Source: Actinomycetota bacterium
GTDB lineage: Bacteria > Actinomycetota > UBA4738 > HRBIN12
Length of the DNA: 64,000 nucleotides
Assembly (NCBI GenBank): GCA_035691205.1
Contig: DASSJM010000061.1
Location: 15,932 to 79,931 of the forward strand
Direction: 5' to 3'
Part shown: positions 1-64,000 of the stretch, one piece after another
Numbering within the stretch: position 1 is the first letter of the stretch
Layout of the letters: the number at the start of each line of letters is the position of its first letter
The notes under the pieces: generated by a model
What the model saw: the letters and a program-made list of their open reading frames with translations, nothing else
Told to the model about the DNA's origin: nothing
Database searches by the model: none
Program-made: the position numbers and the translations under genes

Positions 1-87
1 GATCCACCGGTACTCGTTCAAGGGCCTTGCCACCGGGTACTACGACGCGCCGGCGCCGGATAGGGTGGGGGAGACGGCGGAGGGCGA

Positions 88-393
88 GTGAACCACGAAG
101 AGGACGACATCGAGCGGTTCGAGGAAGAGCGAGAGCTCGAGCTGTACCGCGAGTACCGCGACGTCCTGCCGATGTTCGCATTCGTCGTCGAGACCGAACG
201 CCGCTTCTACCTCGCGAACCAGGTCGAGGTCACGCAGAAGGGCGACGGCTGGGTGGAGGTGGTCCTCGGGGACGCGTGGGTGTGGGACATGTTCCGCCCC
301 GCGCGGTTCGTCTCCAGCGTGCGCGTGATGACCCGACGGGACGTGAACGTCGAAGAGCTCCGCCGGGACGAGACGATGACGCTGCCCAGCTGA
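88..393 (+). CDS. DUF2469 family protein (conserved actinobacterial small protein)
   Basis: The 101-aa ORF with motif ELELYREYRDV and acidic N-terminus matches the DUF2469 family that sits next to yraN/comM/dprA in actinobacteria. Third-codon-position GC is strongly biased. Confidence 0.7.
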   Translation: MNHEEDDIERFEEERELELYREYRDVLPMFAFVVETERRFYLANQVEVTQKGDGWVEVVLGDAWVWDMFRPARFVSSVRVMTRRDVNVEELRRDETMTLPS

Positions 394-403
394 CCGGTCG
401 ACG

Positions 404-2146
404 GTGACGGTCGACGGCCAGCCGAGACGGGAGCGACGGGGTCGCCTGGCCGGGTGGGTCCCTGGACTTGGCGTCGTCGCGACCTACCGGCGATCCTGGC
501 TCGGACGCGACCTCGCCGCCGGCCTCGTCCTGACCGCGTTCCTCGTTCCGGTCGGCATGGGGTACGCGGAGGCCTCGGGCCTGCCGGCGAGTACGGGCTT
601 GTACGCGACGATGGTCCCGCTGCTCGCGTACGCGATCTTCGGCCCCTCCCGGATCCTGGTGCTCGGGCCCGACTCGTCGCTCGCTCCGATGATCGCGGTG
701 ACGGTCGTGCCCCTGGCCCACGGCGACCCCGACCAGACCGTGGCGCTGGCCGGCATGCTCGCACTGTTCGTCGGGCTCCTGCTCGTCGGGGCAGGGCTGG
801 CACGCCTGGGGTACCTGACCGACCTGCTCTCGCTCCCGATCCGCTACGGGTACCTGAACGGGATCGCGTTGACGGTGATCGTGAGCCAGCTCCCGAAGGT
901 CTTCGGGTTCTCCACGGACGCAGACGGCCTCGTGCCGCAGGCGGTCGCCTTCGTCGAGGGGGTCGTGGACGGGCAGACCGTGGGCGCCGCGCTCGCGGTC
1001 GGGGCGGTCTCGATGGCCATCGTCATCGTGGGTCGCCGGTACGTACCGGGCGTGCCCGCGGTGCTCGTCGCGGTCATCGTCGGGATCGCGGCGGTCGCCG
1101 TGTTCGATCTCGGCGGCGTGGTGGACGTGGTGGGTCCCCTCCCGGAGGGGCTGCCGTCGTTCGCCGTCCCGTCCGTCGACGTCGCGGACCTCGCCACGCT
1201 CGCGGCCGCCGCGCTGTCGATCGCGCTGGTCGCCTTCGCGGACACGAGCGTGCTCTCGCGAACCTTCGCAGCGCGGCTCGGCGATGACGTCGATCCGAAC
1301 CGGGAGATGATCGCGCTCGGCCTGGCCAACGCCGCCGGCGGTCTGTTCCAGGGCTTCCCGATCTCGAGCAGCGCGTCGAGGACGCCCGTGGCCGAGTCCG
1401 CGGGAGCCCGGACACAGCTCACCGGTGTGGTCGGCGCGGTCGCGATCGCCCTGCTCCTCGTGTTCGTCCCGGGCCTGCTCCGGAACCTGCCGCAGGCGAC
1501 CCTGGGCGCGATCGTCATCGTCGCCGCGACGAGCCTCGTCGAGGTCAGGGGGGTGCGCCGCCTGTGGCGGATCCGTCCGGCCGAGTCCTGGCTCTCGCTC
1601 GTGTGCTTCCTCGGCGTCGCGCTGCTCGGGGTGATCCCCGGGATCTTCCTCGCGATCGCCCTCGCGCTGGCGCAGTTCGTGCGGCGCGCGTGGATCCCAC
1701 ACGATGCGGTGCTCGGTCGGGTCGCCGGCCTGAAGGGCTACCACGACATCACGCGGCACCCCGAGGGCCTGCAGATCCCAGGCCTCGTGCTCTACCGGTG
1801 GGACGCCCCCCTGTTCTTCGCGAACGCCGCGCGGTTCCGCGAGCGGGTGCTCCGACAGGTCCGGCATGCCGACCCGCCGGCGCGATGGGTCGTGGTGGCC
1901 GCCGAGCCGATCACGGACGTCGACGCGACCGCGGCCCGCACCCTCGCCGACCTGCTCGGCGATCTCGAGGCACGTGACGTCCGGTTCGTGTTCGCCGAGC
2001 TGAAAGGCGGGGTCTGGGACCAGCTCAAGGTCGATGGGCTCGCCGAGCGCATCGGCGAGCGGTATCGGTTCCCGACGATCGGAACGGCCGTCCACGCGTA
2101 CGTGGCTGAGACGGACACCCCCTGGGTGGATCCCAACCCCGACTGA
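404..2146 (+). CDS. SulP family inorganic anion (sulfate) transporter with C-terminal STAS domain
   Basis: The 580-aa polytopic membrane protein has an N-terminus like SulP (RRSWLGRDLAAGLVLTAFLVPVGMGYAEASGLP) and a C-terminal STAS-like region. The exact start is uncertain. Confidence 0.8.
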   Translation: MTVDGQPRRERRGRLAGWVPGLGVVATYRRSWLGRDLAAGLVLTAFLVPVGMGYAEASGLPASTGLYATMVPLLAYAIFGPSRILVLGPDSSLAPMIAVTVVPLAHGDPDQTVALAGMLALFVGLLLVGAGLARLGYLTDLLSLPIRYGYLNGIALTVIVSQLPKVFGFSTDADGLVPQAVAFVEGVVDGQTVGAALAVGAVSMAIVIVGRRYVPGVPAVLVAVIVGIAAVAVFDLGGVVDVVGPLPEGLPSFAVPSVDVADLATLAAAALSIALVAFADTSVLSRTFAARLGDDVDPNREMIALGLANAAGGLFQGFPISSSASRTPVAESAGARTQLTGVVGAVAIALLLVFVPGLLRNLPQATLGAIVIVAATSLVEVRGVRRLWRIRPAESWLSLVCFLGVALLGVIPGIFLAIALALAQFVRRAWIPHDAVLGRVAGLKGYHDITRHPEGLQIPGLVLYRWDAPLFFANAARFRERVLRQVRHADPPARWVVVAAEPITDVDATAARTLADLLGDLEARDVRFVFAELKGGVWDQLKVDGLAERIGERYRFPTIGTAVHAYVAETDTPWVDPNPD

Positions 2147-2178
2147 GGCGTGTCGGTGCGGGCGACTACCGTCGCCTC

Positions 2179-2547
2179 ATGGAAGCGTCCACGCGCGACG
2201 TTCGACCCGCCCGCGGCCGAGCCGGGGAGGATGCCGCGCTCCGCGTCTACGAGCGCCGAGGGTACGCCCTGGTCGTGCGCAACTGGCGATGCGCGATCGG
2301 CGAGCTGGACCTCGTGCTGTGCAGACGCGACACGCTCGTCGTGTGCGAGGTGAAGACGCGCAGCGGTTCCGCCTTCGGCGGGGGGTACGAGGCGGTGACG
2401 TGGTCCAAGAGGCGGAAGCTCCGACAGCTCGCGGAGGCGTTCCTGCTGGACGCTGGGGCGCGGGTCGGGGCCGTGCGGTTCGACGTTGCCAGCGTGTGGC
2501 TCGGGCCTGGCGGTGCGGACGTCGAGATATTCGAGGACGCGTTCTGA
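2179..2547 (+). CDS. yraN: YraN family (UPF0102) endonuclease-like protein
   Basis: 122 aa with the motif ELDLV...VCEVKTR..., and it sits immediately upstream of the Mg-chelatase-like ATPase as in other actinobacteria. Confidence 0.8.
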   Translation: MEASTRDVRPARGRAGEDAALRVYERRGYALVVRNWRCAIGELDLVLCRRDTLVVCEVKTRSGSAFGGGYEAVTWSKRRKLRQLAEAFLLDAGARVGAVRFDVASVWLGPGGADVEIFEDAF

Positions 2548-2612
2548 CGGACGGTTGAGGGGGAGCTCCGCGCGCCGGCCATGTCGGTGGCGCGCGCTAG
2601 GGTCGCGCGACC

Positions 2613-4145
2613 GTGTACGGGAAGGTCACCGGCGTCACCGTCGTTGGAGTGCGGGGGTATCCCGTCACCGTTGAGTCGCACGTCGGGCGGGGCCTGCCGT
2701 CCTTGACGCTCACGGGACAGCCCGGGGCGGCGATCCAGGACGCCCGCGAACGGATCCGCCCGGCGATCGAGAGCGCCAGGCTCGAGTGGCCGCTCCGCCG
2801 GGTCGTCGTGAACCTCGTCCCCGGCAACCTGCGCAAGGAGGGTCCCGGACTCGATCTCCCCGTCGCCGTGAGCGTCCTGGCGGCCACCCGGCAGGTCCCC
2901 GAGCGTCGGCTCTCCGGATGGGTGTTCGCCGGCGAGCTCTCGCTGAAGGGAGTGCTCGTCTCGACGCCGGGGGTGCTCTCGGTCGCGATCGCCGCGGAGC
3001 GCGCCGGGCTGCGCGGCGTCGTCGTCCCCGACGCCAACGCCGCCGAGGCCGGCCTCGTCGAGGGCCTCGAGGTCATCGGGGCTCCCACGCTCGCCGAGGT
3101 CGTCGCGTTCCTGCGGGGAGCGTGGCGGCCCGCACCGACGCCGGAGACCCGATCGGAGGGGGTGATCTCCCACCCCGTCGACCTGGCCGAGGTCCGCGGG
3201 CAGGCGCAGGCGCGTCGAGCGCTCGAGGTCGCGGCCGCCGGCGGGCACAACCTCCTGCTGGTCGGATCGCCGGGCGCGGGCAAGACGATGCTGGCCCGGC
3301 GGCTGCCCACCATCCTGCCCGCGATGTCCCGGGACGAGGCGCTGCAGGTCACCCAGCTGCACTCGGTGGCCGGACTCCTCGACGGGGGGCTCGTGCGCGA
3401 GCGACCGTTCCGGTCGCCGCACCACACGGTCTCGCCGGCGGCGCTGCTCGGCGGCGGGTCGACGCGTCTGCGTCCGGGCGAGATCTCGCTCGCGCACCAC
3501 GGCGTGCTGTTCCTCGACGAATTCACCGAGTTCCGCCGGGATGCGGTCGAGGGGCTGCGTCAGCCGCTCGAGGACGGCAGGGTGGTGGTCACCCGGATGA
3601 CGGGAACGGCGGAGTTCCCCGCGCGCTTCACGCTCGTGGCGGCGTCCAACCCATGCCCGTGCGGGTACCGAGGGGACGCCACCCGTCGCTGCTCGTGCCG
3701 GGACGACCGCGTATCGCTCTACTCGGGCAAGCTCTCCGGCCCGCTGCTCGATCGTGTGGACCTGCAGGTCTCGGTCCCGCGGCTCACCCGCCAGGAGCTC
3801 CTCGGCGAGGGAGCGGGAGAGGCCTCGGCGATCGTGCGCGAGCGCGTCGAGGTGGCACGGGACCGTCAGCGGCGCCGATACGCACGCATCGGCTCCCCCT
3901 GCAATGCGCAGCTCCCCGGACCGATCGTTCGGCGCGAGGCCCGGGTCTCCGGCGAGGCGCACGAGATCCTCGCCGAGGCCGTCGACCGGCACGGCCTCAC
4001 GGGTCGCGGCTTCGATCGTGCGCTGAAGGTCGCCCGGACCATCGCGGACCTGGCCGGATCGGATGACGTCGGCCCCGATCACGTCGTCGAGGCCCTGGCG
4101 TATCGTCGGACGCCACCGTCCCTCGAGCTCGAGCATGCCGGCTGA
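2613..4145 (+). CDS. comM: YifB/ComM family Mg-chelatase-like AAA+ ATPase
   Basis: 510 aa with an N-terminal Lon-like domain, a Walker A motif (GSPGAGKT), Walker B (VLFLDEF) and a C-terminal Mg-chelatase subunit ChlI-like region. Confidence 0.9.
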   Translation: MYGKVTGVTVVGVRGYPVTVESHVGRGLPSLTLTGQPGAAIQDARERIRPAIESARLEWPLRRVVVNLVPGNLRKEGPGLDLPVAVSVLAATRQVPERRLSGWVFAGELSLKGVLVSTPGVLSVAIAAERAGLRGVVVPDANAAEAGLVEGLEVIGAPTLAEVVAFLRGAWRPAPTPETRSEGVISHPVDLAEVRGQAQARRALEVAAAGGHNLLLVGSPGAGKTMLARRLPTILPAMSRDEALQVTQLHSVAGLLDGGLVRERPFRSPHHTVSPAALLGGGSTRLRPGEISLAHHGVLFLDEFTEFRRDAVEGLRQPLEDGRVVVTRMTGTAEFPARFTLVAASNPCPCGYRGDATRRCSCRDDRVSLYSGKLSGPLLDRVDLQVSVPRLTRQELLGEGAGEASAIVRERVEVARDRQRRRYARIGSPCNAQLPGPIVRREARVSGEAHEILAEAVDRHGLTGRGFDRALKVARTIADLAGSDDVGPDHVVEALAYRRTPPSLELEHAG

Positions 4146-5388
4146 GGTCTCGGATCCATCCACGGGAGCCGCGTCCGATCCCTGGCCCGCGTGGCCCGAC
4201 GGGTTCGCGGAGGCGGACCAGGACCGGCGCGCGCTCCTCGTGCTCGTCTCGCTCCGAGGTATCACGCCGCGCCGGCTCCTCGAGCTGGCCGTTCGATCCG
4301 GTACGGCCTCGGCCGCGTTGGCTGCCATCGGCCGCGGGGAGGCCGGCAGCGAGAAGGACCGGGCCTTCGCCTCCGCGCTCGACCCCGATGCGATCGCCGC
4401 GGCGGTCCGAGCCCGCGGCGCGCGGTTCGTACCCTGGGGAGATCCGGGGTATCCCGAGCAGCTCCGGTCGATCCACGACCCGCCTGCGGGGGTGTTCGTC
4501 GCCGGACCATCGCCGCCCGATGTGACGCGGGCCGTCGCCGTGGTGGGCGCGAGGCGATGCACCGAGCTCGGGCGCGAGCAGGCTCGAGAGGTGGGTCGCG
4601 GTCTCGGATCGGCGGGCGTCACCGTCGTCAGCGGCGCGGCACGCGGGATCGACGCCGCTGCGCACGAGGGCGCGCTGTCGGTGGGCGCGGCGACGCTCGC
4701 GGTGCTCGGATGCGGGCTCGACGTCGACTACCCGCCGGGGAACCGCCATCTCCTCCGCCGGATCCGGGCGAGCGGCGGCGTCGTGAGCGAGTACGCGCCA
4801 GGGGTGCCGCCGGACCCCTGGAACTTCCCCGCCCGCAACCGGATCGTCGCCGGCCTGTGCTCCGCGACGGTGGTCATCGAGGGTGCCGACGGTAGCGGCT
4901 CGCTGATCACCGCGGAGCACGCGATGGAGTTCGGGCGCGACGTCTTCGCTGTCCCGGGACCCGTGAACAGCCCTCTCGCGGCCGTGCCGCTGCGCCTGAT
5001 CCGGGACGGCGCCACGATGATCCGGGGCGCGGCGGACCTCCTCGACGATCTGGGTCTCGAGCCGGTCGGCGAGCCGCTCGGGGGGTCCGCCGACCTGTCG
5101 GCCGCCGACCGGGAGGTGCTCGACCGGCTCGCGGGCCCCACGCTGCCGGACCGCATCGCGGCCGAGATGGGCTCGACCGTGCCCGAGGTCGTGCAGGTCC
5201 TGATGCGGCTGGAGCTGCGTGGCTTCGTGCGGAGCGTGGGCGGTCGGTACGAGTCGACGCTGAAGGCGCGGTCCGCTCAGGCTCCCCCGCGGAGCAGCCG
5301 AAGCGCCCGCGGCACGCCCGCCGTCGACACCACGCGGACCGGCACGCCCTCGCGCGCCAACATGCTCGCGACCATGGAGGAGCGGTAG
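4135..5388 (+). CDS. dprA: DNA-processing protein DprA
   Basis: Rossmann-like DprA core (GxARGIDAAAH, GTxxxFP) plus a C-terminal winged-helix region. I chose the internal ATG at 4135 (MPAEV) over the ORF-track start at 4063, because 4063 overlaps comM by about 80 nt. The ORF's 3' end overlaps a convergent gene. Confidence 0.8.
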   Translation: MPAEVSDPSTGAASDPWPAWPDGFAEADQDRRALLVLVSLRGITPRRLLELAVRSGTASAALAAIGRGEAGSEKDRAFASALDPDAIAAAVRARGARFVPWGDPGYPEQLRSIHDPPAGVFVAGPSPPDVTRAVAVVGARRCTELGREQAREVGRGLGSAGVTVVSGAARGIDAAAHEGALSVGAATLAVLGCGLDVDYPPGNRHLLRRIRASGGVVSEYAPGVPPDPWNFPARNRIVAGLCSATVVIEGADGSGSLITAEHAMEFGRDVFAVPGPVNSPLAAVPLRLIRDGATMIRGAADLLDDLGLEPVGEPLGGSADLSAADREVLDRLAGPTLPDRIAAEMGSTVPEVVQVLMRLELRGFVRSVGGRYESTLKARSAQAPPRSSRSARGTPAVDTTRTGTPSRANMLATMEER

Positions 5389-6644
5389 CCGCTCGCGCAG
5401 ACGATCGTAGAGCGCACGGAGCGCGAGAAGGCGTCGGCCGAGTCGGGGACGTCTCCGACGAAGACGTGCCGGGATCCCTCGAGGTGGCCGGCGTCCCACT
5501 CCGTCTTCTGGCGCACGTCGACGACGTCCCCGGCCTCCCCGCGCCCGATCTCCGCCACGAGCTGCTCGACACCGATCGCGGGGTACGAGGCGGTCTCCCG
5601 GCCCGACGCCGCCCAGGTCGCGACCCCGCCCTCGAGGTGGCCGAGCACCGGATCCCACCCGATCCGGTGCAGCTGGGTCGAGGCCTCCACGAGCCCCTCG
5701 TGCGACTCCACCAGGAGGACGATCGGAGTGGCGAACGGGAGCAGCCACCCGACGTACGCCGCGAACGAGGGTTCGAGCGGGACGTTCAGCGAGCCCGGCA
5801 CGTGGGCGCCCGCGAAGTGGGAGCCGTTCCGCGTGTCCACGAGCCAGGCGCCGCCGGCGAGCGCCGCCGCCGCGTCGTCCACCGTCATCGCCGCCGGGAT
5901 CGGGACGGCGCCGAACACGGGCGGCCCGGCGCGGTTGATCGGCGCCATGTGCGCGTAGTAGTCCGGGTACGCCACCAGGCCGGCCAGCTGCTGCCGCACG
6001 AACGCCTCCTCGTCCAGGTCGGCCAGGGCCGGGTTCAGGTGTCGTTCGTCGCCGAGCGTGGAGGTGCGTTCGCTGCTGGGCGGCGCGCTCGCGCAGAAGC
6101 TTCCGGCGCCGTGGGTCGGCAGGAGCAGGACCTGGTCCGGGAGCGCGGAGAGCCGACGCATGGTCCGGAACTGGAGACGCGTGAGCTCGTCGGCGCGCTC
6201 GGGGCCGAGCAGGTCCGTCCGTCCGGCGCTCCCGACGATCAGGCTTCCTCCCGAGAACAGTGCGACGCCCTCGCCATCGAAGTCCCGCAACAGGTAGGAC
6301 GTGTGCTCGGGCGTGTGACCGGGCGTGGCGAGCGCCTCGAGGCTCCCGTCGCCGATCGAGATCCGCGTCCCGTCCTCAACCGGCGTCGTCGGGAAGGCGT
6401 AGCCGCCGGTCGCCGGAGCCAGGATCTCGGCGCCGGTCGCCACCCGGAGCTCCCCCGCCCCGGAGACGTAGTCGTTGTGGACGTGCGTCTCGATGACGTA
6501 TCGGATCCGCGCGTCGCGGGACCGTGCCGTCTCGACGAACCGATCGACGTCTCGCTGTGGGTCGATGACGGCGGCCTCGTCCCCCCAGGACACCACGTAG
6601 CTGTTGTCGCCGAGCCCGGGCGTGACGAACAGGTCGAGCTCCAT
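5277..6644 (-). CDS. MBL-fold metallo-hydrolase fused to two rhodanese domains (persulfide dioxygenase / sulfurtransferase-like)
   Basis: N-terminal MBL motif HVHNDYVSG...TPGHTPEH, followed by two rhodanese modules, the second with an active-site Cys loop (CASGYRS). I chose the internal ATG (MELDLF) because upstream of it the ORF is Arg/Pro-rich and looks non-coding. Confidence 0.75.
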   Translation of the reverse strand: MELDLFVTPGLGDNSYVVSWGDEAAVIDPQRDVDRFVETARSRDARIRYVIETHVHNDYVSGAGELRVATGAEILAPATGGYAFPTTPVEDGTRISIGDGSLEALATPGHTPEHTSYLLRDFDGEGVALFSGGSLIVGSAGRTDLLGPERADELTRLQFRTMRRLSALPDQVLLLPTHGAGSFCASAPPSSERTSTLGDERHLNPALADLDEEAFVRQQLAGLVAYPDYYAHMAPINRAGPPVFGAVPIPAAMTVDDAAAALAGGAWLVDTRNGSHFAGAHVPGSLNVPLEPSFAAYVGWLLPFATPIVLLVESHEGLVEASTQLHRIGWDPVLGHLEGGVATWAASGRETASYPAIGVEQLVAEIGRGEAGDVVDVRQKTEWDAGHLEGSRHVFVGDVPDSADAFSRSVRSTIVCASGYRSSMVASMLAREGVPVRVVSTAGVPRALRLLRGGA

Positions 6645-6722
6645 CCGCGCATCGTACGCTCGCCCCTTGCTTGAATGGCACCCGTCGCGTTGGTACAAGG
6701 TCGGAACCGAACCGGGAGGATC

Positions 6723-7655
6723 ATGACCGCCCGCGAGCTTCCCCCGACCGACGCAGCCCTGATCGAGGGCTTCGTCGACCATCTCAGACTCGAGCGGCAT
6801 CTCGCCGCCGCCACGGTCGAGGCCTACCGCCGCGATCTCACGCAGCTCGGGACGTTCCTGTCTCGGACGCGCCGCGGCCTGCGGGGAGCCGACCTCGATG
6901 ACCTCCGTCGGTTCCTCGCGCAGCTCACGACCCTCGGTTACGCGCGCGCGTCGATCGCCCGGCGGGTCGGGGCCATCCACACCTTCTATCGGTGGGCCCT
7001 GTCCACCGGGGAGGTCGATCGAGACCCCGCCCTGTTGCTCGGCAGGCCGAAGGTGATCTCACGTCTGCCGACCGTCCTGCGGGTTCCCGAGGCCGCGGCG
7101 CTGGTCGAGGCCCCATCCGCGGCGTCGGGCGTCGCCGACCTCGATCGGGCCGTTGCGCTCCGTGACCGGGCGATCCTGGAGCTCATGTACGGATCGGGGC
7201 TGCGCGTCTCCGAGGTCGCCGGCCTCACGCCGGACCGCGTGGACATCCGGCGAGGACGGGTGCTCGTGCTCGGGAAGGGCTCGAAGGAACGCGATGTGCC
7301 GATGTCCGATCCAGCACGGTTCGCGCTCGCCGAGTGGATCGCGCTGGGGCGCCCGCTGATGCTGCCCGAGGGCGGGGCCGAGGCTCTCTTCCTCAACCGC
7401 CGATCCCGGCCGATCGGACCGCGCGACGTTCGACGCCTTGTGGGACGATACGGAGGCTCCACGCTTGCCGGCCGCCGGGTGACCCCGCACACGCTGCGCC
7501 ACTCGTTCGCCACGCACCTGCTCGAGGGAGGAGCCGACATCAGGGTCGTCCAGGAGCTGCTGGGCCACGCGAGCGTGGCGACCACCCAGCGGTACACGCA
7601 CGTCACCCGCTCACGCCTGTTCGAGGCGTACGAGCGGAGCCATCCGAGGGCCTGA
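6723..7655 (+). CDS. xerC: Tyrosine recombinase XerC
   Basis: Catalytic signature [39 protein letters not shown] with an N-terminal SAM-like domain. A GGAGGA ribosome-binding site precedes the internal ATG at 6723. Confidence 0.9.
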
Positions 7656-8524
7656 TGGCGCGCGCGAAGACCGAGCCCGCCAAGGAGCTCAAGGCCAAGC
7701 GGACCTCGCGAGCCAAGCCGGAGGAAGAGGGACCTTCGCCCGAACGGGCCCCGATCGACGAGCGCGCCCTGGAACTCTCGCGCCTGTGGGACGAGTACAA
7801 GGGTGCCGGCGGCACCGACGAGGTCCGCGATCGCCTGATCCTGCATTACGCGCCGCTCGTGAAGTACGTCGCGAGCCGCGTCGCGACCGGCCTGCCCGCC
7901 AGCGTGGAGCAGGCCGACCTGGTGTCGTACGGGATGTTCGGCCTGATCGACGCGCTCGAGAAGTTCGACCCGGCTCGGGGCAACAAGTTCGAGACCTACG
8001 CGATCCCCCGGATCAAGGGCGCGATCATCGACGAGCTGCGGGCGATGGACTGGGTCCCGCGCTCGGTCCGTTACAAGGCGCGCGAGATCGAGAGGGCCCA
8101 CACGGACCTCGAGACCCAGCTCAAGCGCGCGCCCACCGAGAACGAGCTCGCGGGTCGCCTCGGGATGTCGCTCCGCGAGCTGCACGACGTCGTCAACCAG
8201 ATCTCCTTCGTGCAGGTCCTGCAGCTGGACGAGATCCTCGCGGTGGGCGGGGATCGCGGGGAGCAGGTCTCGCTGATGGACACGCTGGCCGATCGCACGG
8301 TGGATCCGACGACCGGCCTCGAGGGCCAGGCGACGCGGGGCTTGCTCTCGGCGGCGATCAACTCGCTATCCGAGCGCGAGAAGATCGTCGTCACCCTCTA
8401 CTACTTCGAGGGCCTCACCCTCGCGGAGATCGGCGACGTCCTCGGCGTCACCGAATCGCGCATCTGCCAGATCCACACGAAGGCCGTCGGACAGCTCCGG
8501 CTCCAGCTGGCCGAGAACGAGTAG
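7655..8524 (+). CDS. whiG: FliA/WhiG family RNA polymerase sigma factor (sigma-28 type)
   Basis: 289 aa with sigma regions 2, 3 and 4 ([15 protein letters not shown]...; [15 protein letters not shown]; region 4 [24 protein letters not shown]). The start overlaps the xerC stop (TGATG). The whiG symbol is by analogy to the Streptomyces locus near rpsB. Confidence 0.8.
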
Positions 8525-8608
8525 TCGCTCGCGGCCGTGAGGTGCGTCACAGCCCGCCGCGACGTTAGGGACTAGGCTCCGGGCCGGTTCGACGATGGAG
8601 GTGACGAC

Positions 8609-9166
8609 GTGCTACACCACGCGCTCGCCCTCCCCCTCGCCCTGCTGCTTGCCGGCCCCGGCACGGCCGGCCCCGGTGCTTCCGACCTGCCGGTGCCGGC
8701 CGTCACGGCGGCGCTGCCTCCGGGGACGTGGTCGTGGCCCGTGCACGGTCCGGTCCTTCGTGGCTTCGACCCGCCCGAGTCGCCCTTCGGCGCCGGCCAT
8801 CGGGGCATCGACATCGCGGTTCCCATCGGGACCGTGGTGCGCGCCCCGGAGGGGGCGGTCGTTGCGTTCGCCGGCAAGGTCGGAGGACACCTGTTCGTGA
8901 CGCTGGACCACGGCGGCGAGCTCACGAGCACGTACTCCTGGCTCGCCGCCGTGCAGGTCCGCAAGGGCGACGTGCTCGCTCGAGGTCAGGCCTTCGCCAC
9001 CAGCGGACCCGGTCACCCGGGGTCGGTCGTTCCGCACCTGCACCTCGGGGTGAGGCTGGCGGGCGCGTACGTGGATCCGCTCCTGTACCTCGAGCCCGTG
9101 GGGGTCCAGGATCTCATCCGGCTGGCGCCGCTCATCGGTTCGGAGGTCGTGGCGCCGGCCGCGTGA
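8609..9166 (+). CDS. M23 family metallopeptidase (LytM domain), secreted
   Basis: An N-terminal signal peptide, then HRGIDIA...HLHLGVR, characteristic of the M23/LytM Zn site. Confidence 0.75.
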   Translation: MLHHALALPLALLLAGPGTAGPGASDLPVPAVTAALPPGTWSWPVHGPVLRGFDPPESPFGAGHRGIDIAVPIGTVVRAPEGAVVAFAGKVGGHLFVTLDHGGELTSTYSWLAAVQVRKGDVLARGQAFATSGPGHPGSVVPHLHLGVRLAGAYVDPLLYLEPVGVQDLIRLAPLIGSEVVAPAA

Positions 9167-9173
9167 GTACGAT

Positions 9174-10712
9174 GTGCGGCCCCGGCACCCGGAGGAGCTC
9201 CTGTCACCCACCCCGAACCGCCCGTCGTCGCGCGCCGCCCTCGCGGCCGGGCTGACGATCCTCGTGCTCGCGGCCGTCGCTCCCGGGGCGATCGCGCAGG
9301 AGGCGGACGCCACGTGGCCCCAGTACCAAGGCGGTGCCGCGCACCCCGGGGCGCTCGCGGAGGGACCGCAGCCGCCCTTCCGCGTGCGCTGGATGCTCCC
9401 GGCCCCCGCCGGCGAGGCCCTGTCCGCGGCGATCGTCGTCGGCGACCGGGCGATCTCCGTCGGGAGCGAGGCCGTGTACGCCATCGATCTGCAGACCGGC
9501 GTGGAGGAGACGATCGCGGCGCGCTCGGGTGGACCGCTGTCGGTGCCGGCGTTCGCGACCGTGGGCTCGACCCCGATGGTCCTGTACCTGGAGGGGCCGG
9601 AGGCGTCGGGGGCCGGGGCGTCGCCCACCCCATCGGGGACACCCTCTCCGACCCAAGCGACGACGACCTCGCCCGGAAGCGAGGCGGTCGGGCCGGACGA
9701 GGAGGTGCCTGCTTCCTTCTTGGTCGCGGTGTCGCTCGAGGACCGCTCCGAGCTCTGGCGGGTGCCGTTCGGGGCGACCACCCGCAGCGGGGTCACGGTG
9801 GACGGCGGAACCGCCTACGTCGGCGATCAGCAGCGGCACGTCGTCGCCATCGCGCTCGAGGACGGATCCGTCGTATGGACGGCCGATGTCCCCGGGCGCG
9901 TCGACGCGCCGGTCGCCGTCGCCGACGGCCGTGTCTACGTCGTCGCCCGAGACGGTGCGGCCGGGCAGGCCACGATCGTCGCGCTCGACGCCGCGACGGG
10001 GGAGCGCGCCTGGGCCGTCGTGCCGCAGGCGACGTCGACCCTGGCGTCGGCGCCGTCGGCGGGCGGGGGATCCGTCTTCGTGGGTGCCGCCGACCGCCTC
10101 GTGCGGTCCCTGGCGCCCGAGGACGGCGCCGAGCGCTGGACGTCCCTCGTCCTCTCGTTCTTCACGCCGTTCACCGCGCTCGCCGTCGCCGAGGGGGCGG
10201 TGTACGCCGCGGACGTCACCGCGGGGCTCTATCGACTGGACGCGGCCGATGGGCGTCGGCGATGGGGCTTCCAGCTGAACGACCGCGTCATCCGCAGCGC
10301 GCCGGTCGTCTCGGGTTCGACGGTCCTGTTGGGCCTGAACGACGGCCGCCTCGTCGCGATCGACACGGACTCTGGGCATCTCGTGTGGGAGTCCGAGGCC
10401 TCACCGGGGCTCGTCGGGACGATCGCGCTGGGAACGGACGTGGTGGTCGCCGTCAAGGGCGGCCGGGACGCCGGGCTGATCGCGTTCGAGCATGACCCCG
10501 ACGGCGCGCTCGTCGATGTCCCCTCGCCGACCGAGTTGGACGCTGGCACCACGTTCTCCCGCTACGGCATCGCGGCGGCGATCGTCCTCATCCTGGCGCT
10601 GATCCCGGGGATCGCGCTGCGGCGACGGCTGGGTCCGGTCGACCTGACGGGCGGCGTCGACCTGGACGACGAGGAACCGGCGGGCGGAACCGATGAGGGG
10701 GTCGAGGGGTGA
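9174..10712 (+). CDS. PQQ-like beta-propeller repeat protein (BamB-like), secreted with C-terminal TM anchor
   Basis: A signal peptide, repeated ...VYA.D..TG...W motifs typical of PQQ/BamB propeller blades, a central low-complexity P/S/T linker, and a C-terminal hydrophobic helix. Confidence 0.65.
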
Positions 10713-11677
10713 GCGGGAAGAAGCGGCCACCACGACGGCCCGCGCAGGCCCGGCCCGTGCCCGCGAAGCGCGCCGAGCCGCCCGCCGAGCCTCGTCGCCC
10801 GTTCGGGAGCGCGCTCTTCGGCCAGGCGAGCTCGGTGATGCCTCCGATCGGGCGATCGCTCGGCCGCGGGCTGCTGACGATCGTGTCCTCGCCGGTGCTG
10901 GTGGTCGTCGCCCTCGTGCTGGTGCCGCTCGCTTGGTTCGGGTTGCTCGCGATCGGCTTCGAGGGCTCGCCGTCACGACTGGTGGACGTGCTCGCCCTGC
11001 CGCCGATCTCGACCTACTTCGACCTGGGAACCGCCGTGAGTATCGTGGGGTTCGGACCGGCGTTCCTGGTGTTCACGGGCGCGGCGATCCTGATCCGCAG
11101 CCTCGTCTACGCGGTGCTCACCGGCGTGATCCTCGAGGCGCTCGAGGACGGCCGCGTCAGCTCGTACGGCGTCCTGCGCGGCGTCGGCGCGATCCCCACC
11201 GTCGTGGTCGTGCAGGTCCTCTCCTTCTCCCTGATCGTCGTCGGGAACCTGATCTTCCCGATCCTGGGGCCCGGGCTCGGCTTCCTCGCGTTCGTCGCCG
11301 CGCTCGTGGCCGGGCTGTTCTTCCTCGGCTTCGCGCCCACGGCGGCGATCCGTCAGCGCCGCGGGATCACGGAGACCCTGCGCCGCTCCGGACGAGCCGC
11401 GATGCTCCCGGGGTCCCGACAGCTCCTGTTCTGCACCCTGTACTTCTTCGTCGCCCTGCCCGTGGTGGTCGGGTTCGCGCCAGGAGGGTCCGACGTCACC
11501 GCCAACCCGACGCTCGGGACCTGGATCTTCGCCCTCGCGGTGAACGTGCTGCACCTGGGTTTCATGGCGGCCCTGTCGTACCGCTGGATCGTGGCCGAGC
11601 CCTCGGTGCCGGACCAGCCGGTCCGACGTCGGAAGGCCGCGCGTCAGCCCTCGGCCCGTCCGCGCGGCCGGCGGTAG
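10709..11677 (+). CDS. Hypothetical polytopic membrane protein
   Basis: The 322-aa ORF has at least six predicted TM helices and strong third-position GC bias. A GTG start overlaps the upstream stop (GTGA). I recognised no motif. Confidence 0.5.
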
Positions 11678-11844
11678 GCGCGAGGCCCCGGGGGCCGCGG
11701 TGCATCGTCGCTGCTAGACTGCCCGCTCGCCGGCGCGGCTCGCGCCGAGCTCACACGCCCGGGGATCGCGCCCGGGGTCCCGGTCTTCGGCCGGGCCGGG
11801 CGCGAGATGAGACGGGCGGAGGACAACCGGAAGGAGGAAGCGCC

Positions 11845-12813
11845 GTGCCTGTCGTCACCAGGCGGGAGCTCCTCGAGGCAGGGGTCCACTTCGGGCACCA
11901 GACCAGGCGCTGGAACCCGAAGATGGGTCGGTACCTGTACGGGGAACGCTCCGGGATCTACATCATCGACCTCGAGAAGACCCTGACCGGGCTCGAGGAG
12001 GCGTACGCGTTCGCTCGCGATCTGGGCCGGAGGAGCGGGGTGGTCCTGTTCGTCGGGACCAAGAAGCAAGCCCAGGAGGTCATCACCGAGCACGCCGAGC
12101 GTGTCGGGATGCCCTCGGTCACCACGCGGTGGCTCGGCGGCATGCTCACCAACTTCCAGACGGTCTCGCGCCGGCTCCTGCGACTGCGCGAGCTCCGCGA
12201 GATGGAACGCACGGGCGCGTTCGACTTCCTCCCGAAGAAGGAGGCGATCCGGCTCCGGCACGAGAAGGAGAAGCTCGAGCGCAACCTCGGCGGGATGCAG
12301 AGCCTCGAGCGCCTGCCCGACGCGGTCTTCGTGATCGACACGAAGAAGGAGCAGATCGCGGTGAACGAGGCTCGCAAGCTGGGCCTGCCCGTCATCGCGA
12401 TCGTGGACACCAACTGCGATCCGGACGAGGTGGACTATGTGATCCCCGGCAACGACGACGCGATCCGTTCCGTCTCGCTCGTGACCCGGCTGATCGCCGA
12501 CGCGCTCCTGGAGGGTAAGCAGGTGGGCCGCGAGTCGATCGTCACCCGCGCCACCGGACCCGAGATCGAGCCCGAGCCCGAACCGGTGGCGGTTCCCGAG
12601 CCCGTGCCCGTCCCGTCTCCACCGGCCGACGGCGGCGGTCCGGCGACGCCGCCCACCACACCCGCCGACGTCCCGACCGCCGACGTCCCGACGCCCGAGG
12701 TCGTGACGCCCGAGGTCGTGACGCCCGAGGTCGTGACGCCCGAAGTCCCGACGCTCGAGGTCCCGACGCAGGCCGACGCAGGCGGGGACTCCATCGAGAA
12801 GGAAGAGGGTTGA
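11845..12813 (+). CDS. rpsB: 30S ribosomal protein S2 with C-terminal Pro/Glu/Val-rich repeat extension
   Basis: The N-terminus ([27 protein letters not shown]) is the canonical S2 N-terminus. The GTG start is preceded by AGGAGG. The roughly 90-aa C-terminal extension contains TPEVV repeats. Confidence 0.9.
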
Positions 12814-13430
12814 GCACCGCCATGACGGAGATCTCTGCTGGTTTGGTGAAGGAGCTTCGTGAGCTGTCCGGGGCGGGGATGATGGACTGCAAGCGCGCCC
12901 TCCAGGAGACGGGCGGGGACGTGCAGAAGGCGTTCGAGCTGCTCCGGCAGAAGGGCATCGCCTCGGCCGCGAAGCGGGCCGGGCGCGTCGCCAACCAGGG
13001 GCTGATCGAGTCCTACATCCACTTCAACAACACCGTCGGCACGATCGTCGAGGTCAACTGCGAAACGGACTTCGTCGCGAACACGGAGGAGTTCAAGCGG
13101 CTGGCCAAGGACCTCGCGCTGCACATCGCGAGCCCCGCCGCCCCGCGATTCGTCTCGCGAGAGGAGGTCTCACCCGAGGAGCTCGGATCCGAGCGGCAGG
13201 TCTTCGAGGCGCAGGCCAGGGAGATGGGCAAGCCCGACAACGTGATCCCCAACATCGTCGAGGGCAAGATGCAGGCCTTCTACGAGCAGAACGTCCTGCT
13301 GGACCAGCCATTCGTCAAGGACGACTCGAAGACGATCCAGCAACTCCTCGACGAGGTTGGGGCCAAGGTCGGCGAGAAGGTGGCGGTCCGCCGCTTCGTG
13401 CGGTACAAGCTCGGCGAGGAGACCGGGTAG
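12810..13430 (+). CDS. tsf: Elongation factor Ts (short form)
   Basis: UBA-like N-terminus ([20 protein letters not shown]) and the EF-Ts core; it overlaps the rpsB stop. Confidence 0.9.
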
Positions 13431-13439
13431 GGTACCGGC

Positions 13440-14192
13440 ATGCCGGAGGGCGACCAGACGCGCGAGGGCGAGGCACGGCCCCTGTACCACCGGGTCCTGC
13501 TGAAGCTCTCCGGCGATGCCTTCGCGCCCCCCGATACCGGGTACGGGATCTCGACGGATTCGACCGGGCTGCTCGCGCGAGAGCTCGCCGACGTGATCGA
13601 CCTCGGCGTGCAGTGTGCCGTCGTCGTGGGCGGGGGCAACATCTGGCGCGGCCGGCAGGCGCCGGGCATCGACCGAGCGCGGGCCGATTACATGGGGATG
13701 TTGGCCACCGTGATGAACGCGCTCGCCCTCCAGGACGCGCTCGAGAAGATCCACCTCCCGAGCCGCGTCCAGACCGCGATCCACATGGCGCAGGTCGCCG
13801 AGCCGTACATCCCGCTCCGCGCGATCCGCCACCTCGAGAAGGGGCGCGTCGTCGTGTTCGCGGCCGGGATGGGGGCGCCGTACTTCTCCACGGACACCAC
13901 CGCCGCCCAACGTGCGCTGGAGATCGGGGCGCAGGCCATCCTGAAGGGAACCAAGGTCGACGGCGTCTACACGGCCGACCCCCACGTCGATCCGACGGCG
14001 GAGCGCTTCGACTCGATCGAGTACCTGGACGTGCTGCGCGAGGGGTACCAGGTGATGGACGCGACGGCGATCAGCCTGTGCATGGAGAACCGGCTCCCCA
14101 TCATCGTCTTCGATTTCGCGCGCGAGGGGAACATCCGTCGGGCCGTGTCGGGCGAGCCGATCGGGACCCTGGTCCACGGAGGTGCCCGTTGA
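13440..14192 (+). CDS. pyrH: UMP kinase
   Basis: Motifs LLKLSGDAF...[10 protein letters not shown] and the usual position between tsf and frr. Confidence 0.9.
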
Positions 14193-14749
14193 CGGTGGAG
14201 ACCGCCCTCGCGGCGGCGGCGGAGAAGATGGACAAGGCGATCGGCGTCCTCAAGGACGAGCTGGGCGGGATCCGGACCGGCCGCGCCACGCCGGCGCTCC
14301 TTTCCCGGATCGTCGTCGACTACTACGGGACCCAGGTGCCGATCCAGCAGCTCGCATCGTTCTCGGTGCCCGAGCCGCGCACGCTGATGATCTCGCCGTT
14401 CGACAAGAACGCGATCGCCGCGATGGAGAAGGCGATCATGGCGAGCGACCTTGGCATCACGCCCGGGAACGACGGCGCCGTGATCCGGCTGTCGTTCCCC
14501 GCGCTCACCGAGGATCGCCGCAAGGAGCTCATCAAGGTCGTCCACCATCGGGGCGAAGAGGCACGCGTTGCGGTTCGGAACATCCGCCGGCACTCCAAGG
14601 ACGAGCTCGAGGGACTTGAGCGCGAGGGCGGCATCTCGGAAGATGACCTCGTGCGCTCCGAGAAGGAGCTCCAGAAGCTGACGGACAAGCACGTCGCCGA
14701 GATCGACGAGGTCGTGGCGCACAAGGACGCAGAGCTCAAGGAGATCTGA
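14189..14749 (+). CDS. frr: Ribosome recycling factor
   Basis: Frr signature (...[20 protein letters not shown]...). The start is a TTG at 14189 overlapping the pyrH stop; an in-frame GTG at 14195 is an alternative. Confidence 0.85.
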
Positions 14750-14751
14750 TC

Positions 14752-16272
14752 GTGCCCGACGACGAGGAGCGGAACGAGGGCGAGGAGCTCTTCGAGGACC
14801 TCGACAAGTTCTTCGCGCCGATCCAGGACGTCGACTGGCCCGAGGGCGCGCCGACCCGTCCCGCCGAACCGGCCCCCGCGCCACCGGCCGCCGCGCCGCC
14901 AGAGCGCGAACCCGAGCCCGAGCCGGCCCCCGAGCCCGTCGTCGAGCCGTTCGAGGAGGAGGTCTCCGAGGAGGCCCTGCCGGCTGCGCCCGCACCGTGG
15001 GAGGCCGAGGCGACGCGGGAAGAGGAGCAGGCGACCGACGCCGGCGTGGGGTCGTTCCTGTTCGAGGCGGAGGCCGAGGAGTACGAGGGGCTCGAGGGGG
15101 AGGCGGTGCGGATCGAGGCCGTCCCCGCCGGGCAGGCCGGTGGCGAGGACGAGGGCGTCGCCGAGCTCATCGAGGAGGCCGAGCCCGCGATCGAGGAGGC
15201 ACCCGACCTCGAGGCCGTGGAGGCCGCGGCCGAGCACTTCGCCGGCTCGATCCGCGAGGAGACCGGGCTCGAGGGGGAGGCGCCGGTCGCACCGGCGACG
15301 GAGGAGATCGCTATCGCGCAGCTGCTCGGGGAGGAGGGCGAGGGCGCGCCCGGCGAGCCCGAAGGGGCCAGGGCCGTCCGGGTCGGGGCCGAGGGTCTCG
15401 GCGGCCCGAGCTGGCAGGAGCCGACCGCGCTCGAGGTGGGCGCGGAGCAGGAGGGCCGAGGGCCGCGCGAGATGCCCACCCGCTTCCTCACGGGCATCGT
15501 CCTGGCGGGGCTCGCGATCGGCGCGATCTTGCTCGGGGAGGGCGCCTTCGCGATCTTCGCGGGCCTCGTCGTGCTGTTCGCGCAGGGGGAGCTCTACCTC
15601 GCGCTGCAGAAGCACCACTTCCAGCCGGCGACCGCCCTCGGGCTTGTGGCCGGCGCGCTGATCCTGGGGGCCGGGTACTACCGGGGCGAGGGCGCGATGC
15701 TGGCCGTGACCGCGCTCGCGACGTTCGCCACGTTCCTCTGGTACATGACGGTGCCGCCGCAGCACCGACGGAACATCGTGAGCAACGTGGCGCTGACGGT
15801 GCTGGGGATCGCGTACATCCCGCTCCTGGCCGCGTACGCGCTCGCCGTGCTGAAGCTGCCCGACGGCCAGGGGCTGGCGGTCGCCATCATCGGCCTCACC
15901 TTCGTCTACGACACCGCCGCCTTCGGGGTCGGGTACTTCTGGGGGAGCCGCCCGCTCGCCCCGAACGTGAGCCCGAAGAAGTCGTGGGAGGGCGCGATCG
16001 GCGCGACGCTCGTCACGATCGCGGTCGCGGTCGGCGTGGTCGCCCCCTCGGTCACGCTGCTCGACACGGTCGGACGCTCCGTGGGGCTGGCGCTCGTGGT
16101 CGCCATCTTCGCACCGCTCGGGGACCTGGCCGAGTCGCTGTTGAAGCGGGATCTGGGGATCAAGGACATGGGTGGCGTGCTGCCCGGTCACGGCGGGGTG
16201 CTGGATCGCATCGACTCGGTCCTGTTCGTCGCCCCGGCGGCCTTCCTCTACCTCCGGCTCATCCTGCTCTGA
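14752..16272 (+). CDS. cdsA: Phosphatidate cytidylyltransferase CdsA with a roughly 240-aa acidic low-complexity N-terminal extension
   Basis: The C-terminal 266 aa carry the CdsA signature (SWEGAIGA...GDLAESLLKRDLGIKDMGGVLPGHGGVLDRIDS). The N-terminal region is E/A/P-rich and in frame from a GTG at 14752. Confidence 0.8.
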   Translation: MPDDEERNEGEELFEDLDKFFAPIQDVDWPEGAPTRPAEPAPAPPAAAPPEREPEPEPAPEPVVEPFEEEVSEEALPAAPAPWEAEATREEEQATDAGVGSFLFEAEAEEYEGLEGEAVRIEAVPAGQAGGEDEGVAELIEEAEPAIEEAPDLEAVEAAAEHFAGSIREETGLEGEAPVAPATEEIAIAQLLGEEGEGAPGEPEGARAVRVGAEGLGGPSWQEPTALEVGAEQEGRGPREMPTRFLTGIVLAGLAIGAILLGEGAFAIFAGLVVLFAQGELYLALQKHHFQPATALGLVAGALILGAGYYRGEGAMLAVTALATFATFLWYMTVPPQHRRNIVSNVALTVLGIAYIPLLAAYALAVLKLPDGQGLAVAIIGLTFVYDTAAFGVGYFWGSRPLAPNVSPKKSWEGAIGATLVTIAVAVGVVAPSVTLLDTVGRSVGLALVVAIFAPLGDLAESLLKRDLGIKDMGGVLPGHGGVLDRIDSVLFVAPAAFLYLRLILL

Positions 16273-16330
16273 CCGCGAGGTCCGTCGGCCGTCCCCGGTT
16301 CTCCCGGCCGTCGGGGTACTCTTGATTCCG

Positions 16331-17488
16331 ATGCGCTCGCTGGTGATCCTCGGGTCGACGGGATCGGTGGGGACGCAGGCGCTCGACGTCGTGCGTCGCA
16401 ACCCCGACCGGTTCAAGGTCGTCGGCCTGTCCGCTGGGACCAACCAGGAGCTGCTGGTCGGCCAGGTCCGCGAGTTCCTGCCGGCGGACGTCGCGATCGC
16501 CGACGAGGAGGCGGCCGCCGACCTGCGCGAGAAGCTCGCCGGCATCCGAGGCGTGCAGATCCATTCGGGTCCCCAGGCCGCGGAGATGCTCGCCCGCGAC
16601 GCCGAGGCGGACATGGTCCTGAACGCCCTCGTTGGTTCGGCCGGATTGGCGCCGACCCTCGCGACGCTGCAGGCGGGCAAGACCCTCGCCCTGGCCAACA
16701 AGGAGAGCCTGGTCGTCGGCGGCGAGCTCGTGCTGGACCTCATCAAGGGCGAACCCGAGCGGCTCATCCCGGTGGACTCCGAGCATGCCGCCCTCGCGCA
16801 GTGCCTGCGCGGGGAGCGGCGCGAGGACGTGAAGCGCGTGATCCTCACGGGGTCTGGCGGGCCGTTCCGCGGGTGGACGCACGGCGAGCTCGCGAAGGCA
16901 TCCGTGAAGGAGGCGCTGGCGCATCCCGTCTGGCAGATGGGTCCGAAGATCACGATCGACTCGGCCACCCTGATGAACAAGGGGCTCGAGGTGATCGAGG
17001 CGCACTACCTGTTCGCGCTGGAGTACTCGCAGATCCACGTGGTCATCCATCCCCAGGGCATCGTCCACGCGCTGGCCGAGTTCCGCGACGGCTCCATCAC
17101 CGCCCAGTTCGCGGTGCCCGACATGAAGCTGCCGATCCAGCTGGCGCTCGCCTGGCCCGAGCGGCTCCCGGCCGGCGTCGGCCCGGTGCCGCTCGCCGAC
17201 AGCCGGCTGACGTTCGAGCCGGTGGATCGCGAGGCGTTCCCGGCGATCGACCTCGCGTACCGGGTCGGCGAGATGGGCCTCACCTTCCCCGCGGTCATGA
17301 GCGCGGCCAACGAGGTCGCGGTCATGGCCTTCCTCGAGGGCAAGATCGCGCTCACCGGGATCGTCGAGGTCGTCTCGACGGTCGTGGACGAGCACGAGGC
17401 GCCCTCCTCGGTGGTCTCGGTGGTGAACCTCGAGCGGGCCGACGCGTGGGCTCGCCGTCGTGCCGCCGAGCTCATCGAGGCGCGGTAG
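16331..17488 (+). CDS. dxr: 1-deoxy-D-xylulose 5-phosphate reductoisomerase
   Basis: Motifs LVILGSTGSVGTQALDV...LANKESLV...; I took the internal ATG at 16331. Confidence 0.9.
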   Translation: MRSLVILGSTGSVGTQALDVVRRNPDRFKVVGLSAGTNQELLVGQVREFLPADVAIADEEAAADLREKLAGIRGVQIHSGPQAAEMLARDAEADMVLNALVGSAGLAPTLATLQAGKTLALANKESLVVGGELVLDLIKGEPERLIPVDSEHAALAQCLRGERREDVKRVILTGSGGPFRGWTHGELAKASVKEALAHPVWQMGPKITIDSATLMNKGLEVIEAHYLFALEYSQIHVVIHPQGIVHALAEFRDGSITAQFAVPDMKLPIQLALAWPERLPAGVGPVPLADSRLTFEPVDREAFPAIDLAYRVGEMGLTFPAVMSAANEVAVMAFLEGKIALTGIVEVVSTVVDEHEAPSSVVSVVNLERADAWARRRAAELIEAR

Positions 17489-17497
17489 GGACCCACG

Positions 17498-18646
17498 ATG
17501 GCCGGACTCGGCATCGGCGCGTTCATCGTCGTCCTGATCCTCGTGATCGTGGTCCACGAGGCAGCGCACTTCGGCGTGGCGCGACTGTTCGACATCAAGG
17601 TGACGGAGTTCTTCGTCGGCTTCGGGCCGAAGCTCTGGTCCCGCATGCGCGGGGAGACGGAGGTCGGCGTCAAGGCGATCGTCGCCGGCGGCTACGTGAA
17701 GATCGCCGGGATGAACCCGTACGAGACGATCGCGCCGGAGGATCTGCCGAGGACCTTCGGTGCCAAGCCCATCTGGCAGCGGGCGCTCGTGATCGGGGCC
17801 GGTCCGGCCACGCACTTCGCCCTCGCGTTCGTCTTCTTCGCCCTGTGGCTTGGGCTCGTGGGCGAGCCGACGGACGCCAAGCCCGTGCTGAGCGACGTGT
17901 GCGCGAGGATCGGCGGGACGCCGGTCTCGGGCGAGGATTGCACGACGATCGGCGGCGTGCCCGGGCCGGCGTTCGAGGCGGGGCTCGTTCCGGGCGATGA
18001 GATCGCCGCGATCGGCGGGGTCGAGCGCCCCACCGGGGACGAGATCATCGCCGTGACCCAGGACAACGTGGGTCGCCCGCTCGCGGTGACCGTCCTGCGG
18101 GACGGGCAAGAGGTCTCGGTGACCGTGGTCCCGGTCCTGGTCGAGGAGGACGGCGAGGCGACAGCGCGGCTGGGCGTGGTCCTGTCGCCGGGACGCCAGA
18201 CCGTCGGGCCGGTGGGCGCCGTGACGGGCGGCGTGGACCTCGTCTGGGACAACCTCGTGGGGACCGTGCGAGGCGTGGCGCGGATCTTCGGGCCGGAGGG
18301 GATCGGCCGGCTGTTCGAGCTGGTGTTCACCGACGAGCCCCGCGCCCCGGAGGACCCCGCGAGCGTCGTGGGGGTGGGGGCGGTCGCGGGGAACATCGCC
18401 TCCGAGGGCCGATTCGGGGACCTGCTCGTCCTGTTCGGCCTGGTGAACGTCTTCGTCGGGTTCCTGAACCTGCTCCCGCTCCCACCCTTCGACGGTGGGC
18501 ATCTCGCGGTCCTCGTGATCGAGAAGATCCGGCATCGGCCGGTGGACATGCGCCGGGTCGCCCCGATCTCGGCGGCGGTCGCCGCCTTCTTCATCCTGTT
18601 CACGCTCGCGGTGGTCTACGTCGACCTCGTGAAGCCACCCGTCTAG
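17498..18646 (+). CDS. rseP: M50 family site-2 protease (RseP/Rip1-like zinc metalloprotease)
   Basis: The HEAAH motif sits in the first TM helix, and the LDG motif (NLLPLPPFDGGH) follows a PDZ-like insert. It is conserved downstream of dxr. Confidence 0.85.
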   Translation: MAGLGIGAFIVVLILVIVVHEAAHFGVARLFDIKVTEFFVGFGPKLWSRMRGETEVGVKAIVAGGYVKIAGMNPYETIAPEDLPRTFGAKPIWQRALVIGAGPATHFALAFVFFALWLGLVGEPTDAKPVLSDVCARIGGTPVSGEDCTTIGGVPGPAFEAGLVPGDEIAAIGGVERPTGDEIIAVTQDNVGRPLAVTVLRDGQEVSVTVVPVLVEEDGEATARLGVVLSPGRQTVGPVGAVTGGVDLVWDNLVGTVRGVARIFGPEGIGRLFELVFTDEPRAPEDPASVVGVGAVAGNIASEGRFGDLLVLFGLVNVFVGFLNLLPLPPFDGGHLAVLVIEKIRHRPVDMRRVAPISAAVAAFFILFTLAVVYVDLVKPPV

Positions 18647-18719
18647 CGGCTCGACGCCTGCGCCGCCGCCACGATTTCTCAACACCTGGTCCGGAGGGCC
18701 TCCACGGCCTGCGGATACG

Positions 18720-19427
18720 ATGGGCGCCGTGACCGAGCAGACCGTTCTGGTCGTCGACGACGAGGCCGCGATCGCCGAGGCGGTCCGCGCACGGCTCTCC
18801 AGCGAGGGGTACCGGGTGCTGGTCGCCGGGGACGGCCCGCAGGCCCTGGAGGTCGCCGACGCCGAGCATCCGGACCTGGTGGTCCTCGACCTGATGCTCC
18901 CGGGCATGGACGGGCTGGAGGTCTGCAAGCGCCTCCAGCACGACCGGTGGGTTCCCGTCCTGATGCTCACGGCACGGACGGAGGAGGCCGACAAGGTGGC
19001 CGGGTTCGCGGTCGGCGCGGACGACTACCTGACGAAGCCGTTCAGCCTGCGCGAGCTCGCCGTCCGCGTGCGGGCGATCCTACGGCGCGTCGAGCGCGTC
19101 GCCTCCGGCTCGCCGAGCGAGCCGATCGTCCGAGGCGGCCTGACCGTGGATCCCGCCCGCCGGCGGCTCTCGGTGGACGGGGCCGAGGTCCAGCTCACGC
19201 CGCTCGAGTTCGACATCCTGCTGGCGCTCGCCCGCGACCCGGGCGTGGTGTTCACCCGTGAGCAGCTCATGGATCGCGTCTGGGGCTACCGCGACTATGC
19301 GGGCGGCCGGGTGGTGGACTCGCACGTCGCGAGGATCCGGCGCAAGCTGGGTGAGGACGGCGCCGAGCCGCGGTTCATCCGGACCGTGCACGGGGTCGGC
19401 TACGCCTTCCGGGACGACGCCCGATGA
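18720..19427 (+). CDS. OmpR-family response regulator
   Basis: Receiver domain (VLVVDDE...DLVVLDLMLPGMDG...) plus a winged-helix DNA-binding domain (LTPLEFDILLALA...GVGYAF). Confidence 0.85.
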   Translation: MGAVTEQTVLVVDDEAAIAEAVRARLSSEGYRVLVAGDGPQALEVADAEHPDLVVLDLMLPGMDGLEVCKRLQHDRWVPVLMLTARTEEADKVAGFAVGADDYLTKPFSLRELAVRVRAILRRVERVASGSPSEPIVRGGLTVDPARRRLSVDGAEVQLTPLEFDILLALARDPGVVFTREQLMDRVWGYRDYAGGRVVDSHVARIRRKLGEDGAEPRFIRTVHGVGYAFRDDAR

Positions 19428-20494
19428 GGTCACTGCAGCGGCTGCCAACGATCCGGGCCAAGCTCGGCTCGGTGATCGTGTTCGCGGTCGGCATGACGAT
19501 CTTGCTGGTGTACCTGATCCTCGGACTCGGGTTCCGGGTGTTCGACGTCGGGGACCACTGGTGGGAGCTGGCGCTCGCCGGCGCGCTCGGCGCGGGGATC
19601 GCCCTGTTGATCGCGCGGTGGGTCGCACGAGGGATGACCCAGCCCCTGCGTGACATGGCGCAGGCGGCGCGTCGCATGGAGACGGGCGACTACACCCAAC
19701 GTGTGCGCACGGACTCGGTGGACGAGGTCGGCCAGCTCGCCCACGCGTTCAACCGGATGAGCGCCGAGCTCGAGAGCCTCGAGCAGCTCCGTCGCGACCT
19801 GGTCGCGAACGTCTCGCACGAGCTGAAGACGCCGATCTCGGCGCTGCGCGCCCACCTGGAGAACCTGCTCGACGGCGTCGAGCGTCCGGACCCCGAGACC
19901 CTGCAGGTGATGCTCGCCCAATCCGAGCGCCTCGGCCGCCTGGTGGACCAGCTGCTGGACCTGTCGCGGCTGGAGTCCGGCGACGTGCCGCTCGAGCCGG
20001 TGCCCGTAGAGCTGGCGCCGCTCGTCTCGCAGGTGCTCTCGGAGATCGAGGTTGCGCGGTCCGATCGAGGCGTCGACCTGGACGATCGCGTACCCGACGA
20101 CCTGCCGCCCGTGCTCGCGGACCGGGAGCGCGTGCACCAGGTCCTGTTCAACCTGCTCGACAACGCCGTGCGATTCACGCCGGCGGGAGGGCGCGTCACC
20201 GTGACGGCCTCGCGCCACAACGGCTCGGTCGACGTCGAGGTCGCGGACACGGGACCGGGGATCGCGCCCGAGCACCTGGCCCGCGTGTTCGAGCGCTTCT
20301 TCCGCGTCGACGAGGCCCGCTCCCGCGACGAGGGGGGAACCGGCATCGGCCTCGCGATCGCGCGATCGGTCGTCGAGGCACACGGAGGACGCATCTGGGC
20401 CGAGAGCGAGCCCGGCCGCGGCAGCACGTTCACGTTCGAGCTCCCGGCCGCGCCCGCGGTGGGGGGGTACGACCCGACCAGGAGGAACCGATGA
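19424..20494 (+). CDS. Sensor histidine kinase (TM, HAMP, HisKA, HATPase_c)
   Basis: The H-box (VSHELKTPISAL), N box, G1 and G2 motifs (DTGPGIAPEHLARVFERFFRVD...GGTGIGLAIARS); it overlaps the response-regulator stop (ATGA). Confidence 0.85.
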   Translation: MRSLQRLPTIRAKLGSVIVFAVGMTILLVYLILGLGFRVFDVGDHWWELALAGALGAGIALLIARWVARGMTQPLRDMAQAARRMETGDYTQRVRTDSVDEVGQLAHAFNRMSAELESLEQLRRDLVANVSHELKTPISALRAHLENLLDGVERPDPETLQVMLAQSERLGRLVDQLLDLSRLESGDVPLEPVPVELAPLVSQVLSEIEVARSDRGVDLDDRVPDDLPPVLADRERVHQVLFNLLDNAVRFTPAGGRVTVTASRHNGSVDVEVADTGPGIAPEHLARVFERFFRVDEARSRDEGGTGIGLAIARSVVEAHGGRIWAESEPGRGSTFTFELPAAPAVGGYDPTRRNR

Positions 20495-20940
20495 GATCGG
20501 TCACGACCACGATCGAGGTCGCCGCAACCGCGCGGTACACGTACCTCGACCTTACCGAGGAGCTGGAGCGAGCCATCAAGGACTCGGGGGTGACCGACGG
20601 GGCCGCGATCGTGTTCTGCGCGCACACGACATGCGCCCTGCTGATCAACGAGTGGGAGGACGGGGCGCTCGAGGACTTCCGGAACCGCATGATCCATCTG
20701 GTGCCCGACGACGTCTACTACGCGCACGACGACCTCGTGCGTCGGACCCAGAACCTGGACGAGTCCCACGAGCGTCGGAACGGGCCCGCGCACGTGAAGG
20801 CGATGGTCCTTTCGGCGTCCTCGCACGCGATCCCGGTGGTCGACGGCGAACCGATGCTCGGCCGCTGGCAGCGCCTGATCCTGTTCGAGATGGACGAGCC
20901 CAAAGGCCGTCAGGTCGCGTTCCACGTGTTCGGCGAGTAG
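20491..20940 (+). CDS. YjbQ/UPF0047 family protein (secondary thiamine-phosphate synthase-like)
   Basis: 149 aa with a YjbQ-like core (TTCALLINEWEDGAL...NGPAHVKAMVLSASSHAIPVVDGEPMLGRWQRLILFEMD); it overlaps the histidine-kinase stop. Confidence 0.75.
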   Translation: MRSVTTTIEVAATARYTYLDLTEELERAIKDSGVTDGAAIVFCAHTTCALLINEWEDGALEDFRNRMIHLVPDDVYYAHDDLVRRTQNLDESHERRNGPAHVKAMVLSASSHAIPVVDGEPMLGRWQRLILFEMDEPKGRQVAFHVFGE

Positions 20941-20958
20941 CTGGGACACTTCCCCGGG

Positions 20959-22050
20959 ATGCTCGCTGAACGCAGGAAGAGCCGGCAGGTTCGCGTCGGC
21001 GACGTGACCGTCGGCGGCGACGCCCCCATCCGCGTTCAGTCGATGACCACGACGAAGACCGCGGACATCGACGCCACCCTCCAGCAGATCGCGTCGCTCG
21101 TGGCCGCCGGCGTGGACATCGTGCGGGTCGCGGTCCCGCACTGGGAGGACGCCGAGGCCCTCGTGGCGATCGCCGCCAAGTCCACCGTGCCCGTAGTGGC
21201 GGACATCCACTTCCAGTGGAAGTACGCCATGGCTGCCCTCGAGGCGGGGATCCAGGGTCTGCGGATCAACCCCGGCAACATCAAGTACCAGGACAAGGTG
21301 CGGCTCATCGCGCGCGAGGCCAACGCGCGCGGGGTTCCGATCCGGATCGGCGTGAACGCCGGGTCGCTCGAGAAGGACCTGCTCGAGCGGTACGGAGCTC
21401 CCACGGCCGAGGCGCTGGTCGAGAGCGCGCTCGGCGAGGCGCGGATCCTGGAGGACGAGGACTTCTTCGACATCAAGATCTCGGTGAAGCACTCCAACCC
21501 ACTCGTGATGATCGAGGCGTACCGGATGCTCGCCGAGCGTTGCGACTACGCGCTGCACCTCGGCGTGACGGAGGCGGGTCCGATGCCGATGGGGGGGATC
21601 AAGAGCTCCGTCGGGATCGGGGCGCTCCTCGCCGAGGGGATCGGCGACACGATCCGCGTGTCGCTCACCGACGACCCGGTGGAGGAGGTCAAGGTCGGGA
21701 TGTGGATCCTGCAGTCGCTCGGGCTGCGACGGCGTGGCCTCGACCTGGTGGCGTGCCCCTCGTGCGGGCGCGCCGAGGTGGACGTGCTCGGCCTGACGAA
21801 GCAGGTCCACGAGGCCCTCGAGCGCGAAGGCTTGAAAGCGCCGATCCGGGTCGCCGTCATGGGCTGCGTGGTGAACGGGCCCGGTGAGGCGCGGGAGGCC
21901 GACCTCGGCATCGCGGCGGGCAAGGGCCAGGGGTTCCTGGTCGTCAAGGGCGAGGTCGTCGACAAGATCCCCGAGGACCGGTTCGTCGAACGCCTGGTCG
22001 AGGAGGCGAGGAAGCTCGCCGCGGAGCGTGAGGTCTCCGGCGCTCTCTGA
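20959..22050 (+). CDS. ispG: 4-hydroxy-3-methylbut-2-en-1-yl diphosphate synthase IspG (GcpE)
   Basis: TIM-barrel N-domain (IRVQSMTTT) and the 4Fe-4S motif CPSCGR...GCVVNGPGE. Confidence 0.9.
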
Positions 22051-22120
22051 GCAGGTGGGTTGTGCCTTCCGTAACCTCCGGGGCATGATGGGCGTTGTCT
22101 TCCGATGTGAGGGGGTCTCC

Positions 22121-24085
22121 ATGATCGGTCCGTCGTTGCGTCGCGCCCTGGTTCCGACCGTAGCCGTCCTGCTGATCGCCGCCCTGGCCGGGACGGTCGC
22201 CGCGGCCGAGGGCTCCGGATCCGCCCGGAGCGGTCCGGCTCTCGTTCCGGGATCCCCGCCCGCCGCGGGCGGCGGCGGGGCGAGCGTCGACCCGCTGCTG
22301 GTGAAGCGGCTCGCGCGCGGCGAGGCGGTCGAGGCGCTGGTGACCCTGGACGGTGCCACAGCGCTCGCGGGCGCGACGGCCATGTCGGCGGCGTCCTCGC
22401 GCGACCTGCTGCGGACCACGGTGCCGGCCTATCGGGCCCTCAAGGACGGCGTGGCGGCGCGGGTCCCCGGGCTGGCGGTCCTCCGGGACTTCGCCGCACT
22501 GCCGATCCTGCACGTTCGGATCGACTCGCGGGCGGAGCTCGCGCGCCTGGCGGCCGACCCGGCGGTGGCCGGGATCGGCATCGACCGTCAGGACCGGATC
22601 CTGCTGTCCCAGAGCCTGGCGTTGATCGGGCAGCCCGCGGCCGCCGCCGCGGGTCACACGGGACTGGGAGTGTCGGTCGCCGTGCTCGACACCGGCCTCA
22701 ACTACACGAACCCGGCGTTCGGCACGTGTCCCACGCCCGGCGCGCCGGGGTGCAGGGTCCTCGTGGCCCAGGACTTCGCCCCCGATGACGCATCGCTGGA
22801 CGACAACGGGCACGGGACCAACGTCTCGGGGATCGTCGCGGGCGTGGCCCCGGAAGCGGGACTCTTGGGGCTCGACGTGTTCAACGGGAACCTCTCCTCG
22901 GCGTCCGACCAGATCGCCGCCATCAACTTCGTGATCGCGAACCAGGCGACCTACAACATCCGGGCGATCAACATGAGTCTCGGCTCGGCGAACAACTACA
23001 ACACGTCGCCGTGCAGCGACCCCGCCGATCCCCGCGTGGCTGCATTCGCCAACGCGCGCGCGGCGGGCATCCTTCCCGTCGTGGCGGCTGGCAACAACGC
23101 GTTCTCGAACGGCTCGTTCCACGTGGGGATCACGAGGCCCGCATGCATCCCGGGTGCGTTCCCGGTGGGCGCGGTCTACGACTCGGACGTCGGTGGCAAG
23201 GTGTGGGGGTCGCCCCCCAACCAGTGCACCGACGCGGCGACGGCCGCCGACCAGATCACGTGTTTCTCGCAGGCCTGGAACAACCCGATGCTCCTCGCCC
23301 CCGGCGCGCTCATCACCGCTGCCGGAATCACGCAAGGGGGGACCTCGCAGGCGACGCCGCACGTCGCCGGTGCGGTCGCGGTCCTGCACGACGCCGGTGG
23401 CATCGTGTCCGACCTCCCGGCGCTGGTGACCGTCGATCAGGTGCAGAACGCGCTCCTGAACTCGGGACCGTTGATCTTCGATCCGCTCATCAATCAGAGC
23501 GTGCACCGGCTGGACCTGCCCGCCGCGATCGCGGCGCTCGGCGGCCTGCCGCCACCCCCGCCTCCGCCGACGGGGCCGACGGTGACGTCGTTCTCCCCCA
23601 CGCTCGGACAGGTCGGCACCTCGGTCATCATCACCGGGACCGGGCTCACGGGCGCGACCGCGGTCACGGTCAACGGCGTGGCCGCCGCGTTCGCGGTGAA
23701 CCTGGATACGCAGGTCACCGCAACCGTCCCCGCCGGCGCCTCGACCGGGCCGATCGCCGTGACGACGCCGGGCGGAACCGGCACGAGCGCGGCACCGTTC
23801 GTCGTGCAGCACGCTCGGGACGTGTCGCTGCACTTCTCGAAGGCGAAGGGCGACATCACCGTGCTCGACGGATACAACGCGTGCGGGTCGGGGGTTCCGG
23901 TGAAGCTGCAGTTCTTCAAGAACGGGAAGTTCAAGACGATCGCGAGCGGGGTGACCAAGCCGAACGGCTCCTACAACCTGGGCAACGTCACCAACGAGGG
24001 CAAGTACCGCACGCTCGCCAAGCCGACGACGCTCGGCTCGGGCGACAAGTGCCTGAAGGACATCTCGCCGACCGTCCGACTCTGA
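22121..24085 (+). CDS. Secreted S8 family serine peptidase (subtilisin-like) with C-terminal IPT/TIG-like and beta-sandwich domains
   Basis: A signal peptide, then the Asp/His/Ser triad context (VAVLDTG; DDNGHGTNVSG; GGTSQATPHVAGAVAVL) and a Thr/Gly-rich Ig-like segment (PTVTSFSPTLGQVGTSVIITGTGL). The start is the ATG at 22121, preceded by GAGGGGG. Confidence 0.8.
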   Translation: MIGPSLRRALVPTVAVLLIAALAGTVAAAEGSGSARSGPALVPGSPPAAGGGGASVDPLLVKRLARGEAVEALVTLDGATALAGATAMSAASSRDLLRTTVPAYRALKDGVAARVPGLAVLRDFAALPILHVRIDSRAELARLAADPAVAGIGIDRQDRILLSQSLALIGQPAAAAAGHTGLGVSVAVLDTGLNYTNPAFGTCPTPGAPGCRVLVAQDFAPDDASLDDNGHGTNVSGIVAGVAPEAGLLGLDVFNGNLSSASDQIAAINFVIANQATYNIRAINMSLGSANNYNTSPCSDPADPRVAAFANARAAGILPVVAAGNNAFSNGSFHVGITRPACIPGAFPVGAVYDSDVGGKVWGSPPNQCTDAATAADQITCFSQAWNNPMLLAPGALITAAGITQGGTSQATPHVAGAVAVLHDAGGIVSDLPALVTVDQVQNALLNSGPLIFDPLINQSVHRLDLPAAIAALGGLPPPPPPPTGPTVTSFSPTLGQVGTSVIITGTGLTGATAVTVNGVAAAFAVNLDTQVTATVPAGASTGPIAVTTPGGTGTSAAPFVVQHARDVSLHFSKAKGDITVLDGYNACGSGVPVKLQFFKNGKFKTIASGVTKPNGSYNLGNVTNEGKYRTLAKPTTLGSGDKCLKDISPTVRL

Positions 24086-24131
24086 GGTCTCGTACTCGCG
24101 TTGAAGAGGGGGCGGCCGACCGGCCGCCCCC

Positions 24132-24704
24132 TCAGCGTTCGCCGAGCGTGGCGAGGAAGTTGCGGACGATCGTCGGTCCGTCCGGCGTCAGGATCGACTC
24201 GGGGTGGAACTGCACGCCGAAGCGCGGCAGCTCGCGGTGCTGGGTCGCCATCACCAGGCCGTCGTCGCTCCACGCGGTCAGCTCGAGCTCCCGGGGCAGG
24301 CCCGCGCGTCGCACGATGAGCGAGTGGTACCTCGCCGCCTCGAACGGGTTCGGCACGCCGGCGAGGATGCCGCGCCCTTCGTGGTAGACCAGCGAGGCCT
24401 TGCCGTGGACCGGCGCGGCGCGGTCGACAGTGCCCCCGGCGACCACCCCCATCGCCTGATGACCCAGGCAGACGCCGAGCACCGGCGTCGTGGGCGGCAG
24501 GATGCGGAGGAGCTCGGTGAACACGCCGGCGTCCTCGGGACGGCCCGGGCCGGGAGACAGGATCACGGCCGCGGGCCGGCGCGCGACGAGCGCCGGGGCG
24601 GGCTCGTCGTCGCTCTTCACGACCTCGGTCGGCGCCCCGAGGCTCTCGACCAGCTGGACGAGGTTGTACGTGAACGAGTCGTAGTGATCGACCACGAGGA
24701 TCAC
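24132..24704 (-). CDS. Glutamine amidotransferase component (anthranilate / aminodeoxychorismate synthase component II, TrpG/PabA type)
   Basis: Class-I GATase (VILVVDHYDSFTYNLVQ...GVCLGHQAMG...FHPES). The GTG start overlaps the stop of the upstream component I gene (GTGA). Confidence 0.85.
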   Translation of the reverse strand: MILVVDHYDSFTYNLVQLVESLGAPTEVVKSDDEPAPALVARRPAAVILSPGPGRPEDAGVFTELLRILPPTTPVLGVCLGHQAMGVVAGGTVDRAAPVHGKASLVYHEGRGILAGVPNPFEAARYHSLIVRRAGLPRELELTAWSDDGLVMATQHRELPRFGVQFHPESILTPDGPTIVRNFLATLGER

Positions 24705-26074
24705 GGGCCCGCCCCTTCGACGTCCAGTACGGCGGGCAGGATCGCCGCGGCCTTCCACTTCGTCTCGGCGAGCTCCGTGTCCGGGTCCGAGTCGGCGACG
24801 ATCCCCGCGGCGGTCTGGACGTGCGCGCGCCCTCCAGCGACCACCGCGGTCCGGATCGTGATGCAGAAGTCCAGATCCCCTGCGAACGTGCAGTACCCCA
24901 CGGCCCCCGCGTAGGGTCCACGCGCCGTGGGCTCGAGCTCCGCGATCAGCTCCATCGCTCGGCGCTTGGGCGCGCCGGTCACGGTCCCGTGCGGGAACGT
25001 CACCGCGAGTGCGTCGAACGGGTGCAGGCCATCGGCCAGCTCGCCCTCCACCGTGCTCACGATGTGCATGACCTTCGAGAATCGCTCCACGGTCATGAGC
25101 TCGGTCGGACGCACCGACCCGGGTGTGCAGACGCGCCCCAGATCGTTGCGCGAGAGATCGACGAGCATGGCGTGTTCGGCGCGCTCCTTCGGATCGGCGA
25201 GCAGCTCGTGCTCGTACAGGCGGTCCCGCAGCTCCGTCTCACCGCGAGGGCGTGTGCCGGCGATCGGCCTGGTCGTCACCCGGGTTCCCTCGACGCGAAC
25301 GAGCGGTTCCGGTGACGACCCGGCGAGCTCCACCCCCAGCATGCGGACGAAGAACATGTAGGGCGCGGGGTTCGTCACACGCAGGCGCCGGTAGACGGGG
25401 AAGCCCCCCCGGGAAGACGGGAAGGTGACGCGGCGCGACGGCACCGCCTGGTAGATGTCGCCGGCGGCGATGTGCTCCTTCATCGAGCGCACGATCTCGC
25501 GGTATCGGTCGTCGGTCATGTTGGACTCGCCGCCGTCGAGCGGTCCATCCGAGCCGAGCGGCTCCGGCGGCGGGGGAGCGGAGCGCGCGAGCCGCTCCGC
25601 CAGGTCCTCGAGCGCCTCGACCCCCGCGTCGTAGCCGCCCGGCGGGACGTGCGCGATCAGCAGCAGGCGCTGCCGCCAGTGATCGAAGACGACCGCGCGA
25701 TCGACGACCAACAGCCCGACCGGCGGGCACGGGGTCTCGCCGGCCGGAGCCGGGTGGCCGTCGAGCAGCCCTGCCGCCTCGTAGCTCAGGTAGCCCATCA
25801 GGCCGCCGGTGAGCGAGGGCAGACCGTCGACCCGCGGGGCCCTGAGCGCTCGCGCCAGAGCCACGAGGTCCGCGCGCGCGTCCCCGGATGAGGGAGGCGG
25901 CTCGAGCGGCAGCGAACGGACGACGTCTCGAACCCCGAGGCCGTCGGCCTCGACGGTGATCACCGCGGCCGGGTCCCCGGCGACGAACGAGTAGCGCCCC
26001 CAGCGCTCGGAGCGCTCCACGCTCTCGAGCAGCACCCCGGGGCCGTCGCCGGCGAGGGCGGCGAACACGCCCAC
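24701..26074 (-). CDS. Anthranilate synthase component I family protein (TrpE/PabB chorismate-binding enzyme)
   Basis: C-terminal chorismate-binding signature (...GAPKRRAMELIAELEPTARGPYAGAVGY...) in a roughly 457-aa protein. The frame stays open upstream, so the N-terminal start is uncertain. Confidence 0.8.
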   Translation of the reverse strand: MGVFAALAGDGPGVLLESVERSERWGRYSFVAGDPAAVITVEADGLGVRDVVRSLPLEPPPSSGDARADLVALARALRAPRVDGLPSLTGGLMGYLSYEAAGLLDGHPAPAGETPCPPVGLLVVDRAVVFDHWRQRLLLIAHVPPGGYDAGVEALEDLAERLARSAPPPPEPLGSDGPLDGGESNMTDDRYREIVRSMKEHIAAGDIYQAVPSRRVTFPSSRGGFPVYRRLRVTNPAPYMFFVRMLGVELAGSSPEPLVRVEGTRVTTRPIAGTRPRGETELRDRLYEHELLADPKERAEHAMLVDLSRNDLGRVCTPGSVRPTELMTVERFSKVMHIVSTVEGELADGLHPFDALAVTFPHGTVTGAPKRRAMELIAELEPTARGPYAGAVGYCTFAGDLDFCITIRTAVVAGGRAHVQTAAGIVADSDPDTELAETKWKAAAILPAVLDVEGAGP

Positions 26075-26413
26075 CGGGGTCGAGACGTCCGCGAGCAGCT
26101 CGGTCCAGACCGGCGCGAGGGCGTGGCCCTCGGCGATGCGGTCGAACGTCTCGCGATCAGGGCGGATCTTCAGGTCGATGCTCCTCTACCTACGACGAAC
26201 CCCGGGGGTCGGCCCCGGGGCTCTGGTGCGGTTCGGCGCGAACGCGTGCCGGGCTCCGGGCTCAGATGCCCCCCGACCAGGACCAGCGGCGGCCTCGTTC
26301 GCTCATCGTGGGCCGATGCTCCCACCGGTCCGTTCGACCCGTCAACGCCGTCCGGTGACGCTGGAGAGCGGCCGACGATAGGGTTGGCCACCCTCACACC
26401 TGGAGGCTCGTCG

Positions 26414-27994
26414 ATGCGATCGTTCCGTGCGCTGCTCCCCATCACCGCCGTCCTCGCCCTGGCCGGGACGCTGCTCGCCGCTCCCGTCGCCGCCGGTCGA
26501 GAGGCCCGGCCGGAGGTGAGGGCGGTCACGCGTTCGGTGGTGCACGCGGATCCGGTGGACTCCTCCCAGGAGCGGCCGACGTCGTTCGACGTCTTCTCCC
26601 GGGGCTCCCGGCCGCCGACCTCGCCCCCTCGGTCCGGCGACGTCGTCGGTCGCGGGCCCTCGGCGCCAAGCGTGACCTTCGGGTTCGATGCGCTGGCGGA
26701 TCTCGACGGCTTCTTCCCCTCCGACACCGTGGGCGCGCTCGGGGAGACGGTGTACGTCACGGCGGTGAACTCGAGCATCGGGATCTACAGCGCGGCCGAC
26801 GGCTCGGTCGTGCTGCCGCGGAGGACCCTCGGATCCCTGAGCGGCGAGCCTGGGTTCCTCCAGTTCGATCCCAAGGTGATCCACGACCCGTACGCCAACA
26901 TGTTCCTGGTGGTCTGGCTCGGGTTCGACGACGCCCCGCAACGGTCGACGATCTTCGCGCTCGCGATCCCCGATGCCACCGCGGCCGACACGGGGACGTG
27001 GTGCCTGACGAGCCTCCTCGGCGACCAGGTCCCGGGCGACGGAGCGCAGTGGGCCGACTACCCGGGGGTCGGCTACGACGAGGATCGGGTCACGATCACC
27101 ACGAACCAGTTCAGCTTCGCCAACGCCTTCCGGTACGCGCAGGTGATGTCCATCGACAAGACCTTGTACGACTGCGACCAGCCGACGCCGGTCCCGGTCG
27201 TGTTCGGCGGGTCCCAGACCCGCGACCGGAACGGGCTCCAGGCGTTCACGCTCCAGCCGGCGCAGACAGTGGGAACGGGCGGCGGGGCGCAGCTGCTCCT
27301 GTCGTTCGAGTTGGTGCGCGGCAGGTTCGACTACCTGACGATCTGGCGTATCAAGCCGACCGCGTCCGGGCTCGAGCTCAAGAAGGGCACGGTGCCCACC
27401 GGGAAGGTCTCGCTCCCGCCGCCCGGGACGCAGGGCGGCGGCGGCGTTTCCAACGCCGACCTCTTCTGGGACGCGGGTGACGAGCGACTGGTCAACGCGT
27501 TCTACGACGCCGACCGGGACGAGCTGTACGCGGCGCACGCGGTCCGCGTCAACCTCAAGCCCGACTCGGTGACCGGCTCCTACCCCGAGTCGGCGGTGCG
27601 CTGGTACGAGATCGACCCCGCGAACAAGCTTCCGAACTCGGTCCTGGTGCGGAAGGGACTGATCGGCACGGCGGAGGCGGACCTGGGCTGGCCCACCGTG
27701 GCCACCGACGCGAACGGCAACCTGTTCGTCACCTACAGCCGCGCCAGCTCGCCCCTCGGCGAGTTCCTCTCGGCGTGGGTGGCGGAGATCCCGCCGGGCT
27801 CCACCACGGCCACCCAGCTGCTCATGCGTCCGGGGCTCGCCACGTACGACGCCTCCTCCGGCGTCGAGCGCTGGGGCGACTACACCGGCATCAACCGCAG
27901 CCCGCTGGCTCCCCAGTCCATGGCGACCTTCAACCAGTACGCGGCGACCACCACGACGTGGCAACAGGTCGTGCACGCCGTGACGCACACGTAG
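26414..27994 (+). CDS. Secreted hypothetical protein (527 aa), possibly beta-propeller-like
   Basis: The ATG at 26414 follows GGAGG. A signal peptide (MRSFRALLPITAVLALAGTLLAAPVAA) and strong third-position GC bias support it. I recognised no catalytic motif. Confidence 0.6.
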   Translation: MRSFRALLPITAVLALAGTLLAAPVAAGREARPEVRAVTRSVVHADPVDSSQERPTSFDVFSRGSRPPTSPPRSGDVVGRGPSAPSVTFGFDALADLDGFFPSDTVGALGETVYVTAVNSSIGIYSAADGSVVLPRRTLGSLSGEPGFLQFDPKVIHDPYANMFLVVWLGFDDAPQRSTIFALAIPDATAADTGTWCLTSLLGDQVPGDGAQWADYPGVGYDEDRVTITTNQFSFANAFRYAQVMSIDKTLYDCDQPTPVPVVFGGSQTRDRNGLQAFTLQPAQTVGTGGGAQLLLSFELVRGRFDYLTIWRIKPTASGLELKKGTVPTGKVSLPPPGTQGGGGVSNADLFWDAGDERLVNAFYDADRDELYAAHAVRVNLKPDSVTGSYPESAVRWYEIDPANKLPNSVLVRKGLIGTAEADLGWPTVATDANGNLFVTYSRASSPLGEFLSAWVAEIPPGSTTATQLLMRPGLATYDASSGVERWGDYTGINRSPLAPQSMATFNQYAATTTTWQQVVHAVTHT

Positions 27995-28026
27995 CCCACC
28001 TCGCCCGCCGGTATCCTTGGGCCTCC

Positions 28027-29733
28027 ATGAGGCTCTCGGAGCTGTTCGCGCCCACCCTGCGGGAAGACCCCGCCGAGGCGGAGGTGCCCTCGCACCGCCT
28101 GCTGCTGCGCGCCGGGTTCATCCGACAGGTCGCCGCCGGCGTGTACACGGCGCTGCCCCTCGCGATGCGCTCGATCCGCAAGATCGAGGCGATCGTTCGG
28201 CAGGAGATGGACGCCTCGGGTGCGCAGGAGATCCGGATGCCGATCGTGCTGCCCGCCGAGCCCTGGAGGGCGACGGGCCGCTTCGACCTGTACGGCGATC
28301 TCATGTTCCGGCTCAGCGACCGACACGGTCGCGAGATGGTGCTCGGGCCGACCCAGGAAGAGGTGGTCACCCCGCTCGTGGACGCGGCGTTGCCCTCCTA
28401 CCGCGACCTGCCGGTGAACCTGTATCAGATCGAGTGGAAGTACCGGGACGAGTTCCGGCCCCGCTTCGGGCTCCTGCGAGGGCGCGAGTTCCTCATGAAG
28501 GACGCGTACACGTTCGACCGGGACGAGCAGGGGATGGCCGCCTCCTACCAGGTGATGTACGACGCCTACGTCCGGATCTTCGATCGGCTCGGGTTGGACT
28601 ACGTCGTGGTCGAGGCGGAGCCGGGGCAGATCGGCGGCGGCGTGAACCACGAGTACATGGCTCGCGCCGAGGTCGGCGAGGACCGCTTCGTCGAGTGTGA
28701 GAACGGCGATTACCTCGCCGACTGGAAGGCCGCGACGCCGATGCCGCCGGAGCCGGTTCCGGAAGGGACCGAGCCCCTGGAAGTCCTCGACACGCCGGGC
28801 GCATCCACCATCGAGGCCGTCTCCGCGCTGCTCGGCCGGCCCGCCGAGGGACTGCTGAAGACGATGCTCTACGACGCCGGCGGCCAGACGGTGGCGGTCC
28901 TGGTCCCAGGGGATCGTGAGGTCGAGGAGGCGAAGCTGGAGCGCGCGTTCTTCCCCACGCCGATCGCGCTGTTCGAAGAGGCCGACTTCGCCGCGCGGGA
29001 CTTCGTGAAGGGCTTCGTCGGTCCCCAGGGCATGGGGTCGGACGTGCTCGTGCTCGCCGACCACTCCGTTCGCGCGGGAGCGGACTGGGTGACCGGCGCG
29101 AACCAGCCCGATCGGCACGCGTCGGGGGTGAACACGCCGAGGGACTTCCGGGTCGATCGCTTCGAGGACGTCGTCGCCCTGCGTGAGGGCGATCGCTGCC
29201 CGGGCGACGGCGGCACGCTGCACGTGGGTCGGGCGATCGTCGTCGGCCACATCTACCAGCTGGGGACGAACTACTCGGGGCCGCTCGGCGCGCGGTTCGT
29301 GGACGAGGACGGATCCGAGCGCCCGTTCCTGATGGGCTCCTACGGCATCGGGATCTCCAGGATCGTGGCGGCGGCCGTGGAGCAGTTCCACGACGAGGCC
29401 GGCCTCACGCTCCCCAAGCACCTGGCGCCGTTCGGCATCGCGGTGATCGTCGCCAATCGGGACGACGAGGCCGTCGTCGAGCATGCCGAGCGCATCTACG
29501 ACGAGCTCCACGCGCGCGGCGTGGAGGTGGTGATCGATGACCGCGAAGAGACCGCAGGCGTCAAGTTCGCCGACGCCGACCTGATCGGCTACCCGGTCCA
29601 GATCGTGGTCGGCAAACGCGGTGTAGGTGGGGGGACCGTCGACCTGAAGCTGCGGACGACGGGGGAGCGGTCCCAGGCACCCCTGGCCGAGGCGGCCCAG
29701 GCCGCGGTGGACCTGCTGGCCGCCGCCCCCTAG
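28027..29733 (+). CDS. proS: Proline--tRNA ligase (bacterial type with INS editing domain)
   Basis: Motifs LRAGFIRQ...GVYT..P, a class II aaRS core and a C-terminal anticodon-binding domain. I took the internal ATG at 28027, because the upstream part of the ORF is His/Arg-rich and looks non-coding. Confidence 0.9.
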   Translation: MRLSELFAPTLREDPAEAEVPSHRLLLRAGFIRQVAAGVYTALPLAMRSIRKIEAIVRQEMDASGAQEIRMPIVLPAEPWRATGRFDLYGDLMFRLSDRHGREMVLGPTQEEVVTPLVDAALPSYRDLPVNLYQIEWKYRDEFRPRFGLLRGREFLMKDAYTFDRDEQGMAASYQVMYDAYVRIFDRLGLDYVVVEAEPGQIGGGVNHEYMARAEVGEDRFVECENGDYLADWKAATPMPPEPVPEGTEPLEVLDTPGASTIEAVSALLGRPAEGLLKTMLYDAGGQTVAVLVPGDREVEEAKLERAFFPTPIALFEEADFAARDFVKGFVGPQGMGSDVLVLADHSVRAGADWVTGANQPDRHASGVNTPRDFRVDRFEDVVALREGDRCPGDGGTLHVGRAIVVGHIYQLGTNYSGPLGARFVDEDGSERPFLMGSYGIGISRIVAAAVEQFHDEAGLTLPKHLAPFGIAVIVANRDDEAVVEHAERIYDELHARGVEVVIDDREETAGVKFADADLIGYPVQIVVGKRGVGGGTVDLKLRTTGERSQAPLAEAAQAAVDLLAAAP

Positions 29734-29742
29734 GCTCACGCC

Positions 29743-30027
29743 ATGGCCACGAGGCGCGCGCCCAGCGCGCTCCGAGAGTTCGCGAAGCTCCACCCGGAGG
29801 TCGAGGCGGTGCTCCAGCCCGTCGGCCTGCGGACCTGGGACCTCGTGCTGATCGACGTCACCGGCCGGTGGGTCCGCGACGTGTTCGAGACCGAGGAGGC
29901 CGCGGAGGCGACCTGCCGGGAGCTCGCGATCCGACTCCACCGCGGCTGGGACGACGCCAGGATCGCCCGGCGGATGAACGGCCGCGATCACTGGAACACG
30001 CCCGACGGGCAGCGCCGGGCGCTGTAG
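29743..30027 (+). CDS. Hypothetical small protein (94 aa)
   Basis: An ORF with near-complete third-position GC bias lies between proS and rimP. I recognised no motif. Confidence 0.4.
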   Translation: MATRRAPSALREFAKLHPEVEAVLQPVGLRTWDLVLIDVTGRWVRDVFETEEAAEATCRELAIRLHRGWDDARIARRMNGRDHWNTPDGQRRAL

Positions 30028-30089
30028 GACCTCCCGAGCAGGGCGTCCGGTATACTCCGAAGAGCGATTCGGAGCGGTTTCACCCCGGA

Positions 30090-30116
30090 AGTGGGCTCGC
30101 GCCCACTTTTCTTTTC
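30090..30116 (+). terminator. Rho-independent terminator / attenuator-like hairpin upstream of rimP
   Basis: The stem AGTGGGC, loop TCGC, stem GCCCACT, followed by TTTTCTTTTC. A perfect 7-bp stem plus a U-tract is rare in this GC-rich sequence. Confidence 0.5.
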
Positions 30117-30131
30117 GAGGGGGTCCCTCGG

Positions 30132-30641
30132 GTGGGCGACAAGGACGTGGAGGCGCTGGTCGGCCCGGTCGTCGAGGCCGCCGGGCTCGAGGTGTGGGAG
30201 GTCGGCTTCGGGCGCGAGCAGGGTCGGCGGGTCCTTCGGGTGATGGTCGATCGCGAGGGCGGGGTCGACCTGGACACGATCGCCGAGCTGTCGGAGCGGC
30301 TGTCTCGGCGACTGGACCTCGAGGGGTTCGCGGGAGATGCCTCCTACGCGCTGGAGGTGAGCTCCCCGGGGCTCGAGCGAGGGCTCCGGACGCCCCGGCA
30401 CTTCGAGCGGAGCGTCGGAGAGCAGGTGAAGGTGAAGACGGTGGAACCCGTCGAGGGGCGCCGGGTGCACGAGGGCGCGCTGGTCTCGGCCGACGCGGAG
30501 GCGATCGTGATCGCTTCCGCCGGCGGAGAGCTGCGCGTCCCCTACGCCGGCATCGCGTCGGCGCGAACCGTCTTCACGTGGGGACCGGGGGTCGAGCGGA
30601 AGAGCGAAGACCCCAGCAGAAGGGCGAGGAGCACGACATGA
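30132..30641 (+). CDS. rimP: Ribosome maturation factor RimP
   Basis: RimP core (...EVGFGREQGRRVLRVMVDREGGVDLD...SSPGLERGLRTPRHFERSVGE). The GTG start follows GAGGGGG. Confidence 0.8.
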   Translation: MGDKDVEALVGPVVEAAGLEVWEVGFGREQGRRVLRVMVDREGGVDLDTIAELSERLSRRLDLEGFAGDASYALEVSSPGLERGLRTPRHFERSVGEQVKVKTVEPVEGRRVHEGALVSADAEAIVIASAGGELRVPYAGIASARTVFTWGPGVERKSEDPSRRARSTT

Positions 30642-31885
30642 ACCAAGAGATGATCGGTGCGCTCCGCGAGCTGGAGCGGGAGAAGGGCATCGCCTTCGAG
30701 ACGATCCTCGCGGGGCTCGAGGAGGCGATGGCCTCCGCCTACAAGTCGTGGTGGAAGCAGCAGCACCCCGACCTGGACGAGGACTCCTTCGGCGTGCGGG
30801 CGATGATCGACCCCGAGTCCGGCGACCTCCGGGTGTGGCTCCAGGAGCTCGAGCACATCGAGCACGAGGACGAGGAGGGCGAGGTCACGACCGAGACCAA
30901 GGTCCAGTCCGAGCAGGAGGTCGAGGTCACCGACGAGTTCAAGGGTCGCATCGGCGCGCAGACGGCCAAGCAGGTCATCTTCCAGAAGCTCCGCGACGCC
31001 GAGCGCGAGATGACGTACGAGGAGTTCGCCGGACGCGAGGGAGACGTCGTCACCGGCATCGTGCAGCAGTCCGAGCGCCGGTACACGCTGCTCGATCTCG
31101 GCAAGGTCGAGGCGCTCCTGCCGCAGGCCGAGCAGGTGCCGAGCGAGCCCTACCGGAGCGGTGAGCGGCTGAAGGGGTACATCACCGAGGTTCGCCGCGG
31201 CACGAAAGGCCCGCAGATCGTGGTCTCCCGCACACACCCCGGACTGCTGAAGAAGCTGTTCGAGATGGAGGTGCCCGAGGTGCAGGAGGGGATCGTCGAG
31301 ATCAAGGCGGTCGCCCGCGAGCCCGGCCACCGGTCCAAGATCGCGGTCGCGTCCAACGAGCCGGCCGTCGATCCCGTGGGTGCGTGCGTCGGGCCCAAAG
31401 GTTCGCGGGTCCGCAACGTCGTCACCGAGCTCCGCGGGGAGAAGATCGACGTCGTCCCGTGGAGCGCGGAGGCGGCGGCCTTCGTGGCGAACGCCCTCCA
31501 GCCGGCCAAGGTCAAGGAGGCCCGGGTCGATCCCGAGACACAGACCGCGCTCGTGATCGTGCCCGACTACCAGCTGTCGCTCGCGATCGGCAAGGAGGGG
31601 CAGAACGCCCGGCTCGCGGCGCGACTCACCGGGTGGCGGATCGACATCAAGAGCGAGACGCAGGTCGCGGACGAGGCGCGCGGGGGCCCTCCCCTGACCG
31701 CCCAAGCGCCCGTGGAGGCCTCGGCCGCCGAACCGCCAGGGGAGCCGTCCGGCGCATCGGCCGTGCCTCCCGAGGCTGCGGCCGTCGACGAGGCCCCGTC
31801 GTCCGAGGACAACACCGGTGAGCCGGAGGTGCCCGAGATCGCCGAGGCGGAGGAGGCCCCGGCCGAGGAGACGGCGGGGGCCTGA
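30638..31885 (+). CDS. nusA: Transcription termination/antitermination factor NusA
   Basis: NusA N-terminal domain, S1 and two KH domains (GACVGPKGSRVRNVVTEL...; LAIGKEGQNARLAARLTGWRIDI), and an acidic C-terminal tail. The ATG overlaps the end of rimP. Confidence 0.9.
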   Translation: MNQEMIGALRELEREKGIAFETILAGLEEAMASAYKSWWKQQHPDLDEDSFGVRAMIDPESGDLRVWLQELEHIEHEDEEGEVTTETKVQSEQEVEVTDEFKGRIGAQTAKQVIFQKLRDAEREMTYEEFAGREGDVVTGIVQQSERRYTLLDLGKVEALLPQAEQVPSEPYRSGERLKGYITEVRRGTKGPQIVVSRTHPGLLKKLFEMEVPEVQEGIVEIKAVAREPGHRSKIAVASNEPAVDPVGACVGPKGSRVRNVVTELRGEKIDVVPWSAEAAAFVANALQPAKVKEARVDPETQTALVIVPDYQLSLAIGKEGQNARLAARLTGWRIDIKSETQVADEARGGPPLTAQAPVEASAAEPPGEPSGASAVPPEAAAVDEAPSSEDNTGEPEVPEIAEAEEAPAEETAGA

Positions 31886-31888
31886 GCC

Positions 31889-32164
31889 GTGGGCCCCTCG
31901 CACGGTCCCGAGCGGACGTGCGTGGGGTGCCGGACCAGCGCGCCGAAGCGGGAGCTGTTGCGTCTCGTCGTAACGCCGGACGGGCACGTCCGTGTGGATC
32001 CTCCCGGGGCCGCACCCGGCAGGGGGGCGCACGTGCATCGCGACCCGGCGTGCGTGGAGCTGGCGCTCGGACGAGGCGCGATCGCGCGGGCGCTGCGGGT
32101 TCGGTTGGACGAGGGTGGAGCCGCTACCCTTAGGGCGGACATCGAAGGAGAGCTGGGTACGTGA
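31889..32164 (+). CDS. YlxR family (DUF448) RNA-binding protein
   Basis: 91 aa with the motif RTCVGCR.......LLRLV, and the conserved position between nusA and infB. Confidence 0.8.
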   Translation: MGPSHGPERTCVGCRTSAPKRELLRLVVTPDGHVRVDPPGAAPGRGAHVHRDPACVELALGRGAIARALRVRLDEGGAATLRADIEGELGT

Positions 32165-34287
32165 GGGTTCACGAGCTGGCCAAGGAGCTCGGCGTCGCGA
32201 GCAAGGAGCTGCTCGCCGCGCTGAAGGAGATGGGACTCGACGGGCTGACGGCATCGTCGTCGGTGCCGGAGCAGGCCGTTCCCAGACTCCGGGCCTCCGG
32301 CGGCAAGGCCGTGCCCGAGGCCAAGATGAAGGAGGTGGTCGAGGAGCCCCTCCCCAAGACCCGTGCGCGGAAGAAGAAGGCCGAGCCCGAGGCCGCCGAG
32401 GCCGGTCAGCCGGAGGAGGCGCCGGCCGCGGCCGCGGCGCCGGAGGAGGCGGCCGTGGTGGAGCCTGCGGCGCAGCCGGCTGCGCCGGCGGTCGTCGCCC
32501 CTCCCGCGGCCTCGCCAGCCGCTCCGGCCGGCCCAGCACTGCCGGTGCTCAAGCTCGTCAGGGGGGCGACGGCTCAGGACGTGGCGGACAAGACCCATCG
32601 GACCCCGGCGGAGGTCGTGAAGTCGCTGATCTCGCTGGGGGAGATGGCCACGGCGACCCAGTCGCTCTCGGACGAGGCGTTGACGGCGCTCGCGGCGGAC
32701 CTCGGGTACGAGGTGGAGATCGTGGGGGTCGACGAGGGCGAGGAGGAGCCCGAGGAGGAGGTCGACGAGTCCCGGCTCGAGCCCCGCGCGCCGGTCGTCA
32801 CGATCATGGGTCACGTCGACCATGGGAAGACGCTGCTCCTGGACGCGATCCGCCGCACCGACGTCGTTTCGCAGGAGTTCGGCGGCATCACGCAGCACAT
32901 CGGTGCCTACCAGGTCCACACCGACGAGCGCGAGGTGACGTTCATCGACACGCCCGGCCACGAGGCGTTCACGGCGATGCGGGCACGAGGCGCACAGGTC
33001 ACGGACATCGCCGTGCTGGTCGTGGCGGCGGACGATGGGGTGAAGCCGCAGACCGTGGAGGCGTTGGACCACGCCAAGGCAGCCGGGGTCCCGATCATCG
33101 TGGCCGTCAACAAGATCGACAAACCCGAGTCCGATCCCACCCGCGTCCGTCAGCAGATGGTCGAGCACGGCGTGGTGCCCTCGGAGTGGGGTGGCACGAA
33201 CGAGTTCGTCGACGTCTCCGCCAAGGCCCACACCAACCTGGACAGCCTCCTCGACACGATCCTCCTCGTGGCCGACGTCGAGGAGCTGAAGGGGGATCCG
33301 ATCGGACGCGCCCGCGGGGTCGTGCTCGAGGCACACCTGGACAAGGGCCGCGGACCCGTCGCGACCGTGCTCGTCCAGCGAGGGACGCTCGACGTGGGCG
33401 ACTCGCTGGTGTCGGGGACGACGTGGGCGAAGATCCGGGCGATGCTCGACGAGAACGGCCAGACCGTGAAGCAGGCGGGGCCGAGCAAGCCGGTGCAGAT
33501 CCTCGGCTGGTCGGCCACGCCGAACGCGGGCGACGACGTGCGAGAGGTCGAGGACGAGCGCGATGCGCGCCACCTCGCGCAGGAGCGCGAGGCGAAGGTG
33601 CGCGCGGCCGAGCAGGTCGCCACGCGCCCACCCACCCTCCAGGAGCTCATGGCGCAGGCCGCGCGGGACGAGGTCCCCGAGCTCAACCTGATCGTGAAGG
33701 CCGATGCGCAGGGCTCGATCGGCGCGCTCGTGGACGCCTTCGCCAAGCTTCCCCAGGACGAGGTGCGCGTGAACGTGATCCGCAGCGCCTCCGGCGCGAT
33801 CACCGAGAGCGACATCGCCCTCGCCCTCGCCTCGGGGGCGATCGTGGTGGGGTTCAACGTCCGCCCCGATGCCCAGGCCCGGGAGCTCTCGGAGAAGGAG
33901 GGCGTGGACGTCCGCCTGTACCGCGTCATCTACGACGCGATCGACGACATCCGCGGGGCGCTCTCGGGGATGCTGAAGCCCGAGGAGCGCGAGACCGAGC
34001 AGGGTCGCGCCGAGGTACGGGCGCTCTTCCGTGTGCCCAAGGTCGGCACCATCGCCGGCTCCTACGTGTTGCAGGGCACCATCACGCGGAACGCGAGGGC
34101 CCGCCTCGTGCGCGATGGGGTGATCGTCTACGACGGCCGCATCGGCTCGCTGAAGCGTTTCAAGGACGACGTCCGCGAGGTCGCCGAGGGGTTCGAGTGC
34201 GGCATCGGGATCGAGAACTTCAACGACATCAAGGAGGGCGACGTCATCGAGGCGTACGAGGTCCGCGAGGTCGCGCGCGAGCTGTAG
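32161..34287 (+). CDS. infB: Translation initiation factor IF-2
   Basis: An Ala/Pro-rich N-terminal region, then a GTPase domain ([14 protein letters not shown]...DTPGHEAF...NKID) and the C-terminal domains. The GTG start overlaps ylxR. Confidence 0.9.
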
Positions 34288-34290
34288 TCG

Positions 34291-34584
34291 GTGCTGGTCG
34301 CGCTCGAGCGATTCGACCTCCGCATCCCCGGATGCGGCTCCCTGAAGGAGAAGCGCCACGTGGTCAAGACGCTCTCGAACGCGATCCGGAGCACCTTCAA
34401 CGTGGCGGTCGCCGAGGTGGATCACCACGACCTCTGGCAGCGCACGACGATCGCGGTCGCCGTGGTCTCGGGTGAGCAGTACCACGCCCGCAAGGTCCTG
34501 CACGAGGTCGAGAAGCTCGTCGAGCGCTGGGCCGAGGTCGAGGTCATCGACACGGAGCTCACGCTCCACTACCCGGAGGACTGA
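34291..34584 (+). CDS. DUF503 family protein (YlxP-like)
   Basis: 97 aa with the motif ...LRIPGCGSLKEKRHVVK..., and the conserved position between infB and rbfA. Confidence 0.75.
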   Translation: MLVALERFDLRIPGCGSLKEKRHVVKTLSNAIRSTFNVAVAEVDHHDLWQRTTIAVAVVSGEQYHARKVLHEVEKLVERWAEVEVIDTELTLHYPED

Positions 34585-34586
34585 CC

Positions 34587-34943
34587 GTGCCCGATGGCGC
34601 GAGACCTTCGCGGGTCTCCGAGGAGCTCCGCGAGATCCTGGCCGAGGAGATCCCTCGCCTGAAGGACCCGCGTGTCGGGTTCGTCACCGTGATCGGCGTC
34701 GCGATGACCCCGGACCTGCGTCGCGCACGCGTCTCGTACACCTCGATGGGCGACGAGAGCGAACGACGCGCGACCGCGGCGGCGCTCCGTTCCGCTCGAG
34801 GACACCTGCGCAAGGTGATCGGGCGGCAGATCCGGATGAAGGTGCTGCCGGACCTCGAGTTCGAGGAGGACGAGACGGAACGCACGGCCGAGCGGATCGA
34901 GGAGCTGCTCCGGAAGGTGCGCCGGGAGGAGGGGCCGGGGTGA
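34587..34943 (+). CDS. rbfA: Ribosome-binding factor A
   Basis: KH-like RbfA core (RVSEELREILAEEI..LKDPRVGFVTVIGVAMTPDLRRARV). Confidence 0.85.
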   Translation: MPDGARPSRVSEELREILAEEIPRLKDPRVGFVTVIGVAMTPDLRRARVSYTSMGDESERRATAAALRSARGHLRKVIGRQIRMKVLPDLEFEEDETERTAERIEELLRKVRREEGPG

Positions 34944-35926
34944 GCCACATGGACCCCTTCGGGCGGGCGGCCGTCACGCTCATGGAGGCCTCGAGCGTCG
35001 CGCTCGCCTGCCACGTGAACCCCGACGCGGACGCGCTCGGCTCGATGCTCGGCCTGTCCAACCACCTCCGGGCGATGGGCAAGCAGACGCTCTGTTCCTT
35101 CCCCAACGAGCCGTTCGAGCTGCCACGTTGGACCGAGATGCTCCCCGGGCACGACGCGCTCGTGCCGCCGGGGGAGTTCCCCGAGCACCCCGACGTGATG
35201 GTCACCTGCGACGTCGCCTCGATGGACCGCCTCGCGATGCTCGGCGGTCCCGCGACCCGCGCGAAGCACCTGATCTGGATCGACCACCACGTTACGAACG
35301 AGGGCCTGGGCACGATCGCGCTGATCGATCCGCGGGCGAGCTCCACCTGTGAGCTCGTCTGGCGCCTCGTGCACGAGACGGGCCTCGAGCCCTCGACCCA
35401 GACCGCCACCTGCATCTATGCGGGGCTGGTCACCGACACGGGGCGGTTCCAGTACGAGGCCGTTCGGCCCGACACGCTGCGCCTGGCGGCCGAGCTGCGC
35501 GAGTTCCCGTTCGACCACGCCGCCCTCGTCCAGGCCCTGTACGAGGACAACTCGGTCGCGTACCTCAAGCTGCTCGGCGTGGCCCTCGAACGCGTCCGGC
35601 TCGAGCCGGACGTGGACATGGTCTGGAGCTACCTCACCCGAGCCGACCTGGACGATGCCGGGGTGCATCCAGCGGAGACGGACGACCTGATCGACGTGAT
35701 CCGCACCGCGCGCGAGGCGGACATCGCCGTCGTGCTCAAGGAGCAGCGGGACGGAGGGTTCAAGGTCAGCATGCGATCACGAGGTCGACACGACGTCGCC
35801 GGTGTGGCCGCGGCCTTCGGCGGCGGGGGGCACCGGCTCGCCGCCGGGTACACGTCCACGCACGGCCTCGCCGACACGGTCGAGCGCCTGAAGGGCGCGC
35901 TCGCCGGTGCCCCCGTCGAGCCGTAG
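34940..35926 (+). CDS. nrnA: DHH-family bifunctional oligoribonuclease / pAp phosphatase NrnA
   Basis: DHH motif (ACHVNPDADALGS...IDHH) and a DHHA1 C-terminus (GGGGH). The start is the GTG at 34940 overlapping rbfA, or the ATG at 34949. Confidence 0.8.
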   Translation: MSHMDPFGRAAVTLMEASSVALACHVNPDADALGSMLGLSNHLRAMGKQTLCSFPNEPFELPRWTEMLPGHDALVPPGEFPEHPDVMVTCDVASMDRLAMLGGPATRAKHLIWIDHHVTNEGLGTIALIDPRASSTCELVWRLVHETGLEPSTQTATCIYAGLVTDTGRFQYEAVRPDTLRLAAELREFPFDHAALVQALYEDNSVAYLKLLGVALERVRLEPDVDMVWSYLTRADLDDAGVHPAETDDLIDVIRTAREADIAVVLKEQRDGGFKVSMRSRGRHDVAGVAAAFGGGGHRLAAGYTSTHGLADTVERLKGALAGAPVEP

Positions 35927-35928
35927 CG

Positions 35929-36780
35929 ATGGCGATCGGGCCCGACGGACTCCTGCTCGTGGACAAGCCCCCCGCGATGACCTCACACGACGTGGTCGAC
36001 GCCGAGCGTCGACACCTCGGCACCCGGAAGGTCGGCCACGCCGGGACCCTGGACCCGATGGCGACGGGGCTCCTCGTGCTCGGGATCGGTCGAGCGACGA
36101 GGCTGCTGCGCTACCTCGGCGACCTCCCGAAGACGTACGAGGGCACCGCGCGGCTCGGCGAGGAGACCGACACCCTCGATGCGGAGGGGGTCGTGCTTCG
36201 GACGGCACCCGTGGACGTCACCCACGCAGAGCTCGTGCGTGCGTGCGCGGCGCTGGTCGGGGAGACGATGCAGACCCCGCCGGCCTACTCGGCGGTGAAG
36301 GTCGGCGGGCGCAAGCTGGTCGACGCGGCCCGCAGGGGGGAGCGGCTCGAGGCTCCGGCCCGGCCGATCCGGGTCGATCGGTTCGAGGTCACGAGCTTCG
36401 CGACGCCCTCGTTCGGGTTCGAGGTGACCTGCTCGGGCGGCACCTACGTGCGGGTGCTGGTGGCCGACGTCGGTTCGACGCTCGGCTGCGGCGCGCACCT
36501 GAGCGCCTTGCGCCGGACCGCGATCGGTCCCTTCGACGTGGCCGACGCTCGAGCGCCCGGCCGGGGCGAGCCACTGCCGGTCGAGGCGGCGGTGCGACAC
36601 CTGCCGCGCGTGGACCTCGGCCAGGAGGAGGCCATGGCCGCCAGGCACGGGAGCATCCTCGGGCCCACCGGCATCCAGGGACCCCATGCGGTCTTCGCCC
36701 CCGACGGACGCCTGATCGGCGTCTACCGGGACGAGGGCGCCAAGGCTCGTCCCGAGGTGATCGTGCCGGAGAGCGTGTGA
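35929..36780 (+). CDS. truB: tRNA pseudouridine(55) synthase TruB
   Basis: Motifs LLVDKPPAMTSHDVV...GHAGTLDPMATGLLVLGIG and a PUA-like C-terminus. Confidence 0.9.
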   Translation: MAIGPDGLLLVDKPPAMTSHDVVDAERRHLGTRKVGHAGTLDPMATGLLVLGIGRATRLLRYLGDLPKTYEGTARLGEETDTLDAEGVVLRTAPVDVTHAELVRACAALVGETMQTPPAYSAVKVGGRKLVDAARRGERLEAPARPIRVDRFEVTSFATPSFGFEVTCSGGTYVRVLVADVGSTLGCGAHLSALRRTAIGPFDVADARAPGRGEPLPVEAAVRHLPRVDLGQEEAMAARHGSILGPTGIQGPHAVFAPDGRLIGVYRDEGAKARPEVIVPESV

Positions 36781-36815
36781 GCGCCCGCGTGCAGTCGCGG
36801 CGCACGTCTGCAAGC

Positions 36816-37931
36816 ATGTCCCATGACGTCCGACGAGCCAGGCACGGTATGACGCTCAAGCGCGTCGTCGGACTCGTCTTCTCCGTTGCGATCGTCGTCG
36901 GGATCTTCGCCTATGCGATCCCGCGCATCGCGGACTACTCAGCCGTCTGGGCGACGATCCAGAACCTCACGCCGATCGAGTTCGTATCGCTTCTCGCCGC
37001 GACGGTGCTGAACCTGTTCACGTACTGGCTCGCGAACATGGCGGCGCTGCCGGGGCTCCGTCTCGGGCCCGCCGCCGTCGTCACCCAGACGACCACGTCG
37101 GTGGCCAACACCCTGCCGGCGGGCGGGGCGATCGCGGTCGGACTCACGTTCTCCATCCTGCGGTCGTGGGGCTTCACGGCGCAGTCGATCACCCTGTACA
37201 TCGGGGTCACCGGCGTGTGGAACGTGTTCGTGAAGCTCGCCCTGCCGGTGGTCTCGTTGGCCTTGCTGGCTCTCACCGGGCAGGTGAGCCCGGCCCTGGT
37301 GGTGGCCTCGATCGTCGGGCTGGCGGTGTTGATCGTCGCGGTCGTCCTGTTCTCGCTCGCGCTGTCGAGCAAGGAGTTCGCGCGTCGGATCGGCGAGGGC
37401 CTCGGGCGGCTCGTGTCGTGGTTCCGCAAGCGCTTCCGCAAGGCGGCGGTCACGGGTTGGGGGGAGCACGCGGTCGCGTTCCGCAGACGGACGATCGTCC
37501 TGGTCGCCGGGCGCTGGATCAGGATCACCCTCACGACCATCGCGTCCCAGCTCGCGTTGTGGCTCGTCCTGCTGCTGTGCCTTCGCCACGTCGGGATCTC
37601 AGAGCAGGAGGTCTCCACCCTGCAGACCCTGGCCGTGTTCGCGTTCGGCCGGCTGCTCGGGGCGATCCCGATCACGCCGGGTGGCCTCGGCGTGATCGAG
37701 CTCGGGTACATCGGCGGACTGGTGGCGGCCGGCGGGAACGAGGCCCAGGTGGTGGCGGCGGTCCTGCTGTTCCGCGCGCTGACCTACGGGATCCAGATCC
37801 CGATCGGCGCGTTCACGTACCTGATCTGGCGCGCGAAGCGGAGCTGGAGGCTGGAGATCCACCCCGACATCGCCGGGGAGGCCCAGCTCGAGCCCGAGGC
37901 CGAGGTCGGAACCGACTTCCTCCCCGCGTAG
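36816..37931 (+). CDS. Flippase-like membrane protein (lysylphosphatidylglycerol synthase TM-region / UPF0104 family)
   Basis: About 370 aa with about eight TM helices. The C-terminal GRLLGAIPITPGGLGVIELGYIGGL motif is characteristic of the MprF-like translocase domain. The start is the ATG at 36816 or at 36849. Confidence 0.6.
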   Translation: MSHDVRRARHGMTLKRVVGLVFSVAIVVGIFAYAIPRIADYSAVWATIQNLTPIEFVSLLAATVLNLFTYWLANMAALPGLRLGPAAVVTQTTTSVANTLPAGGAIAVGLTFSILRSWGFTAQSITLYIGVTGVWNVFVKLALPVVSLALLALTGQVSPALVVASIVGLAVLIVAVVLFSLALSSKEFARRIGEGLGRLVSWFRKRFRKAAVTGWGEHAVAFRRRTIVLVAGRWIRITLTTIASQLALWLVLLLCLRHVGISEQEVSTLQTLAVFAFGRLLGAIPITPGGLGVIELGYIGGLVAAGGNEAQVVAAVLLFRALTYGIQIPIGAFTYLIWRAKRSWRLEIHPDIAGEAQLEPEAEVGTDFLPA

Positions 37932-37932
37932 C

Positions 37933-38610
37933 TCATCCGTCGCGCACGCTCTCGCGCCGCCGCAGGGCGACGTCGTGGATCTCGGTCACCAGGGCGGCGC
38001 AGCCCAGGGCGATGCCGGTCCCGAGCAGGACGCCCGCGAGGACGTCGGAGAACCAGTGCGCGAGAAGGTAGACGCGCGAGCTCGCCATGACGAACGCGAA
38101 CGCGGCGGCCGCGAACTCCCATCGTCGACGTTTGGGCCCAGGCGCCAGCAGGACCAGGACGAACGCCACGGCGATCGAGGCACCGGCCACCGCGTGACCC
38201 GACGGGAAGGAGAACCCGACGGTCTCGACGAGCGAACCGGGCGGGCGCCCACGGTGGAAGAAGTCCTTGGCCACCAGCACGGTGATCTCGGCGACCGCCC
38301 AGGTCAGGAGCCAGGTGGCGAGCGCTCGCCAGCGCGTCCTGGACAGGAGCCACAGCGCCACGACGATGCGGAACGGGATCGTGACCACGCCGCTCCCGAT
38401 GAGGTTGAGCAGGCGAGCCACGGCCGTGAGCGGCTCGTTCCGGATGTCGACCATCGCGTGGGAGATCGCGAGGTCCCATTCGCCCAGGAACGGCAGGGTG
38501 GTCTCCGGTGCCGCGGCGGGTGGGTGGCGACCCACCGCGACGAAGACGAAGACCGTCGCTGCGAGGAGCGCGATCGCCCACCAGAAGGCCCGGCGGTGGT
38601 CGGTGAGCAC
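37933..38610 (-). CDS. PAP2 family lipid-phosphate phosphatase (membrane)
   Basis: All three PAP2 motifs are intact: KDFFHRGRPP, FPSGHA, SRVYLLAHWFSD. Confidence 0.8.
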   Translation of the reverse strand: MLTDHRRAFWWAIALLAATVFVFVAVGRHPPAAAPETTLPFLGEWDLAISHAMVDIRNEPLTAVARLLNLIGSGVVTIPFRIVVALWLLSRTRWRALATWLLTWAVAEITVLVAKDFFHRGRPPGSLVETVGFSFPSGHAVAGASIAVAFVLVLLAPGPKRRRWEFAAAAFAFVMASSRVYLLAHWFSDVLAGVLLGTGIALGCAALVTEIHDVALRRRESVRDG

Positions 38611-38613
38611 TTC

Positions 38614-39198
38614 TCAGTCCTCGCCCACGCACGGCGGGGCTTCGGCGCCGCAGAGCGTGAGTCCCCATCCCTCCTCGACGAGGTCCACCACCTCCGCCCT
38701 CGGCAGGAACGTCAGGGCGTCGTCGGCCTCGAACGCGAGCGTCGCGGCCTGCGCGACGTCGAGGAATCGGTATCGGTAGGTTACGCAGCCGCCGACGAAC
38801 ACGAAGTGCCGATCGGCGGCGTACGGGGTGACGCTGATCGATTCGCGGTACACCCGCACGTCGAGCTCGCCCGAGGCCCTCGTCACCTCCTCGAGGCCGG
38901 CGACGTCGCAGCTCGGCGCGAGCACGACCTCGACCGAGTGGATCCCGGCCCGGTCCGAGTCCAACCAGAACCGCGCGGTGCCGTTGCGCATCTCGGAGCC
39001 GCCGTATCCCCATCCCGGCGGGAACAGGCGGATACACGGGAGGAGCGTCGCCGAGGGGACGGATTGCGCCATCAAGATGAAGGGCGCCGCGTCGTCCGGC
39101 TGACACAGCACCTCCTCCGAACGCGCCGAGCCCGCCGCGCACCCTGAGAGCGTGACGGCGACCGCGATCAGGGCGAGGACCCTGGCCGATGGGCTCAC
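38614..39198 (-). CDS. Cys-rich lipoprotein of unknown function
   Basis: The GTG start overlaps the upstream stop (GTGA). A lipobox (AVAVTLSGC) is present. Six further Cys suggest disulfides, and third-position GC bias is strong. Confidence 0.55.
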   Translation of the reverse strand: MSPSARVLALIAVAVTLSGCAAGSARSEEVLCQPDDAAPFILMAQSVPSATLLPCIRLFPPGWGYGGSEMRNGTARFWLDSDRAGIHSVEVVLAPSCDVAGLEEVTRASGELDVRVYRESISVTPYAADRHFVFVGGCVTYRYRFLDVAQAATLAFEADDALTFLPRAEVVDLVEEGWGLTLCGAEAPPCVGED

Positions 39199-40880
39199 GC
39201 GAACACCGCCCAGTTGTTCACGACCAGCAGGAGCGCCAGCATGAGGACCAGCACGACCCCGAGCGTCAGGGTCACCCGGCGGATGCTCCAGCGCTGGATC
39301 GCTACCGGCGCACGGTCGGGGGCGAGCCGGCGGAAGCGTGCCAGCAGGTCCCGGCCGTCGCGCTTGAGGTGCGCCCGCAGCTGGGTGGGGCTCGCGACCC
39401 CGCGGGTCGCGGCGAACGCCTCGGCGAGTTCGTCCTCGGTGAAGAAACTCGTGGCCCGCTGGTAGACGCGGTCGGCGTCGGTGCGGAGCGCGAGGACCAG
39501 CATCATGTTGGCCAGGTCGACGGCCTGGCGCCACGGCGACGGACGGACCTGGACGAAGAAGACGTCGATCAGCTTGAGCTGGCCGTCCTGCACCATGAGG
39601 TTCGCCGGCTTGATATCTCGGTGGGCGAGCCCCTCGTCCCAGAGGCGTCGGACCAGCATGAGGCCCTGCTCGATGATCGAGTCGTCGACGTCCGCCTCGC
39701 TGATCTCGACGGCGCCGTCGAAGAACTCCATCACGATCATGTACTCGCGCTCGGGGGTGATCTCCACGACCCCGTACGGTGTGGGGGAGGGGAGCCCGAG
39801 GTCCTGTAGGAGCCGAAGGGTGTAGTCCTCGTACTCCACGAACCGCCGGACCGACGTGAACCGGCTCTCGTCCTCCAGGGCCCCGTACAGGATCGTCCGA
39901 CCGAGCTTGTACCAGCGGTCGGCGCGGACGTGGCTCTTCGCGTAGAGCTTGGCGAACAGGTACCGCTCGGGCTGGCCGCCGCCGGCGGCGATGCGCAGCC
40001 GCAAGGGGGTGGAGCCACCCGAGGCCTCCAGCCCGACCGGCTTCAGGTCGAGCACCTCCATGTCGAGCTGGTCGCGCACCCCCGCGACGATCGCCTCGCC
40101 CCGACGACCCCCGACGTCCAGGTGCGCGGCCTTGCCCCTCCCATAGGTCACGGGGAAGACGTCGTTCGGCGTGAACAGGCGGAAGGCGACCAGACCGATC
40201 GCGACCCCGAAGATCGCCCCGAACACGGCGTCCGTTGGGAACTCGACGGCCAGGTAGATGCGCGCGAGCCCGACCAGCCCGAGGACGATCCCGATCGCCC
40301 ACTTGGTCCGGTAGCGGGGCCGCCCCGGCACGACCAGGCAGTAGGCCATGCCGATCAGCGTCACCGCGAGCCCGGCCATCGGCCGTGATGGCATCGAGAA
40401 GTCCTCCCAGGAGGCGAGGATCCTGACATCGAGGGGTCGCGGGCGGCCCATGACGACCGACAGGTCGTAGGCCAGCACACCGGTGACGATCAGTGCGCCG
40501 AGGAACACGAACAGATGCCGCCACCTCCGAAAGGCGATCAGGGCGCCGATGGTCCCCCATCGCAGGATCCGGATCGTCCAGCTCAGCGCCAGCACGTTCA
40601 CGAGCTTCATCGCATCGGTGAGCCACGGGGTCCGCAGCTCGGCGATCCACCGGAGCACGGCGGACTCCAAGCGCTGGAACACGTCCGCCACCGTGGGGAG
40701 CAGCAGGGCGCCGGCGAACACGAGCAGGAAGTAGCCGGCCATGATCAGCCAGAAGCGTCCGGACCGCCCCAGGTCTCTCGGGAGCGGCGGCGGCTCGCCG
40801 GAGGGCCGACGACGCCGGGTCCGGCCACCGGGCAGGTGCCGCTCGTCGGCGACGACTCGAGGATCCCGGGCGGCGTCCAT
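39195..40880 (-). CDS. Membrane protein fusing a degenerate PAP2-like domain to an ePK/Kdo-type protein kinase-like domain
   Basis: The N-terminal 6-TM region has PAP2-like motifs with the catalytic residues substituted (GRPRP; PSRP instead of PSGH; ARIYLAVEFPTD, with His replaced by Glu). The C-terminus has a kinase fold (FAKLY lysine, catalytic loop HRDIKPANLMV, LIDVFF in place of DFG) and a terminal TM helix. Confidence 0.7.
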   Translation of the reverse strand: MDAARDPRVVADERHLPGGRTRRRRPSGEPPPLPRDLGRSGRFWLIMAGYFLLVFAGALLLPTVADVFQRLESAVLRWIAELRTPWLTDAMKLVNVLALSWTIRILRWGTIGALIAFRRWRHLFVFLGALIVTGVLAYDLSVVMGRPRPLDVRILASWEDFSMPSRPMAGLAVTLIGMAYCLVVPGRPRYRTKWAIGIVLGLVGLARIYLAVEFPTDAVFGAIFGVAIGLVAFRLFTPNDVFPVTYGRGKAAHLDVGGRRGEAIVAGVRDQLDMEVLDLKPVGLEASGGSTPLRLRIAAGGGQPERYLFAKLYAKSHVRADRWYKLGRTILYGALEDESRFTSVRRFVEYEDYTLRLLQDLGLPSPTPYGVVEITPEREYMIVMEFFDGAVEISEADVDDSIIEQGLMLVRRLWDEGLAHRDIKPANLMVQDGQLKLIDVFFVQVRPSPWRQAVDLANMMLVLALRTDADRVYQRATSFFTEDELAEAFAATRGVASPTQLRAHLKRDGRDLLARFRRLAPDRAPVAIQRWSIRRVTLTLGVVLVLMLALLLVVNNWAVFA

Positions 40881-40978
40881 GGGTCCCGGCGACTCTACCC
40901 TGCCACGCGGGCCGTACGGATGCCGCCCGGCGGGCCGCGTGTGAAGATGTCCGCATCGCAGGCAGGCTGGGGGAGCAC

Positions 40979-41833
40979 GTGACGGTGGACGACGCGAAGA
41001 AGGCGAAGGCCCACAAGCATCGCGACGTCGAGGATCGCAACAGTCGCCTGCCCAAGAAGGCCTACGAGAAGGAGCTGCGGCGCCTCCAGGAGGAGCTCGT
41101 CAAGCTCGAGGACTGGGTCGCGGCCGTCGGTGCCCGCATCGTGGTGGTGTTCGAGGGTCGGGACGCCGCGGGCAAGGGCGGCACGATCAAGCGGATCACG
41201 CAGTACATGAACCCCCGGATCACCCGGATCGCCGCCCTGCCCAAGCCGACGGAGCGAGAGCGCACGCAGTGGTACTTCCAGCGCTACATCGACCAGCTAC
41301 CCGCGGCCGGCGAGATCGTCCTGTTCGACCGTAGCTGGTACAACCGGGCCGGCATCGAGAAGGTGCTCGGGTTCTGCACCCCCGATGAGCACCGTCGGTT
41401 CCTTCGCCAGTGCCCGATCGTGGAGCGACTGATCGTGGAGGACGGGATCACCCTCCTGAAGTACTGGTTCTCCGTCTCGGACGAGGAGCAGGAGCGCCGC
41501 TTCCGGGCTCGGATCGACGATCCGATCCGGCGGTGGAAGCTCTCCGACACCGACCTGTACTCGCGCTCGCGCTGGGTCGACTACTCCAGGGCGAAGGACG
41601 AGATGTTCGTCCACACGGATATCCCCGAGGCCCCCTGGTACCTCGTCGAGGCCGACGACAAGCCGAGCGCGCGGCTGAACTGCATCGCCCACCTCCTGTC
41701 CCAGATCCCGTACGAGCCGGTGCGGCACGATCGGCTCGCCGTTCCGGAACGGCAGTCGGACGAGGGGTACGTCCGCCCGCCCCGCGAGGCGTTCACGTAC
41801 GTGCCGGACCACGCGGCCACGCTGCTCGCCTGA
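40979..41833 (+). CDS. Polyphosphate kinase 2 (PPK2) family protein
   Basis: Walker A (FEGRDAAGKGGTIKR) and the PPK2 lid motifs (LFDRSWYNRAGIE...KYWFSVS...RRW). Confidence 0.85.
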   Translation: MTVDDAKKAKAHKHRDVEDRNSRLPKKAYEKELRRLQEELVKLEDWVAAVGARIVVVFEGRDAAGKGGTIKRITQYMNPRITRIAALPKPTERERTQWYFQRYIDQLPAAGEIVLFDRSWYNRAGIEKVLGFCTPDEHRRFLRQCPIVERLIVEDGITLLKYWFSVSDEEQERRFRARIDDPIRRWKLSDTDLYSRSRWVDYSRAKDEMFVHTDIPEAPWYLVEADDKPSARLNCIAHLLSQIPYEPVRHDRLAVPERQSDEGYVRPPREAFTYVPDHAATLLA

Positions 41834-41864
41834 GCCATCACACCGTTCGATACGCTGCCGGGCC

Positions 41865-42794
41865 ATGGAGCGTCTCCGCGGTCTGGACGCGCTGCCGCTC
41901 GCCGGTGGCCGCAGCGTCGTCACGGTCGGCTTCTTCGACGGGGTGCACATCGGGCATCGGGCCGTCCTGGCGCGCACGGTCGAGCGAGCCCGGGAGCGGG
42001 ACGCTCCCGCCATCGCCGTCACGTTCGACCGTCACCCGCGAGAGGTGCTCACGCCGGGGAGCGAGCCCCGGCTGCTCACGTCGGTGGAACGCAAGGCCGC
42101 GTTGATCGAGGGTGCGGGGATCGACGTGCTGCTCGTGGTCGAGTTCACCGAGGAGTTCAGCCGGTGGCCGGCCGATCGGTTCGTCGCCGACGTGCTCGCG
42201 GACGGGCTGCACGCCGAACACTGTGTGATGGGCGCGAACTTCACCTTCGGCCACAAGGCCGCCGGCAACGTCGATCGCCTCGTCGAGGTCGGTCCGGCAC
42301 ACGGCTTCACGGCCGAGCGGGTCGAGCTCGTCGATCTGGGCGGCCGCCGCGTCTCCTCGTCCTCGATCCGGGAGGCGCTCGCCGAGGGGGACCTCGGGTG
42401 GCCCGAGGCCGCGCTCGGCCGGCGGTACGTGCTGGACGGCACGGTCGTGCGTGGGGCCGGTCGCGGCCACGACCTCGGGTTCCCGACCGCGAACCTACGG
42501 ACCTGGCCCCGCCTGCTCCTTCCGGGGCGAGGGATCTACGCGGGGCGCGCGGAGGTCGACGGCGGGGCCCACGTGGCCGCGATCAGCGTCGGCACCAACC
42601 CGACGTTCGGCACCGAGCCGCTCCACGTCGAGTCCTACCTGCTGGACTTCGACGGGGACCTGGTCGGTCGAGAGATGGCCGTCGAGTTCTGGTCGTACCT
42701 GCGCGATGAGGTACGCTTCGACACCGCCGCCGCCCTCGTCGACGCGATGACGGAGGACGTTCGCCGGACCCGCGAGCTCGTCCGGAGCGACTGA
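41865..42794 (+). CDS. ribF: Bifunctional riboflavin kinase / FMN adenylyltransferase
   Basis: Motifs GFFDGVHIGH and GRGHDLGFPTANL... Confidence 0.9.
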   Translation: MERLRGLDALPLAGGRSVVTVGFFDGVHIGHRAVLARTVERARERDAPAIAVTFDRHPREVLTPGSEPRLLTSVERKAALIEGAGIDVLLVVEFTEEFSRWPADRFVADVLADGLHAEHCVMGANFTFGHKAAGNVDRLVEVGPAHGFTAERVELVDLGGRRVSSSSIREALAEGDLGWPEAALGRRYVLDGTVVRGAGRGHDLGFPTANLRTWPRLLLPGRGIYAGRAEVDGGAHVAAISVGTNPTFGTEPLHVESYLLDFDGDLVGREMAVEFWSYLRDEVRFDTAAALVDAMTEDVRRTRELVRSD

Positions 42795-42798
42795 AGTC

Positions 42799-43899
42799 AT
42801 GGCCCCACGCCACGCCCGCCGCACCCGCTTCCCCTTCGCCCTGGTCGTCGCGATCCTTGCCGTGGCCGCGGCGGCGGCCTGGTTCCTCGGGGGTCGCGAG
42901 GGTACCGACGCCGAGGCGGGAGCGGTCCCGGGAGCCGGCGGGGGCTCGGCGACGGGTACCGCGACGGGGAGCACGGCCGACCTCGCCGGTGACTCGCCCG
43001 ACGCTGCGCTCACCCCCGCGCCCGAGGCGACCCCGGCCTCCGAGCCGAGAGGGAAGCTCGTGATCCACGGGACCGGCGACGTGAGCCTGGACCCCTCGTA
43101 CATCCCGGCGCTCGCAACCAACGGGTACGGCTGGGCCTGGAGCGGCCTCGATGGTCTCTTCCGGGACGACGATCTCACGATCGTCAATCACGAATGCCCC
43201 TCGACGGACATCGTCGCGCCGATCTCGAAGACCTTCGTGTTCCGGTGCGACCCGCGGGCGCTGGATGAGGCGCTCGCGGCCGGCGTCGAGGTGGCGAACC
43301 TCGCGAACAACCACGGATACGATCAGGGTCCGGACGGCCTGTTGGATTCGATCCGGAACATGCGGCGGGCGGGCGTGCTTCCGGTGGGCGCGGGGGAGGA
43401 CGCGACCACGGCCGACGCCCCCCGGTACGTCGAGGTCAAGGGGTGGCGGATCGCGATCGTCGGCGTCGGAGAGGTCCTGGACCCGCTGACGCAGGTCGCG
43501 ACCGAGGACCGGCCGGGGACGGCGGTCGGCCACGAGTTCGGCCGGGCGCTCCGAGCGATCCGCGAGGCTGAGGCCGAGGCCGACCTGGTGCTCGTGACGA
43601 TCCATTGGGGGATCGAGCTCGACACCCAGCCCCGCGATTACCAGGTCCAGGAGGCCCGCGCGATGATCGACGCCGGGGCCGACGCGATCTTCGGTCACCA
43701 CTCGCACCGGCTGCAGCCGATGGACACGTACCAGGGCCGGCCGATCTTCTACGGCCTCGGGAACTTCGTGTGGCCCAGGTTCTCGGTCGAGGGCTCGACG
43801 ACGGCGGTCGCCCGCGTGGTGGTGCGTCCCGACGGCACGATCACGGGCACGCTCCTGCCCGCCGAGATCGTCTCGGACGGCCACCCGGTCCTTCGGTAG
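42799..43899 (+). CDS. CapA family metallophosphoesterase-like protein (poly-gamma-glutamate synthesis CapA/PgsA-like), membrane anchored
   Basis: An N-terminal TM anchor, then the calcineurin-like motifs (HGTGD...NHEC...NLANNHGYD...GHHSH). Confidence 0.75.
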   Translation: MAPRHARRTRFPFALVVAILAVAAAAAWFLGGREGTDAEAGAVPGAGGGSATGTATGSTADLAGDSPDAALTPAPEATPASEPRGKLVIHGTGDVSLDPSYIPALATNGYGWAWSGLDGLFRDDDLTIVNHECPSTDIVAPISKTFVFRCDPRALDEALAAGVEVANLANNHGYDQGPDGLLDSIRNMRRAGVLPVGAGEDATTADAPRYVEVKGWRIAIVGVGEVLDPLTQVATEDRPGTAVGHEFGRALRAIREAEAEADLVLVTIHWGIELDTQPRDYQVQEARAMIDAGADAIFGHHSHRLQPMDTYQGRPIFYGLGNFVWPRFSVEGSTTAVARVVVRPDGTITGTLLPAEIVSDGHPVLR

Positions 43900-43979
43900 T
43901 GCGCACGAACACCCGCCCGCAGCGCTCCGTTCGTACCGCCGGCCTGCGGCGCCTCGAGCGCATCTGCTAGAAAGCCCTG

Positions 43980-46262
43980 GTGAGCACATCGCTCGGTCCG
44001 GGCGGCCGATTCGGCGACTACACGATCGCCTCGATGCTCGGCCGCGGGGGGATGAGCGTGGTCTACCTGGCCGAGGACCGTCGGCTCGGCCGCCAGGTGG
44101 CGATCAAGGTCCTCGCCGAGGAGCTCGCCGAGGACGAGTCCTTCCGCACCCGGTTCATCCGGGAGTCCCAGCTCGCGGCCGGCCTGGAGCATCCCAACAT
44201 CGTCCCCGTGTACGAGGCGGGCGAGCTCGAGGGACACCTGTTCATCGCGATGCGGTACGTCCGCGGTACCGACCTGCGCACGCTGATCTCCCGCGAGGGT
44301 CCTCTCGCCCCCGATCGTGCCTTGGCCCTGCTCCGGCCGATCGCCGCGGCGTTGGATGCCGCGCATCGCCGCGGATTGGTCCATCGAGACGTGAAGCCCG
44401 CCAACATCCTCGTGGCGATCGACGAGGGGGAGGAGCACCCCTACCTGTCGGACTTCGGGCTCACGAAGCACGTCTCGTCCAAGAGCGGCCTCACCAAGAC
44501 CGGGCAGTTCATGGGGACGGTCGACTACGTCGCGCCCGAACAGATCCGCGGGGAAGAGGTCGATGGCCGTACCGACGAGTACTCGCTCGCGTGCGTCCTC
44601 TACCAGTGCCTGACCGGCGAGGTGCCGTTCGACAAGCAGGCGGACGTCGCCACGATGTTCGGGCACCTGCAGGATCCGCCTCCGAGGGTCTCGGCGCGGC
44701 GACCCCTGGTCCCGTCCGGTCTCGACGACGTCGTGATCCGGGGCATGTCGAAGGAGCGCGAGGACCGGTTCCCGACGTGCACGGCCATGATGGAGGCGCT
44801 CAACACCGCGGTCGGGCTCCCGTCCCTGCCTCGCGAGCAGCCCTCGATCGACCCGTCGATCGTGGCGATGCCGCCCCAGCCCGGTACCGGACCGCTGCTC
44901 CCGGCCGCCCCCGCGACGCCGTCCGGGCCGTCCGCGACGCCTCCGTCGGGCACGAGCACCGTTCGGGTGCCGGCCGCCGCGCCCTCGCCCCCTCGGGGCA
45001 CGAGCCGGCGCGCCCTCCTGATCGGCGGCCTCGCCGCGGTCGCCGTCGTCGTCGTCGTCGTCCTGGTCGTGCTGTCGTCCGGCGGCGAGGAGCCCGTGCC
45101 CGGTCCGGGACCGACGGGTGAGACCGCCCCGGGCTCCGCCTTCGCGAACGAGCGGCCGATGGACATCCCCGGCGCCGGGATCACGGCCCCGTACCCCTCG
45201 TCGATCGAGGTCGCCGACCTCTCCGGCACGATCGACGACGTGAACGTGACGATCCACGGGTTCGCTCACGCGTTCCCCCGCGACGTGGACCTCGTCCTGG
45301 AGGGACCCGGCGGCCAGACGGTCTTCCTCATGGAGGGGATCGGTGGACCCGAGGGGGTGAGCGGGCTGACGATCACGTTCGACGACGCCGCACCTTCCCT
45401 GCCCTCCTCGAGGGCGCTGTCGAGCGGGAGCTTCCGGCCGACGACCGCCGTGGGCGACGGGTTCGGGTTCAACGGGCCGCCGCCCGCTCCCGAGCCGCCC
45501 TACGGACTGGACCTGTCCGTGTTCAACGGCACCGATCCGAACGGTACGTGGAACCTGTTCCTGTTCGACGACTCGCAGGGGTCCGGCGGCCAGATCGCCG
45601 GCGGCTGGAGCCTGGACATCGAGCTCGCCGGCCCGACGACGACCGGCGCGACGGGATCCACCGGCGCCACCGGCCCCTCGGGCGAGGTCATCTTCACCGA
45701 CGACTTCTCTGACCCCGCGTCCGGGTGGGACGTGTTCGACGAACCCAGGCAGCACGGCGGCTACCAGGACGGCGAGTACGTGCTCGGCGTGGTGGGCGGG
45801 CTCCGCGTGGTGGGGGACTTCAACACCTCGACCCAGGAGTTCGCCACGCTGGGGGACGTGCGGGTGGAGGCGACCGGCCGGATGCTCACGCCGGAGAGGG
45901 ATTCGGTGTACGGGGTGGTCTGTCGGGCCGCGACCGCCGACGACTACTACTACTTCCTGATCGGGGGCAACGGGAAGTACTTCATCGGGGAGAACGATGC
46001 GACCGGGGCGACGAACTTCGACGTCGGGGTCTCGCCCGCGGTGGTCCGTGGTCGCGGGCCGAACCGGATCGTCGCGGAGTGCATCGACGGACCCGAAGGG
46101 GTGATCCTGCGGATGATCGTCAACGGCATCTCGGTCAACACGGTGGTGGACGCGGTCGAGCCGATCGCCTCGGGCGCGACCGGGTTCCGTGTGGACTCGG
46201 GGGGCTCCGACGCGGAGGCGGCGTTCGACGACTACGTGCTGAGCGCGCCTTCGAGCCCCTGA
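43980..46262 (+). CDS. Transmembrane Ser/Thr protein kinase with extracellular proprotein-convertase P-domain and a ConA-like beta-sandwich domain
   Basis: Hanks kinase domain (GRGGMSVVY...AIKVL; [10 protein letters not shown]; DFG; APE), a TM segment ([20 protein letters not shown]), then a P-domain-like region ([26 protein letters not shown]...) and a C-terminal jelly-roll-like domain. Confidence 0.85.
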
Positions 46263-46306
46263 CCAGGGGGTTTCGCGGACGCCGTCTGGTAGCCTTGGCT
46301 CTCCGT

Positions 46307-46576
46307 ATGACCCTCACCAAGACCCAGAAGTCCGAGATCATCTCCGAGCACCGGCGCTCCGACGCCGACACGGGCTCCGCGGAGGTGCAGATCGCCGTGC
46401 TCAGCAAGCGGATCTCGGACCTCACCGAGCATCTGAAGAGCCACAAGAAGGACCACGCGTCCCGGCGGGGCCTCCTGATGCTGGTGGGGCGTCGGCGGCG
46501 GCTCCTCGAGTACCTGAAGCGCGAGGACATCAACCGCTACCGCGAGATCGTGGCGAAGCTCGGACTTCGCCGGTAG
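46307..46576 (+). CDS. rpsO: 30S ribosomal protein S15
   Basis: 89 aa ([40 protein letters not shown]...). Confidence 0.9.
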
Positions 46577-46781
46577 GACCCGGAGGGCGCCCGAGGGCGC
46601 CTTCTCCGCAGGAGGGATGCGAACGACCTGACCCACCCGACCAGCGAGGCGGGACGCCCGCGGTCGGTTCTCAGTAGCGAGCCACCGAACCAGTGTCGGC
46701 GGTTCACCACTGACAACCGGCCCGGCCCGCCTCCTCACCAGCGCGGCTCACGCCGCGCCCGTACCCCAGGAGGATCGGCCG

Positions 46782-49058
46782 ATGGCCATCAACATGTCCC
46801 GAGAGTTCGGGAGCCACACCCTGACGTTCGAGTCGGGCAAGCTCGCCAAGCAGGCGGACGGCTCGTGCGTCGTGACCTACGGCGAGACCCAGGTGCTCGC
46901 CACCTGTACCACCGCCAAGCCCCGCGAGGGGATCGATTTCTTCCCGCTCACGATCGACGTCGAGGAGCGGATGTACGCGGCCGGCAAGATCCCCGGCGGC
47001 TTCTTCCGTCGCGAGGGCCGGCCGTCCGAGACCGCCATCCTCACGGCGCGCCTGACCGATCGCCCGATGCGGCCCAGCTTCAAGGACGGGTACCGCGACG
47101 AGGTCCAGGTCGTGATCACGGTCCTGTCCGTCGACATGGCCAACCCGTACGACATCCCCAGCATGAACGCCGCGAGCCTCGCGACGATGCTGTCGGGCAT
47201 CCCGTTCGAGGGACCGGTCGGCTCCGTGCGTCTGGGCCTGATCGAGGGGCAGTGGGTCATCAACCCGACCTTCCAGGAGGTCGAGGAGGCGACGTTCGAC
47301 ATCGTCGTGGCCGGACGGCGCAACGACGCCGGCGGGGTCGACATCCTGATGATCGAGGGGGAGGCGCCGGACAACACGTGGACGCTGCTCGAGGGCGGAC
47401 GAGGCGTCGCCCCGTCCGAGTCGGTCGTCGCGGAGGGCCTGGAGGCCGCCAAGCGCGCGATCGACGAGCTGATCGAGTTCCAGCTCGAGTTCGTCGCCCA
47501 GGCCGACGTCAAGCCCAAGCCGTTCGAGCCGCGGTTCCTGTACTCGGAGGACACGTTCGCCGCGGTCTCGGCCTTCGCCAAGGAGCGTCTGGAGACCGCG
47601 ATCGTCCCCGATCGGGCCGAGCGCGAGGCGGCCCTGGATCAGGTCAAGGACGAGCTGAAGGTTCACCTGCAGGAGACCTGGGGGGAGGAGGCCTTCGCCG
47701 AGCGAGCCGCGGAGATCTCGCCGGCGTGGAAGGACCTGCAGAAGAAGGTCATGCGCGCCAGGGTGATCGAGCACGGCGTGCGACTCGACGGTCGCGGGCC
47801 GCGCGACCTGCGGCCGCTCTCGGCCGAGGTGGGGATGATCCCGCGCGCTCATGGTTCGAGCCTGTTCCAGCGGGGCGACACGCAGGCGCTCAACGTCACC
47901 ACCCTCGGCATGCTGCGGATGACGCAGATGATCGACACGCTGGACCCGGAGGAGAGCAAGCGATACATGCACCACTACAACTTCCCGCCCTTCTCCACGG
48001 GCGAGGTCGGCCGGATCGGCTCACCGCGTCGTCGCGAGATCGGCCACGGCGCCCTCGCCGAGCGGGCACTCTTGCCGGTCGTTCCTCCGGAGGAGGAGTT
48101 CCCCTACGCACTCCGCCTCGTCTCGGACATCCTGGGCTCCAACGGGTCCACGTCGATGGCGAGCGTATGCGCCTCGACGCTGTCGCTGATGGACGCCGGC
48201 GTGCCGATCAAGGCGCCCGTCGCGGGCATCGCGATGGGGATGATCGCCGAGGGCGACACGTTCGTGACGTTGACGGACATCCTCGGCGCCGAGGACGCGC
48301 TCGGCGACATGGACTTCAAGGTCGCCGGCACGAGCGAGTTCGTGACGGCGATCCAGCTGGACATGAAGGTCACGGGGCTGCCCGGCGACGTCCTGGTCGG
48401 CGCGCTCGAGCAGGCGAAGGAGGCGCGCCTGAAGATCCTCGAGGTGATGCTCGCGGCGATCCCCGAGCCGCGCACCGAGGTCAACCCGAAGGCACCGCGG
48501 ATCCTCACGCTGAAGATCCCCGTGGACAAGATCGGCGAGGTGATCGGCCCCAAGGGCAAGAAGATCAACGAGATCGTCGCGATGACCGGCGCCGACATCG
48601 ACATCCAGGACGACGGCACCGTGTTCGTGGGCGCCCGCGAGGCCGCGGGTGCCGACGAGGCCGTGCGGATCATCGACGAGATCGCGAACCCGCGCCCGAT
48701 CACGGTGGGCGAGCGCTTCACGGGGTCCGTCGTGAACACCACGACGTTCGGTGCCTTCGTGAACCTCGTCCCCGGCCGCGACGGCCTGATCCACATCTCC
48801 AAGCTCGGGCGCGGAAAGCGCCTGTCCAGCGTGGAGGAGGCCGTCAAGGTGGGGGACACGATCGAGGTCGAGGTCCAGGACATCGACGACCGGGGCAAGA
48901 TCAGCCTGAAGCCGGTCGGCGAGGAGTGGGCGATCCCCGAGGGGATGGAGCCCGAGGCCGCCCAGGACCGGCCGCCGCGCCGCGATCGGGATCGCCGGCC
49001 GCGCGACCGCGATCGCCGGCCGCGCGACCGCGACCAGGCGCCGAGGGACCAGGCCTAG
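46782..49058 (+). CDS. pnp: Polyribonucleotide nucleotidyltransferase (PNPase) with an RD-repeat C-terminal tail
   Basis: Two RNase PH domains, a KH domain and an S1 domain. The C-terminus is RDRDRRPRDRDRRPRDRD. Confidence 0.9.
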   Translation: MAINMSREFGSHTLTFESGKLAKQADGSCVVTYGETQVLATCTTAKPREGIDFFPLTIDVEERMYAAGKIPGGFFRREGRPSETAILTARLTDRPMRPSFKDGYRDEVQVVITVLSVDMANPYDIPSMNAASLATMLSGIPFEGPVGSVRLGLIEGQWVINPTFQEVEEATFDIVVAGRRNDAGGVDILMIEGEAPDNTWTLLEGGRGVAPSESVVAEGLEAAKRAIDELIEFQLEFVAQADVKPKPFEPRFLYSEDTFAAVSAFAKERLETAIVPDRAEREAALDQVKDELKVHLQETWGEEAFAERAAEISPAWKDLQKKVMRARVIEHGVRLDGRGPRDLRPLSAEVGMIPRAHGSSLFQRGDTQALNVTTLGMLRMTQMIDTLDPEESKRYMHHYNFPPFSTGEVGRIGSPRRREIGHGALAERALLPVVPPEEEFPYALRLVSDILGSNGSTSMASVCASTLSLMDAGVPIKAPVAGIAMGMIAEGDTFVTLTDILGAEDALGDMDFKVAGTSEFVTAIQLDMKVTGLPGDVLVGALEQAKEARLKILEVMLAAIPEPRTEVNPKAPRILTLKIPVDKIGEVIGPKGKKINEIVAMTGADIDIQDDGTVFVGAREAAGADEAVRIIDEIANPRPITVGERFTGSVVNTTTFGAFVNLVPGRDGLIHISKLGRGKRLSSVEEAVKVGDTIEVEVQDIDDRGKISLKPVGEEWAIPEGMEPEAAQDRPPRRDRDRRPRDRDRRPRDRDQAPRDQA

Positions 49059-49064
49059 CCCGAG

Positions 49065-50327
49065 ATGCCGATCGGGCGGACGGAGTTCGCCTCCGGCCTG
49101 CGCGTCATCACCGAGCGGATGCCCGGCGTCCGCTCGGTGGCGCTCGGCCTGTGGGTGCTCGCCGGCTCGCGCGACGAGCCGCCCCCGATCAGCGGGTCGA
49201 GCCACTTCCTGGAGCACCTGCTGTTCAAGGGGACGAAGACGCGCTCGGCGCGGGACATCGCCGAGGCCTTCGACGCGGTCGGAGGCGAGGTGAACGCGTT
49301 CACGGCCAAGGAGTACACGGCGTACTACGCGCGGGTGCGCGATCACGACCTGCCGATGGCCGTGGAGCACCTCGGGGACATGCTCGGCAACTCCGTGCTT
49401 CGGGCCGCGGACTTCGAGGCCGAGCGCAGGGTGATCCTCGAGGAGATCAACGTCCACGAGGACACCCCCGACGACCTCGTGCACGACGTGTTCACCGAGA
49501 CGCTGTGGCCGGGGCATCCGCTCGGCCGACCGATCCTCGGGACGCGAGCGAGCATCCTGGCGGCCTCGCGCGACCAGGTGCGTCGGTTCTATCGCCGGCA
49601 CTACGTGCCGGGGAGCGTCGTGGTGGTCGCCGCCGGGAACCTTCGCCACGACGCCCTGGTGGACCTGGTCGCCCGGCACATGCGCCCCGGCCCGATCAGA
49701 TCCGAGGGACCGGCCGCGTGGAAGCTCCGGCCGGCGAGTGAGGCTCCGATCCCCTCGGGGCGCTCGCTCGTCAAGCGGCGGAAGACCGAGCAGGCGCACA
49801 TCTGCATCGGGACGAGCGGGCTCTCACGCGTCGATCCCGACCGGTTCGCGTTCGGCGTGGTGAACAACGCACTGGGCGGCGGGATGAGTTCGCGGCTGTT
49901 CCAGGAGGTCCGAGAGAAGCGGGGGCTCGCGTACAGCGTCTACAGCTACCACGCGATGTACGCGGAGGCCGGGCTCTTCTGCGCGTACGTCGGCACGACG
50001 CCCGACCGCGCGAGGGAGGTCCTCGCCCTCGTGCGGGGGGAGCTCGACGACGTCGCGAGCGACGGCCTGGGCGGCGAGGAGTTCGAGCGGGCGAAGGGTC
50101 ACATGAAGGGCTCCCTCGTCCTGTCGCTCGAGGACCCCGCGGGGCGGATGTCGCGGCTCGGGAAGTCGGAGATCGGCCACGGCGAGATCCTCACCGTGAG
50201 CCAGCTCCTGTCGAGGATCGAGGCGGTGACCCCGGAGGATGCGCGGCGGGCAGCCGAGCGCGTACTCTCGCAGCCGATGACCACGACCGTGCTCGGCCCC
50301 TTCTCGCGCAAGGACCTCCTCACGTGA
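49065..50327 (+). CDS. M16 family zinc peptidase (PepR-like)
   Basis: Inverted zinc motif HFLEHLLFKGT...E, and the conserved position between pnp and dapB. Confidence 0.85.
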   Translation: MPIGRTEFASGLRVITERMPGVRSVALGLWVLAGSRDEPPPISGSSHFLEHLLFKGTKTRSARDIAEAFDAVGGEVNAFTAKEYTAYYARVRDHDLPMAVEHLGDMLGNSVLRAADFEAERRVILEEINVHEDTPDDLVHDVFTETLWPGHPLGRPILGTRASILAASRDQVRRFYRRHYVPGSVVVVAAGNLRHDALVDLVARHMRPGPIRSEGPAAWKLRPASEAPIPSGRSLVKRRKTEQAHICIGTSGLSRVDPDRFAFGVVNNALGGGMSSRLFQEVREKRGLAYSVYSYHAMYAEAGLFCAYVGTTPDRAREVLALVRGELDDVASDGLGGEEFERAKGHMKGSLVLSLEDPAGRMSRLGKSEIGHGEILTVSQLLSRIEAVTPEDARRAAERVLSQPMTTTVLGPFSRKDLLT

Positions 50328-51130
50328 TCCGTGTCGGCGTGATCGGCGCCTGCGGCAAGATGGGCCTGATGGTGTGCCGGACGGTCGCGGAGGCCCCGGA
50401 TCTGGCGCTGGTCGCCGCGATCGACCGATCGAAGGTGGGACAGAGGATCGGCCAGATGATCGGGCACCCGGAGGTGGACGCGCCGGTCTCCGACGAGCTC
50501 GACCGGCTCCTCGAGGCCGAGGTCGACGTCGCGATCGACTTCACGCATCCGGAGGTCGTCATGGACGACGTCCGCTGGTGCATCTCGCATGCGGTCCACC
50601 TCGTCGTGGGGACCACGGGGATCACGCAGGAGGACCTCCAGGAGATCGACCGGCTCATGTCGGACGAGGGCCACGAGTCCAACGTGATCGTGGCGCCCAA
50701 CTTCGCGCTCGGCGCCGTGTTGATGCAGCGGTTCGCGGCGCAGGCCGCCCGTCACTTCGCCGCGGTCGAGGTCATCGAGCTGCATCACGACCAGAAGGCC
50801 GAGGCGCCCTCGGGGACGGCGATCGCGACGGTCCGGCGCATCCAGGAGGAGCGTGGAGAGGCCTGGCACGGGCCGCTCCCCGAGACGCTGGAGGGCGTCC
50901 GGGGCGGCGACGTCGACGGGATCCGCATCCACTCGGTCCGGTTGCCCGGGCTCGTCGCGCATCAAGAGGTGATCTTCGGCGGGCTGGGGCAGACCCTCAC
51001 GATCCGCCACGACTCGACCGACCGGTCCTCGTTCATGCCCGGCGTGCTGATGGCCGCTCGGGCCGTCCTCACCCGCAAGGGGCTCACCGTCGGCCTCGAG
51101 CCGCTGCTCGATCTGCCGCCGCTCCCGTGA
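50324..51130 (+). CDS. dapB: 4-hydroxy-tetrahydrodipicolinate reductase
   Basis: Motifs IRVGVIGACGKMG...E.HH..K.DAPSGTA; the GTG start overlaps the upstream stop. Confidence 0.9.
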   Translation: MIRVGVIGACGKMGLMVCRTVAEAPDLALVAAIDRSKVGQRIGQMIGHPEVDAPVSDELDRLLEAEVDVAIDFTHPEVVMDDVRWCISHAVHLVVGTTGITQEDLQEIDRLMSDEGHESNVIVAPNFALGAVLMQRFAAQAARHFAAVEVIELHHDQKAEAPSGTAIATVRRIQEERGEAWHGPLPETLEGVRGGDVDGIRIHSVRLPGLVAHQEVIFGGLGQTLTIRHDSTDRSSFMPGVLMAARAVLTRKGLTVGLEPLLDLPPLP

Positions 51131-51909
51131 CCCAGCGGATCGTGGGCGTGTTCGCCCACCCCGACGACGACACCTACGGGGTGGGAGGCAGCCTCGCGCT
51201 GCATGCCGGCGACGACATCGAGGTCACCGTGGTGATGGCGACGAGCGGCGACGCAGGCAGGATCGCCGACCCGTGGCTCGCGACCCGAGAGACCCTGGGA
51301 CGGGTACGGGAGGCCGAGGACCTCGCCGCCTGGAGGGCGCTGGGGCTCGAGCCGGACATCCGCTTCCTGCGGCACCCCGATGGCCGGCTGGCCGAGGTGC
51401 CTCGCGAGGAACTCGTCGCCGAGGTCGTGGCCGTGCTGGAGGACGCGCGACCCGACGTCGTGATCACGTTCGGGCCCGACGGCATCACGGGGCACGAGGA
51501 TCACGTCGCGATCGGCGCCGCCGCGACCGAAGCCTTCCACGCGGCCAGGGGCCGCACGCGCGAGCGAGCGTTCGCCCGCCTGCTCCACCTCGCGCTGCCC
51601 GCCGGGCAACTCGAACGGCTGAACGAGCTGCTCCGCGAGCGAGGGCTCGAGCCGATCGACCCGACGCAGCCCTTCATGCCGCGCGGTGTGCCGGACGCCG
51701 ACATCGGCGTCCGGGTGGACTGCTCGAGCGTCTTCGACCGCAAGCTCGAGGCCCTCCGGGCCCACAGGACGCAGGGTGAGATGGAGGACGTCCCCTTCGA
51801 CCTGTGGCCACAGATCCTGGGCGTCGAGACGTTCTCGACCGCGTGGCCAACACGGGGGCGTGCGGACCCGGTCCTGTCCGACGTGCTCGAGGGTCTGGCT
51901 CCGGCGTAA
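51127..51909 (+). CDS. PIG-L family deacetylase (LmbE-like)
   Basis: Motif VFAHPDDDTYG and an HED.H zinc site. The GTG start overlaps the dapB stop (GTGA). Confidence 0.8.
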   Translation: MTQRIVGVFAHPDDDTYGVGGSLALHAGDDIEVTVVMATSGDAGRIADPWLATRETLGRVREAEDLAAWRALGLEPDIRFLRHPDGRLAEVPREELVAEVVAVLEDARPDVVITFGPDGITGHEDHVAIGAAATEAFHAARGRTRERAFARLLHLALPAGQLERLNELLRERGLEPIDPTQPFMPRGVPDADIGVRVDCSSVFDRKLEALRAHRTQGEMEDVPFDLWPQILGVETFSTAWPTRGRADPVLSDVLEGLAPA

Positions 51910-51920
51910 GCTCGGGGGTC

Positions 51921-53135
51921 GTGGACATCCAGATCCGCGCGATCGGCGAGGACGAGTTCGAGGCGTACGCGAACGCGGTCGAGACCGCGTTCGGCAGCTT
52001 CGTCGACGCCGCCGACCTCGAGCGCGAACGCTCGATCGCGGAGCTCGACCGGTCGTTCGCCGCGTTCGACGGCGACCGCATCGTCGGCACGGCGGCGACC
52101 CTCACGATGCCGATGACCGTCCCCGGCGCCGAGCTGGAGGTCGGGTTCGTGACCGCGGTCGGGGTGCTCCCCACGCACACGCGGCGGGGGATCAACACGG
52201 CGCTGATGCTCCGCACCCTCGAGGACGCGCGCGACCGCGGGGAGGCCGTGGACGTGCTCTTCGCATCCGAGGGCGGGATCTACGGACGCTTCGGGTACGG
52301 GATGAGCGCGCCGGAGCTCACCCTCGACGTCCGCACGACCCACGCCGCCTTCATCCGCGGCTACCGGCCGTCCGGAGCGGTCCGACTCGTGGGAGCCGAG
52401 GAGGGGATGCAGGGCATCATCACCGTCCACGGATCGCTCCGTCACGAGCGCCCCGGGGCCATCGAGCTCACCCCGACGCGCCTGAACTCCGCGCTCCACG
52501 ACCACGGCGAGGACAAGGGCAAGCCGAGGTTCTTCGCGCTCCACGAGGGGCAGGAAGGGGTGGACGGCTATCTCGCCTACCGCGTGAAGCACGACTGGGC
52601 GACCGGCACACCCGAGAACCACCTGGAGATCCACCTGCTCGACGGCTCGAGCCCAGGTGCGTACGCGGACCTGTGGCGCTACGCGTTCGACGTCGACCTC
52701 GTCGCCCGGGTCACGGCGTGGGCGCGACCGGCCGATGAGCCCCTCGTGCACCTGGTGCGTGAGCCGCGCCGGCTGAACGCGAGGCATTCGGACGGGCTGT
52801 ACCTCCGGGTGGTCGACGTGCCCGCCGCGCTCGAGGCTCGCCGGTACGCCGCGGCCGGACGGGTCGTCCTCCAGGTGCACGATCCCTTCTGCGCCTGGAA
52901 CGAGGGCCGGTTCGCGCTCGAGGGCGGTCCAGATGGCTCGGCGTGCGCTCGCACGGACGAGGAGCCGGATCTGATCGCGACCGTGAGCGAGATCGGCGCC
53001 ACCTACCTCGGCGGCCCGTCCTTCCGCCAGCTGCATCGGGCCGGTCGCGTCTCGGAGGAGCGCGCCGGGGCGCTCGCGAGGGCAGACGCGATGTTCGGCT
53101 GGGACCCTGCCCCCTGGTGCGCCTTCGGCTTCTGA
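51921..53135 (+). CDS. GNAT family N-acetyltransferase, Eis-like (GNAT-GNAT-SCP2 architecture)
   Basis: About 404 aa with a GNAT acetyl-CoA motif (VGVLPTHTRRGINTALM) and a C-terminal SCP2-like region, similar in length and layout to Eis. Confidence 0.7.
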   Translation: MDIQIRAIGEDEFEAYANAVETAFGSFVDAADLERERSIAELDRSFAAFDGDRIVGTAATLTMPMTVPGAELEVGFVTAVGVLPTHTRRGINTALMLRTLEDARDRGEAVDVLFASEGGIYGRFGYGMSAPELTLDVRTTHAAFIRGYRPSGAVRLVGAEEGMQGIITVHGSLRHERPGAIELTPTRLNSALHDHGEDKGKPRFFALHEGQEGVDGYLAYRVKHDWATGTPENHLEIHLLDGSSPGAYADLWRYAFDVDLVARVTAWARPADEPLVHLVREPRRLNARHSDGLYLRVVDVPAALEARRYAAAGRVVLQVHDPFCAWNEGRFALEGGPDGSACARTDEEPDLIATVSEIGATYLGGPSFRQLHRAGRVSEERAGALARADAMFGWDPAPWCAFGF

Positions 53136-53149
53136 GGGGCGGCGGTCGG

Positions 53150-53764
53150 TCAGCCGGTGAACCCGCTCACGATCAGGAGCAGACCGAGCACCCCCAACGC
53201 GACGGCGAGCACGTCGCCCAAGATCCGGAGCGTCCGGTCGCTCACGCGGTGAGCTCCCGTGCCGAGCAGCACCATCGCGAAGTCCATGAGCGACACGCCG
53301 GCCAGCAGGGCGATCACCGTGACGAACGCCTGCGGGCGCCCGCCACGCTCGAGCGCGCTCGCGACGACGGCGGTGCCGGTGGTCGCGAGGAACACGTAGA
53401 CGCCGGGGTTCAGGAGCACGGCGACGACGCCCCGGAGCGAGGGGTGCAGGCCGGGGCGATCGGCGTCGGCGGCCTCGGGGCGGCGGCTCTCGCGGACGGC
53501 GTCGATCGCCAGGAACACCAGGAACGCGCCGCCTACGACCTGCACCACGCGCAGGAACGCCTCGCCCGGCGCCAGGGAGGACAGCCCCGCCGCGAGCAGG
53601 AGCATCATGAGGCCGAACGTGCCGTTGGCTCCGGCCATCGCGAGGACGCCGCGGCGGACCCCGCCTCGGGAGGCCTCCGAGAAGAGCAGCAGCTGGACCG
53701 GACCGGGCGAGGTCCCGAGGGCGACGCCGAGCCCGAAGGCCGCGAGCGCGACGGAGGCCTCCAC
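53150..53764 (-). CDS. LysE/RhtB family amino-acid exporter
   Basis: Six TM helices, a conserved N-terminal GxSPGP motif, and a length of about 203 aa from an internal GTG. Starting at the ORF-track start at 53839 would overlap the upstream gene. Confidence 0.6.
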   Translation of the reverse strand: MEASVALAAFGLGVALGTSPGPVQLLLFSEASRGGVRRGVLAMAGANGTFGLMMLLLAAGLSSLAPGEAFLRVVQVVGGAFLVFLAIDAVRESRRPEAADADRPGLHPSLRGVVAVLLNPGVYVFLATTGTAVVASALERGGRPQAFVTVIALLAGVSLMDFAMVLLGTGAHRVSDRTLRILGDVLAVALGVLGLLLIVSGFTG

Positions 53765-53769
53765 GATCG

Positions 53770-54222
53770 CTAGAGTCGGAGCTCCTCGAGCTCGACCGGT
53801 GCCTCGTCGTGCTCCCTGCGCAGGAGCACGCCCTCGCACTCGCGGAGCGGCTCGATCTCACGGGCGGTGAGGCCGAGGACGGCGCGTTCGATCAGCGGTG
53901 TGTGCGAGACGGCGAGGCCCCTGCCCTCCTCGGGCACGGCGTCGAGGAGCGCGGCGACGACCCCGGCCATGGCCAGGGGGGAGCCGTCGTTGTCCTTCGC
54001 CGCGAGGCCGGGGACCACGGCGTGGGCGGGCAGCTGCTCCCCGAGGCCCCGCAGCATCCACGCCACGGTCTCGGCCGCCCGCTGGGCGGGTGAGATGAAC
54101 ACGACTCCGTACCCCCCCGCGAGCGATGCCCCGACCGACTGCGCGTGTGCGCGGCCCTCCTGCGAGAGCCGATCGGCGGTCGGATCGCGTTGCGCGTGAC
54201 GACGGAGTTCCAGGGTCCTCAC
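53770..54222 (-). CDS. Histidine phosphatase family protein (SixA / phosphoglycerate mutase-like)
   Basis: 150 aa with an N-terminal LRRHAQ (RHG-type) motif and a later catalytic His. Confidence 0.7.
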   Translation of the reverse strand: MRTLELRRHAQRDPTADRLSQEGRAHAQSVGASLAGGYGVVFISPAQRAAETVAWMLRGLGEQLPAHAVVPGLAAKDNDGSPLAMAGVVAALLDAVPEEGRGLAVSHTPLIERAVLGLTAREIEPLRECEGVLLRREHDEAPVELEELRL

Positions 54223-54255
54223 CGTTGGGGTTCCTCCGGCTGCGGTTCAGGTAGC

Positions 54256-54735
54256 ATGCCGCGACCCGTGGAGACTACCCGTCGCTTCGCCGTGCTCGCC
54301 CTTGCCGGGACGTTGCTCCTCGGCGCCTGCACGGGGTCCGGCGATGGCTCCGAGACCACCGGCTCCACCGGTGGGGCGGGGATCACCGGTGTCCAGGACA
54401 CCGGCCCCACCCCCGCGCAGACGCTCACGCCGGGCGTCGGCACGTTCACCTACGAGAACGGCGGTCTCACCGTGACGGCCGACATCGAGGCATCCAGCGG
54501 AACCCTGGAGGTGGACAACCGGAGCGGGCACGACCTGGCGGCGCCCGATCTCTACGTCCTCGACGCGGTCGACGGTCATGAGGTCGCGGTGGACGTCGCC
54601 GGAAGCGAGCCGGTCGCGGCCGGTGAGACGGCGACCTTCGACGTCTCGCTCGGTGAGGTCGACGTGGACCAGGTGGGGCTGCTCGTGCTGCTGTTCGGGA
54701 AGGACAACTACGGCGCCTTCGTGCGGACCGGCTAG
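54256..54735 (+). CDS. Small secreted lipoprotein of unknown function
   Basis: Lipobox (LLLGAC) after the internal ATG at 54256. The protein is Gly/Thr-rich and shows third-position GC bias. Confidence 0.5.
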   Translation: MPRPVETTRRFAVLALAGTLLLGACTGSGDGSETTGSTGGAGITGVQDTGPTPAQTLTPGVGTFTYENGGLTVTADIEASSGTLEVDNRSGHDLAAPDLYVLDAVDGHEVAVDVAGSEPVAAGETATFDVSLGEVDVDQVGLLVLLFGKDNYGAFVRTG

Positions 54736-55283
54736 CTCTGCCTGCTTGCGGGCTCGGCCTCGCCGGCCGCGATCCTGGCCAGCACGAACAGCAGGTCCGA
54801 GAGTCGATTGAGGTAGGTCAGGACCGCGTCGTTCACCCCCGTCCCTGAGTCGCGGAGCTCGACGACGCGTCGTTCGGCGCGGCGCGTCATCCCGCGCGCG
54901 ACGTCGAGACACGCCGAGACCGGGTTCGCGCCCGGCACCACGAAGGCCTGGGGCAGGGGATGAGCGGAGACCAGGGTGTCGATCCGCGACTCGAGGCCCT
55001 CGACCATGTCGGGTGTGACGACGGATACGCCGGGTTCCAGGCGTGCGCGCTCGGCCGGATTCGCCGCGAGGTCGGCGCCCAGCACGAAGAGCTCCCGCTG
55101 GATCTGCAGGACCTCGTCGGCGAACGGCCGGTCCTCGCTCAGCGCCCGCGCGAGCCCGAGGGCGGCGACCACCTCGTCCAGGGTGCCGCAGGCCTCGGGG
55201 ACCGGGTGGGCCTTGGAGACCCGACCCCCGTACAGGAGCCCGGTAGTGCCGTCGTCGCCGGTCTTCGTGTAGATCCGCGGCAT
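54732..55283 (-). CDS. Cob(I)yrinic acid a,c-diamide adenosyltransferase, PduO type
   Basis: N-terminal signature MPRIYTKTGDDGTTGL and a PduO-type helical bundle. Confidence 0.85.
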   Translation of the reverse strand: MPRIYTKTGDDGTTGLLYGGRVSKAHPVPEACGTLDEVVAALGLARALSEDRPFADEVLQIQRELFVLGADLAANPAERARLEPGVSVVTPDMVEGLESRIDTLVSAHPLPQAFVVPGANPVSACLDVARGMTRRAERRVVELRDSGTGVNDAVLTYLNRLSDLLFVLARIAAGEAEPASRQS

Positions 55284-55389
55284 CCGGCTAGGATAGCCGG
55301 GTCACTCCTCCCATCTGGGGGGGAACGGGCCGGGAGCGCAGGAGATGCAGGAGGCACGAGCGACGCTCCTTCCGCTGGTTGAAGGCGAG

Positions 55390-55545
55390 CCCCCTCGGGC
55401 TCCTGCCCCTCTGCGGGCTCCTGCCGCCCCTGAGGTTCATGGTCCTCTTTGGGCTCCTGCCGCCCCTGAGGTTCATGGCTCTCCCTGGGCTCCTGGGGCT
55501 CTCAGGGTGCAGGTCGCTCTTGGGCTGCAGGCCCCTCATAAACGA
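55390..55545. repeat. Array of about five imperfect tandem repeats of roughly 36 nt (core GGGCTCCTGCCGCCCCTGAGGTTCATGG) in the divergent pduO/dapA intergenic region
   Basis: I found the repeats by reading the sequence. Two units are nearly identical and the flanking units are degenerate. Confidence 0.7.
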
Positions 55546-55734
55546 CATGTGCAACATGTGGCAGATGTGGCTGTTGTGCGGGAAGTGGAACGGTGCTAGG
55601 CTGCGGTCTCGAGCGTGGGGCCGGTCGACCGTGGCAAGCCAGGACGCCTGAGCGGGGCCCGGTCGCCCGGCCCGACGTCGTCCCCGGAACCGCTCGTCAC
55701 GCCGACCGCCGCACCGGAACGAGGAGGCATCGTC

Positions 55735-56619
55735 ATGGCCGGTAGGTTCGGGGCGGTCGTCACCGCCATGGTCACGCCCTTCCACGAGGATCACACCCTC
55801 GACCTGGACGCCGCCCGGTCGCTCGCCGCGTACCTGTACGAGCACGGATCCGAGTCGCTCGTCGTCGCGGGCTCGACCGGCGAGTCACCCACCCTCACCC
55901 ACAAGGAGAAGCTGGAGCTCTTCCGCGCCGTGATCGAGGTGGCGCAGGGCCGGGGGAAGGTGCTGTGCGGCACCGGCACCTACGACACGGCCGAGACCGT
56001 GGAGCTCTCACGCGAGGCCGAGGGGCTCGGCGCCGACGGGCTGCTGCTGGTGACGCCGTACTACAACAAGCCGCCGCAGGCGGGCCTGCTCGAACACTTC
56101 ACGCGGGTGGCGAACGCCGTGAGCATCCCGATCATGGCCTACAACATCCCGGGCCGCACGGGCATCCGGATCGAGCACGACACGCTCCTGCGGATGGCCG
56201 AGATCCCGAACATCGTCGCGGTGAAGGACTCGACGGGGGACTTCCAGGCGATCAGCCGGCTGATCTCCGAGGCGCCGCCGGACTTCGAGGTCTACTCGGG
56301 CGACGACTGGGCGACGTTCGGCTACCTGTGCCTGGGCGCCGTGGGGATCGTGAGCGTGGCCGGTCACCTCGTCGGTACGCGCATCGGCCAGATGTGCGAT
56401 CTCATCTTCGCCGGTGACATCCCGGCTGCCCGCAAGATCCACGAGGAGCTCACCCCGCTGTTCAACGCCCTGTTCATCACGTCGAACCCGATCCCGGTGA
56501 AGACCGCGCTCGGCCTGGTGGGTCACCCGGTCGGCCCGCCGCGCCTGCCGCTCGTGCCGGCGACGCCCGAGGAGCGCGAGCGGATCCGCAAGGCGCTGAT
56601 GGATGCCGGCCTCCTCTAG
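55735..56619 (+). CDS. dapA: 4-hydroxy-tetrahydrodipicolinate synthase
   Basis: Motif AGSTGES.TL, the Schiff-base Lys (VAVKDSTGD) and a (beta/alpha)8 barrel. An ATG at 55735 follows GAGGAGG. Confidence 0.9.
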   Translation: MAGRFGAVVTAMVTPFHEDHTLDLDAARSLAAYLYEHGSESLVVAGSTGESPTLTHKEKLELFRAVIEVAQGRGKVLCGTGTYDTAETVELSREAEGLGADGLLLVTPYYNKPPQAGLLEHFTRVANAVSIPIMAYNIPGRTGIRIEHDTLLRMAEIPNIVAVKDSTGDFQAISRLISEAPPDFEVYSGDDWATFGYLCLGAVGIVSVAGHLVGTRIGQMCDLIFAGDIPAARKIHEELTPLFNALFITSNPIPVKTALGLVGHPVGPPRLPLVPATPEERERIRKALMDAGLL

Positions 56620-58297
56620 CAAGCGGACGAAGTCCGCCCCGTCCGCCCGCGTCGTCTTCCTCGGCGGCGTCGGCGAGGTCGGGCGGAACATGGCGTGCGT
56701 GGAGCTCGACGGCCGCCTGCTCGTGGTCGACGTCGGCCTGTCCTTCCCCCACGCCGAGATGCCCGGGATCGACCTGGTGCTTCCGGACTTCGAGTACGTG
56801 CGGGACCGGTTCGATGACCTCGAGGCCGTGGTGCTCACGCACGGGCACCAGGACCACATCGGCGCGATGCCGTACCTGCTCCGCGAGCTCGCGGGGCGGG
56901 CGCTCCCGGTGTACGGGACCCCGTTCACGCTCGCGCTGCTGGAGGGTCAGCTCGAGGAGCACGGCGTGCGCGACCGCGCCGAGTTCCGTCAGGTGACCCC
57001 GGGGGAGGACGCGAGCGTCGGGCCGTTCTCGATGCGGTTCATCCGGGTGACGCATTCGATCCCCGACGGGATGGCCGTGGTCATCGACACGCCGTTCGGC
57101 TCGATCCTGCACACGGGCGACTTCAAGGTGGATCAGACGCCGCTGGACGGCCGGCCGACCGACCTGCACGGGCTGGCCGAGGAGGCCGGTCGGGGCGTCC
57201 ACCTGCTCCTGTCCGACTCGACCAACGCCGAGGAGGCGGGCTACACCGACAGCGAGCGCAGCGTGGGGCCGGTCCTGCAGGACATCATCGCCCGCGCCCC
57301 GCAGATGGTCGTGGTCGCGTGCTTCAGCAGCCACATCCACAGGATCCAGCAGGTCGTGAACGCCGCCCGCGCCGACGAGCGCGTCGTCGCCTTCCTCGGC
57401 CGCTCCATGCATCAGAGCGTCGAGGCGGCGCGCGAGCTCGGGTTGCTGCACGCGCCCGAGCAGGACGTCGTGCCCATCGAGGAGGTCGAGCGCCTCGACC
57501 CCTCGCGCGTGGTGGTCGTCTGCACGGGCTCGCAGGGAGAGCCGCTCTCCGCGCTCAGCCTGATGGCCGCGCGGGAGCACAAGTGGGTCAAGCTCGACCA
57601 GGGCGACACGGTCGTGCTCTCGAGCAGCCTGATCCCGGGCAACGAGCCGGCGATCCACCGCGTCGTCGACGGCCTGTACCGGACCGGCGCCGACGTGTTC
57701 CACCTGCCCGCGTACCCGGTCCACGCGAGCGGCCACGCAGCGGCGGAGGAGCTTCGGCTGATGCTCTCGCTCGTTCGTCCGCGCTGGTTCATCCCGATCC
57801 ATGGGGAGCGCCGGCACCTCGCCCACCACGCGAAGATCGCGACCGAGGTCGGCATCCCGTCCGATCACGTCCTGATCTGCGAGGACGGCGACGTCGTCGA
57901 GGTGGGGGAGAAGGTCCAGGTCGTGGACCGGGCGCCGGCGGGGATGACGTTCGTCGACGGCCTGGGCATCGGCGACGTCGGCCAGGTGGTGCTTCGGGAT
58001 CGCCGCAAGCTGTCCTCGGACGGCGTGGTCGTGGTGGTCGTCGCGATCGATGCCCACCACGGGCAGGTCGTCTCGGGCCCGGACATCGTGAACCGCGGCT
58101 TCGTGTTCGAGGAGACCTCTGGCGACATCCTTGAAGCGGGGCGCGAACGCGTCATGCTTTCCCTGCAGGAGAGCGCGCAGGCGGAGGTCGTGGATCGCAG
58201 CGTGCTCGAGCAGAACATCCGGCGCGTGCTCGGGAAGTACTTCTACGAGGTCACCCAGCGCAAGCCGGTGATCGTGCCCGTCATCGTGGAGGTGTAG
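56603..58297 (+). CDS. rnj: Ribonuclease J
   Basis: MBL motif (THGHQDHIG) and the beta-CASP motifs; it overlaps the end of dapA. Confidence 0.9.
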   Translation: MPASSSKRTKSAPSARVVFLGGVGEVGRNMACVELDGRLLVVDVGLSFPHAEMPGIDLVLPDFEYVRDRFDDLEAVVLTHGHQDHIGAMPYLLRELAGRALPVYGTPFTLALLEGQLEEHGVRDRAEFRQVTPGEDASVGPFSMRFIRVTHSIPDGMAVVIDTPFGSILHTGDFKVDQTPLDGRPTDLHGLAEEAGRGVHLLLSDSTNAEEAGYTDSERSVGPVLQDIIARAPQMVVVACFSSHIHRIQQVVNAARADERVVAFLGRSMHQSVEAARELGLLHAPEQDVVPIEEVERLDPSRVVVVCTGSQGEPLSALSLMAAREHKWVKLDQGDTVVLSSSLIPGNEPAIHRVVDGLYRTGADVFHLPAYPVHASGHAAAEELRLMLSLVRPRWFIPIHGERRHLAHHAKIATEVGIPSDHVLICEDGDVVEVGEKVQVVDRAPAGMTFVDGLGIGDVGQVVLRDRRKLSSDGVVVVVVAIDAHHGQVVSGPDIVNRGFVFEETSGDILEAGRERVMLSLQESAQAEVVDRSVLEQNIRRVLGKYFYEVTQRKPVIVPVIVEV

Positions 58298-60499
58298 GTG
58301 GCGACGAAGACGAAGGGCCGCGGCAGGTCACGCGGCCCTGCCCGAACGTCGGTGCGGAGCCACCTGTCGCCCTGGGCGCGCGACGCGCTCGGGATCGGCC
58401 TGGTCGTGCTCGGCCTGCTCGCGGTGCTCGGCCTGTGGTTCGGGTCCGCCGGGCCCGTCGGCCGAGGTCTCGACTGGGTCCTGCACGCCTCGATCGGGGT
58501 CGCGGCGGTGGCCTTCCCGGTGATCGCCGTGTACTGGGGTGTCCTCCTGCTCCGAGACACGGCGGAGCAGGATCGGGTCCGGATGTTCATCGGGTTCCTC
58601 ATCGCGTTCGTCGGAGTGCTCGGGCTGATCTCGCTCGCCCGGGGCAACCCTCGCCCGTTCGGCGGGTACGACAAGGTTGCTGACGCCGCCGGCGCCATCG
58701 GCGCGCTGGGTGCGTGGCCGCTCGGCAAGTTGATCTCGCGGATCGGGGTCGCGATCGTGTGGACCGGGGCGGTCGTGCTCGGCCTGCTCATCTTCACGGG
58801 GACGCCGCTGTCGGCCGTGTGGGAGCGGATCCGTGGGGCGTTCGAGCGCGAGGACCGGGATCTCGAGGAGGAGGAGGAAGAGGACGAGGAGCCCGAACCC
58901 CGTCGCCGAGAGCCGCGGGTGATCCACACGGATCCCGAGCTGCCCGTCGTCGAGCTCCCGGAGGAGGAACCCGAGGAGCCCGAGCTCGAGCCGATCGAGG
59001 TACCCGAGATCGTGCGGCCCCGATCCTCCGGGGGCCGGTACGAGCTTCCACCGCTCGAGCTGCTGCGGACCTCGCCGCCGTCCGGTGGCGCCGAGCGCGA
59101 CGAGGAGCACCAGATGGAGGCGCTGGAGCGGACGTTCCACACCTTCGGCGTGCCCGCGCACGTCGTGGCCGCGCACCGCGGGCCGACCGTCACCCTGTAC
59201 GAGGTGGAGGTCGAGGCCGGGACCAAGGTGAACAAGGTCCTGTCCCTCGCGGACGACATCGCGTACGCGCTCGCCACACCCGACGTCAGGATCATCGCCC
59301 CGATCCCCGGCAAGTCGGCGATCGGAGTCGAGGTGCCCAACAAGGTCCGAGACTTCGTGATGCTCGGCGACATCCTGCGGTCGAAGGCCGCCGCCGCCGA
59401 CGCCCATCCGCTGTCGGTCGCGCTCGGCAAGGACGTGCATGGGCGCGCGCAGCTCGTGAACCTCACCGCGATGCCGCACCTGCTGATCGCCGGGGCGACT
59501 GGCGCCGGCAAGTCCAGCCTCATCAACTCGTTCATCACGTCGATCCTGATGAGGACCGACCCGGACGAGGTCAAGCTCGTGCTCGTCGACCCCAAGCGGG
59601 TGGAGCTCACGCACTTCGCCGACCTGCCGCACCTGCTGGTTCCTGTGATCGTCCACCCCAAGCGCGCCGCCGAGGCGCTCGCGTGGGTCACGCGCGAGAT
59701 GGAGCAGCGCTACGAGCTGCTCGCGATGGTCGGGGTGCGCGACATCGACGGCTATCGCGCCGGCCTCGAGGAGGAGACCCTTCGCATCCCGCCTGGCCAG
59801 GAGGACAAGGTCGTCGACTTCCCGTACCTGCTCGTCGTGATCGACGAGCTCGCGGACCTGATGATGGTCGCACCGCGCGACGTCGAGGACGCGATCTGCC
59901 GCATCGCGCAGATGGCCCGCGCCGTCGGCATCCATCTCGTCGTGGCCACGCAGCGGCCCAGCGTGGACGTCGTCACCGGCCTGATCAAGGCGAACATCCC
60001 CTCGAGGATCGCGCTCATGACCTCGAGCCAGGCCGACAGCCGCGTGATCTTGGACATGAACGGGGCGGAGAAGCTCGTCGGGCACGGCGACATGCTGTTC
60101 GCGCCGTCGTCGGCGTCCAAGCCGACGCGACTGCAGGCCGCGTGGGTGACCGAGAAGGAGATCCAGACGGTCGGCGACTGGGTGCGCGAGCAGCGCCAGG
60201 TCGAGTACGCGATGAGCGTCGAGGGGCTCGGGAAGCCGCCGACCGAGTCGGAGGAGGGGGGCGGCCTCGGGGGTGACGACGAGCTGCTCGAGCAGGCCGC
60301 CGAGCTCGTGATCCGCTCCCAGCTCGGCTCGACGAGCATGCTCCAGCGCAAGCTGAAGGTCGGGTTCGCCCGCGCAGGCCGCCTGATGGACCTCCTCGAA
60401 GATCGAGGGATCGTCGGCCCGTCCCTCGGCTCGAAGGCCCGCGACGTGCTGATCACGCCCGAGGAGTGGGAGGAGTCCCGCTCCGCCCGCGCCTCCTGA
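58298..60499 (+). CDS. ftsK: DNA translocase FtsK
   Basis: N-terminal TM domain, an acidic linker, the motor with Walker A (GATGAGKS) and Walker B (LLVVIDELADL), and the gamma domain (GSTSMLQRKLKVGFARAGRLMD). Confidence 0.9.
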   Translation: MATKTKGRGRSRGPARTSVRSHLSPWARDALGIGLVVLGLLAVLGLWFGSAGPVGRGLDWVLHASIGVAAVAFPVIAVYWGVLLLRDTAEQDRVRMFIGFLIAFVGVLGLISLARGNPRPFGGYDKVADAAGAIGALGAWPLGKLISRIGVAIVWTGAVVLGLLIFTGTPLSAVWERIRGAFEREDRDLEEEEEEDEEPEPRRREPRVIHTDPELPVVELPEEEPEEPELEPIEVPEIVRPRSSGGRYELPPLELLRTSPPSGGAERDEEHQMEALERTFHTFGVPAHVVAAHRGPTVTLYEVEVEAGTKVNKVLSLADDIAYALATPDVRIIAPIPGKSAIGVEVPNKVRDFVMLGDILRSKAAAADAHPLSVALGKDVHGRAQLVNLTAMPHLLIAGATGAGKSSLINSFITSILMRTDPDEVKLVLVDPKRVELTHFADLPHLLVPVIVHPKRAAEALAWVTREMEQRYELLAMVGVRDIDGYRAGLEEETLRIPPGQEDKVVDFPYLLVVIDELADLMMVAPRDVEDAICRIAQMARAVGIHLVVATQRPSVDVVTGLIKANIPSRIALMTSSQADSRVILDMNGAEKLVGHGDMLFAPSSASKPTRLQAAWVTEKEIQTVGDWVREQRQVEYAMSVEGLGKPPTESEEGGGLGGDDELLEQAAELVIRSQLGSTSMLQRKLKVGFARAGRLMDLLEDRGIVGPSLGSKARDVLITPEEWEESRSARAS

Positions 60500-60544
60500 G
60501 GCCGAGGGAGCCCCACCGGTGCCGCCGCCGAGCCGCAGGCGGGA

Positions 60545-61030
60545 TCAGGAGCGCGCGGCGGCGCGCGCCTCGGCGATCACCTCGAGGGCCTCGGCGCGGT
60601 GGCCGAACCCCTCGGTCGCGACCTCCTTGTGCTCGAGGTCCTTGTAGACCTGGAAGAAGTGCTCGATCTCGTTCAGGAGGTTGGGGTTGACGTCGTCCAC
60701 GTCGGCGACCTGGGACCACATCGGGTCGCGGAGGGGGACGCACAGGATCTTCTCGTCCGGGCCCTTCTCGTCCCGCATCCGGAACAGGCCGATCGGCCGA
60801 GCCCTGATCCGGCAGCCCGGGAAGGTGGGTTCGCCGACGAAGACCAGCGCGTCGAGCGTGTCCCCGTCCCCGCCCAGCGTCCCGTCGATGAACCCGTAGT
60901 CGGCGGGGTACTGCATGGACGTGAACAGCATCCGGTCCAGGACCAGGTGGCCGGTCTCGGGATCGAGCTCGTACTTGTTGCGGGAGCCCTTGGGGATCTC
61001 GACGACGACCGTGACGACGTCCGGGTCCAT
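60545..61030 (-). CDS. ppa: Inorganic pyrophosphatase (family I)
   Basis: Motifs [13 protein letters not shown] and DGD.LD..V. I took the internal ATG (MDPDVV). Confidence 0.85.
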
Positions 61031-61091
61031 CCGGCGGGAGCCTAGCAGGGCTTCTCCGCTAGGATGCGGGCGGCCGAGAGGGGAATCGCAG

Positions 61092-61823
61092 GTGCAACGA
61101 TCCACGCTCGGCGTCGGCTCGGCCCTTCGGAGCGTGCGTGAGGGCCTGGGGCTGACGCTCGAGGAGGCGGCGCGCGACACGCGGGTCCGTCACGAGTTCC
61201 TGGAGGCGTTGGAGGCCGAGGAGTGGGACCGTCTCCTCGGCGACGTCCACGTGCGCGGATGCCTGCGCACGTACGCGACCTACCTGCGCCTGTCGCCCGA
61301 CAAGGTGGTCGCCGCGTACGAGACCGAGAACCCCTCCGAGCCGACCCTTTCGACCGCGACGCCCCCGCCGGGACGGACCGAACCGGCCCTGGGGCGGCCC
61401 CGCCGGCGCGACGACCACCGACTCTTCATCCTGGTCGCGGCCACGCTCCTGGTCCTGGCCGGGGCCTTCGGCGTCCTCTCGGCGCGGCGCCCGGCACCCC
61501 AACCCGCTGACCTCCCTGCGGAGGCGAGCACCGTCACTCCGGAGGCCGTCGCCGTCGCCAGGGGTCTGACGGTGACGGTCGTGGCGCGACGGCCGGTCGA
61601 GGTCACGATCATCGCCGACTCGGGCGAGCCGCAGGAGTTCGCGCTGCGATCCGACGAGGGGCGCTCCTTCGAGGCCGATGCCTCGATCACCGTTCGGCTG
61701 GCCGAGGGCTCGAGCGCGCGCGTGACCGTGAACGGGGTGGACAAGGGCTACCCGGGTGAGGCCGGCGCCGCATGGGAGGAGACCTTCAGCTACGGGGACC
61801 CCTCGCCCACGCCCGGAGGCTAG
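61092..61823 (+). CDS. Helix-turn-helix (XRE-like) membrane protein with C-terminal DUF4115 (RodZ-like)
   Basis: HTH region ([23 protein letters not shown]), a single TM helix and a C-terminal beta-rich domain. The GTG start follows GAGAGGGG. Confidence 0.6.
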
Positions 61824-61831
61824 ATCCCCGG

Positions 61832-63079
61832 ATGCGCGCCGAGATCGTCGCCGTGGGCACCGAGCTGCTGCTCGGGCAGATCGCGAACACGAACGCCCAG
61901 TGGATCTCGGAGCGGCTCGCCCGGATCGGCGTCGACGTCCTGCACCATCAGGCGGTCGGCGACAACCACGAGCGGGTGGTCGAGGCGATCACCCTCGCTG
62001 CGTCGCGGAGCGACGTCGTGATCGTGAGCGGTGGGCTCGGTCCCACCCAGGACGACCTCACGCGCCCGGCGCTCGCCGAGGCGGCCGGCGTGCCGCTGGT
62101 GCGCGTCCCCGAGATCGTGGACGCCCTGCGCGAACGGTTCCGCATCCGAGGACGCGAGATGCCGGAGTCCAACCTCGGGCAGGCCGACGTCCCGGAGGCG
62201 GGCCGGTACATCGCCCCCGAGCGCGGCACGGCCCCGGGGCTGGTCGTGCGGATCGCCGGCGCGACCGTGTACGCGCTCCCGGGCGTGCCCGCCGAGATGC
62301 GCGAGATGATGGAAGGAACCGTCCTTCCTGAGGTCGGATCCCTTGCGGGTCCGTCGTCCCTCGTGTCGCGCACGCTCCGCTGCTACGGGCTGGCCGAGTC
62401 CCGGATCTCCGAGCTCCTCGAGGACCTCTACTACGGTTCCACCAACCCCACGGTCGCCTACCTCGCCGGCGGGGGAGAGGTGCAGGTCCGCCTGACGGCG
62501 AAGGCGCAGACCCGCGAGGAGGCGGAGGCGCTGGTGGCCCCGCTCGAGTCCGAGGTCCTCGCGCGGCTGGGCGATCACGTCTACGGGGCCGGAGACGAGG
62601 GACTGGAGGTGATCGTGGTCCGTGCGCTCGTCGAACGGGGGCTCACCCTCGCCGCTGCCGAATCGCTCACCGGGGGTGGCTTCTCCGAGCGGATCACCGC
62701 GGTCCCCGGCGCATCGCAGACCCTGCTGGGTGCGGCCGTGACCTACTCGGCGCGATCCAAGCGCGAGGTCCTGGGCGTCTCGGCCGAGACGTTGGAACGC
62801 GAGGGCCCGGTGAGCCAGGCGTGCGCCCTCGAGATGGCGGCCGGCGCTCGACGGGTGTTCGGAGCGGACCTCGGCGTCGCCCTCACCGGGGCCGCCGGTC
62901 CCGAACCCCACGGAGGCGCCGAGCCCGGTCAGGTGTGGGTCGCGCTCGATACCGAGGCCGCGCGGCACCCGGTCGGATTCCGGTGGCCGGGCGACCGGGC
63001 GCTGGTCCGGCGGTTCGCCGAGCAGGCGGCGCTCGACCTCGTGCGCCGCCACCTGCTCGGCCTTCCGCTCCCGGGCTGA
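61832..63079 (+). CDS. cinA: Competence/damage-inducible protein CinA (MoCF-binding and CinA C-terminal domains)
   Basis: N-terminal MRAEIVAVGTELLLGQIANTN and a C-terminal NMN-deamidase-like domain (ESLTGG). Confidence 0.85.
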   Translation: MRAEIVAVGTELLLGQIANTNAQWISERLARIGVDVLHHQAVGDNHERVVEAITLAASRSDVVIVSGGLGPTQDDLTRPALAEAAGVPLVRVPEIVDALRERFRIRGREMPESNLGQADVPEAGRYIAPERGTAPGLVVRIAGATVYALPGVPAEMREMMEGTVLPEVGSLAGPSSLVSRTLRCYGLAESRISELLEDLYYGSTNPTVAYLAGGGEVQVRLTAKAQTREEAEALVAPLESEVLARLGDHVYGAGDEGLEVIVVRALVERGLTLAAAESLTGGGFSERITAVPGASQTLLGAAVTYSARSKREVLGVSAETLEREGPVSQACALEMAAGARRVFGADLGVALTGAAGPEPHGGAEPGQVWVALDTEAARHPVGFRWPGDRALVRRFAEQAALDLVRRHLLGLPLPG

Positions 63080-63663
63080 TGGCGCGGGACCGGGCCTCCC
63101 GCCCCGAGGCGAAGCCGCTGAGGCTGTTCGTGGCCGTGGACGTCCCCGAGCCGATCCTCGAGGCCGTCCGCGATGCCGTCCAGCCCCTCCGCGAGCGCTT
63201 CCCGAGGGCAAGGTGGGTCCCGACGGCGAACCAGCACCTCACGCTGAAGTTCCTCGGCGGCACGTACCCGCGACTGGTCGAATGGGTGACGACGAGCGTG
63301 CGCGCGGTCGCCGCGGCCCACGAGCCGTTCGAGGCCGCCGTGGGAGGCCTCGGCGCGTTCCCGAACGGCCGCCGCGCGCGGGTGCTGTGGGCGGGGCTGG
63401 ACGATCCCGGGTCCAGGTTCGGCCGCCTCGCGGCGGGCCTCGACGATGCGCTCGCTCGGGAGTTCGACCCGGAGAAGCGGCCCTTCACCCCCCATCTCAC
63501 GGTGGCGCGGTTCGACCCGACGGTCGACGTGGGGGACCTGCCGGGGGCCCTCGGCCTGGGGCGAGAGCGGTTCTCGGTCGATCGCCTCGTCCTGTATCGG
63601 AGCCACCTGCGTCGGCCGGCCCCGGTCTACGAGGTCCTGGAGACGTTCCCGCTCGGTCCTTGA
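63079..63663 (+). CDS. thpR: RNA 2',3'-cyclic phosphodiesterase ThpR (2H / LigT family)
   Basis: Two H-x-T-x motifs (HLTLKF, HLTVAR). The start overlaps the cinA stop (TGATG). Confidence 0.8.
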   Translation: MARDRASRPEAKPLRLFVAVDVPEPILEAVRDAVQPLRERFPRARWVPTANQHLTLKFLGGTYPRLVEWVTTSVRAVAAAHEPFEAAVGGLGAFPNGRRARVLWAGLDDPGSRFGRLAAGLDDALAREFDPEKRPFTPHLTVARFDPTVDVGDLPGALGLGRERFSVDRLVLYRSHLRRPAPVYEVLETFPLGP

Positions 63664-63665
63664 CC

Positions 63666-63681
63666 TCGAACACCTGTTCGA
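63666..63681 (+). promoter_or_regulatory. LexA/SOS box upstream of recA
   Basis: The palindrome TCGAACACCTGTTCGA matches the actinobacterial LexA consensus TCGAAC-N4-GTTCGA. Confidence 0.7.
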
Positions 63682-63821
63682 GTACGGTCCTGCACGGTTG
63701 CAGGTCGGTAACTACAGGGGTGTAATCCATGTCAGAGCCTCGCGGTAGCGTTCGCCCGGTCGACGGGGAGGAGCTCACGCGGGCGGTGGCTCGGTGGGCG
63801 AGGGGACAGGAGGCTTCGCGG

Positions 63822-64000
63822 ATGGATCGGGACAAGATGCTCGAGGTCGCGCTGACGCAGATCGAGAAGCAGTACGGCAAGGGCGCCGTGATGAAGCTCG
63901 GCGAGCACCCGATGGGCGCGGGCATCGGCGTGATCCCGACGGGGTCGCTCGCGCTGGACATCGCGCTCGGTGTTGGCGGGATCCCGCGGGGTCGCATCGT
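63822..64000 (+). CDS. recA: Recombinase RecA (5' partial; continues beyond the window end)
   Basis: N-terminus ([27 protein letters not shown]...[22 protein letters not shown]). The ATG at 63822 follows GGAGG. The in-frame upstream ATG at 63729 has poor third-position GC bias, so I treated it as leader. Confidence 0.8.

Follow-up and report, generated by a model that had tools for sequence, protein, structure and literature searches.

Do the five genes that lie between truB and ribF in the DNA of an uncultured actinomycetote form one functional system and, if so, what might that system do? The question arises from a 64,000-nt stretch of an Actinomycetota bacterium (GCA_035691205.1, contig DASSJM010000061.1, positions 15,932–79,931 of the forward strand), here termed the window, in which an earlier note proposed an envelope module at positions 36816–41833. 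All five open reading frames are present there. On the plus strand, truB is followed after 35 nt by a gene for a flippase-like protein (36816–37931, 371 aa). The minus strand carries an operon that begins, in the window, with a gene for a pseudoPAP2-kinase fusion protein (39195–40880, 561 aa), continues with a Cys-rich lipoprotein gene (38614–39198, 194 aa) and ends with a gene for an active PAP2 protein (37933–38610, 225 aa). A 98-nt spacer (40881–40978) separates the kinase gene from a divergent PPK2 gene on the plus strand (40979–41833, 284 aa). Read from the sequence, the kinase and lipoprotein genes share a GTGA start/stop overlap at 39198–39195 and a 3-nt gap (38613–38611) lies between the lipoprotein and PAP2 genes; both features, like the gene coordinates, are as originally described. 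The flippase-like gene had been placed upstream of the operon; in fact it converges on PAP2 at the operon's 3′ end, the two stop codons being 1 nt apart.

About 180 related loci formed the comparison set. Counts are given for 80 species-level loci, which are mostly of one lineage and whose denominators vary, and for metagenome loci (72 for the kinase-lipoprotein fusion, and 29 long ones for more distant neighbours). The kinase gene is followed by the lipoprotein gene in 74 of 77 species-level loci, at least 66 of which offer a start codon in a 4-nt overlap with the kinase stop, and the lipoprotein gene leads directly to PAP2 in 62 of the 64 loci with enough sequence. This conservation and translational coupling across species-level loci bear out the view that the three minus-strand genes are one unit. 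The flippase-like gene comes next, in convergent orientation, in 44 of 54 loci of the lineage, a few more having only partial matches, and distant lineages have it in the same direction as its neighbours, which it overlaps by 4 nt (L089, L090, L083, L081). Four of the five genes stay together across related loci, PPK2 being the exception.

The 80 species-level loci come mostly from a single lineage, with the genes in the same truB–ribF slot, as would be expected of unrelated neighbours that are held together only by infB–truB–ribF synteny. Such an explanation has next to no probability. Orthologues of the four genes are also found together outside the slot, in rearranged or other contexts and in other orders, often with 4-nt overlaps (L067, L081, L083, L084, L088, L089, L090), and the genes are repeatedly fused into single proteins. 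In a sister lineage the lipoprotein forms the C-terminal extracytoplasmic domain of the kinase protein (63/72 metagenome loci), and kinase and lipoprotein make up a single open reading frame in many 50%-identity clusters as well. One open reading frame, P0282, combines an active PAP2, a pseudoPAP2, the kinase and the lipoprotein domain, and at least 25 loci encode a flippase-like domain joined in one protein to a paralogous kinase-like domain in which HRS replaces HRD. These fusions, together with the rearranged co-occurrence, refute synteny alone as what keeps the four core genes side by side. The kinase, lipoprotein, PAP2 and flippase-like genes are a real module that co-occurs beyond shared synteny, and of the five-gene system first proposed these four parts stand, on linkage and fusions, and PPK2 does not. 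The kinase-lipoprotein pair also exists without PAP2 and the flippase-like gene (e.g. L085, L093), and some homologues are orphans with no partners nearby (e.g. L082). A good many loci of the fused lineage lack PAP2 or the flippase-like gene: PAP2 lies downstream in 35 of 60, and the flippase-like domain is present in one form or the other in 23 of the 29 long metagenome loci.

It had been proposed that PPK2 is a component of the system, in which case it might supply or consume polyphosphate-derived nucleotides for the kinase, the two genes being co-regulated from a shared divergent promoter. The PPK2 gene, on the opposite strand, does start at a distance of 98 nt from the kinase gene, and the same arrangement recurs in the closest relatives (e.g. 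L092, 80% identity). However, no more than 20 of 80 species-level loci have PPK2 within 10 kb of the kinase, at two different positions; 2 of the 29 long metagenome loci have it, the distant contexts L081–L091 all lack it, and in most loci that carry it an OpuAC gene stands between it and the kinase. The protein is a canonical class I PPK2 (PF03976, 342 bits; TIGR03707, 369.4 bits versus 301.8) with the Walker A motif GRDAAGKGG, so that the label "divergent PPK2" holds for its orientation alone, and ribF follows 30–31 nt downstream on the same strand. A sigma-70 promoter scan of the 98-nt spacer found no promoter for the two genes to share. On co-occurrence PPK2 is judged to be a bystander outside the module, and its participation is very improbable. 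The spacer region also displays an imperfect inverted repeat (40866–40888/40908–40930).

The usual fifth member is a different gene, which encodes an OpuAC-family binding lipoprotein. It was missed earlier and is absent from the window, but 74 of 80 loci have this orphan binding-protein gene immediately upstream of the kinase, so that the operon usually begins with it, and in most relatives it lies between the kinase and PPK2 positions. The initial picture is corrected in both respects, with PPK2 out and the OpuAC binding protein in.

The membrane domain of the fusion protein (40170–40754, minus strand; about residues 43–237) comprises six helices with a PAP2 fold, and residues 124–237 match PF01569 with 30.5 bits (cut-off 27.2). 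In an alignment with Bacillus subtilis PgpB, KX6RP becomes SX6RP, PSGH becomes PSRP and SRX5HX3D becomes ARX5EX3D; the catalytic Lys (C1), the His of C2 and the nucleophilic His of C3 are thus replaced by S, P and E, respectively. The catalytic Lys and both His are absent in 80/80 members, and the two phosphate-binding Arg residues are retained. The earlier description of this domain as inactive and phosphatase-like agrees with the motif loss in the window and throughout the family, since a domain that lacks these three residues should be unable to act as a PAP2-type phosphatase. To judge from its motifs, the pseudoPAP2 is catalytically dead family-wide and its pocket is still conserved. Structural models predict that the dead active site faces outward, on the side of the membrane opposite the kinase. 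In this loss of the catalytic Lys and both His the fused domain differs from the known PAP2 phosphatases (B. subtilis PgpB/YodM, E. coli PgpB, LpxE and BcrC-type enzymes).

The separately encoded PAP2 protein (PF01569, 62.8 bits versus a cut-off of 27.2) has complete motifs, KDFFHRGRP (KX6RP), PSGH and SRVYLLAHWFSD (SRX5HX3D), and is probably a catalytically intact lipid-phosphate phosphatase. Among solved structures it comes closest to B. subtilis PgpB (E 2e-11) and LpxE. Assignment to PgpB, undecaprenyl-diphosphatase or LpxE was rejected, the NCBIfam equivalogs scoring 17–34 bits against cut-offs of 229–261.

The flippase-like protein matches PF03706 (LPG_synthase_TM) with 71.5 bits (cut-off 33.4) and TIGR00374 with 40.1 (cut-off 43.2). 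It consists of the MprF N-terminal-type domain only, the chain stopping where this membrane domain does. Orthologues (E 1e-81 to 1e-106) adjoin the kinase gene in L084, L088, L089 and L090. A bifunctional MprF was considered and rejected, as the aminoacyl-PG synthase domain of MprF is missing (NF033480, 49.7 versus 600). The LPG_synthase_TM membrane domain is common to MprF, to the window protein and to HexF of Clostridioides difficile, an MprF-type flippase that works without a fused synthase (PMC10128005).

The signal region of the lipoprotein reads MSPSARVLALIAVAVTLSG-C and contains the lipobox L-S-G-C, whose Cys is Cys20. This Cys is invariant in 39 homologues, and the window protein has six more. 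Searches against Pfam and NCBIfam gave no match, nor did a sequence search against solved structures. The fold may resemble that of the lipid-binding lipoprotein LpqN, and a match to the PknH sensor domain is weaker. In the window the kinase would have this lipoprotein as its extracytoplasmic partner, encoded by a gene of its own. It is distinguished from the LpqN/Mtc28/PsbP-Mog1-like lipoproteins, with which it shares only 8–12% identity, by its own conserved Cys pattern and its tie to the kinase.

The kinase-like domain of the fusion protein (39321–40097, minus strand; about residues 262–520) is predicted to be cytoplasmic and has a RIO/Bud32/APH-like fold with an HRDIKPAN loop. Pkinase, RIO1 and APH-type matches fall at residues 340–440. 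Membership of the Hanks-type Ser/Thr kinases was rejected: Pfam Pkinase (PF00069) stays under its cut-off (28.1 versus 31.7 bits) and covers only residues 383–439, and no APE-type activation segment follows D439. Pfam RIO1 is barely above its cut-off in the window protein (23.3 versus 22 bits) and the NCBIfam Rio1 equivalog is far from it (17.8 versus 480); assignment as a RIO kinase was likewise rejected, given the ePK-type loop and the location between membrane helices. Kdo/WaaP (PF06293) has no match at E ≤ 0.01 in the window protein and reaches 19.5–21.0 bits in relatives (cut-off 21.3). Compared with RIO, Bud32, Kdo (WaaP) and APH enzymes as a whole, the domain reaches no curated equivalog and is set apart by its loop and by being embedded between a six-helix domain and a seventh helix. 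The β3 Lys (K311), the HRD Asp (D422), the loop Asn (N427) and the metal-binding Asp (D439) are conserved in 76–78 of 80 members, and with catalytic residues that are nearly invariant the domain is probably catalytically competent.

The seventh transmembrane helix (39213–39284, minus strand; about residues 533–556), visible as a hydrophobic C-terminus in the translation, is predicted to take the chain back outside. The same order appears in P0241, a relative with a natural fusion, in whose AF2 model (pLDDT 88, pTM 0.79) six helices and the kinase are followed by a helix at residues 534–553 and a lipoprotein-like domain at residues 576–714. At the other end of the window protein, residues 22–34 (40779–40817, minus strand), which are predicted to be cytoplasmic, form the motif RRRP[S/T]GEPPPLP. 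Among the 66–67 of 80 diverse members that have a residue here, R24 is found in 65, R25 in 66, P26 in 67 and G28 in 67, and position 27 is occupied by S in 50 members and by T in 11. The motif lies in a region of low pLDDT in the AF2 model and is retained at the junction in REC-LuxR and PAP2 fusions; by its sequence it is a candidate phospho-acceptor or docking site.

What the kinase phosphorylates is the point at which readings of the module part. In a fold search, protein kinases and small-molecule kinases are not told apart: the scores of APH-type enzymes are as high as those of RIO kinases, and MTR kinase, the choline kinase LicA and WaaP are as close as RIO and Bud32. The module might therefore be a metabolic lipid cycle, in which an inner-leaflet lipid or lipid-linked sugar (e.g. 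a polyprenol, a glycolipid head group or diacylglycerol) is phosphorylated by the kinase, carried across the membrane by the flippase-like protein and stripped of its phosphate outside by the active PAP2, with the dead PAP2 as no more than a substrate holder or anchor. The weak Kdo/WaaP and APH Pfam matches and the tight linkage of the kinase to the phosphatase and flippase-like protein fit such a cycle, as does HexF, an MprF-type flippase that serves a C. difficile glycolipid pathway (PMC10128005). One kinase relative carries the NCBI annotation "lipopolysaccharide kinase InaA family". The loop, however, is of the protein-kinase type HRDxKPxN, not HGDxxxxN, the models put the dead pocket on the far side of the membrane from the kinase, and the kinase-lipoprotein pair persists without PAP2 and the flippase-like gene. 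Relatives with N-terminal REC+LuxR-HTH or STAND+TPR domains, each on 3–5 independent contigs, and kinase paralogues that adjoin HisKA_3 histidine kinases are moreover typical of signalling proteins. A lipid cycle is accordingly considered unlikely, at perhaps one chance in five. These fusions and the HisKA_3 neighbours had not been noticed in the earlier note.

RIO and Bud32 act largely as ATPases. The dead PAP2 could be a pseudoenzyme scaffold that pairs with the active PAP2 and gates it, with the RIO/Bud32-like domain as an ATP-driven conformational switch. The tandem of active and dead PAP2 in P0282 would be in keeping with such pairing, and the active PAP2 gene adjoins the fusion gene in most loci. 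But 76 of 80 members keep the HRDxK Lys, a residue characteristic of enzymes that transfer phosphate to protein hydroxyls, the same protein has a conserved basophilic Ser/Thr motif, and in many loci the kinase and lipoprotein genes are found with no PAP2 gene. A scaffold or switch is hence improbable, more so than a lipid cycle.

The reading preferred here, in which confidence and doubt are held in about equal measure, is a four-part envelope module, without PPK2, centred on a transmembrane receptor kinase that senses envelope lipid phosphate. The dead but conserved pocket, the near-invariant kinase residues, the signalling-type fusions, the HisKA_3 neighbours and the upstream OpuAC gene all point to a sensor kinase. 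Against this reading, small-molecule kinases are as near in fold as protein kinases, the Pfam Pkinase score is below its cut-off and that of RIO1 barely above, RIO and Bud32 are mostly ATPases, and some loci lack the partner genes. In the proposed protein, the six-helix dead PAP2 pocket, with its two phosphate-binding Arg, would be at the outer membrane face, followed by the cytoplasmic RIO/Bud32-like kinase with its HRDxKPxN loop and by the seventh helix leading back outside, where the coupled Cys-rich lipoprotein, of putative LpqN/PsbP-like fold, would complete the sensing surface. Pocket and lipoprotein would bind a phosphorylated envelope lipid without hydrolysing it; polyprenyl (pyro)phosphate, PGP, PA or related species are candidates. 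Occupancy of the pocket would be relayed to the kinase domain, which may then phosphorylate itself, with RRRP[S/T]G as the candidate site, or partner proteins. As lipid-handling partners, the flippase-like protein of MprF type and the active PAP2 would either make or remove the ligand or be regulated outputs. Ligand, direction of signalling and substrates are what we infer from gene linkage, fusions and the dead and live active sites that are observed, and from the folds and topology of the models.

A more specific version has been considered, in which the dead PAP2 is a receptor that reads an outer-leaflet carrier or signalling lipid (e.g. polyprenyl pyrophosphate) and, with the LpqN-like protein as co-receptor, switches a kinase that controls the flippase and the active PAP2. 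Control of the flippase by a kinase is suggested by the fusion of the flippase in relatives to a likely pseudokinase. This version is put forward tentatively, as possible but less probable than the general one.

Several known systems invite comparison. MviN/MurJ of Mycobacterium tuberculosis (Rv3910) comprises a lipid II flippase, an intracellular pseudokinase, a helix and an extracellular domain, and is controlled by PknB and FhaA (PMC12599244). This actinobacterial envelope protein shares with the window fusion the order of polytopic lipid-handling domain, cytoplasmic kinase-like domain, single helix and extracytoplasmic domain, and the parallel is closer still for the relatives' fusions of the flippase-like domain with the HRS kinase-like domain. 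The roles are reversed in the window fusion, however, where the membrane domain is dead and the kinase apparently live; the membrane fold of MviN is MurJ whereas those of the window module are PAP2 and MprF-type, and there is no sequence relationship to ActPs3 pseudokinases. In comparison with GlnH-GlnX-PknG and PknH sensing, the binding protein of the relatives is of the OpuAC family rather than an amino-acid binder, and its gene is absent from the window; the membrane transducer in the window is fused to the kinase, which is not a canonical Hanks-type kinase like PknG or PknH.

In the animal PLPPR/PRG family a PAP2 fold without catalysis takes part in signalling around lipid phosphates. The concept is shared with the window pseudoPAP2, but these proteins are eukaryotic, have no kinase fusion and share ancestry with it only at the superfamily level. 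A gene cluster of Segetibacter, for which a role in phospholipid homeostasis has been proposed, brings together a PAP2 phosphatase, a secreted protein and a PIK-like kinase (bioRxiv 10.64898/2026.09.18.752743). The likeness lies in this combination; the Segetibacter kinase belongs to another family and is soluble, there is no pseudoPAP2 fusion, and the cluster is from another phylum and few genomes only.

A literature search for a system of kinase, lipoprotein, PAP2 and flippase-like protein found no description, in line with the earlier statement that none was known. Among the PADLOC anti-phage models, weak generic kinase-loop matches to PD-T4-6 (≤28.5 bits) were the only ones obtained, and the other four window proteins matched none.

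Homologues of the fusion protein number more than 8000 at 67–80% identity, and there are 2940 clusters at 50% identity. All family members are from uncultured organisms, and the family appears to be confined to uncultured soil and sediment Actinomycetota, hosts whose envelope regulation is uncharted. To our knowledge, few of the known bacterial Ser/Thr-type receptor kinases have an established signal. How cells monitor the condition of their membrane lipids and, with it, the recycling of carrier lipids is an open question on which this family bears. It offers a readable case, in which a lipid-phosphate-binding fold that has apparently lost catalysis is joined to a putatively live kinase, with a phosphatase that is probably live and a flippase-like protein alongside, and in which evolution has fused the parts in several combinations. 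If the proposal is true, pseudo-phosphatase receptors would be added to the bacterial signalling repertoire, and there would be a route to the cargo of stand-alone MprF-type flippases. If the receptor reading in particular holds, the module would represent a self-contained envelope-lipid homeostat, and bacteria would have a new class of receptor kinase built on a pseudoenzyme.

The window has a G+C content of about 70%, and its genes are ordered infB, DUF503, rbfA, a DHH/DHHA1 gene, truB, the five genes of interest here and ribF. The 136-kb contig that encodes proteins identical to these is, by its NCBI annotation, part of a MAG, 'Actinomycetota bacterium'. The gene at 36816–37931 on the plus strand encodes a flippase-like protein of 371 amino acids that has the MprF membrane domain only (PF03706, 71.5 bits). 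It scores 49.7 against the MprF equivalog, which has a cut-off of 600, and a sequence search of PDB gave no meaningful match. The next three genes are on the minus strand. These are a PAP2 gene (37933–38610) with all three catalytic motifs present, a lipoprotein gene (38614–39198) whose product displays a lipobox and seven Cys residues, and a gene (39195–40880) encoding the pseudoPAP2-kinase, a 561-amino-acid fusion with a PAP2 match at residues 124–237 and kinase-type matches at residues 340–440. Sequence searches of Pfam, NCBIfam and PDB with the lipoprotein found no match in any of them. The fifth gene, PPK2 (40979–41833, plus strand), encodes a class I enzyme whose score exceeds the cut-off of the curated equivalog. 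As described in an earlier note on this DNA, the kinase gene overlaps the lipoprotein gene at GTGA, and 3 nt separate the latter from PAP2; both junctions can be read from the sequence.

The flippase-like and PAP2 genes are convergent, and their stop codons (37931 and 37933) are 1 nt apart. As this leaves no room for separate terminators, transcripts of the two strands probably overlap here. A scan for sigma-70-like promoters at 36700–42000 found none, a result that is uninformative on operon structure in an actinobacterium of 70% G+C. A single terminator-like site was detected in the same interval, within the lipoprotein gene, and one such site is not above the chance level. An Rfam scan of the whole window found no RNA family, and a repeat search gave short weak matches only, together with one imperfect inverted repeat in the kinase–PPK2 spacer. 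The arms of this repeat (40866–40888 and 40908–40930) are 23 nt long, 78% complementary and separated by 19 nt, and they span the start codon of the kinase gene as well as its spacer to PPK2. The repeat could be an operator, a leader hairpin or a product of chance. Beyond ribF are found a PGA_cap (CapA-like) protein (42799–43899, plus strand) and a 760-amino-acid Hanks-type Ser/Thr kinase (43980–46262, plus strand) whose long extracytoplasmic C-terminal region matches nothing in Pfam.

The earlier note proposed an envelope lipid-phosphate module of all five genes. When one genome per species was scanned, 214 relatives were detected, and the best 80 of these were fetched as loci. The 80 all come from MAGs of uncultured organisms; their labels are Actinomycetota or Actinomycetes, save one Solirubrobacterales and one Armatimonadota. 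Among these best 80 of 214, the lipoprotein gene directly follows the kinase gene in 74 of the 77 loci with enough sequence, the exceptions being L008, L011 and L029, and at least 66 loci offer a start codon that overlaps the kinase stop by 4 nt. PAP2 comes next in 62/64, followed by a convergent flippase-like gene in 44/54, with a few more loci showing partial matches only. Gene order bears out the linkage of kinase, lipoprotein, PAP2 and flippase-like protein; this linkage does not extend to PPK2. Only 20 of the same best 80 loci have a PPK2 gene within 10 kb, and it takes one of two positions: in one it adjoins ribF, in the other it separates the flippase-like gene from truB. PPK2 is not counted as a partner of the module.

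The locus labelled Armatimonadota (L040) and a protein labelled Gemmatimonadota (P0035) are close homologues, at ∼68% identity, and L040 has the same local synteny of kinase, lipoprotein, PAP2 and flippase-like gene. Both are probably mis-binned contigs and not cases of transfer. A second pseudoPAP2-kinase paralogue lies beside the flippase-like gene in about 14 species-level loci among the best 80 of 214. In L016, for example, it encodes 566 amino acids (14082–15782, plus strand) and is flanked by truB and, in divergent orientation, by the flippase-like gene; similar positions are seen in L017, L020, L024, L030, L035, L041, L043, L044, L046, L056, L064, L069 and L070.

A gene for a lipoprotein of the OpuAC binding-protein family (PF04069) is found directly upstream of the kinase gene on the same strand in 74/80 of the best 80 of 214 loci (e.g., L004 9019–9942 and L012 8993–9925, both plus strand). 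In these loci the operon usually begins with it, and no transporter genes lie beside it. The 64-kb window has no OpuAC gene anywhere. The closest relative among those examined, L092 (80% identity), is like the window in lacking OpuAC and in having PPK2, and the OpuAC gene has been lost from the window and from its closest relatives L092, L002, L005 and L007. A role in choline phosphorylation or transport, hinted at by the upstream OpuAC gene, was rejected: OpuAC has neither a permease nor an ATPase gene as a neighbour, the loop of the kinase belongs to the protein-kinase type, and OpuAC itself is missing from the window. In a more distant locus, L088, a 683-amino-acid protein (4885–6936, minus strand) that combines OpuAC with a peptidoglycan-binding domain and a polysaccharide deacetylase adjoins the kinase–lipoprotein–flippase cluster.

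As most loci share the truB–ribF slot, distant relatives and paralogues were examined. L067, a second complete copy with OpuAC, kinase, lipoprotein and PAP2, has different genomic surroundings. In an Ilumatobacter sp. MAG (L089, 43% identity), PAP2_3, kinase, lipoprotein, flippase-like and PAP2 genes are co-directional with overlapping junctions. PAP2, kinase, lipoprotein and flippase-like genes are found together in L090 and L091 (53%), and kinase, lipoprotein and flippase-like genes in L088 (44%). In L084 the kinase and lipoprotein genes are followed by flippase-like and PAP2 genes on the opposite strand, and in L083 flippase-like, OpuAC and kinase genes are joined by 4-nt overlaps; L082 is an orphan kinase homologue. 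The flippase-like and PAP2 proteins of the distant loci are clear orthologues of those in the window (E 1e-42 to 1e-106). From these sequence comparisons, the pseudoPAP2-kinase and the lipoprotein domain are judged an obligate pair, with PAP2, flippase-like and OpuAC proteins as frequent partners. The main rival to a receptor kinase is that the partners form a cycle of lipid kinase, flippase and phosphatase, which is considered unlikely; the fold data are compatible with such a cycle. In some loci a second PAP2 subfamily, of the YPSGH / GRxYxGAHxPxD type, replaces or accompanies the window type (L067 7748–8380, L081 3436–4035 and L089 8277–9014, all plus strand); L089 has this gene besides the PAP2_3-type gene upstream of its kinase.

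The earlier note described the phosphatase-like domain on the kinase as inactive, and this is upheld. In alignment with Bacillus subtilis PgpB, the C1 Lys of the fusion is replaced by S, the C2 His by P and the C3 His by E, and in a family alignment of 80 diverse members, down to roughly 35–40% identity, none has Lys or His at the three catalytic positions. Asp is the usual replacement at the position of the nucleophilic His. The fused PAP2 domain is thus predicted to be catalytically dead, and since the C1 Arg-Pro, C2 Pro-Ser and C3 Arg are kept, its pocket appears repurposed instead of left to decay. In the same alignment the beta-3 Lys, the His-Arg-Asp-x-Lys-Pro-x-Asn loop and the metal-binding Asp are each present in 76–79 of the 80 members, and from these nearly invariant residues the kinase domain is predicted to be alive. 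That the protein acts as an ATPase switch or scaffold is held to be less probable still than a lipid cycle. The cytoplasmic N-terminal motif RRRP[S/T]GEPPPLP is conserved and is possibly a phospho-acceptor. Of the 66 members with a residue at position 27, 61 have Ser or Thr.

Fusions of the kinase and lipoprotein domains were also detected. Many 50%-identity clusters consist of proteins of 700–735 amino acids in which the seventh helix of the kinase protein leads into the lipoprotein domain. A metagenome scan revealed a whole soil lineage of this kind, and in 63 of its 72 independent loci a single unbroken frame encodes both domains; on this ground an origin of the fusions as frameshift artefacts was rejected. 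One such natural fusion, P0241, was modelled with AF2 (pLDDT 88, pTM 0.79) and displays, in order, six helices, the kinase domain, the seventh helix and the lipoprotein domain. In the topology predicted from the Arg-rich N-terminus and the Arg-rich inner loops, the dead pocket and the lipoprotein are on the outer side of the membrane and the kinase is on the inner side. The pocket-outside arrangement is the usual PAP2 orientation. In another relative, P0282 (924 amino acids), an active PAP2, the dead PAP2, kinase, helix and lipoprotein domain make up a single protein. Its gene is overlapped by 4 nt by an upstream flippase-like gene and has a second PAP2 gene downstream. A neighbouring protein of 805–859 amino acids, encoded in at least 25 fused-lineage loci (among L094–L173), combines a membrane region with a kinase-like paralogue of the window's kinase domain (26% identity, E 7e-15) and a PF03706 flippase-like domain (113.8 bits), an architecture that recalls mycobacterial MviN. 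Its kinase-like domain is probably a pseudokinase, because HRS replaces HRD in the catalytic loop (e.g., L112 2577–4994 and L103 8654–11233, both plus strand).

Other relatives carry signalling domains in the pseudoPAP2-kinase polypeptide. An N-terminal response-regulator receiver with a LuxR-type HTH is found in proteins of 754–764 amino acids on five contigs, and a STAND NTPase with TPR in proteins of ∼1370–1400 amino acids on three contigs. Each type is still trailed by a lipoprotein homologue. With such domains in the kinase polypeptide, these family members (P0255/P0256, L085–L087 6001–8265; P0243/P0245/P0246/P0254, L084 6001–10146) would be membrane-tethered regulators. Paralogous kinase copies outside the truB–ribF slot lie divergently beside genes on the minus strand for multi-pass HisKA_3 histidine kinases of ∼682–693 amino acids (L008 1495–3543, L011 3163–5244, L029 7007–9085 and L093 3727–5775); L093 keeps the lipoprotein and has neither PAP2 nor flippase-like gene. 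The HisKA_3 family pairs with LuxR/NarL-type regulators. A defence function, hinted at by the STAND fusions, was dropped after PADLOC gave no defence-system assignment for the five proteins.

Full-text literature searches for a PAP2-kinase fusion, a PAP2 and MprF-type module or this gene set found no description. The nearest case is a different cluster of PAP2 and a PIK-like kinase in Segetibacter (bioRxiv 10.64898/2026.09.18.752743); a pseudophosphatase-FHA protein of oral Actinobacteria, also matched, is unrelated to the module. Mycobacterium tuberculosis MviN combines a flippase, a pseudokinase and an extracellular domain under the control of PknB and FhaA (PMC12599244), and parallels the pseudoPAP2-kinase with the roles reversed. 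GlnH-GlnX-PknG offers a precedent in Actinobacteria for a lipoprotein-to-kinase relay.

The dead pocket outside with its lipoprotein or binding protein, the live kinase inside and the repeated fusion or adjacency to transcription-factor and two-component proteins are together best fitted by a transmembrane receptor kinase, a reading given about an even chance of being correct and for which all evidence is comparative and predictive. On the outer side, the dead but conserved lipid-phosphate pocket, with the lipoprotein or binding protein beside it, would read a phosphorylated envelope lipid; on the inner side, the kinase would work with or on PAP2 and the flippase-like protein.

Follow-up and report, generated by a model that had tools for sequence, protein, structure and literature searches.

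A membrane protein of Actinomycetota that joins a PAP2 fold lacking its catalytic residues to a protein-kinase-like domain

What role might be played by a membrane protein in which the fold of a lipid phosphatase, devoid of its catalytic residues, is joined to a protein-kinase-like domain? The question is raised by a gene on the minus strand (39195..40880) of the window, the 64,000-nt stretch of DNA analysed here. Its ORF has an ATG start and encodes 561 aa, identical to protein P0001 in an Actinomycetota MAG. A cytoplasmic kinase reading the state of the cell envelope through the dead phosphatase fold and a partner lipoprotein is the answer that we tentatively favour.

Gene, protein layout and family

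The chain runs from an N-terminal tail through a six-TM PAP2 fold and a kinase-like domain to a TM helix, as indicated by Pfam matches (PAP2 and RIO1/Pkinase) and by an AF2 model with a pTM of 0.56 and modest inter-domain confidence. Both the PAP2-fold and the kinase-like assignments are far above chance. The final helix (residues 533-555; 39216..39284, minus strand) was found by hydropathy and in the AF2 model, as the earlier note had described, and is directly preceded by a conserved IQRWSxRR.

The family is large, undescribed and mostly from uncultured soil Actinomycetota. It comprised at least 8000 clusters at 90% identity and 531 clusters at 50% identity (E<=1e-30). Residue counts given below refer to 253 aligned family sequences, and architectures to the best 150 of the 531 clusters. 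More than 100 full-length relatives shared 62-79% identity with the target, and 38 distant ones 39-61%. The target carries the family signature, which consists of the RRRPSGEPPPLP tail, the His-less PAP2 fold, the series GSxGSTP...FAKLY...HRDIKPxN...IDVxF...WRQAVDLANMM and the IQRWSxRR motif with its TM helix. Mean pairwise identity in the family was 0.54 in the kinase half as against 0.29 in the PAP2 half. At about 15 loci a second paralogue was found, with a likewise His-less architecture and without an extracytoplasmic partner of its own.

The tail motif RRRPSGEPPPLP (residues 23-34; 40779..40814, minus strand, coordinates checked) was recognised by its conservation and is probably cytoplasmic. 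Its retained residues are R24 (247 of 253 sequences), R25 (248), P26 (249), S27 (236), G28 (247), L33 (242) and P34 (240). Residues 1-34 were modelled as disordered (pLDDT < 50 in AF2).

The PAP2-like half

The earlier note had assigned the N-terminal half to the PAP2 fold, and profile searches agreed. Residues 39-237 (40170..40766, minus strand) form a six-helix core, within which the Pfam PAP2 profile PF01569 matched residues 124-237 at 30.5 bits (gathering threshold 27.2). A phmmer search matched PgpB of B. subtilis (5jki) with an E value of 7e-7.

The three motifs of active phosphatases persist only as remnants, all on the minus strand: GRPRP (40434-40448), PSRP (40380-40391) and ARIYLAVEFPTD (40230-40265). 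In C1, KxxxxxxRP has become ...VVMGRPRP and the Lys is gone. Its position corresponds by alignment to Asp139 or Ser141, in columns occupied by N/Q/L or S/T/A in the family. In C2, PSGH is replaced by PSRP (residues 164-167), and the column of the His contained Pro in 223 of 253 sequences. In C3, SRxxxxxHxxxD is replaced by ARIYLAVEFPTD (residues 206-217), with Glu213 at the position of the nucleophile His; this column held Asp in 228 sequences and Glu in 14. Both the PSRP motif and the His-to-Glu replacement had been read correctly in the earlier note, which had also proposed a survey of homologues for the same pattern; neither His was present in any of the 253 sequences. The loss of the C1 Lys had not been mentioned there. 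Without the C1 Lys, the His of C2 and the nucleophile of C3, the PAP2-like half is not expected to act as a phosphatase by the standard mechanism.

The residue following the C3 His position was His in 161 of 253 sequences and Phe in the target. The site thus reads Glu-Phe in the target and Asp-His in most relatives.

Several other residues of the pocket were retained within the clade of the target, namely R146 (237 of 253), R148 (232), P164 (249), S165 (239), P167 (223), R207 (234) and an Asp or Glu at position 213 (242). These outer-pocket remnants decay across diverse members and are wholly lost in a Geodermatophilus member, so that, judged from the alignment, the domain cannot universally serve to bind a ligand in its pocket. 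The cytoplasmic loops (R119, R121, G186, R189) are the best-conserved part of this half. Judging from the positive-inside rule and from the resemblance of the fold to PgpB, the pocket would lie at the outer leaflet and the kinase in the cytoplasm.

The decay of the pocket, seen even in the cultured Geodermatophilus homologue, would suit a receptor kinase in which the PAP2 relic is a polytopic anchor or a dimerisation scaffold, for example with an active PAP2 protein. The dead pocket would then be empty, and the lipoprotein encoded next to the kinase gene would be the sole sensor. The low conservation of this half and the absence from the target of even the shifted His kept by most relatives point in the same direction. 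However, what is left of the pocket is strongly conserved across the large clade of the target (223-249 of 253), and a six-TM fold has been kept family-wide for a job that one helix could do. We consider this reading improbable.

The kinase-like half

The putatively cytoplasmic kinase-like domain spans residues 255-528 (39297..40118, minus strand). Its glycine-rich loop reads GLEASGGST. The other motifs, also on the minus strand, are FAKLY (39942-39956, with K311), HRDIKPAN (39600-39623, residues 420-427) and DVF (39558-39566, residues 439-441), the last followed by RPSPWRQAVDLANMM. The earlier note had pointed to the Lys of FAKLY, the HRDIKPAN loop and the replacement of DFG by DVF, and all three are present. 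The target thus has the residues expected of Hanks kinases (a beta3 Lys, HRDxKxxN and a metal-binding Asp), and each of K311, D422, K424, N427 and D439 occurred in at least 250 of 253 sequences. A pseudokinase was ruled out because the full set of catalytic residues is conserved. A DFG...APE activation segment was not found: the first motif is DVF, there is no APE motif or P+1 loop, and only 16 residues separate D439 from the alphaF Asp455.

Profile matches were weak. Pkinase (PF00069) scored 28.1 bits, below its gathering threshold of 31.7, with a match confined to residues 383-439. RIO1 (PF01163) was borderline above its threshold (23.3 bits against 22), and a precomputed match to this profile exists for many relatives too. 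NCBIfam Rio1 scored 17.8 bits against a cut-off of 480, and Bud32 (TIGR03724) 26.3 bits against 125. The domain had been described earlier as ePK/Kdo-like, but the Kdo/WaaP profile (PF06293) reached only 13 bits, under its cut-off, and the domain is not specifically Kdo/WaaP-like. RIO proteins are marked by an STGKEA nucleotide loop, an HGDLSEYN-type catalytic loop and an N-terminal RIO helix. The RIO signature loops are absent from the target, which has GSGGSTPLR and HRDIKPAN in their place. A standard Kdo/WaaP kinase and a Bud32/RIO orthologue were both ruled out by the low scores and the differing signature loops.

To our knowledge, APH, choline-kinase, RIO, Bud32 and Kdo kinases lack a Lys at D+2 of the catalytic loop. 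By its motif, the HRDIKPAN loop of the target is the Ser/Thr-protein-kinase form. As far as its motifs tell, the kinase half has a catalytic loop of the ePK type (HRDxKxxN) together with a short activation segment like that of Bud32/RIO.

This short segment raises the possibility of an ATPase switch comparable to RIO, Bud32 or UbiB, in which ATP hydrolysis would gate translocation by a flippase-like PplT protein and/or the activity of a partner PAP2, and the pseudo-PAP2 would be a docking subunit. Kinases related to the target are indeed fused to PplT (see below), and the strong conservation of the cytoplasmic loops within the pseudo-PAP2 half would also be accounted for. The catalytic loop, however, is HRDIKPAN and not HGDLSEYN or HGDLTTSN, an STGKEA loop is missing, and the NCBIfam Bud32/RIO scores fall far short of what is required (26 against 125 bits). 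The regulator fusions, like the invariant RRRPS motif, point instead to a protein as the phosphate acceptor, and a switch of this kind seems rather doubtful.

Neighbouring genes and fusions

A lipoprotein gene of 194 aa (38614..39198, minus strand) follows the kinase gene. It has the lipobox LSGC and seven invariant Cys residues. Its GTG start overlaps the TGA stop of the kinase gene (GTGA), and the two genes are translationally coupled. Longer relatives of the kinase protein have an extracytoplasmic domain at their C-terminus, marked by LMAQxVPSA...PC...GW / GGCV, to which the lipoprotein is homologous; this domain is fused after the C-terminal TM in about 12 of the 150 representatives listed. 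On this homology, the lipoprotein of the target is the detached extracytoplasmic domain of the putative receptor. Its predicted fold resembles LpqN, DcrB, RseB/MucB and PsbP, and more weakly the PknH sensor; in the model, then, it resembles extracytoplasmic binding or sensor proteins. In the cultured Geodermatophilus sp. SYSU D00691 a relative of the kinase protein is encoded at 5248..6891 of L090; the gene that follows this homologue, of 226 aa, was not homologous to the lipoprotein domain.

Three nucleotides past the lipoprotein stop begins a standalone PAP2 lipid phosphatase of 225 aa (37933..38610, minus strand; Pfam PAP2 62.8 bits, weak NCBIfam PgpB/SepP matches). Its motifs KDFFHRGRP, PSGH and SRVYLLAHWFSD are intact, as stated in the earlier note; that note had placed it adjacent to the kinase gene, although it is the next but one, with the lipoprotein gene between. 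All PAP2 motifs were retained in 64 of 77 orthologues of the standalone protein. In one relative (P0162) the N-terminus of the module is extended by a fused, intact PAP2 domain that is 43% identical to the standalone PAP2 (E 1e-35).

Convergent with the PAP2 gene across a 1-nt gap is a gene for a PplT / LPG_synthase_TM membrane protein (36816..37931, plus strand; start ATG at 36816 or 36849), which is MprF-flippase-like and belongs to the YbhN family (PF03706 70.2 bits; TIGR00374). A gene of this type adjoins the module in most of 80 loci, and PplT and PAP2 neighbours occurred together in five independent contexts (L081, P0184, L086, L087, L090). In a sister architecture, an intact PAP2, a kinase and PplT form a single chain. 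It was found in cultured Geodermatophilus and Nocardia, as a protein of 809 aa in Geodermatophilus sp. SYSU D00691 and one of 797 aa in Nocardia wallacei, and the kinase halves of these proteins were 25-26% identical to that of the target (E 2e-8 to 4e-11).

Other relatives carry N-terminal regulator domains. REC+GerE (REC–LuxR) fusions were found in P0135 and P0136, the latter preceded by an overlapping histidine-kinase gene, and STAND NTPase+TPR fusions in P0123, P0125, P0126 and P0134. These fusions had been overlooked in the earlier note, together with the RRRPSGEPPPLP motif, the coupled lipoprotein and the flippase-like partner.

The PPK2 gene on the other side (40979..41833) was ruled out as a partner of the module, its position being variable or the gene absent among relatives. 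A role in anti-phage defence was likewise ruled out: PADLOC gave generic kinase matches only (PD-T4-6, PglW fragments) and no match for the lipoprotein, PAP2 or flippase-like partners. No Rfam family was detected anywhere in the window. A promoter and terminator scan returned no promoters and a single terminator-like site within the lipoprotein gene, which equals the chance level.

The flippase-like neighbour invites a metabolic reading, a lipid kinase in a transmembrane phosphate cycle. A lipid of the inner leaflet (candidates are polyprenol, polyprenyl-P, diacylglycerol and phosphatidate) would be phosphorylated by the kinase and exported by PplT, and the active PAP2 would hydrolyse it or use it as a donor in the manner of LpxT; the pseudo-PAP2 and the lipoprotein would hold the lipid or an acceptor. 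Known PplT/UPF0104 systems (MprF; GpgSDF, PMC12713373) do pair a cytoplasmic head-group enzyme with a flippase. The single-chain sister proteins, the small-molecule kinases among the top structural matches, and the Arg-rich conserved cytoplasmic loops and tail, which could bind anionic head groups, are consistent with such a cycle. It is difficult to reconcile, however, with the HRDxKxxN loop and its invariant Lys424, typical of protein Ser/Thr kinases and not of known PKL-fold small-molecule kinases, or with the fusions to DNA-binding regulators and the two-component partner, which hardly fit a metabolic enzyme. In addition, an extracytoplasmic domain after a single TM is the layout of receptor kinases, and the PAP2-like pocket and the kinase would be on opposite faces of the membrane. 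We consider a lipid kinase unlikely.

In its boldest form, which we find harder still to credit, the module would be an ATP-fed extracytoplasmic phosphate relay and its kinase a new class of lipid kinase. A PKL-fold kinase would make, for example, polyprenyl or diacylglycerol pyrophosphate inside the cell, PplT would export the product, and PAP2, pseudo-PAP2 and lipoprotein would use or read it outside. If true, this would be a previously unrecognised route for phosphoryl groups, or for lipid-phosphate information, across the actinobacterial membrane.

A receptor-type kinase as the favoured explanation

Most likely, judging from the sequences compared, the module reports on or controls lipid-phosphate handling in the cell envelope. 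We suggest, tentatively, that the target is a receptor-type kinase in which the pseudo-PAP2 and the lipoprotein domain sense a lipid phosphate or the state of the envelope. The N-terminus and the kinase would be cytoplasmic, with the PAP2-like pocket and the lipoprotein domain facing outward. The pocket would bind a lipid phosphate or pyrophosphate and not hydrolyse it, since the phosphate-clamping R146/R148 and R207 and the Pro-Ser of C2 are kept and an Asp or Glu stands at the nucleophile His. Its ligand would probably be a lipid that the partner PAP2 consumes or releases, such as polyprenyl-PP/P or PGP/PA. Filling of the pocket would act with the lipoprotein domain to alter the packing of TM6, the C-terminal TM and the conserved cytoplasmic loops. 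TM6 and the C-terminal TM would clamp the kinase from both sides, and this repacking would switch it. The kinase would then phosphorylate proteins, with the RRRPS27G tail, the partner PAP2 or the flippase as candidates and, in relatives with regulator fusions, their REC-LuxR or STAND-TPR parts. The net effect would be to couple envelope lipid-phosphate turnover to regulation.

Several features argue for such a receptor: a PAP2 fold that has lost its motifs next to a competent-looking, better-conserved kinase half, whose catalytic loop has the Ser/Thr-protein-kinase form; the lipoprotein domain after the C-terminal TM, with the split version translationally coupled; the likeness of the lipoprotein fold to extracytoplasmic binding and sensor proteins; the REC+GerE and STAND+TPR signalling fusions and the histidine-kinase gene beside P0136; the conservation of pocket residues in the clade of the target despite the loss of catalysis; and the invariant basophilic Ser motif in the presumed cytoplasmic tail. 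A link to lipid-phosphate handling is suggested by the PAP2 fusion in P0162 and the PplT/PAP2 neighbours in five contexts. Against the receptor, some related kinases form one chain with a flippase-like domain and an active PAP2, an arrangement closer to an enzyme or a transport machine than to a sensor, and the outer pocket decays in diverse members and carries Glu-Phe instead of Asp-His in the target. The earlier note had considered the protein suited to sensing or phosphorylating a lipid phosphate. Sensing fits the receptor, but phosphorylation of a lipid held by the PAP2 domain is topologically awkward, with the pocket presumably at the outer leaflet and the kinase in the cytoplasm.

If the receptor reading is true, bacteria would possess membrane kinases that use a dead lipid phosphatase as a sensor, in thousands of sequence clusters, and a direct wire from the envelope lipid-phosphate or carrier-lipid cycle to Ser/Thr phosphorylation or transcription. 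The Rosetta-stone fusions point to the players (the lipoprotein domain, an active PAP2, the PplT flippase, and the REC-LuxR or STAND regulators) and open a way into the function of the PplT/YbhN flippase-like family, which is poorly understood. With relatives in cultured Geodermatophilus and Nocardia, these hypotheses are experimentally tractable.

Comparison with known systems

No curated family (Pfam, NCBIfam) or publication describing the PAP2–kinase combination was found in the databases and literature searched, in keeping with the impression of the earlier note that it is not a described family. Nothing relevant on PAP2+kinase fusions, pseudo-PAP2 sensors, or PAP2 with Bud32/RIO was found in the literature searched. 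The papers on the lipocone and on the Esr 'pseudophosphatase', and the bSTK atlas, were unrelated or silent on PAP2, and the texts of the bSTK atlas and the pseudokinase review do not mention it.

The closest published remark on this architecture is a note, in a survey, that kinase domains are fused N-terminally to PplT in some Actinobacteria (10.1101/2022.03.11.483950). PplT in those fusions, in MprF and in GpgSDF is of the same PF03706 family as the partner of the target. The target differs from the kinase-PplT fusions in that a single C-terminal TM takes the place of PplT and the PAP2 is dead and not intact; its catalytic loop also contains a Lys, and it has an extracytoplasmic domain as a partner. 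From PAP2 lipid phosphatases (B. subtilis PgpB/YodM 5jki/6fmx, A. aeolicus LpxE, E. coli PgpB) it differs in lacking the catalytic Lys and His residues and in its fusion to a kinase.

Hanks receptor kinases (PknB-PASTA, PknH, PknD) are similar in having a cytoplasmic kinase, a single TM and an extracytoplasmic sensor. The HRD(I/V)KPAN loop of PknB is nearly identical in the target, which also has the beta3 Lys and the metal-binding Asp. Unlike these kinases, the target falls below the Pkinase gathering threshold, has no activation loop/APE, has DVF and not DFG, and carries a six-TM pseudo-PAP2 before the kinase. For its C-terminal half, RIO/Bud32 ranked first in sequence, profile and structure comparisons, and the short segment from the metal-binding Asp to the alphaF Asp is common to the target and Bud32 (WRQAVDL and KAVDL). 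RIO/Bud32 are, however, soluble ribosome- or tRNA-associated factors with other signature loops, whereas the target is an integral membrane protein.

In M. tuberculosis MviN(MurJ), a polytopic lipid-handling domain is followed by a cytoplasmic pseudokinase, a TM and an extracellular domain (PMC12599244). This order of domain types is similar to that of the target, and both occur in Actinobacteria. The membrane domains are unrelated, however, and MviN(MurJ) combines an active transporter with a dead kinase, whereas the target combines a dead membrane domain with an active-looking kinase. The likeness to Bce-type modules is conceptual only, as these consist of a histidine kinase and an ABC transporter without homology to the target. 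In these flux-sensing modules, the BceS kinase forms a complex with the BceAB transporter and reports on the activity of this partner, which acts on intermediates of the lipid II cycle.

In vertebrates, the PLPPR/PRG membrane proteins have the PAP2 fold without key catalytic residues, and their role is regulatory, not enzymatic. These eukaryotic proteins lack a kinase domain, differ in their C-terminal tail and lost their residues independently. If the receptor reading is correct, the family described here would be a bacterial counterpart of these eukaryotic pseudo-phosphatase regulators.

Loss of the PAP2 catalytic residues

The gene (window 39195..40880, minus strand, ATG start) encodes a protein of 561 aa, identical to P0001, a protein from an NCBI 'Actinomycetota bacterium' MAG. 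Pfam matched PAP2 (PF01569) to residues 124-237 (30.5 bits, cut-off 27.2), and phmmer against PDB sequences recovered B. subtilis PgpB/YodM (E 7e-7) and LpxE (4e-4). An AlphaFold2 model with 60 family sequences as input (mean pLDDT 77.7, pTM 0.56) placed helices in the N-terminal half at 39-60, 64-80, 85-116, 120-144, 166-182, 187-209 and 215-236. Given these three results, the N-terminal half is a PAP2 fold beyond reasonable doubt.

The earlier note had claimed that the catalytic residues of this domain are replaced, and a residue-level alignment to PgpB and the operon's own PAP2 bore this out, with changes in all three motifs. C1 (KxxxxxxRP) reads VVMGRPRP, its Lys gone, C2 (PSGH) reads PSRP and C3 (SRxxxxxHxxxD) reads ARIYLAVEFPTD. 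The same loss extends through the family. In an alignment of 253 sequences (close relatives, 38 distant representatives and the orthologues and paralogues of 80 genomes), the C2 His column held Pro in 223 and the nucleophile column of C3 held Asp in 228 and Glu in 14, with His in neither (0/253 each). Most relatives have a His shifted one residue downstream ('VDHPSD') and a few have one directly ahead of Pro-Ser. Phe and Met occupy these positions in our protein, which thus lacks even a shifted His. The phosphate-clamping residues were retained: R146 (237/253), R148 (232/253), P164 (249/253), S165 (239/253) and R207 (234/253). Judging from the alignment, the catalytic loss is a family trait and a sequencing accident is ruled out. 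Lacking the catalytic residues of C1, C2 and C3, this PAP2-fold protein should not be listed under phosphatase, its present database name.

An orphan kinase branch

The model shows a bilobal kinase fold at residues ~255-528. RIO1 barely passed its Pfam cut-off (23.3 bits against 22), Pkinase fell under its own (28.1 against 31.7), and APH, Kdo and ABC1 scored below both. In NCBIfam, Bud32 came out best but scored 26 bits where the cut-off is 125. When a profile built from 19 diverse kinase domains was searched against PDB, Bud32 (1.5e-6), Rio2 (3e-6) and, at 3e-6 and weaker, ordinary protein kinases came up with similar strength. From these weak scores and near-equal matches, the domain is best placed as an orphan branch of the protein-kinase-like superfamily. 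The kinase assignment of the earlier note held, with a complete set of catalytic residues, and a Kdo/WaaP identity was rejected, the Kdo score being below its cut-off.

The catalytic residues are near-invariant: K311, D422 and N427 (251/253 each), K424 (250/253), D439 and D455 (252/253 each). A glycine/serine-rich loop, GSxGSTPLR, is also conserved. Among 39 diverse members, mean pairwise identity was 0.54 in the kinase half against 0.29 in the PAP2-like half. HRDIKPAN is a catalytic loop of the Ser/Thr-protein-kinase form; a Lys two residues after the catalytic Asp is not known from APH, choline-kinase, RIO, Bud32 and Kdo kinases. From the metal-binding Asp to the alphaF Asp is a stretch of just 16 residues, leaving no normal activation loop. 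Hanks kinases have catalytic residues in common with this domain, which nevertheless lies under the Pfam threshold and has no activation segment. An ATPase switch of the RIO/Bud32 kind, gating a flippase or phosphatase, would fit the similarly short stretch in those proteins; we consider it quite improbable, as RIO/Bud32 signatures are missing despite the RIO1 threshold being just passed.

Probable topology and conserved cytoplasmic elements

The N-tail is strongly basic, as are the loops past TM2 (FRRWRH) and TM4 (PGRPRYRTK), and hydropathy and the model agree on a C-terminal TM helix at 533-555. From the basic segments we infer that the C1-C3 remnants face outward, as in PgpB, with the kinase cytoplasmic between TM6 and the C-terminal helix. 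The membrane would then separate the dead pocket from the active site of the kinase, which argues against kinase action on a lipid bound in that pocket.

The disordered cytoplasmic tail carries the motif RRRPSGEPPPLP (residues 23-34; window 40779-40814, minus strand), near-invariant in the 253 sequences and among the family's most invariant features (R25 in 248, P26 in 249, S27 in 236 plus 7 with Thr). The sequence resembles a docking motif or a site of basophilic Ser phosphorylation. Within the PAP2-like half, conservation across the 39 diverse members peaked at R119, R121, G186 and R189 (window ~40312-40526, minus strand), in the cytoplasmic loops RRWRH and PGRPR and not in the outward pocket. 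This hints that the domain's universally conserved role is to contact the kinase, the tail or head groups of the inner leaflet. That the PAP2 fold is a mere scaffold for a receptor kinase seems quite unlikely: the wide retention of the clamping residues speaks against it, the pocket decay in distant members for it.

Module partners and genomic setting

A lipoprotein gene (38614..39198, minus strand; lipobox LSGC) follows, its GTG start overlapping the TGA stop of the kinase gene (GTGA). Pfam and NCBIfam searches assigned it no family. About a dozen relatives of 680-740 aa among the representatives listed carry a homologous domain past the C-terminal TM helix; the lipoprotein matched this domain of one relative, P0121, with 47% identity over 149 aa (E 7e-33), and the distant relative P0184 by hhalign (E 4e-6). 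A homologue lay directly downstream in 78 of the 83 loci examined, including distant loci with other surroundings. The third gene, beginning 3 nt beyond, encodes a PAP2 protein with all catalytic motifs (37933..38610, minus strand; 62.8 bits in Pfam), and 64 of 77 orthologues retain them all. In the related protein P0162 its orthologue (43% identity, E 1e-35) is fused ahead of the pseudo-PAP2, kinase, TM and outer domain. Convergent with the operon is a PplT/LPG_synthase_TM flippase-like gene (36816..37931, plus strand; Pfam/NCBIfam), and the PplT family also adjoins the module in independent contexts (loci L081, L086, L087 and L090, and the P0184 contig, with overlapping start).

In the close clade the block lies between truB and ribF in nearly all 80 genomes. 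This synteny is in part plain inheritance, and the partner linkage therefore rests on the distant contexts and the fusions. They show that the gene is linked, genetically and by fusion, to an extracytoplasmic domain and to a PAP2 with intact motifs, and that a gene for a flippase-like protein adjoins it.

The module sits as an insertion in a conserved translation-related backbone (window 27775-50327): proS - nusA - infB - DHH/NrnA-like - truB - [module] - PPK2 - ribF - ... - pnp - M16 peptidase. No Rfam family reached threshold anywhere within the 64-kb window. The divergent PPK2 (polyphosphate kinase 2) gene (40979-41833, plus strand; 342 bits; 98-bp spacer) was rejected as a partner, being on either side of the module or missing among relatives. 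Two genes off the module, past ribF and a PGA_cap/CapA-like gene (42799-43899), is a gene for a canonical Hanks Ser/Thr kinase (43980-46262, plus strand; Pkinase 158 bits), which has one TM-segment region and, beyond it, a C-terminal part of ~400 aa that no Pfam family matched. In about 15 of the 80 related genomes the interval from the flippase-like gene to truB contains a second pseudo-PAP2-kinase paralogue (44-55% identity), with the same His-less motifs and C-terminal TM helix and no lipoprotein partner of its own. Its reading frame is intact in L016, L017, L020, L024, L030, L043, L044, L046, L054, L062, L067 and L068 (~12150-13800 in most).

Regulator fusions

Among the best 150 of 2940 representative matches, four (~1370-1400 aa) carry an N-terminal STAND NTPase with a MalT-like TPR array and two (~760 aa) an N-terminal receiver domain with a LuxR-type HTH. 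In some lineages the family is thus covalently linked to transcription-type regulators. Two such proteins, P0123 and P0135, each occur on several contigs, so the fusions are not single assembly artefacts. All STAND and REC-HTH fusions keep RRRPSGEPPPLP between the extra domains and TM1. Ahead of the gene for one of the REC-HTH-pseudoPAP2-kinase proteins lies a histidine-kinase gene (HATPase_c) that runs into its start (L084 2978-6633, GCA_009772855.1); the pair would form a two-component system in which the response regulator is fused to the membrane kinase module.

A sister architecture

Sister proteins of 769-798 aa adjoin family members in L086 and L087; across the loci, such PAP2-kinase-PplT chains measure ~770-810 aa (L086 1505-3901, plus; L087 2605-4914, minus; L088 7001-9394, plus; L090 7001-9430, plus). 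They combine an intact PAP2 (67 bits; motifs KxxxxxxRP, SGH and RxxxxxHxxxD), a related kinase whose catalytic loop is HRDLVxxN and a C-terminal PplT domain. Their kinase halves are distantly related to ours (25-26% identity, E 2e-8 to 4e-11). The 359 relatives of these proteins, under generic names throughout, include proteins from cultured Geodermatophilus spp., Nocardia wallacei and Trujillonella humicola. The Nocardia sister gene is overlapped at its start by a second PAP2 gene.

Most members of the His-less family are filed as 'uncultured Actinomycetota'. Geodermatophilus sp. SYSU D00691 has a true member (45% identity over 446 aa, E 7e-93), in which decay has put the PAP2 remnants beyond Pfam detection. 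The cluster (L090, GCA_054050275.1, 4555-16019) holds this fully decayed pseudo-PAP2-kinase (547 aa), a PAP2-kinase-PplT protein (809 aa), PplT, PAP2, a second kinase-PplT protein (804 aa) and a WS/DGAT acyltransferase. The organism is in culture, and the entire system could be tested there.

Proposed function and comparison with known systems

The triple PAP2-kinase-PplT fusions, and the PplT precedent of 'modify inside, flip out' (MprF and GpgSDF), favour a lipid kinase feeding a flip-and-dephosphorylate cycle, an explanation we think rather unlikely. The sequences establish the architecture, the PAP2 catalytic loss and the kinase catalytic retention. The Lys in the catalytic loop, a layout like that of receptors and the fusions to regulators lead us tentatively to prefer a receptor-type kinase, in which the dead pocket and lipoprotein domain would sense an envelope cue and the kinase would phosphorylate protein targets. 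The outward pocket and lipoprotein domain may bind a lipid phosphate or another envelope cue linked to its PAP2 and flippase partners; the signal could reach the kinase by way of the TM connections on its two sides and the conserved loops in the cytoplasm, with its own RRRPS tail, the partners or fused regulators as possible targets. This receptor reading is weakened by the lack of an activation loop, by fusions with enzymes and by the pocket decay in distant members.

The texts of a bacterial Ser/Thr kinase atlas and of a pseudokinase review (PMC12599244) do not contain PAP2, and targeted literature searches found no description of the architecture. On the receptor reading, it would be a receptor kinase whose partners are defined and whose sensor module, a pseudo-enzyme, is novel. 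Vertebrate PLPPRs are inactive PAP2 proteins and are among the nearest analogies, together with the receptor kinases PknB and PknH and the kinase-PplT fusions mentioned in a single sentence of a preprint (10.1101/2022.03.11.483950). Also near is the known mycobacterial MviN-pseudokinase-TM-ectodomain protein, in which the live and dead roles are reversed (PMC12599244).

What the first reader, a model, noticed from the sequence alone, without database searches (positions are those of the whole stretch)
45015..46262. Ser/Thr kinase whose extracellular part is a proprotein-convertase-type P-domain plus a ConA-like jelly-roll domain
P-domains normally follow subtilisin/kexin catalytic domains. Here a P-domain ([34 protein letters not shown]...) follows the TM helix of a Hanks kinase, and is itself followed by a roughly 200-aa beta-sandwich domain ([24 protein letters not shown]...[15 protein letters not shown]...). 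The gene sits just downstream of a CapA-like metallophosphoesterase and upstream of rpsO. This is an unusual sensor architecture, possibly for binding carbohydrate or peptide ligands.
Basis: partly seen in the sequence, partly recalled or inferred. Interest (0 to 1): 0.5.

Follow-up and report, generated by a model that had tools for sequence, protein, structure and literature searches.

The report
Receptor kinase with two sugar-binding-type outer domains
This is a real membrane-spanning bacterial Ser/Thr signalling kinase whose outer part is a protease-free "P-domain" followed by a lectin-like beta-sandwich; the layout is an uncharacterised but locally common variant of an ordinary kind of bacterial sensor kinase, and it probably senses a carbohydrate.

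Summary

This P-domain subfamily is not linked to subtilisins: none of the 120 listed relatives carries a subtilisin domain. DUF1080-type ectodomains on kinases have already been reported. Within this uncultured soil Actinomycetota group, 103 of the 120 closest kinases carry P and/or C modules, always in the order K-(P)0-2-(C)0-1. The slot between capA and rpsO holds one or two paralogous kinases whose ectodomains have been swapped or lost.

The function, glycan sensing coupled to kinase activation, is inferred and not shown. I rate it a new variant of a known kind, of modest interest.

The parts
43980..46262 (+). Complete gene for the 760-aa receptor Ser/Thr kinase (GTG start, TGA stop).
   Evidence: ORF list. 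GC3 is 0.93 over the whole ORF. Full-length orthologues at 55-69% identity occur in independent MAGs and metagenomes.
44019..44819 (+). Cytoplasmic Hanks-type kinase domain (aa 14-280). Motifs: G-loop GRGGMSVV 21-28, VAIK K43, HRDVKPAN 135-142, DFG 158-160, APE 185-187.
   Evidence: Pkinase 158.2 bits against a cut-off of 31.7. The closest solved structure is M. tuberculosis PknE 2h34, E 3.9e-70, followed by PknB.
44820..45011 (+). Pro/Ser/Thr/Ala-rich juxtamembrane linker (aa 281-344) ending in RR before the membrane.
   Evidence: Composition is 18 P in 64 aa. It is the fastest-evolving segment (dN/dS 0.27-0.74).
45015..45074 (+). Single transmembrane helix (aa 346-365, [20 protein letters not shown]). 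The preceding RR places the kinase inside the cell and the C-terminal part outside.
   Evidence: It is the only Kyte-Doolittle peak in the protein, reaching 3.27.
45138..45632 (+). Membrane-proximal extracytoplasmic P-domain (aa ~387-551). It carries a loop of about 50 aa inserted relative to the 86-position Pfam model.
45633..45683 (+). Flexible Thr/Gly/Ala linker ([17 protein letters not shown]) between the two ectodomains.
   Evidence: It is the only segment with pLDDT below 50 in the ectodomain model (model residues 169-182).
45684..46250 (+). Distal ConA-like jelly-roll domain (aa ~569-757), a divergent DUF1080/3-keto-disaccharide-hydrolase-like module. C648 and C701 are nearly invariant in the close subfamily.
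42799..43899 (+). Upstream neighbour: a CapA-like (PGA_cap) protein with an N-terminal membrane anchor, 80 nt from the kinase start. It is present upstream of the kinase slot in every related locus examined.
   Evidence: PGA_cap E 1.8e-63. Synteny holds in L001-L006 and L042.
46307..46576 (+). Downstream neighbour rpsO (ribosomal protein S15), 44 nt after the kinase stop, followed by pnp (46782..49058).
   Evidence: Translation. It is 91% identical to rpsO in L001-L006. No terminator-like site was found between the genes.

Best explanation
The gene encodes a single-pass receptor-type Hanks Ser/Thr kinase with the kinase inside the cell and the C-terminal part outside. Its catalytically competent PknE/PknB-like kinase domain is joined by a Pro-rich linker and one TM helix to two independently folding beta-sandwich modules on a flexible tether. 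The first is a protease-independent bacterial P-domain next to the membrane. The second, further out, is a divergent DUF1080-like ConA-fold domain.

Shown here: the architecture, the folds, purifying selection on both ectodomains, and the fact that the same two modules are used combinatorially, in the order K-(P)0-2-(C)0-1, by a family of paralogous kinases. These kinases occupy a fixed slot between capA and rpsO in an uncultured Actinomycetota lineage. The P-C pair also exists as a membrane-anchored protein without a kinase.

Inferred: the ectodomain binds a glycan, either a polymer of the cell's own envelope or an environmental poly/oligosaccharide. Ligand-dependent clustering or dimerisation would then drive activation-loop autophosphorylation (candidate sites T172/T174) and phosphorylation of cytoplasmic targets, as in PknB-type receptor kinases. 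The targets and the ligand are unknown.
For: Kinase: Pkinase scores 158 bits and all catalytic motifs are intact. The nearest solved relatives are PknE and PknB.

Topology: there is one strong hydrophobic segment, preceded by RR.

P-domain: family and fold support comes.

Functional constraint: dN/dS is 0.19-0.40 for P and 0.13 for C, against 0.08-0.13 for the kinase domain.

Modularity: among the 120 nearest kinases there are 42 K-C, 23 K-P-C, 14 K-P-P, 12 K-P-P-C and 12 K-P. Kinases with P alone exist, so P is not merely a spacer for C. P0021 is a TM-P-C protein with no kinase, in an unrelated gene context.

Precedent: DUF1080 ectodomains on single-pass kinases have been reported (PMC11032199).
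Against: No ligand, substrate or phenotype is known for any family member. The organism is uncultured.

Neither ectodomain reaches a curated Pfam cut-off on the query itself. The glycan-binding idea rests on fold-level resemblance, and ConA-like and P-domain folds also occur in proteins that do not bind sugars: thrombospondin and laminin-G-type protein binders for the former, and the stabilising P-domain of furin for the latter.

No FHA protein, PP2C phosphatase or carbohydrate-metabolism gene lies nearby to hint at a pathway; the flanks are housekeeping genes.

Confidence: 0.5

Rival explanations
1. The ectodomain is mainly a positioning or anchoring device. It binds the cell's own wall or capsule polymer to localise the kinase, for example to sites of envelope synthesis, as PASTA domains localise PknB. 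It would not be a switch for an external signal. The conserved capA neighbour would supply or modify that polymer.
Against: The capA linkage has been seen only within one closely related clade, so it may simply reflect inherited gene order. There is no sequence similarity to any phage protein. In sister genomes the ectodomains at this locus are replaced by FN3, by P only or by C only, which is hard to reconcile with one fixed self-ligand.
Confidence: 0.22
2. The ectodomain recognises a protein or peptide ligand rather than a sugar. Examples would be a secreted signalling peptide, a partner lipoprotein or another cell's surface protein. The P-domain and the LamG-like sandwich would act as protein-interaction modules.
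Against: The best structural matches of the C domain are predominantly carbohydrate-binding or carbohydrate-active, and its sequence family merges with DUF1080/3-keto-disaccharide hydrolase. No candidate partner gene is conserved next to it apart from capA.
Confidence: 0.15
3. The distal domain is an enzyme, a 3-keto-glycoside hydrolase like DUF1080 protein BT2157. That would make this a bifunctional hydrolase-kinase in which substrate turnover, not mere binding, is sensed.
For: Relatives of the C domain pass the PF06439 cut-off. The DUF1080 protein BT2157 hydrolyses 3-keto-trehalose in vitro (PMC8121099). GH16 glucanases share the fold.
Against: The query and its 11 closest relatives essentially fail to match PF06439: one of twelve matches, at E 0.005. 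The family mostly occurs as tandem arrays of 2-7 copies in secreted proteins and lipoproteins, which is typical of binding modules rather than enzymes. The closest folds are non-catalytic (GALC lectin domain, CBM66). No 3-keto-sugar pathway genes (oxidoreductase, epimerase) are nearby.
Confidence: 0.06
4. The fusion is not real. It would be an assembly or gene-calling artefact, or a decaying pseudogene that joins a kinase to an unrelated secreted protein.
For: Some related MAG loci do show frameshifts (second kinase of L004; pnp in L002 and L006) and one shows an internal deletion of the C domain (L003).
Against: The window has a single uninterrupted ORF with uniform GC3 of 0.93. The same K-P-C protein is intact in many independent assemblies from NCBI, ENA, JGI and Logan (23 clusters). 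dN/dS is below 0.5 for every domain.
Confidence: 0.02

Closest known systems
Mycobacterium tuberculosis receptor Ser/Thr kinases PknE and PknB
   Same: Single-pass receptor layout: an N-terminal Hanks kinase (E 3.9e-70 to PknE, 2.7e-64 to PknB), a disordered juxtamembrane linker, one TM helix and an extracytoplasmic sensor. The presumed mechanism is ligand- or dimerisation-driven activation-loop autophosphorylation.
   Different: The ectodomains are unrelated. From my own knowledge, PknB has four PASTA repeats and PknE a DsbG-like domain. The NCBIfam PASTA-kinase model scores 325.8 against a cut-off of 450 and aligns only over the kinase and linker. No orthology is implied.
DUF1080-bearing single-pass Ser/Thr kinases of Planctomycetota (PMC11032199)
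   Same: Kinase, TM helix and a periplasmic DUF1080/ConA-like domain. This is the same idea as the K-C members of the present family.
   Different: Different phylum. The C domain here is too divergent to hit PF06439 directly. No P-domain is mentioned in that paper's text.
P-domains of kexin-type proprotein convertases (furin, Kex2) and of Aeromonas sobria serine protease
   Same: Same jelly-roll fold and Pfam family PF01483, including the H-x-(F/W)-P-x-D-(V/L) and G-T-W-x-L-x-(V/F)-x-D motifs.
   Different: Here there is no subtilisin domain for the P-domain to stabilise. The domain follows a TM helix, carries an inserted loop of about 50 aa, and belongs to a bacterial subfamily found with non-protease partners. 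Its role must therefore differ from chaperoning a catalytic domain.
DUF1080 / 3-keto-disaccharide hydrolase (for example BT2157 of Bacteroides thetaiotaomicron; structures 4jqt, 3hbk, 3imm)
   Different: The query subfamily does not match PF06439. It occurs as kinase ectodomains and tandem arrays rather than as a single-domain enzyme inside a sugar-catabolic operon (PMC8121099).
Non-catalytic ConA-fold carbohydrate binders: CBM66 (4b1m) and the lectin domain of galactocerebrosidase (3zr5)
   Different: Sequence identity is only 13-16%, and I could not check whether the sugar-binding residues are shared.
Plant L-type lectin receptor kinases (my own knowledge; not tested beyond fold)
   Different: The arrangement arose independently. 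The domain order is inverted (kinase N-terminal here). There is no Pfam legume-lectin match, and there is an additional P-domain.

Membership tests
Hanks-type (eukaryotic-like) Ser/Thr protein kinase, Pfam PF00069 | Profile score above the curated cut-off | tested here: met
   158.2 bits against a cut-off of 31.7, aa 14-226.
Hanks-type (eukaryotic-like) Ser/Thr protein kinase, Pfam PF00069 | Catalytic motifs intact: Gly-rich loop, VAIK Lys, alpha-C Glu, HRD...N, DFG, APE | tested here: met
   GRGGMSVV 21-28, K43, E62, H135-R136-D137...N142, D158-F159-G160 and A185-P186-E187, read from the sequence.
PASTA-domain kinases (PknB/Stk1; NCBIfam NF033483) | Whole-protein score above the cut-off, and extracellular PASTA repeats | tested here: not met
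   325.8 bits against a cut-off of 450, with the match confined to aa 14-365. Pfam finds no PASTA domain.
P_proprotein domain, Pfam PF01483 | Profile score of the query above the gathering cut-off | tested here: not met
   17.8-17.9 bits against a cut-off of 21; only the first third of the model aligns.
P_proprotein domain, Pfam PF01483 | Clear homology to sequences that are members of the family | tested here: met
   All 20 aligned homologous segments (38-55% identical to the query) hit PF01483, best E 4.8e-9. About 100 of the 120 relatives carry a precomputed PF01483 annotation.
P_proprotein domain, Pfam PF01483 | P-domain jelly-roll fold | tested here: met
Kexin/furin-type proprotein convertases (peptidase S8B) | Subtilisin-like catalytic domain immediately N-terminal to the P-domain | tested here: not met
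   No Peptidase_S8 match in the protein. The P-domain is preceded by a TM helix. None of the 120 P-domain relatives carries PF00082.
DUF1080 / 3keto-disac_hyd, Pfam PF06439 | Profile match of the query | tested here: not met
   No Pfam family at E <= 10 for aa 567-760. Only 1 of the 12 closest relatives gives a weak hit (E 0.005).
DUF1080 / 3keto-disac_hyd, Pfam PF06439 | Homology to bona fide members through intermediate sequences, and a shared fold | tested here: met
DUF1080 / 3keto-disac_hyd, Pfam PF06439 | 3-keto-glycoside hydrolase activity | not testable with these tools
   This needs an enzyme assay. The activity is known for BT2157 (PMC8121099).
Concanavalin A-like lectin/glucanase fold | Two-sheet jelly-roll superposable on family members with a high structural score | tested here: met
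Legume (L-type) lectin domain as in plant lectin receptor kinases | Pfam legume-lectin profile match | tested here: not met

The most novel reading that the evidence does not exclude
The protease-free P-domain is itself a previously unrecognised ligand-binding sensor module for bacterial Ser/Thr kinases. Together with the DUF1080-like domain it would form a combinatorial sensor toolkit, K-(P)0-2-(C)0-1, that is shuffled between tandem paralogous kinases at a fixed capA-rpsO slot. The kinases would read out the state of a CapA-dependent envelope or capsule polymer, or of soil polysaccharides, and so tune growth in an uncultured, widespread soil Actinomycetota lineage.
Probability: 0.12. Interest if true: 0.55.

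Novelty: new variant of a known kind. Interest (0 to 1): 0.3.

Why it matters
Bacterial receptor Ser/Thr kinases are numerous, but the ligand is known for very few of them; PASTA domains binding muropeptides or lipid II are the main example. This family offers two compact, confidently modelled and independently folding ectodomains that occur in every combination on closely related kinases. That is a natural experiment for asking what each module contributes.

It also shows that the 'proprotein convertase' P-domain has a life of its own in bacteria, as a membrane-proximal extracytoplasmic module. Automatic names such as 'subtilisin-like proprotein convertase family protein' are therefore misleading for these proteins.

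The practical impact is limited. The organisms are uncultured, no phenotype is known, and the general design (kinase, TM helix, beta-sandwich sensor) is familiar.

Tried and rejected
Searches that found nothing:
- Direct Pfam and NCBIfam scans of the query ectodomain gave only a sub-threshold P_proprotein match and nothing for the C domain.
- Sequence searches of PDB found nothing significant. These used the ectodomain, a P-domain profile (best E 0.14, unrelated) and a C-domain profile (sialidase CBM40 at E 0.06). Only fold comparison linked the domains to solved structures.
- tblastn of the ectodomain against 50,697 phage genomes gave no match. This followed up the structural hits to mycobacteriophage tail proteins.
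- Rfam, tRNA and promoter/terminator scans of the region or window returned nothing.
- Literature searches for a P-domain on bacterial kinases returned no relevant paper.

Tool problems:
- The AFDB fold library was unavailable.
- A 91-protein alignment failed, so architectures were called locally with HMMs instead.
- An exact look-up of the 760-aa protein found no record, so the source sample is unidentified.

Ideas rejected:
- A proprotein convertase or cryptic protease: there is no S8 domain in the gene or in any P-domain relative.
- A gene-fusion artefact: the protein is intact in many independent assemblies and under purifying selection.
- Pervasive positive selection on the ectodomains: dN/dS is 0.13-0.40 in two close pairs, although loop-specific selection was not tested.
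- The P-domain as a mere spacer for the C domain: 26 of the 120 relatives are K-P or K-P-P with no C domain.

Full report
**What is there**

The finding's coordinates (45015..46262) are the C-terminal 415 codons of one ORF, 43980..46262 on the + strand: 760 aa with a GTG start. Position 45015 is the first codon of the protein's only transmembrane helix (aa 346-365). The ORF has the third-position G+C (0.93) of genuine genes in this 71% G+C window.

**Kinase**

Residues 14-280 are a Hanks-type kinase domain (Pkinase 158 bits against a cut-off of 31.7). Every catalytic motif is intact: GRGGMSVV, K43, E62, [11 protein letters not shown] and APE. The nearest solved structures are M. tuberculosis PknE (E 3.9e-70) and PknB. 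The PASTA-kinase equivalog model fails its cut-off, and there are no PASTA repeats. A Pro-rich linker (18 Pro in 64 aa) ends in RR just before the helix. The kinase is therefore cytoplasmic and aa 367-760 are outside the cell.

**P-domain**

On the query itself, PF01483 reaches only 17.9 bits against a cut-off of 21. Three further lines of evidence settle it.
- A search of 5.8 billion proteins with the ectodomain returns 330 relatives. About 100 of the 120 listed carry a precomputed PF01483 annotation.
- All 20 aligned homologous segments hit PF01483, best E 4.8e-9.

The domain carries a loop of about 50 residues inserted relative to the Pfam model.

**C-terminal domain**

Residues 569-757 have no Pfam hit at any threshold and few close relatives. 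A profile of the domain searched exhaustively against 1.84 billion representatives gives 8779 hits at E <= 1e-3. These are mostly secreted proteins or lipoproteins with 2-7 tandem copies. Twelve of the 147 new representative hits among the 150 listed are kinase fusions.

Six of ten scanned relatives pass the cut-off of PF06439 (3-keto-disaccharide hydrolase, formerly DUF1080) over exactly the stretches matched by my profile. They also give weaker Laminin_G_3 hits.

**Context and family**

The window is the classic actinobacterial housekeeping block proS-infB-rbfA-truB ... ribF-rpsO-pnp-pepR(M16)-dapB ... rnj-ftsK. capA and the kinase are inserted between ribF and rpsO.

Seven related loci from uncultured Actinomycetota MAGs keep ribF-capA-[kinase slot]-rpsO-pnp-M16. 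The slot itself varies.
- One K-P-C kinase: the window, L001 and L002.
- One K-P kinase: L042.
- Two tandem kinases: L003 to L006.

The tandem kinases fall into two paralogue lineages. Identity is 72-91% within lineage A and 74-96% within lineage B, against 59-66% between them. The P-C ectodomain sits on lineage A in the window, L001 and L006, but on lineage B in L003 and L004. In L005 and L006, lineage B instead carries an FN3 domain. C-domain identities do not follow the kinase lineages; for example, the window's C domain is 65% identical to the lineage-B copy in L003 but only 59% identical to its own orthologue in L001. This suggests ectodomain exchange, although I did not run a formal tree test.

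Among the 120 nearest whole-protein relatives, local HMM calling gives 42 K-C, 23 K-P-C, 14 K-P-P, 12 K-P-P-C and 12 K-P. The order is always kinase, then P, then C. A TM-anchored P-C protein without a kinase exists in an unrelated context (P0021).

Both ectodomains are under purifying selection: dN/dS is 0.19-0.40 for P and 0.13 for C, against 0.08-0.13 for the kinase domain.

**How it probably works**

Shown: a competent kinase, the in/out topology, two folded and constrained extracytoplasmic beta-sandwich modules on flexible tethers, and their combinatorial use.

Inferred: the modules bind a glycan, and occupancy controls kinase clustering and activation-loop autophosphorylation as in PknB-type receptors. 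Three observations support the glycan inference.
- The best fold matches of the C domain are predominantly carbohydrate binders or carbohydrate-active enzymes.
- Its sequence family merges with DUF1080, one member of which hydrolyses 3-keto-trehalose (PMC8121099).
- From my own knowledge, P-domains belong structurally to the galactose-binding-domain-like group.

Because K-P and K-P-P kinases exist, the P-domain is unlikely to be only a spacer.

Rivals are self-envelope anchoring (perhaps linked to CapA), a protein or peptide ligand, and a catalytic C domain. An artefact is effectively excluded.

**Comparison with what is known**

The general design is that of mycobacterial receptor kinases. 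DUF1080 ectodomains on single-pass kinases are already documented in Planctomycetota (PMC11032199). I found no paper describing a P-domain as a kinase ectodomain. JGI's automatic annotation already labels some family members 'serine/threonine protein kinase/subtilisin-like proprotein convertase family protein'.

The premise that P-domains follow subtilisins does not apply to this bacterial subfamily. None of the 120 listed relatives has a Peptidase_S8 domain; their partners are FG-GAP/VCBS, Big_5, CarboxypepD_reg, TIG and others. The protein is not a proprotein convertase, not a PASTA kinase, and not demonstrably a 3-keto-disaccharide hydrolase.

**Verdict**

The gene is a real, intact member of a sizeable but uncharacterised family of receptor kinases restricted, as far as seen, to uncultured Actinomycetota. 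The novelty lies in using a protease-free P-domain, alone or together with a divergent DUF1080-like domain, as the sensor. That makes it a new variant of a known kind. I score interest at 0.3: a specialist would find the combinatorial ectodomain series and the stand-alone P-domain mildly interesting, but it neither overturns nor opens a major question without a ligand.

Noticed in passing
window 39198..40880 (-): A 561-aa ORF with a PAP2 phosphatase domain (aa 124-237) and a short, sub-threshold protein-kinase-like stretch (aa 383-439; 28.1 bits against a cut-off of 31.7). A 557-aa PAP2 (weak) gene lies upstream of ribF in related locus L042. This may be a PAP2 fused to a degenerate kinase-like domain.
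   Followed up: no
L003 8416..10194: The second (lineage A) kinase at this locus is K-P followed by only the last ~27 residues of the C domain (GGVGMRAESRRKPAEVEFDDYLVTRAS). This looks like an internal deletion caught in the act, or an assembly error.
   Followed up: partly
L004 8377..11218; L002 and L006 pnp: The K-P-P-C kinase of L004 is broken by a frameshift after its first P-domain, and pnp is split across frames in L002 and L006. These are probably assembly errors in the MAGs. An intact K-P-P-C exists as P0134 (900 aa).
   Followed up: partly
L005 8174..10018 and L006 3571..5319: Lineage-B paralogue kinases at the same capA-rpsO slot carry a fibronectin type III ectodomain instead of P/C modules. 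The fn3 score is 35.2 bits in L006 (cut-off 25) and 22.4 bits in L005.
   Followed up: yes
protein P0131 (1191 aa; metagenome): A kinase whose extracytoplasmic part is a trypsin-like protease domain (Trypsin_2, E 6e-25) followed by three copies of the DUF1080-like C domain. This is a protease-bearing receptor kinase unrelated to the P-domain question.
   Followed up: no
L041 2443..3795 (protein P0021): A membrane-anchored P-C protein with a short Pro-rich cytoplasmic tail and no kinase, next to Ku and SnoaL_2 genes. It shows that the P-C pair is a self-standing cassette.
   Followed up: yes
window 45400..45500 (aa ~474-507) and alignment A3: The loop inserted in the P-domain is variable. Several relatives have a vicinal Cys-Cys motif (GGxCCGFxG) where the window protein has GDGFGFNG. 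This is a candidate specificity or redox-sensitive loop.
   Followed up: no
proteins P0195, P0201, P0209, P0210, P0213, P0263: Several proteins with tandem DUF1080-like C domains start with a cytoplasmic zinc-ribbon (Pfam-confirmed for P0195 and P0210; the others by N-terminal sequence only) instead of a kinase. This suggests the same ectodomain feeds other kinds of transmembrane signalling.
   Followed up: no
window 40979..41833 and 42799..43899: PPK2 (polyphosphate kinase 2) and a membrane-anchored CapA/PGA_cap protein, together with the kinase, are inserted into the otherwise canonical truB-ribF-rpsO-pnp block. PPK2 is not always adjacent in the related loci.
   Followed up: partly
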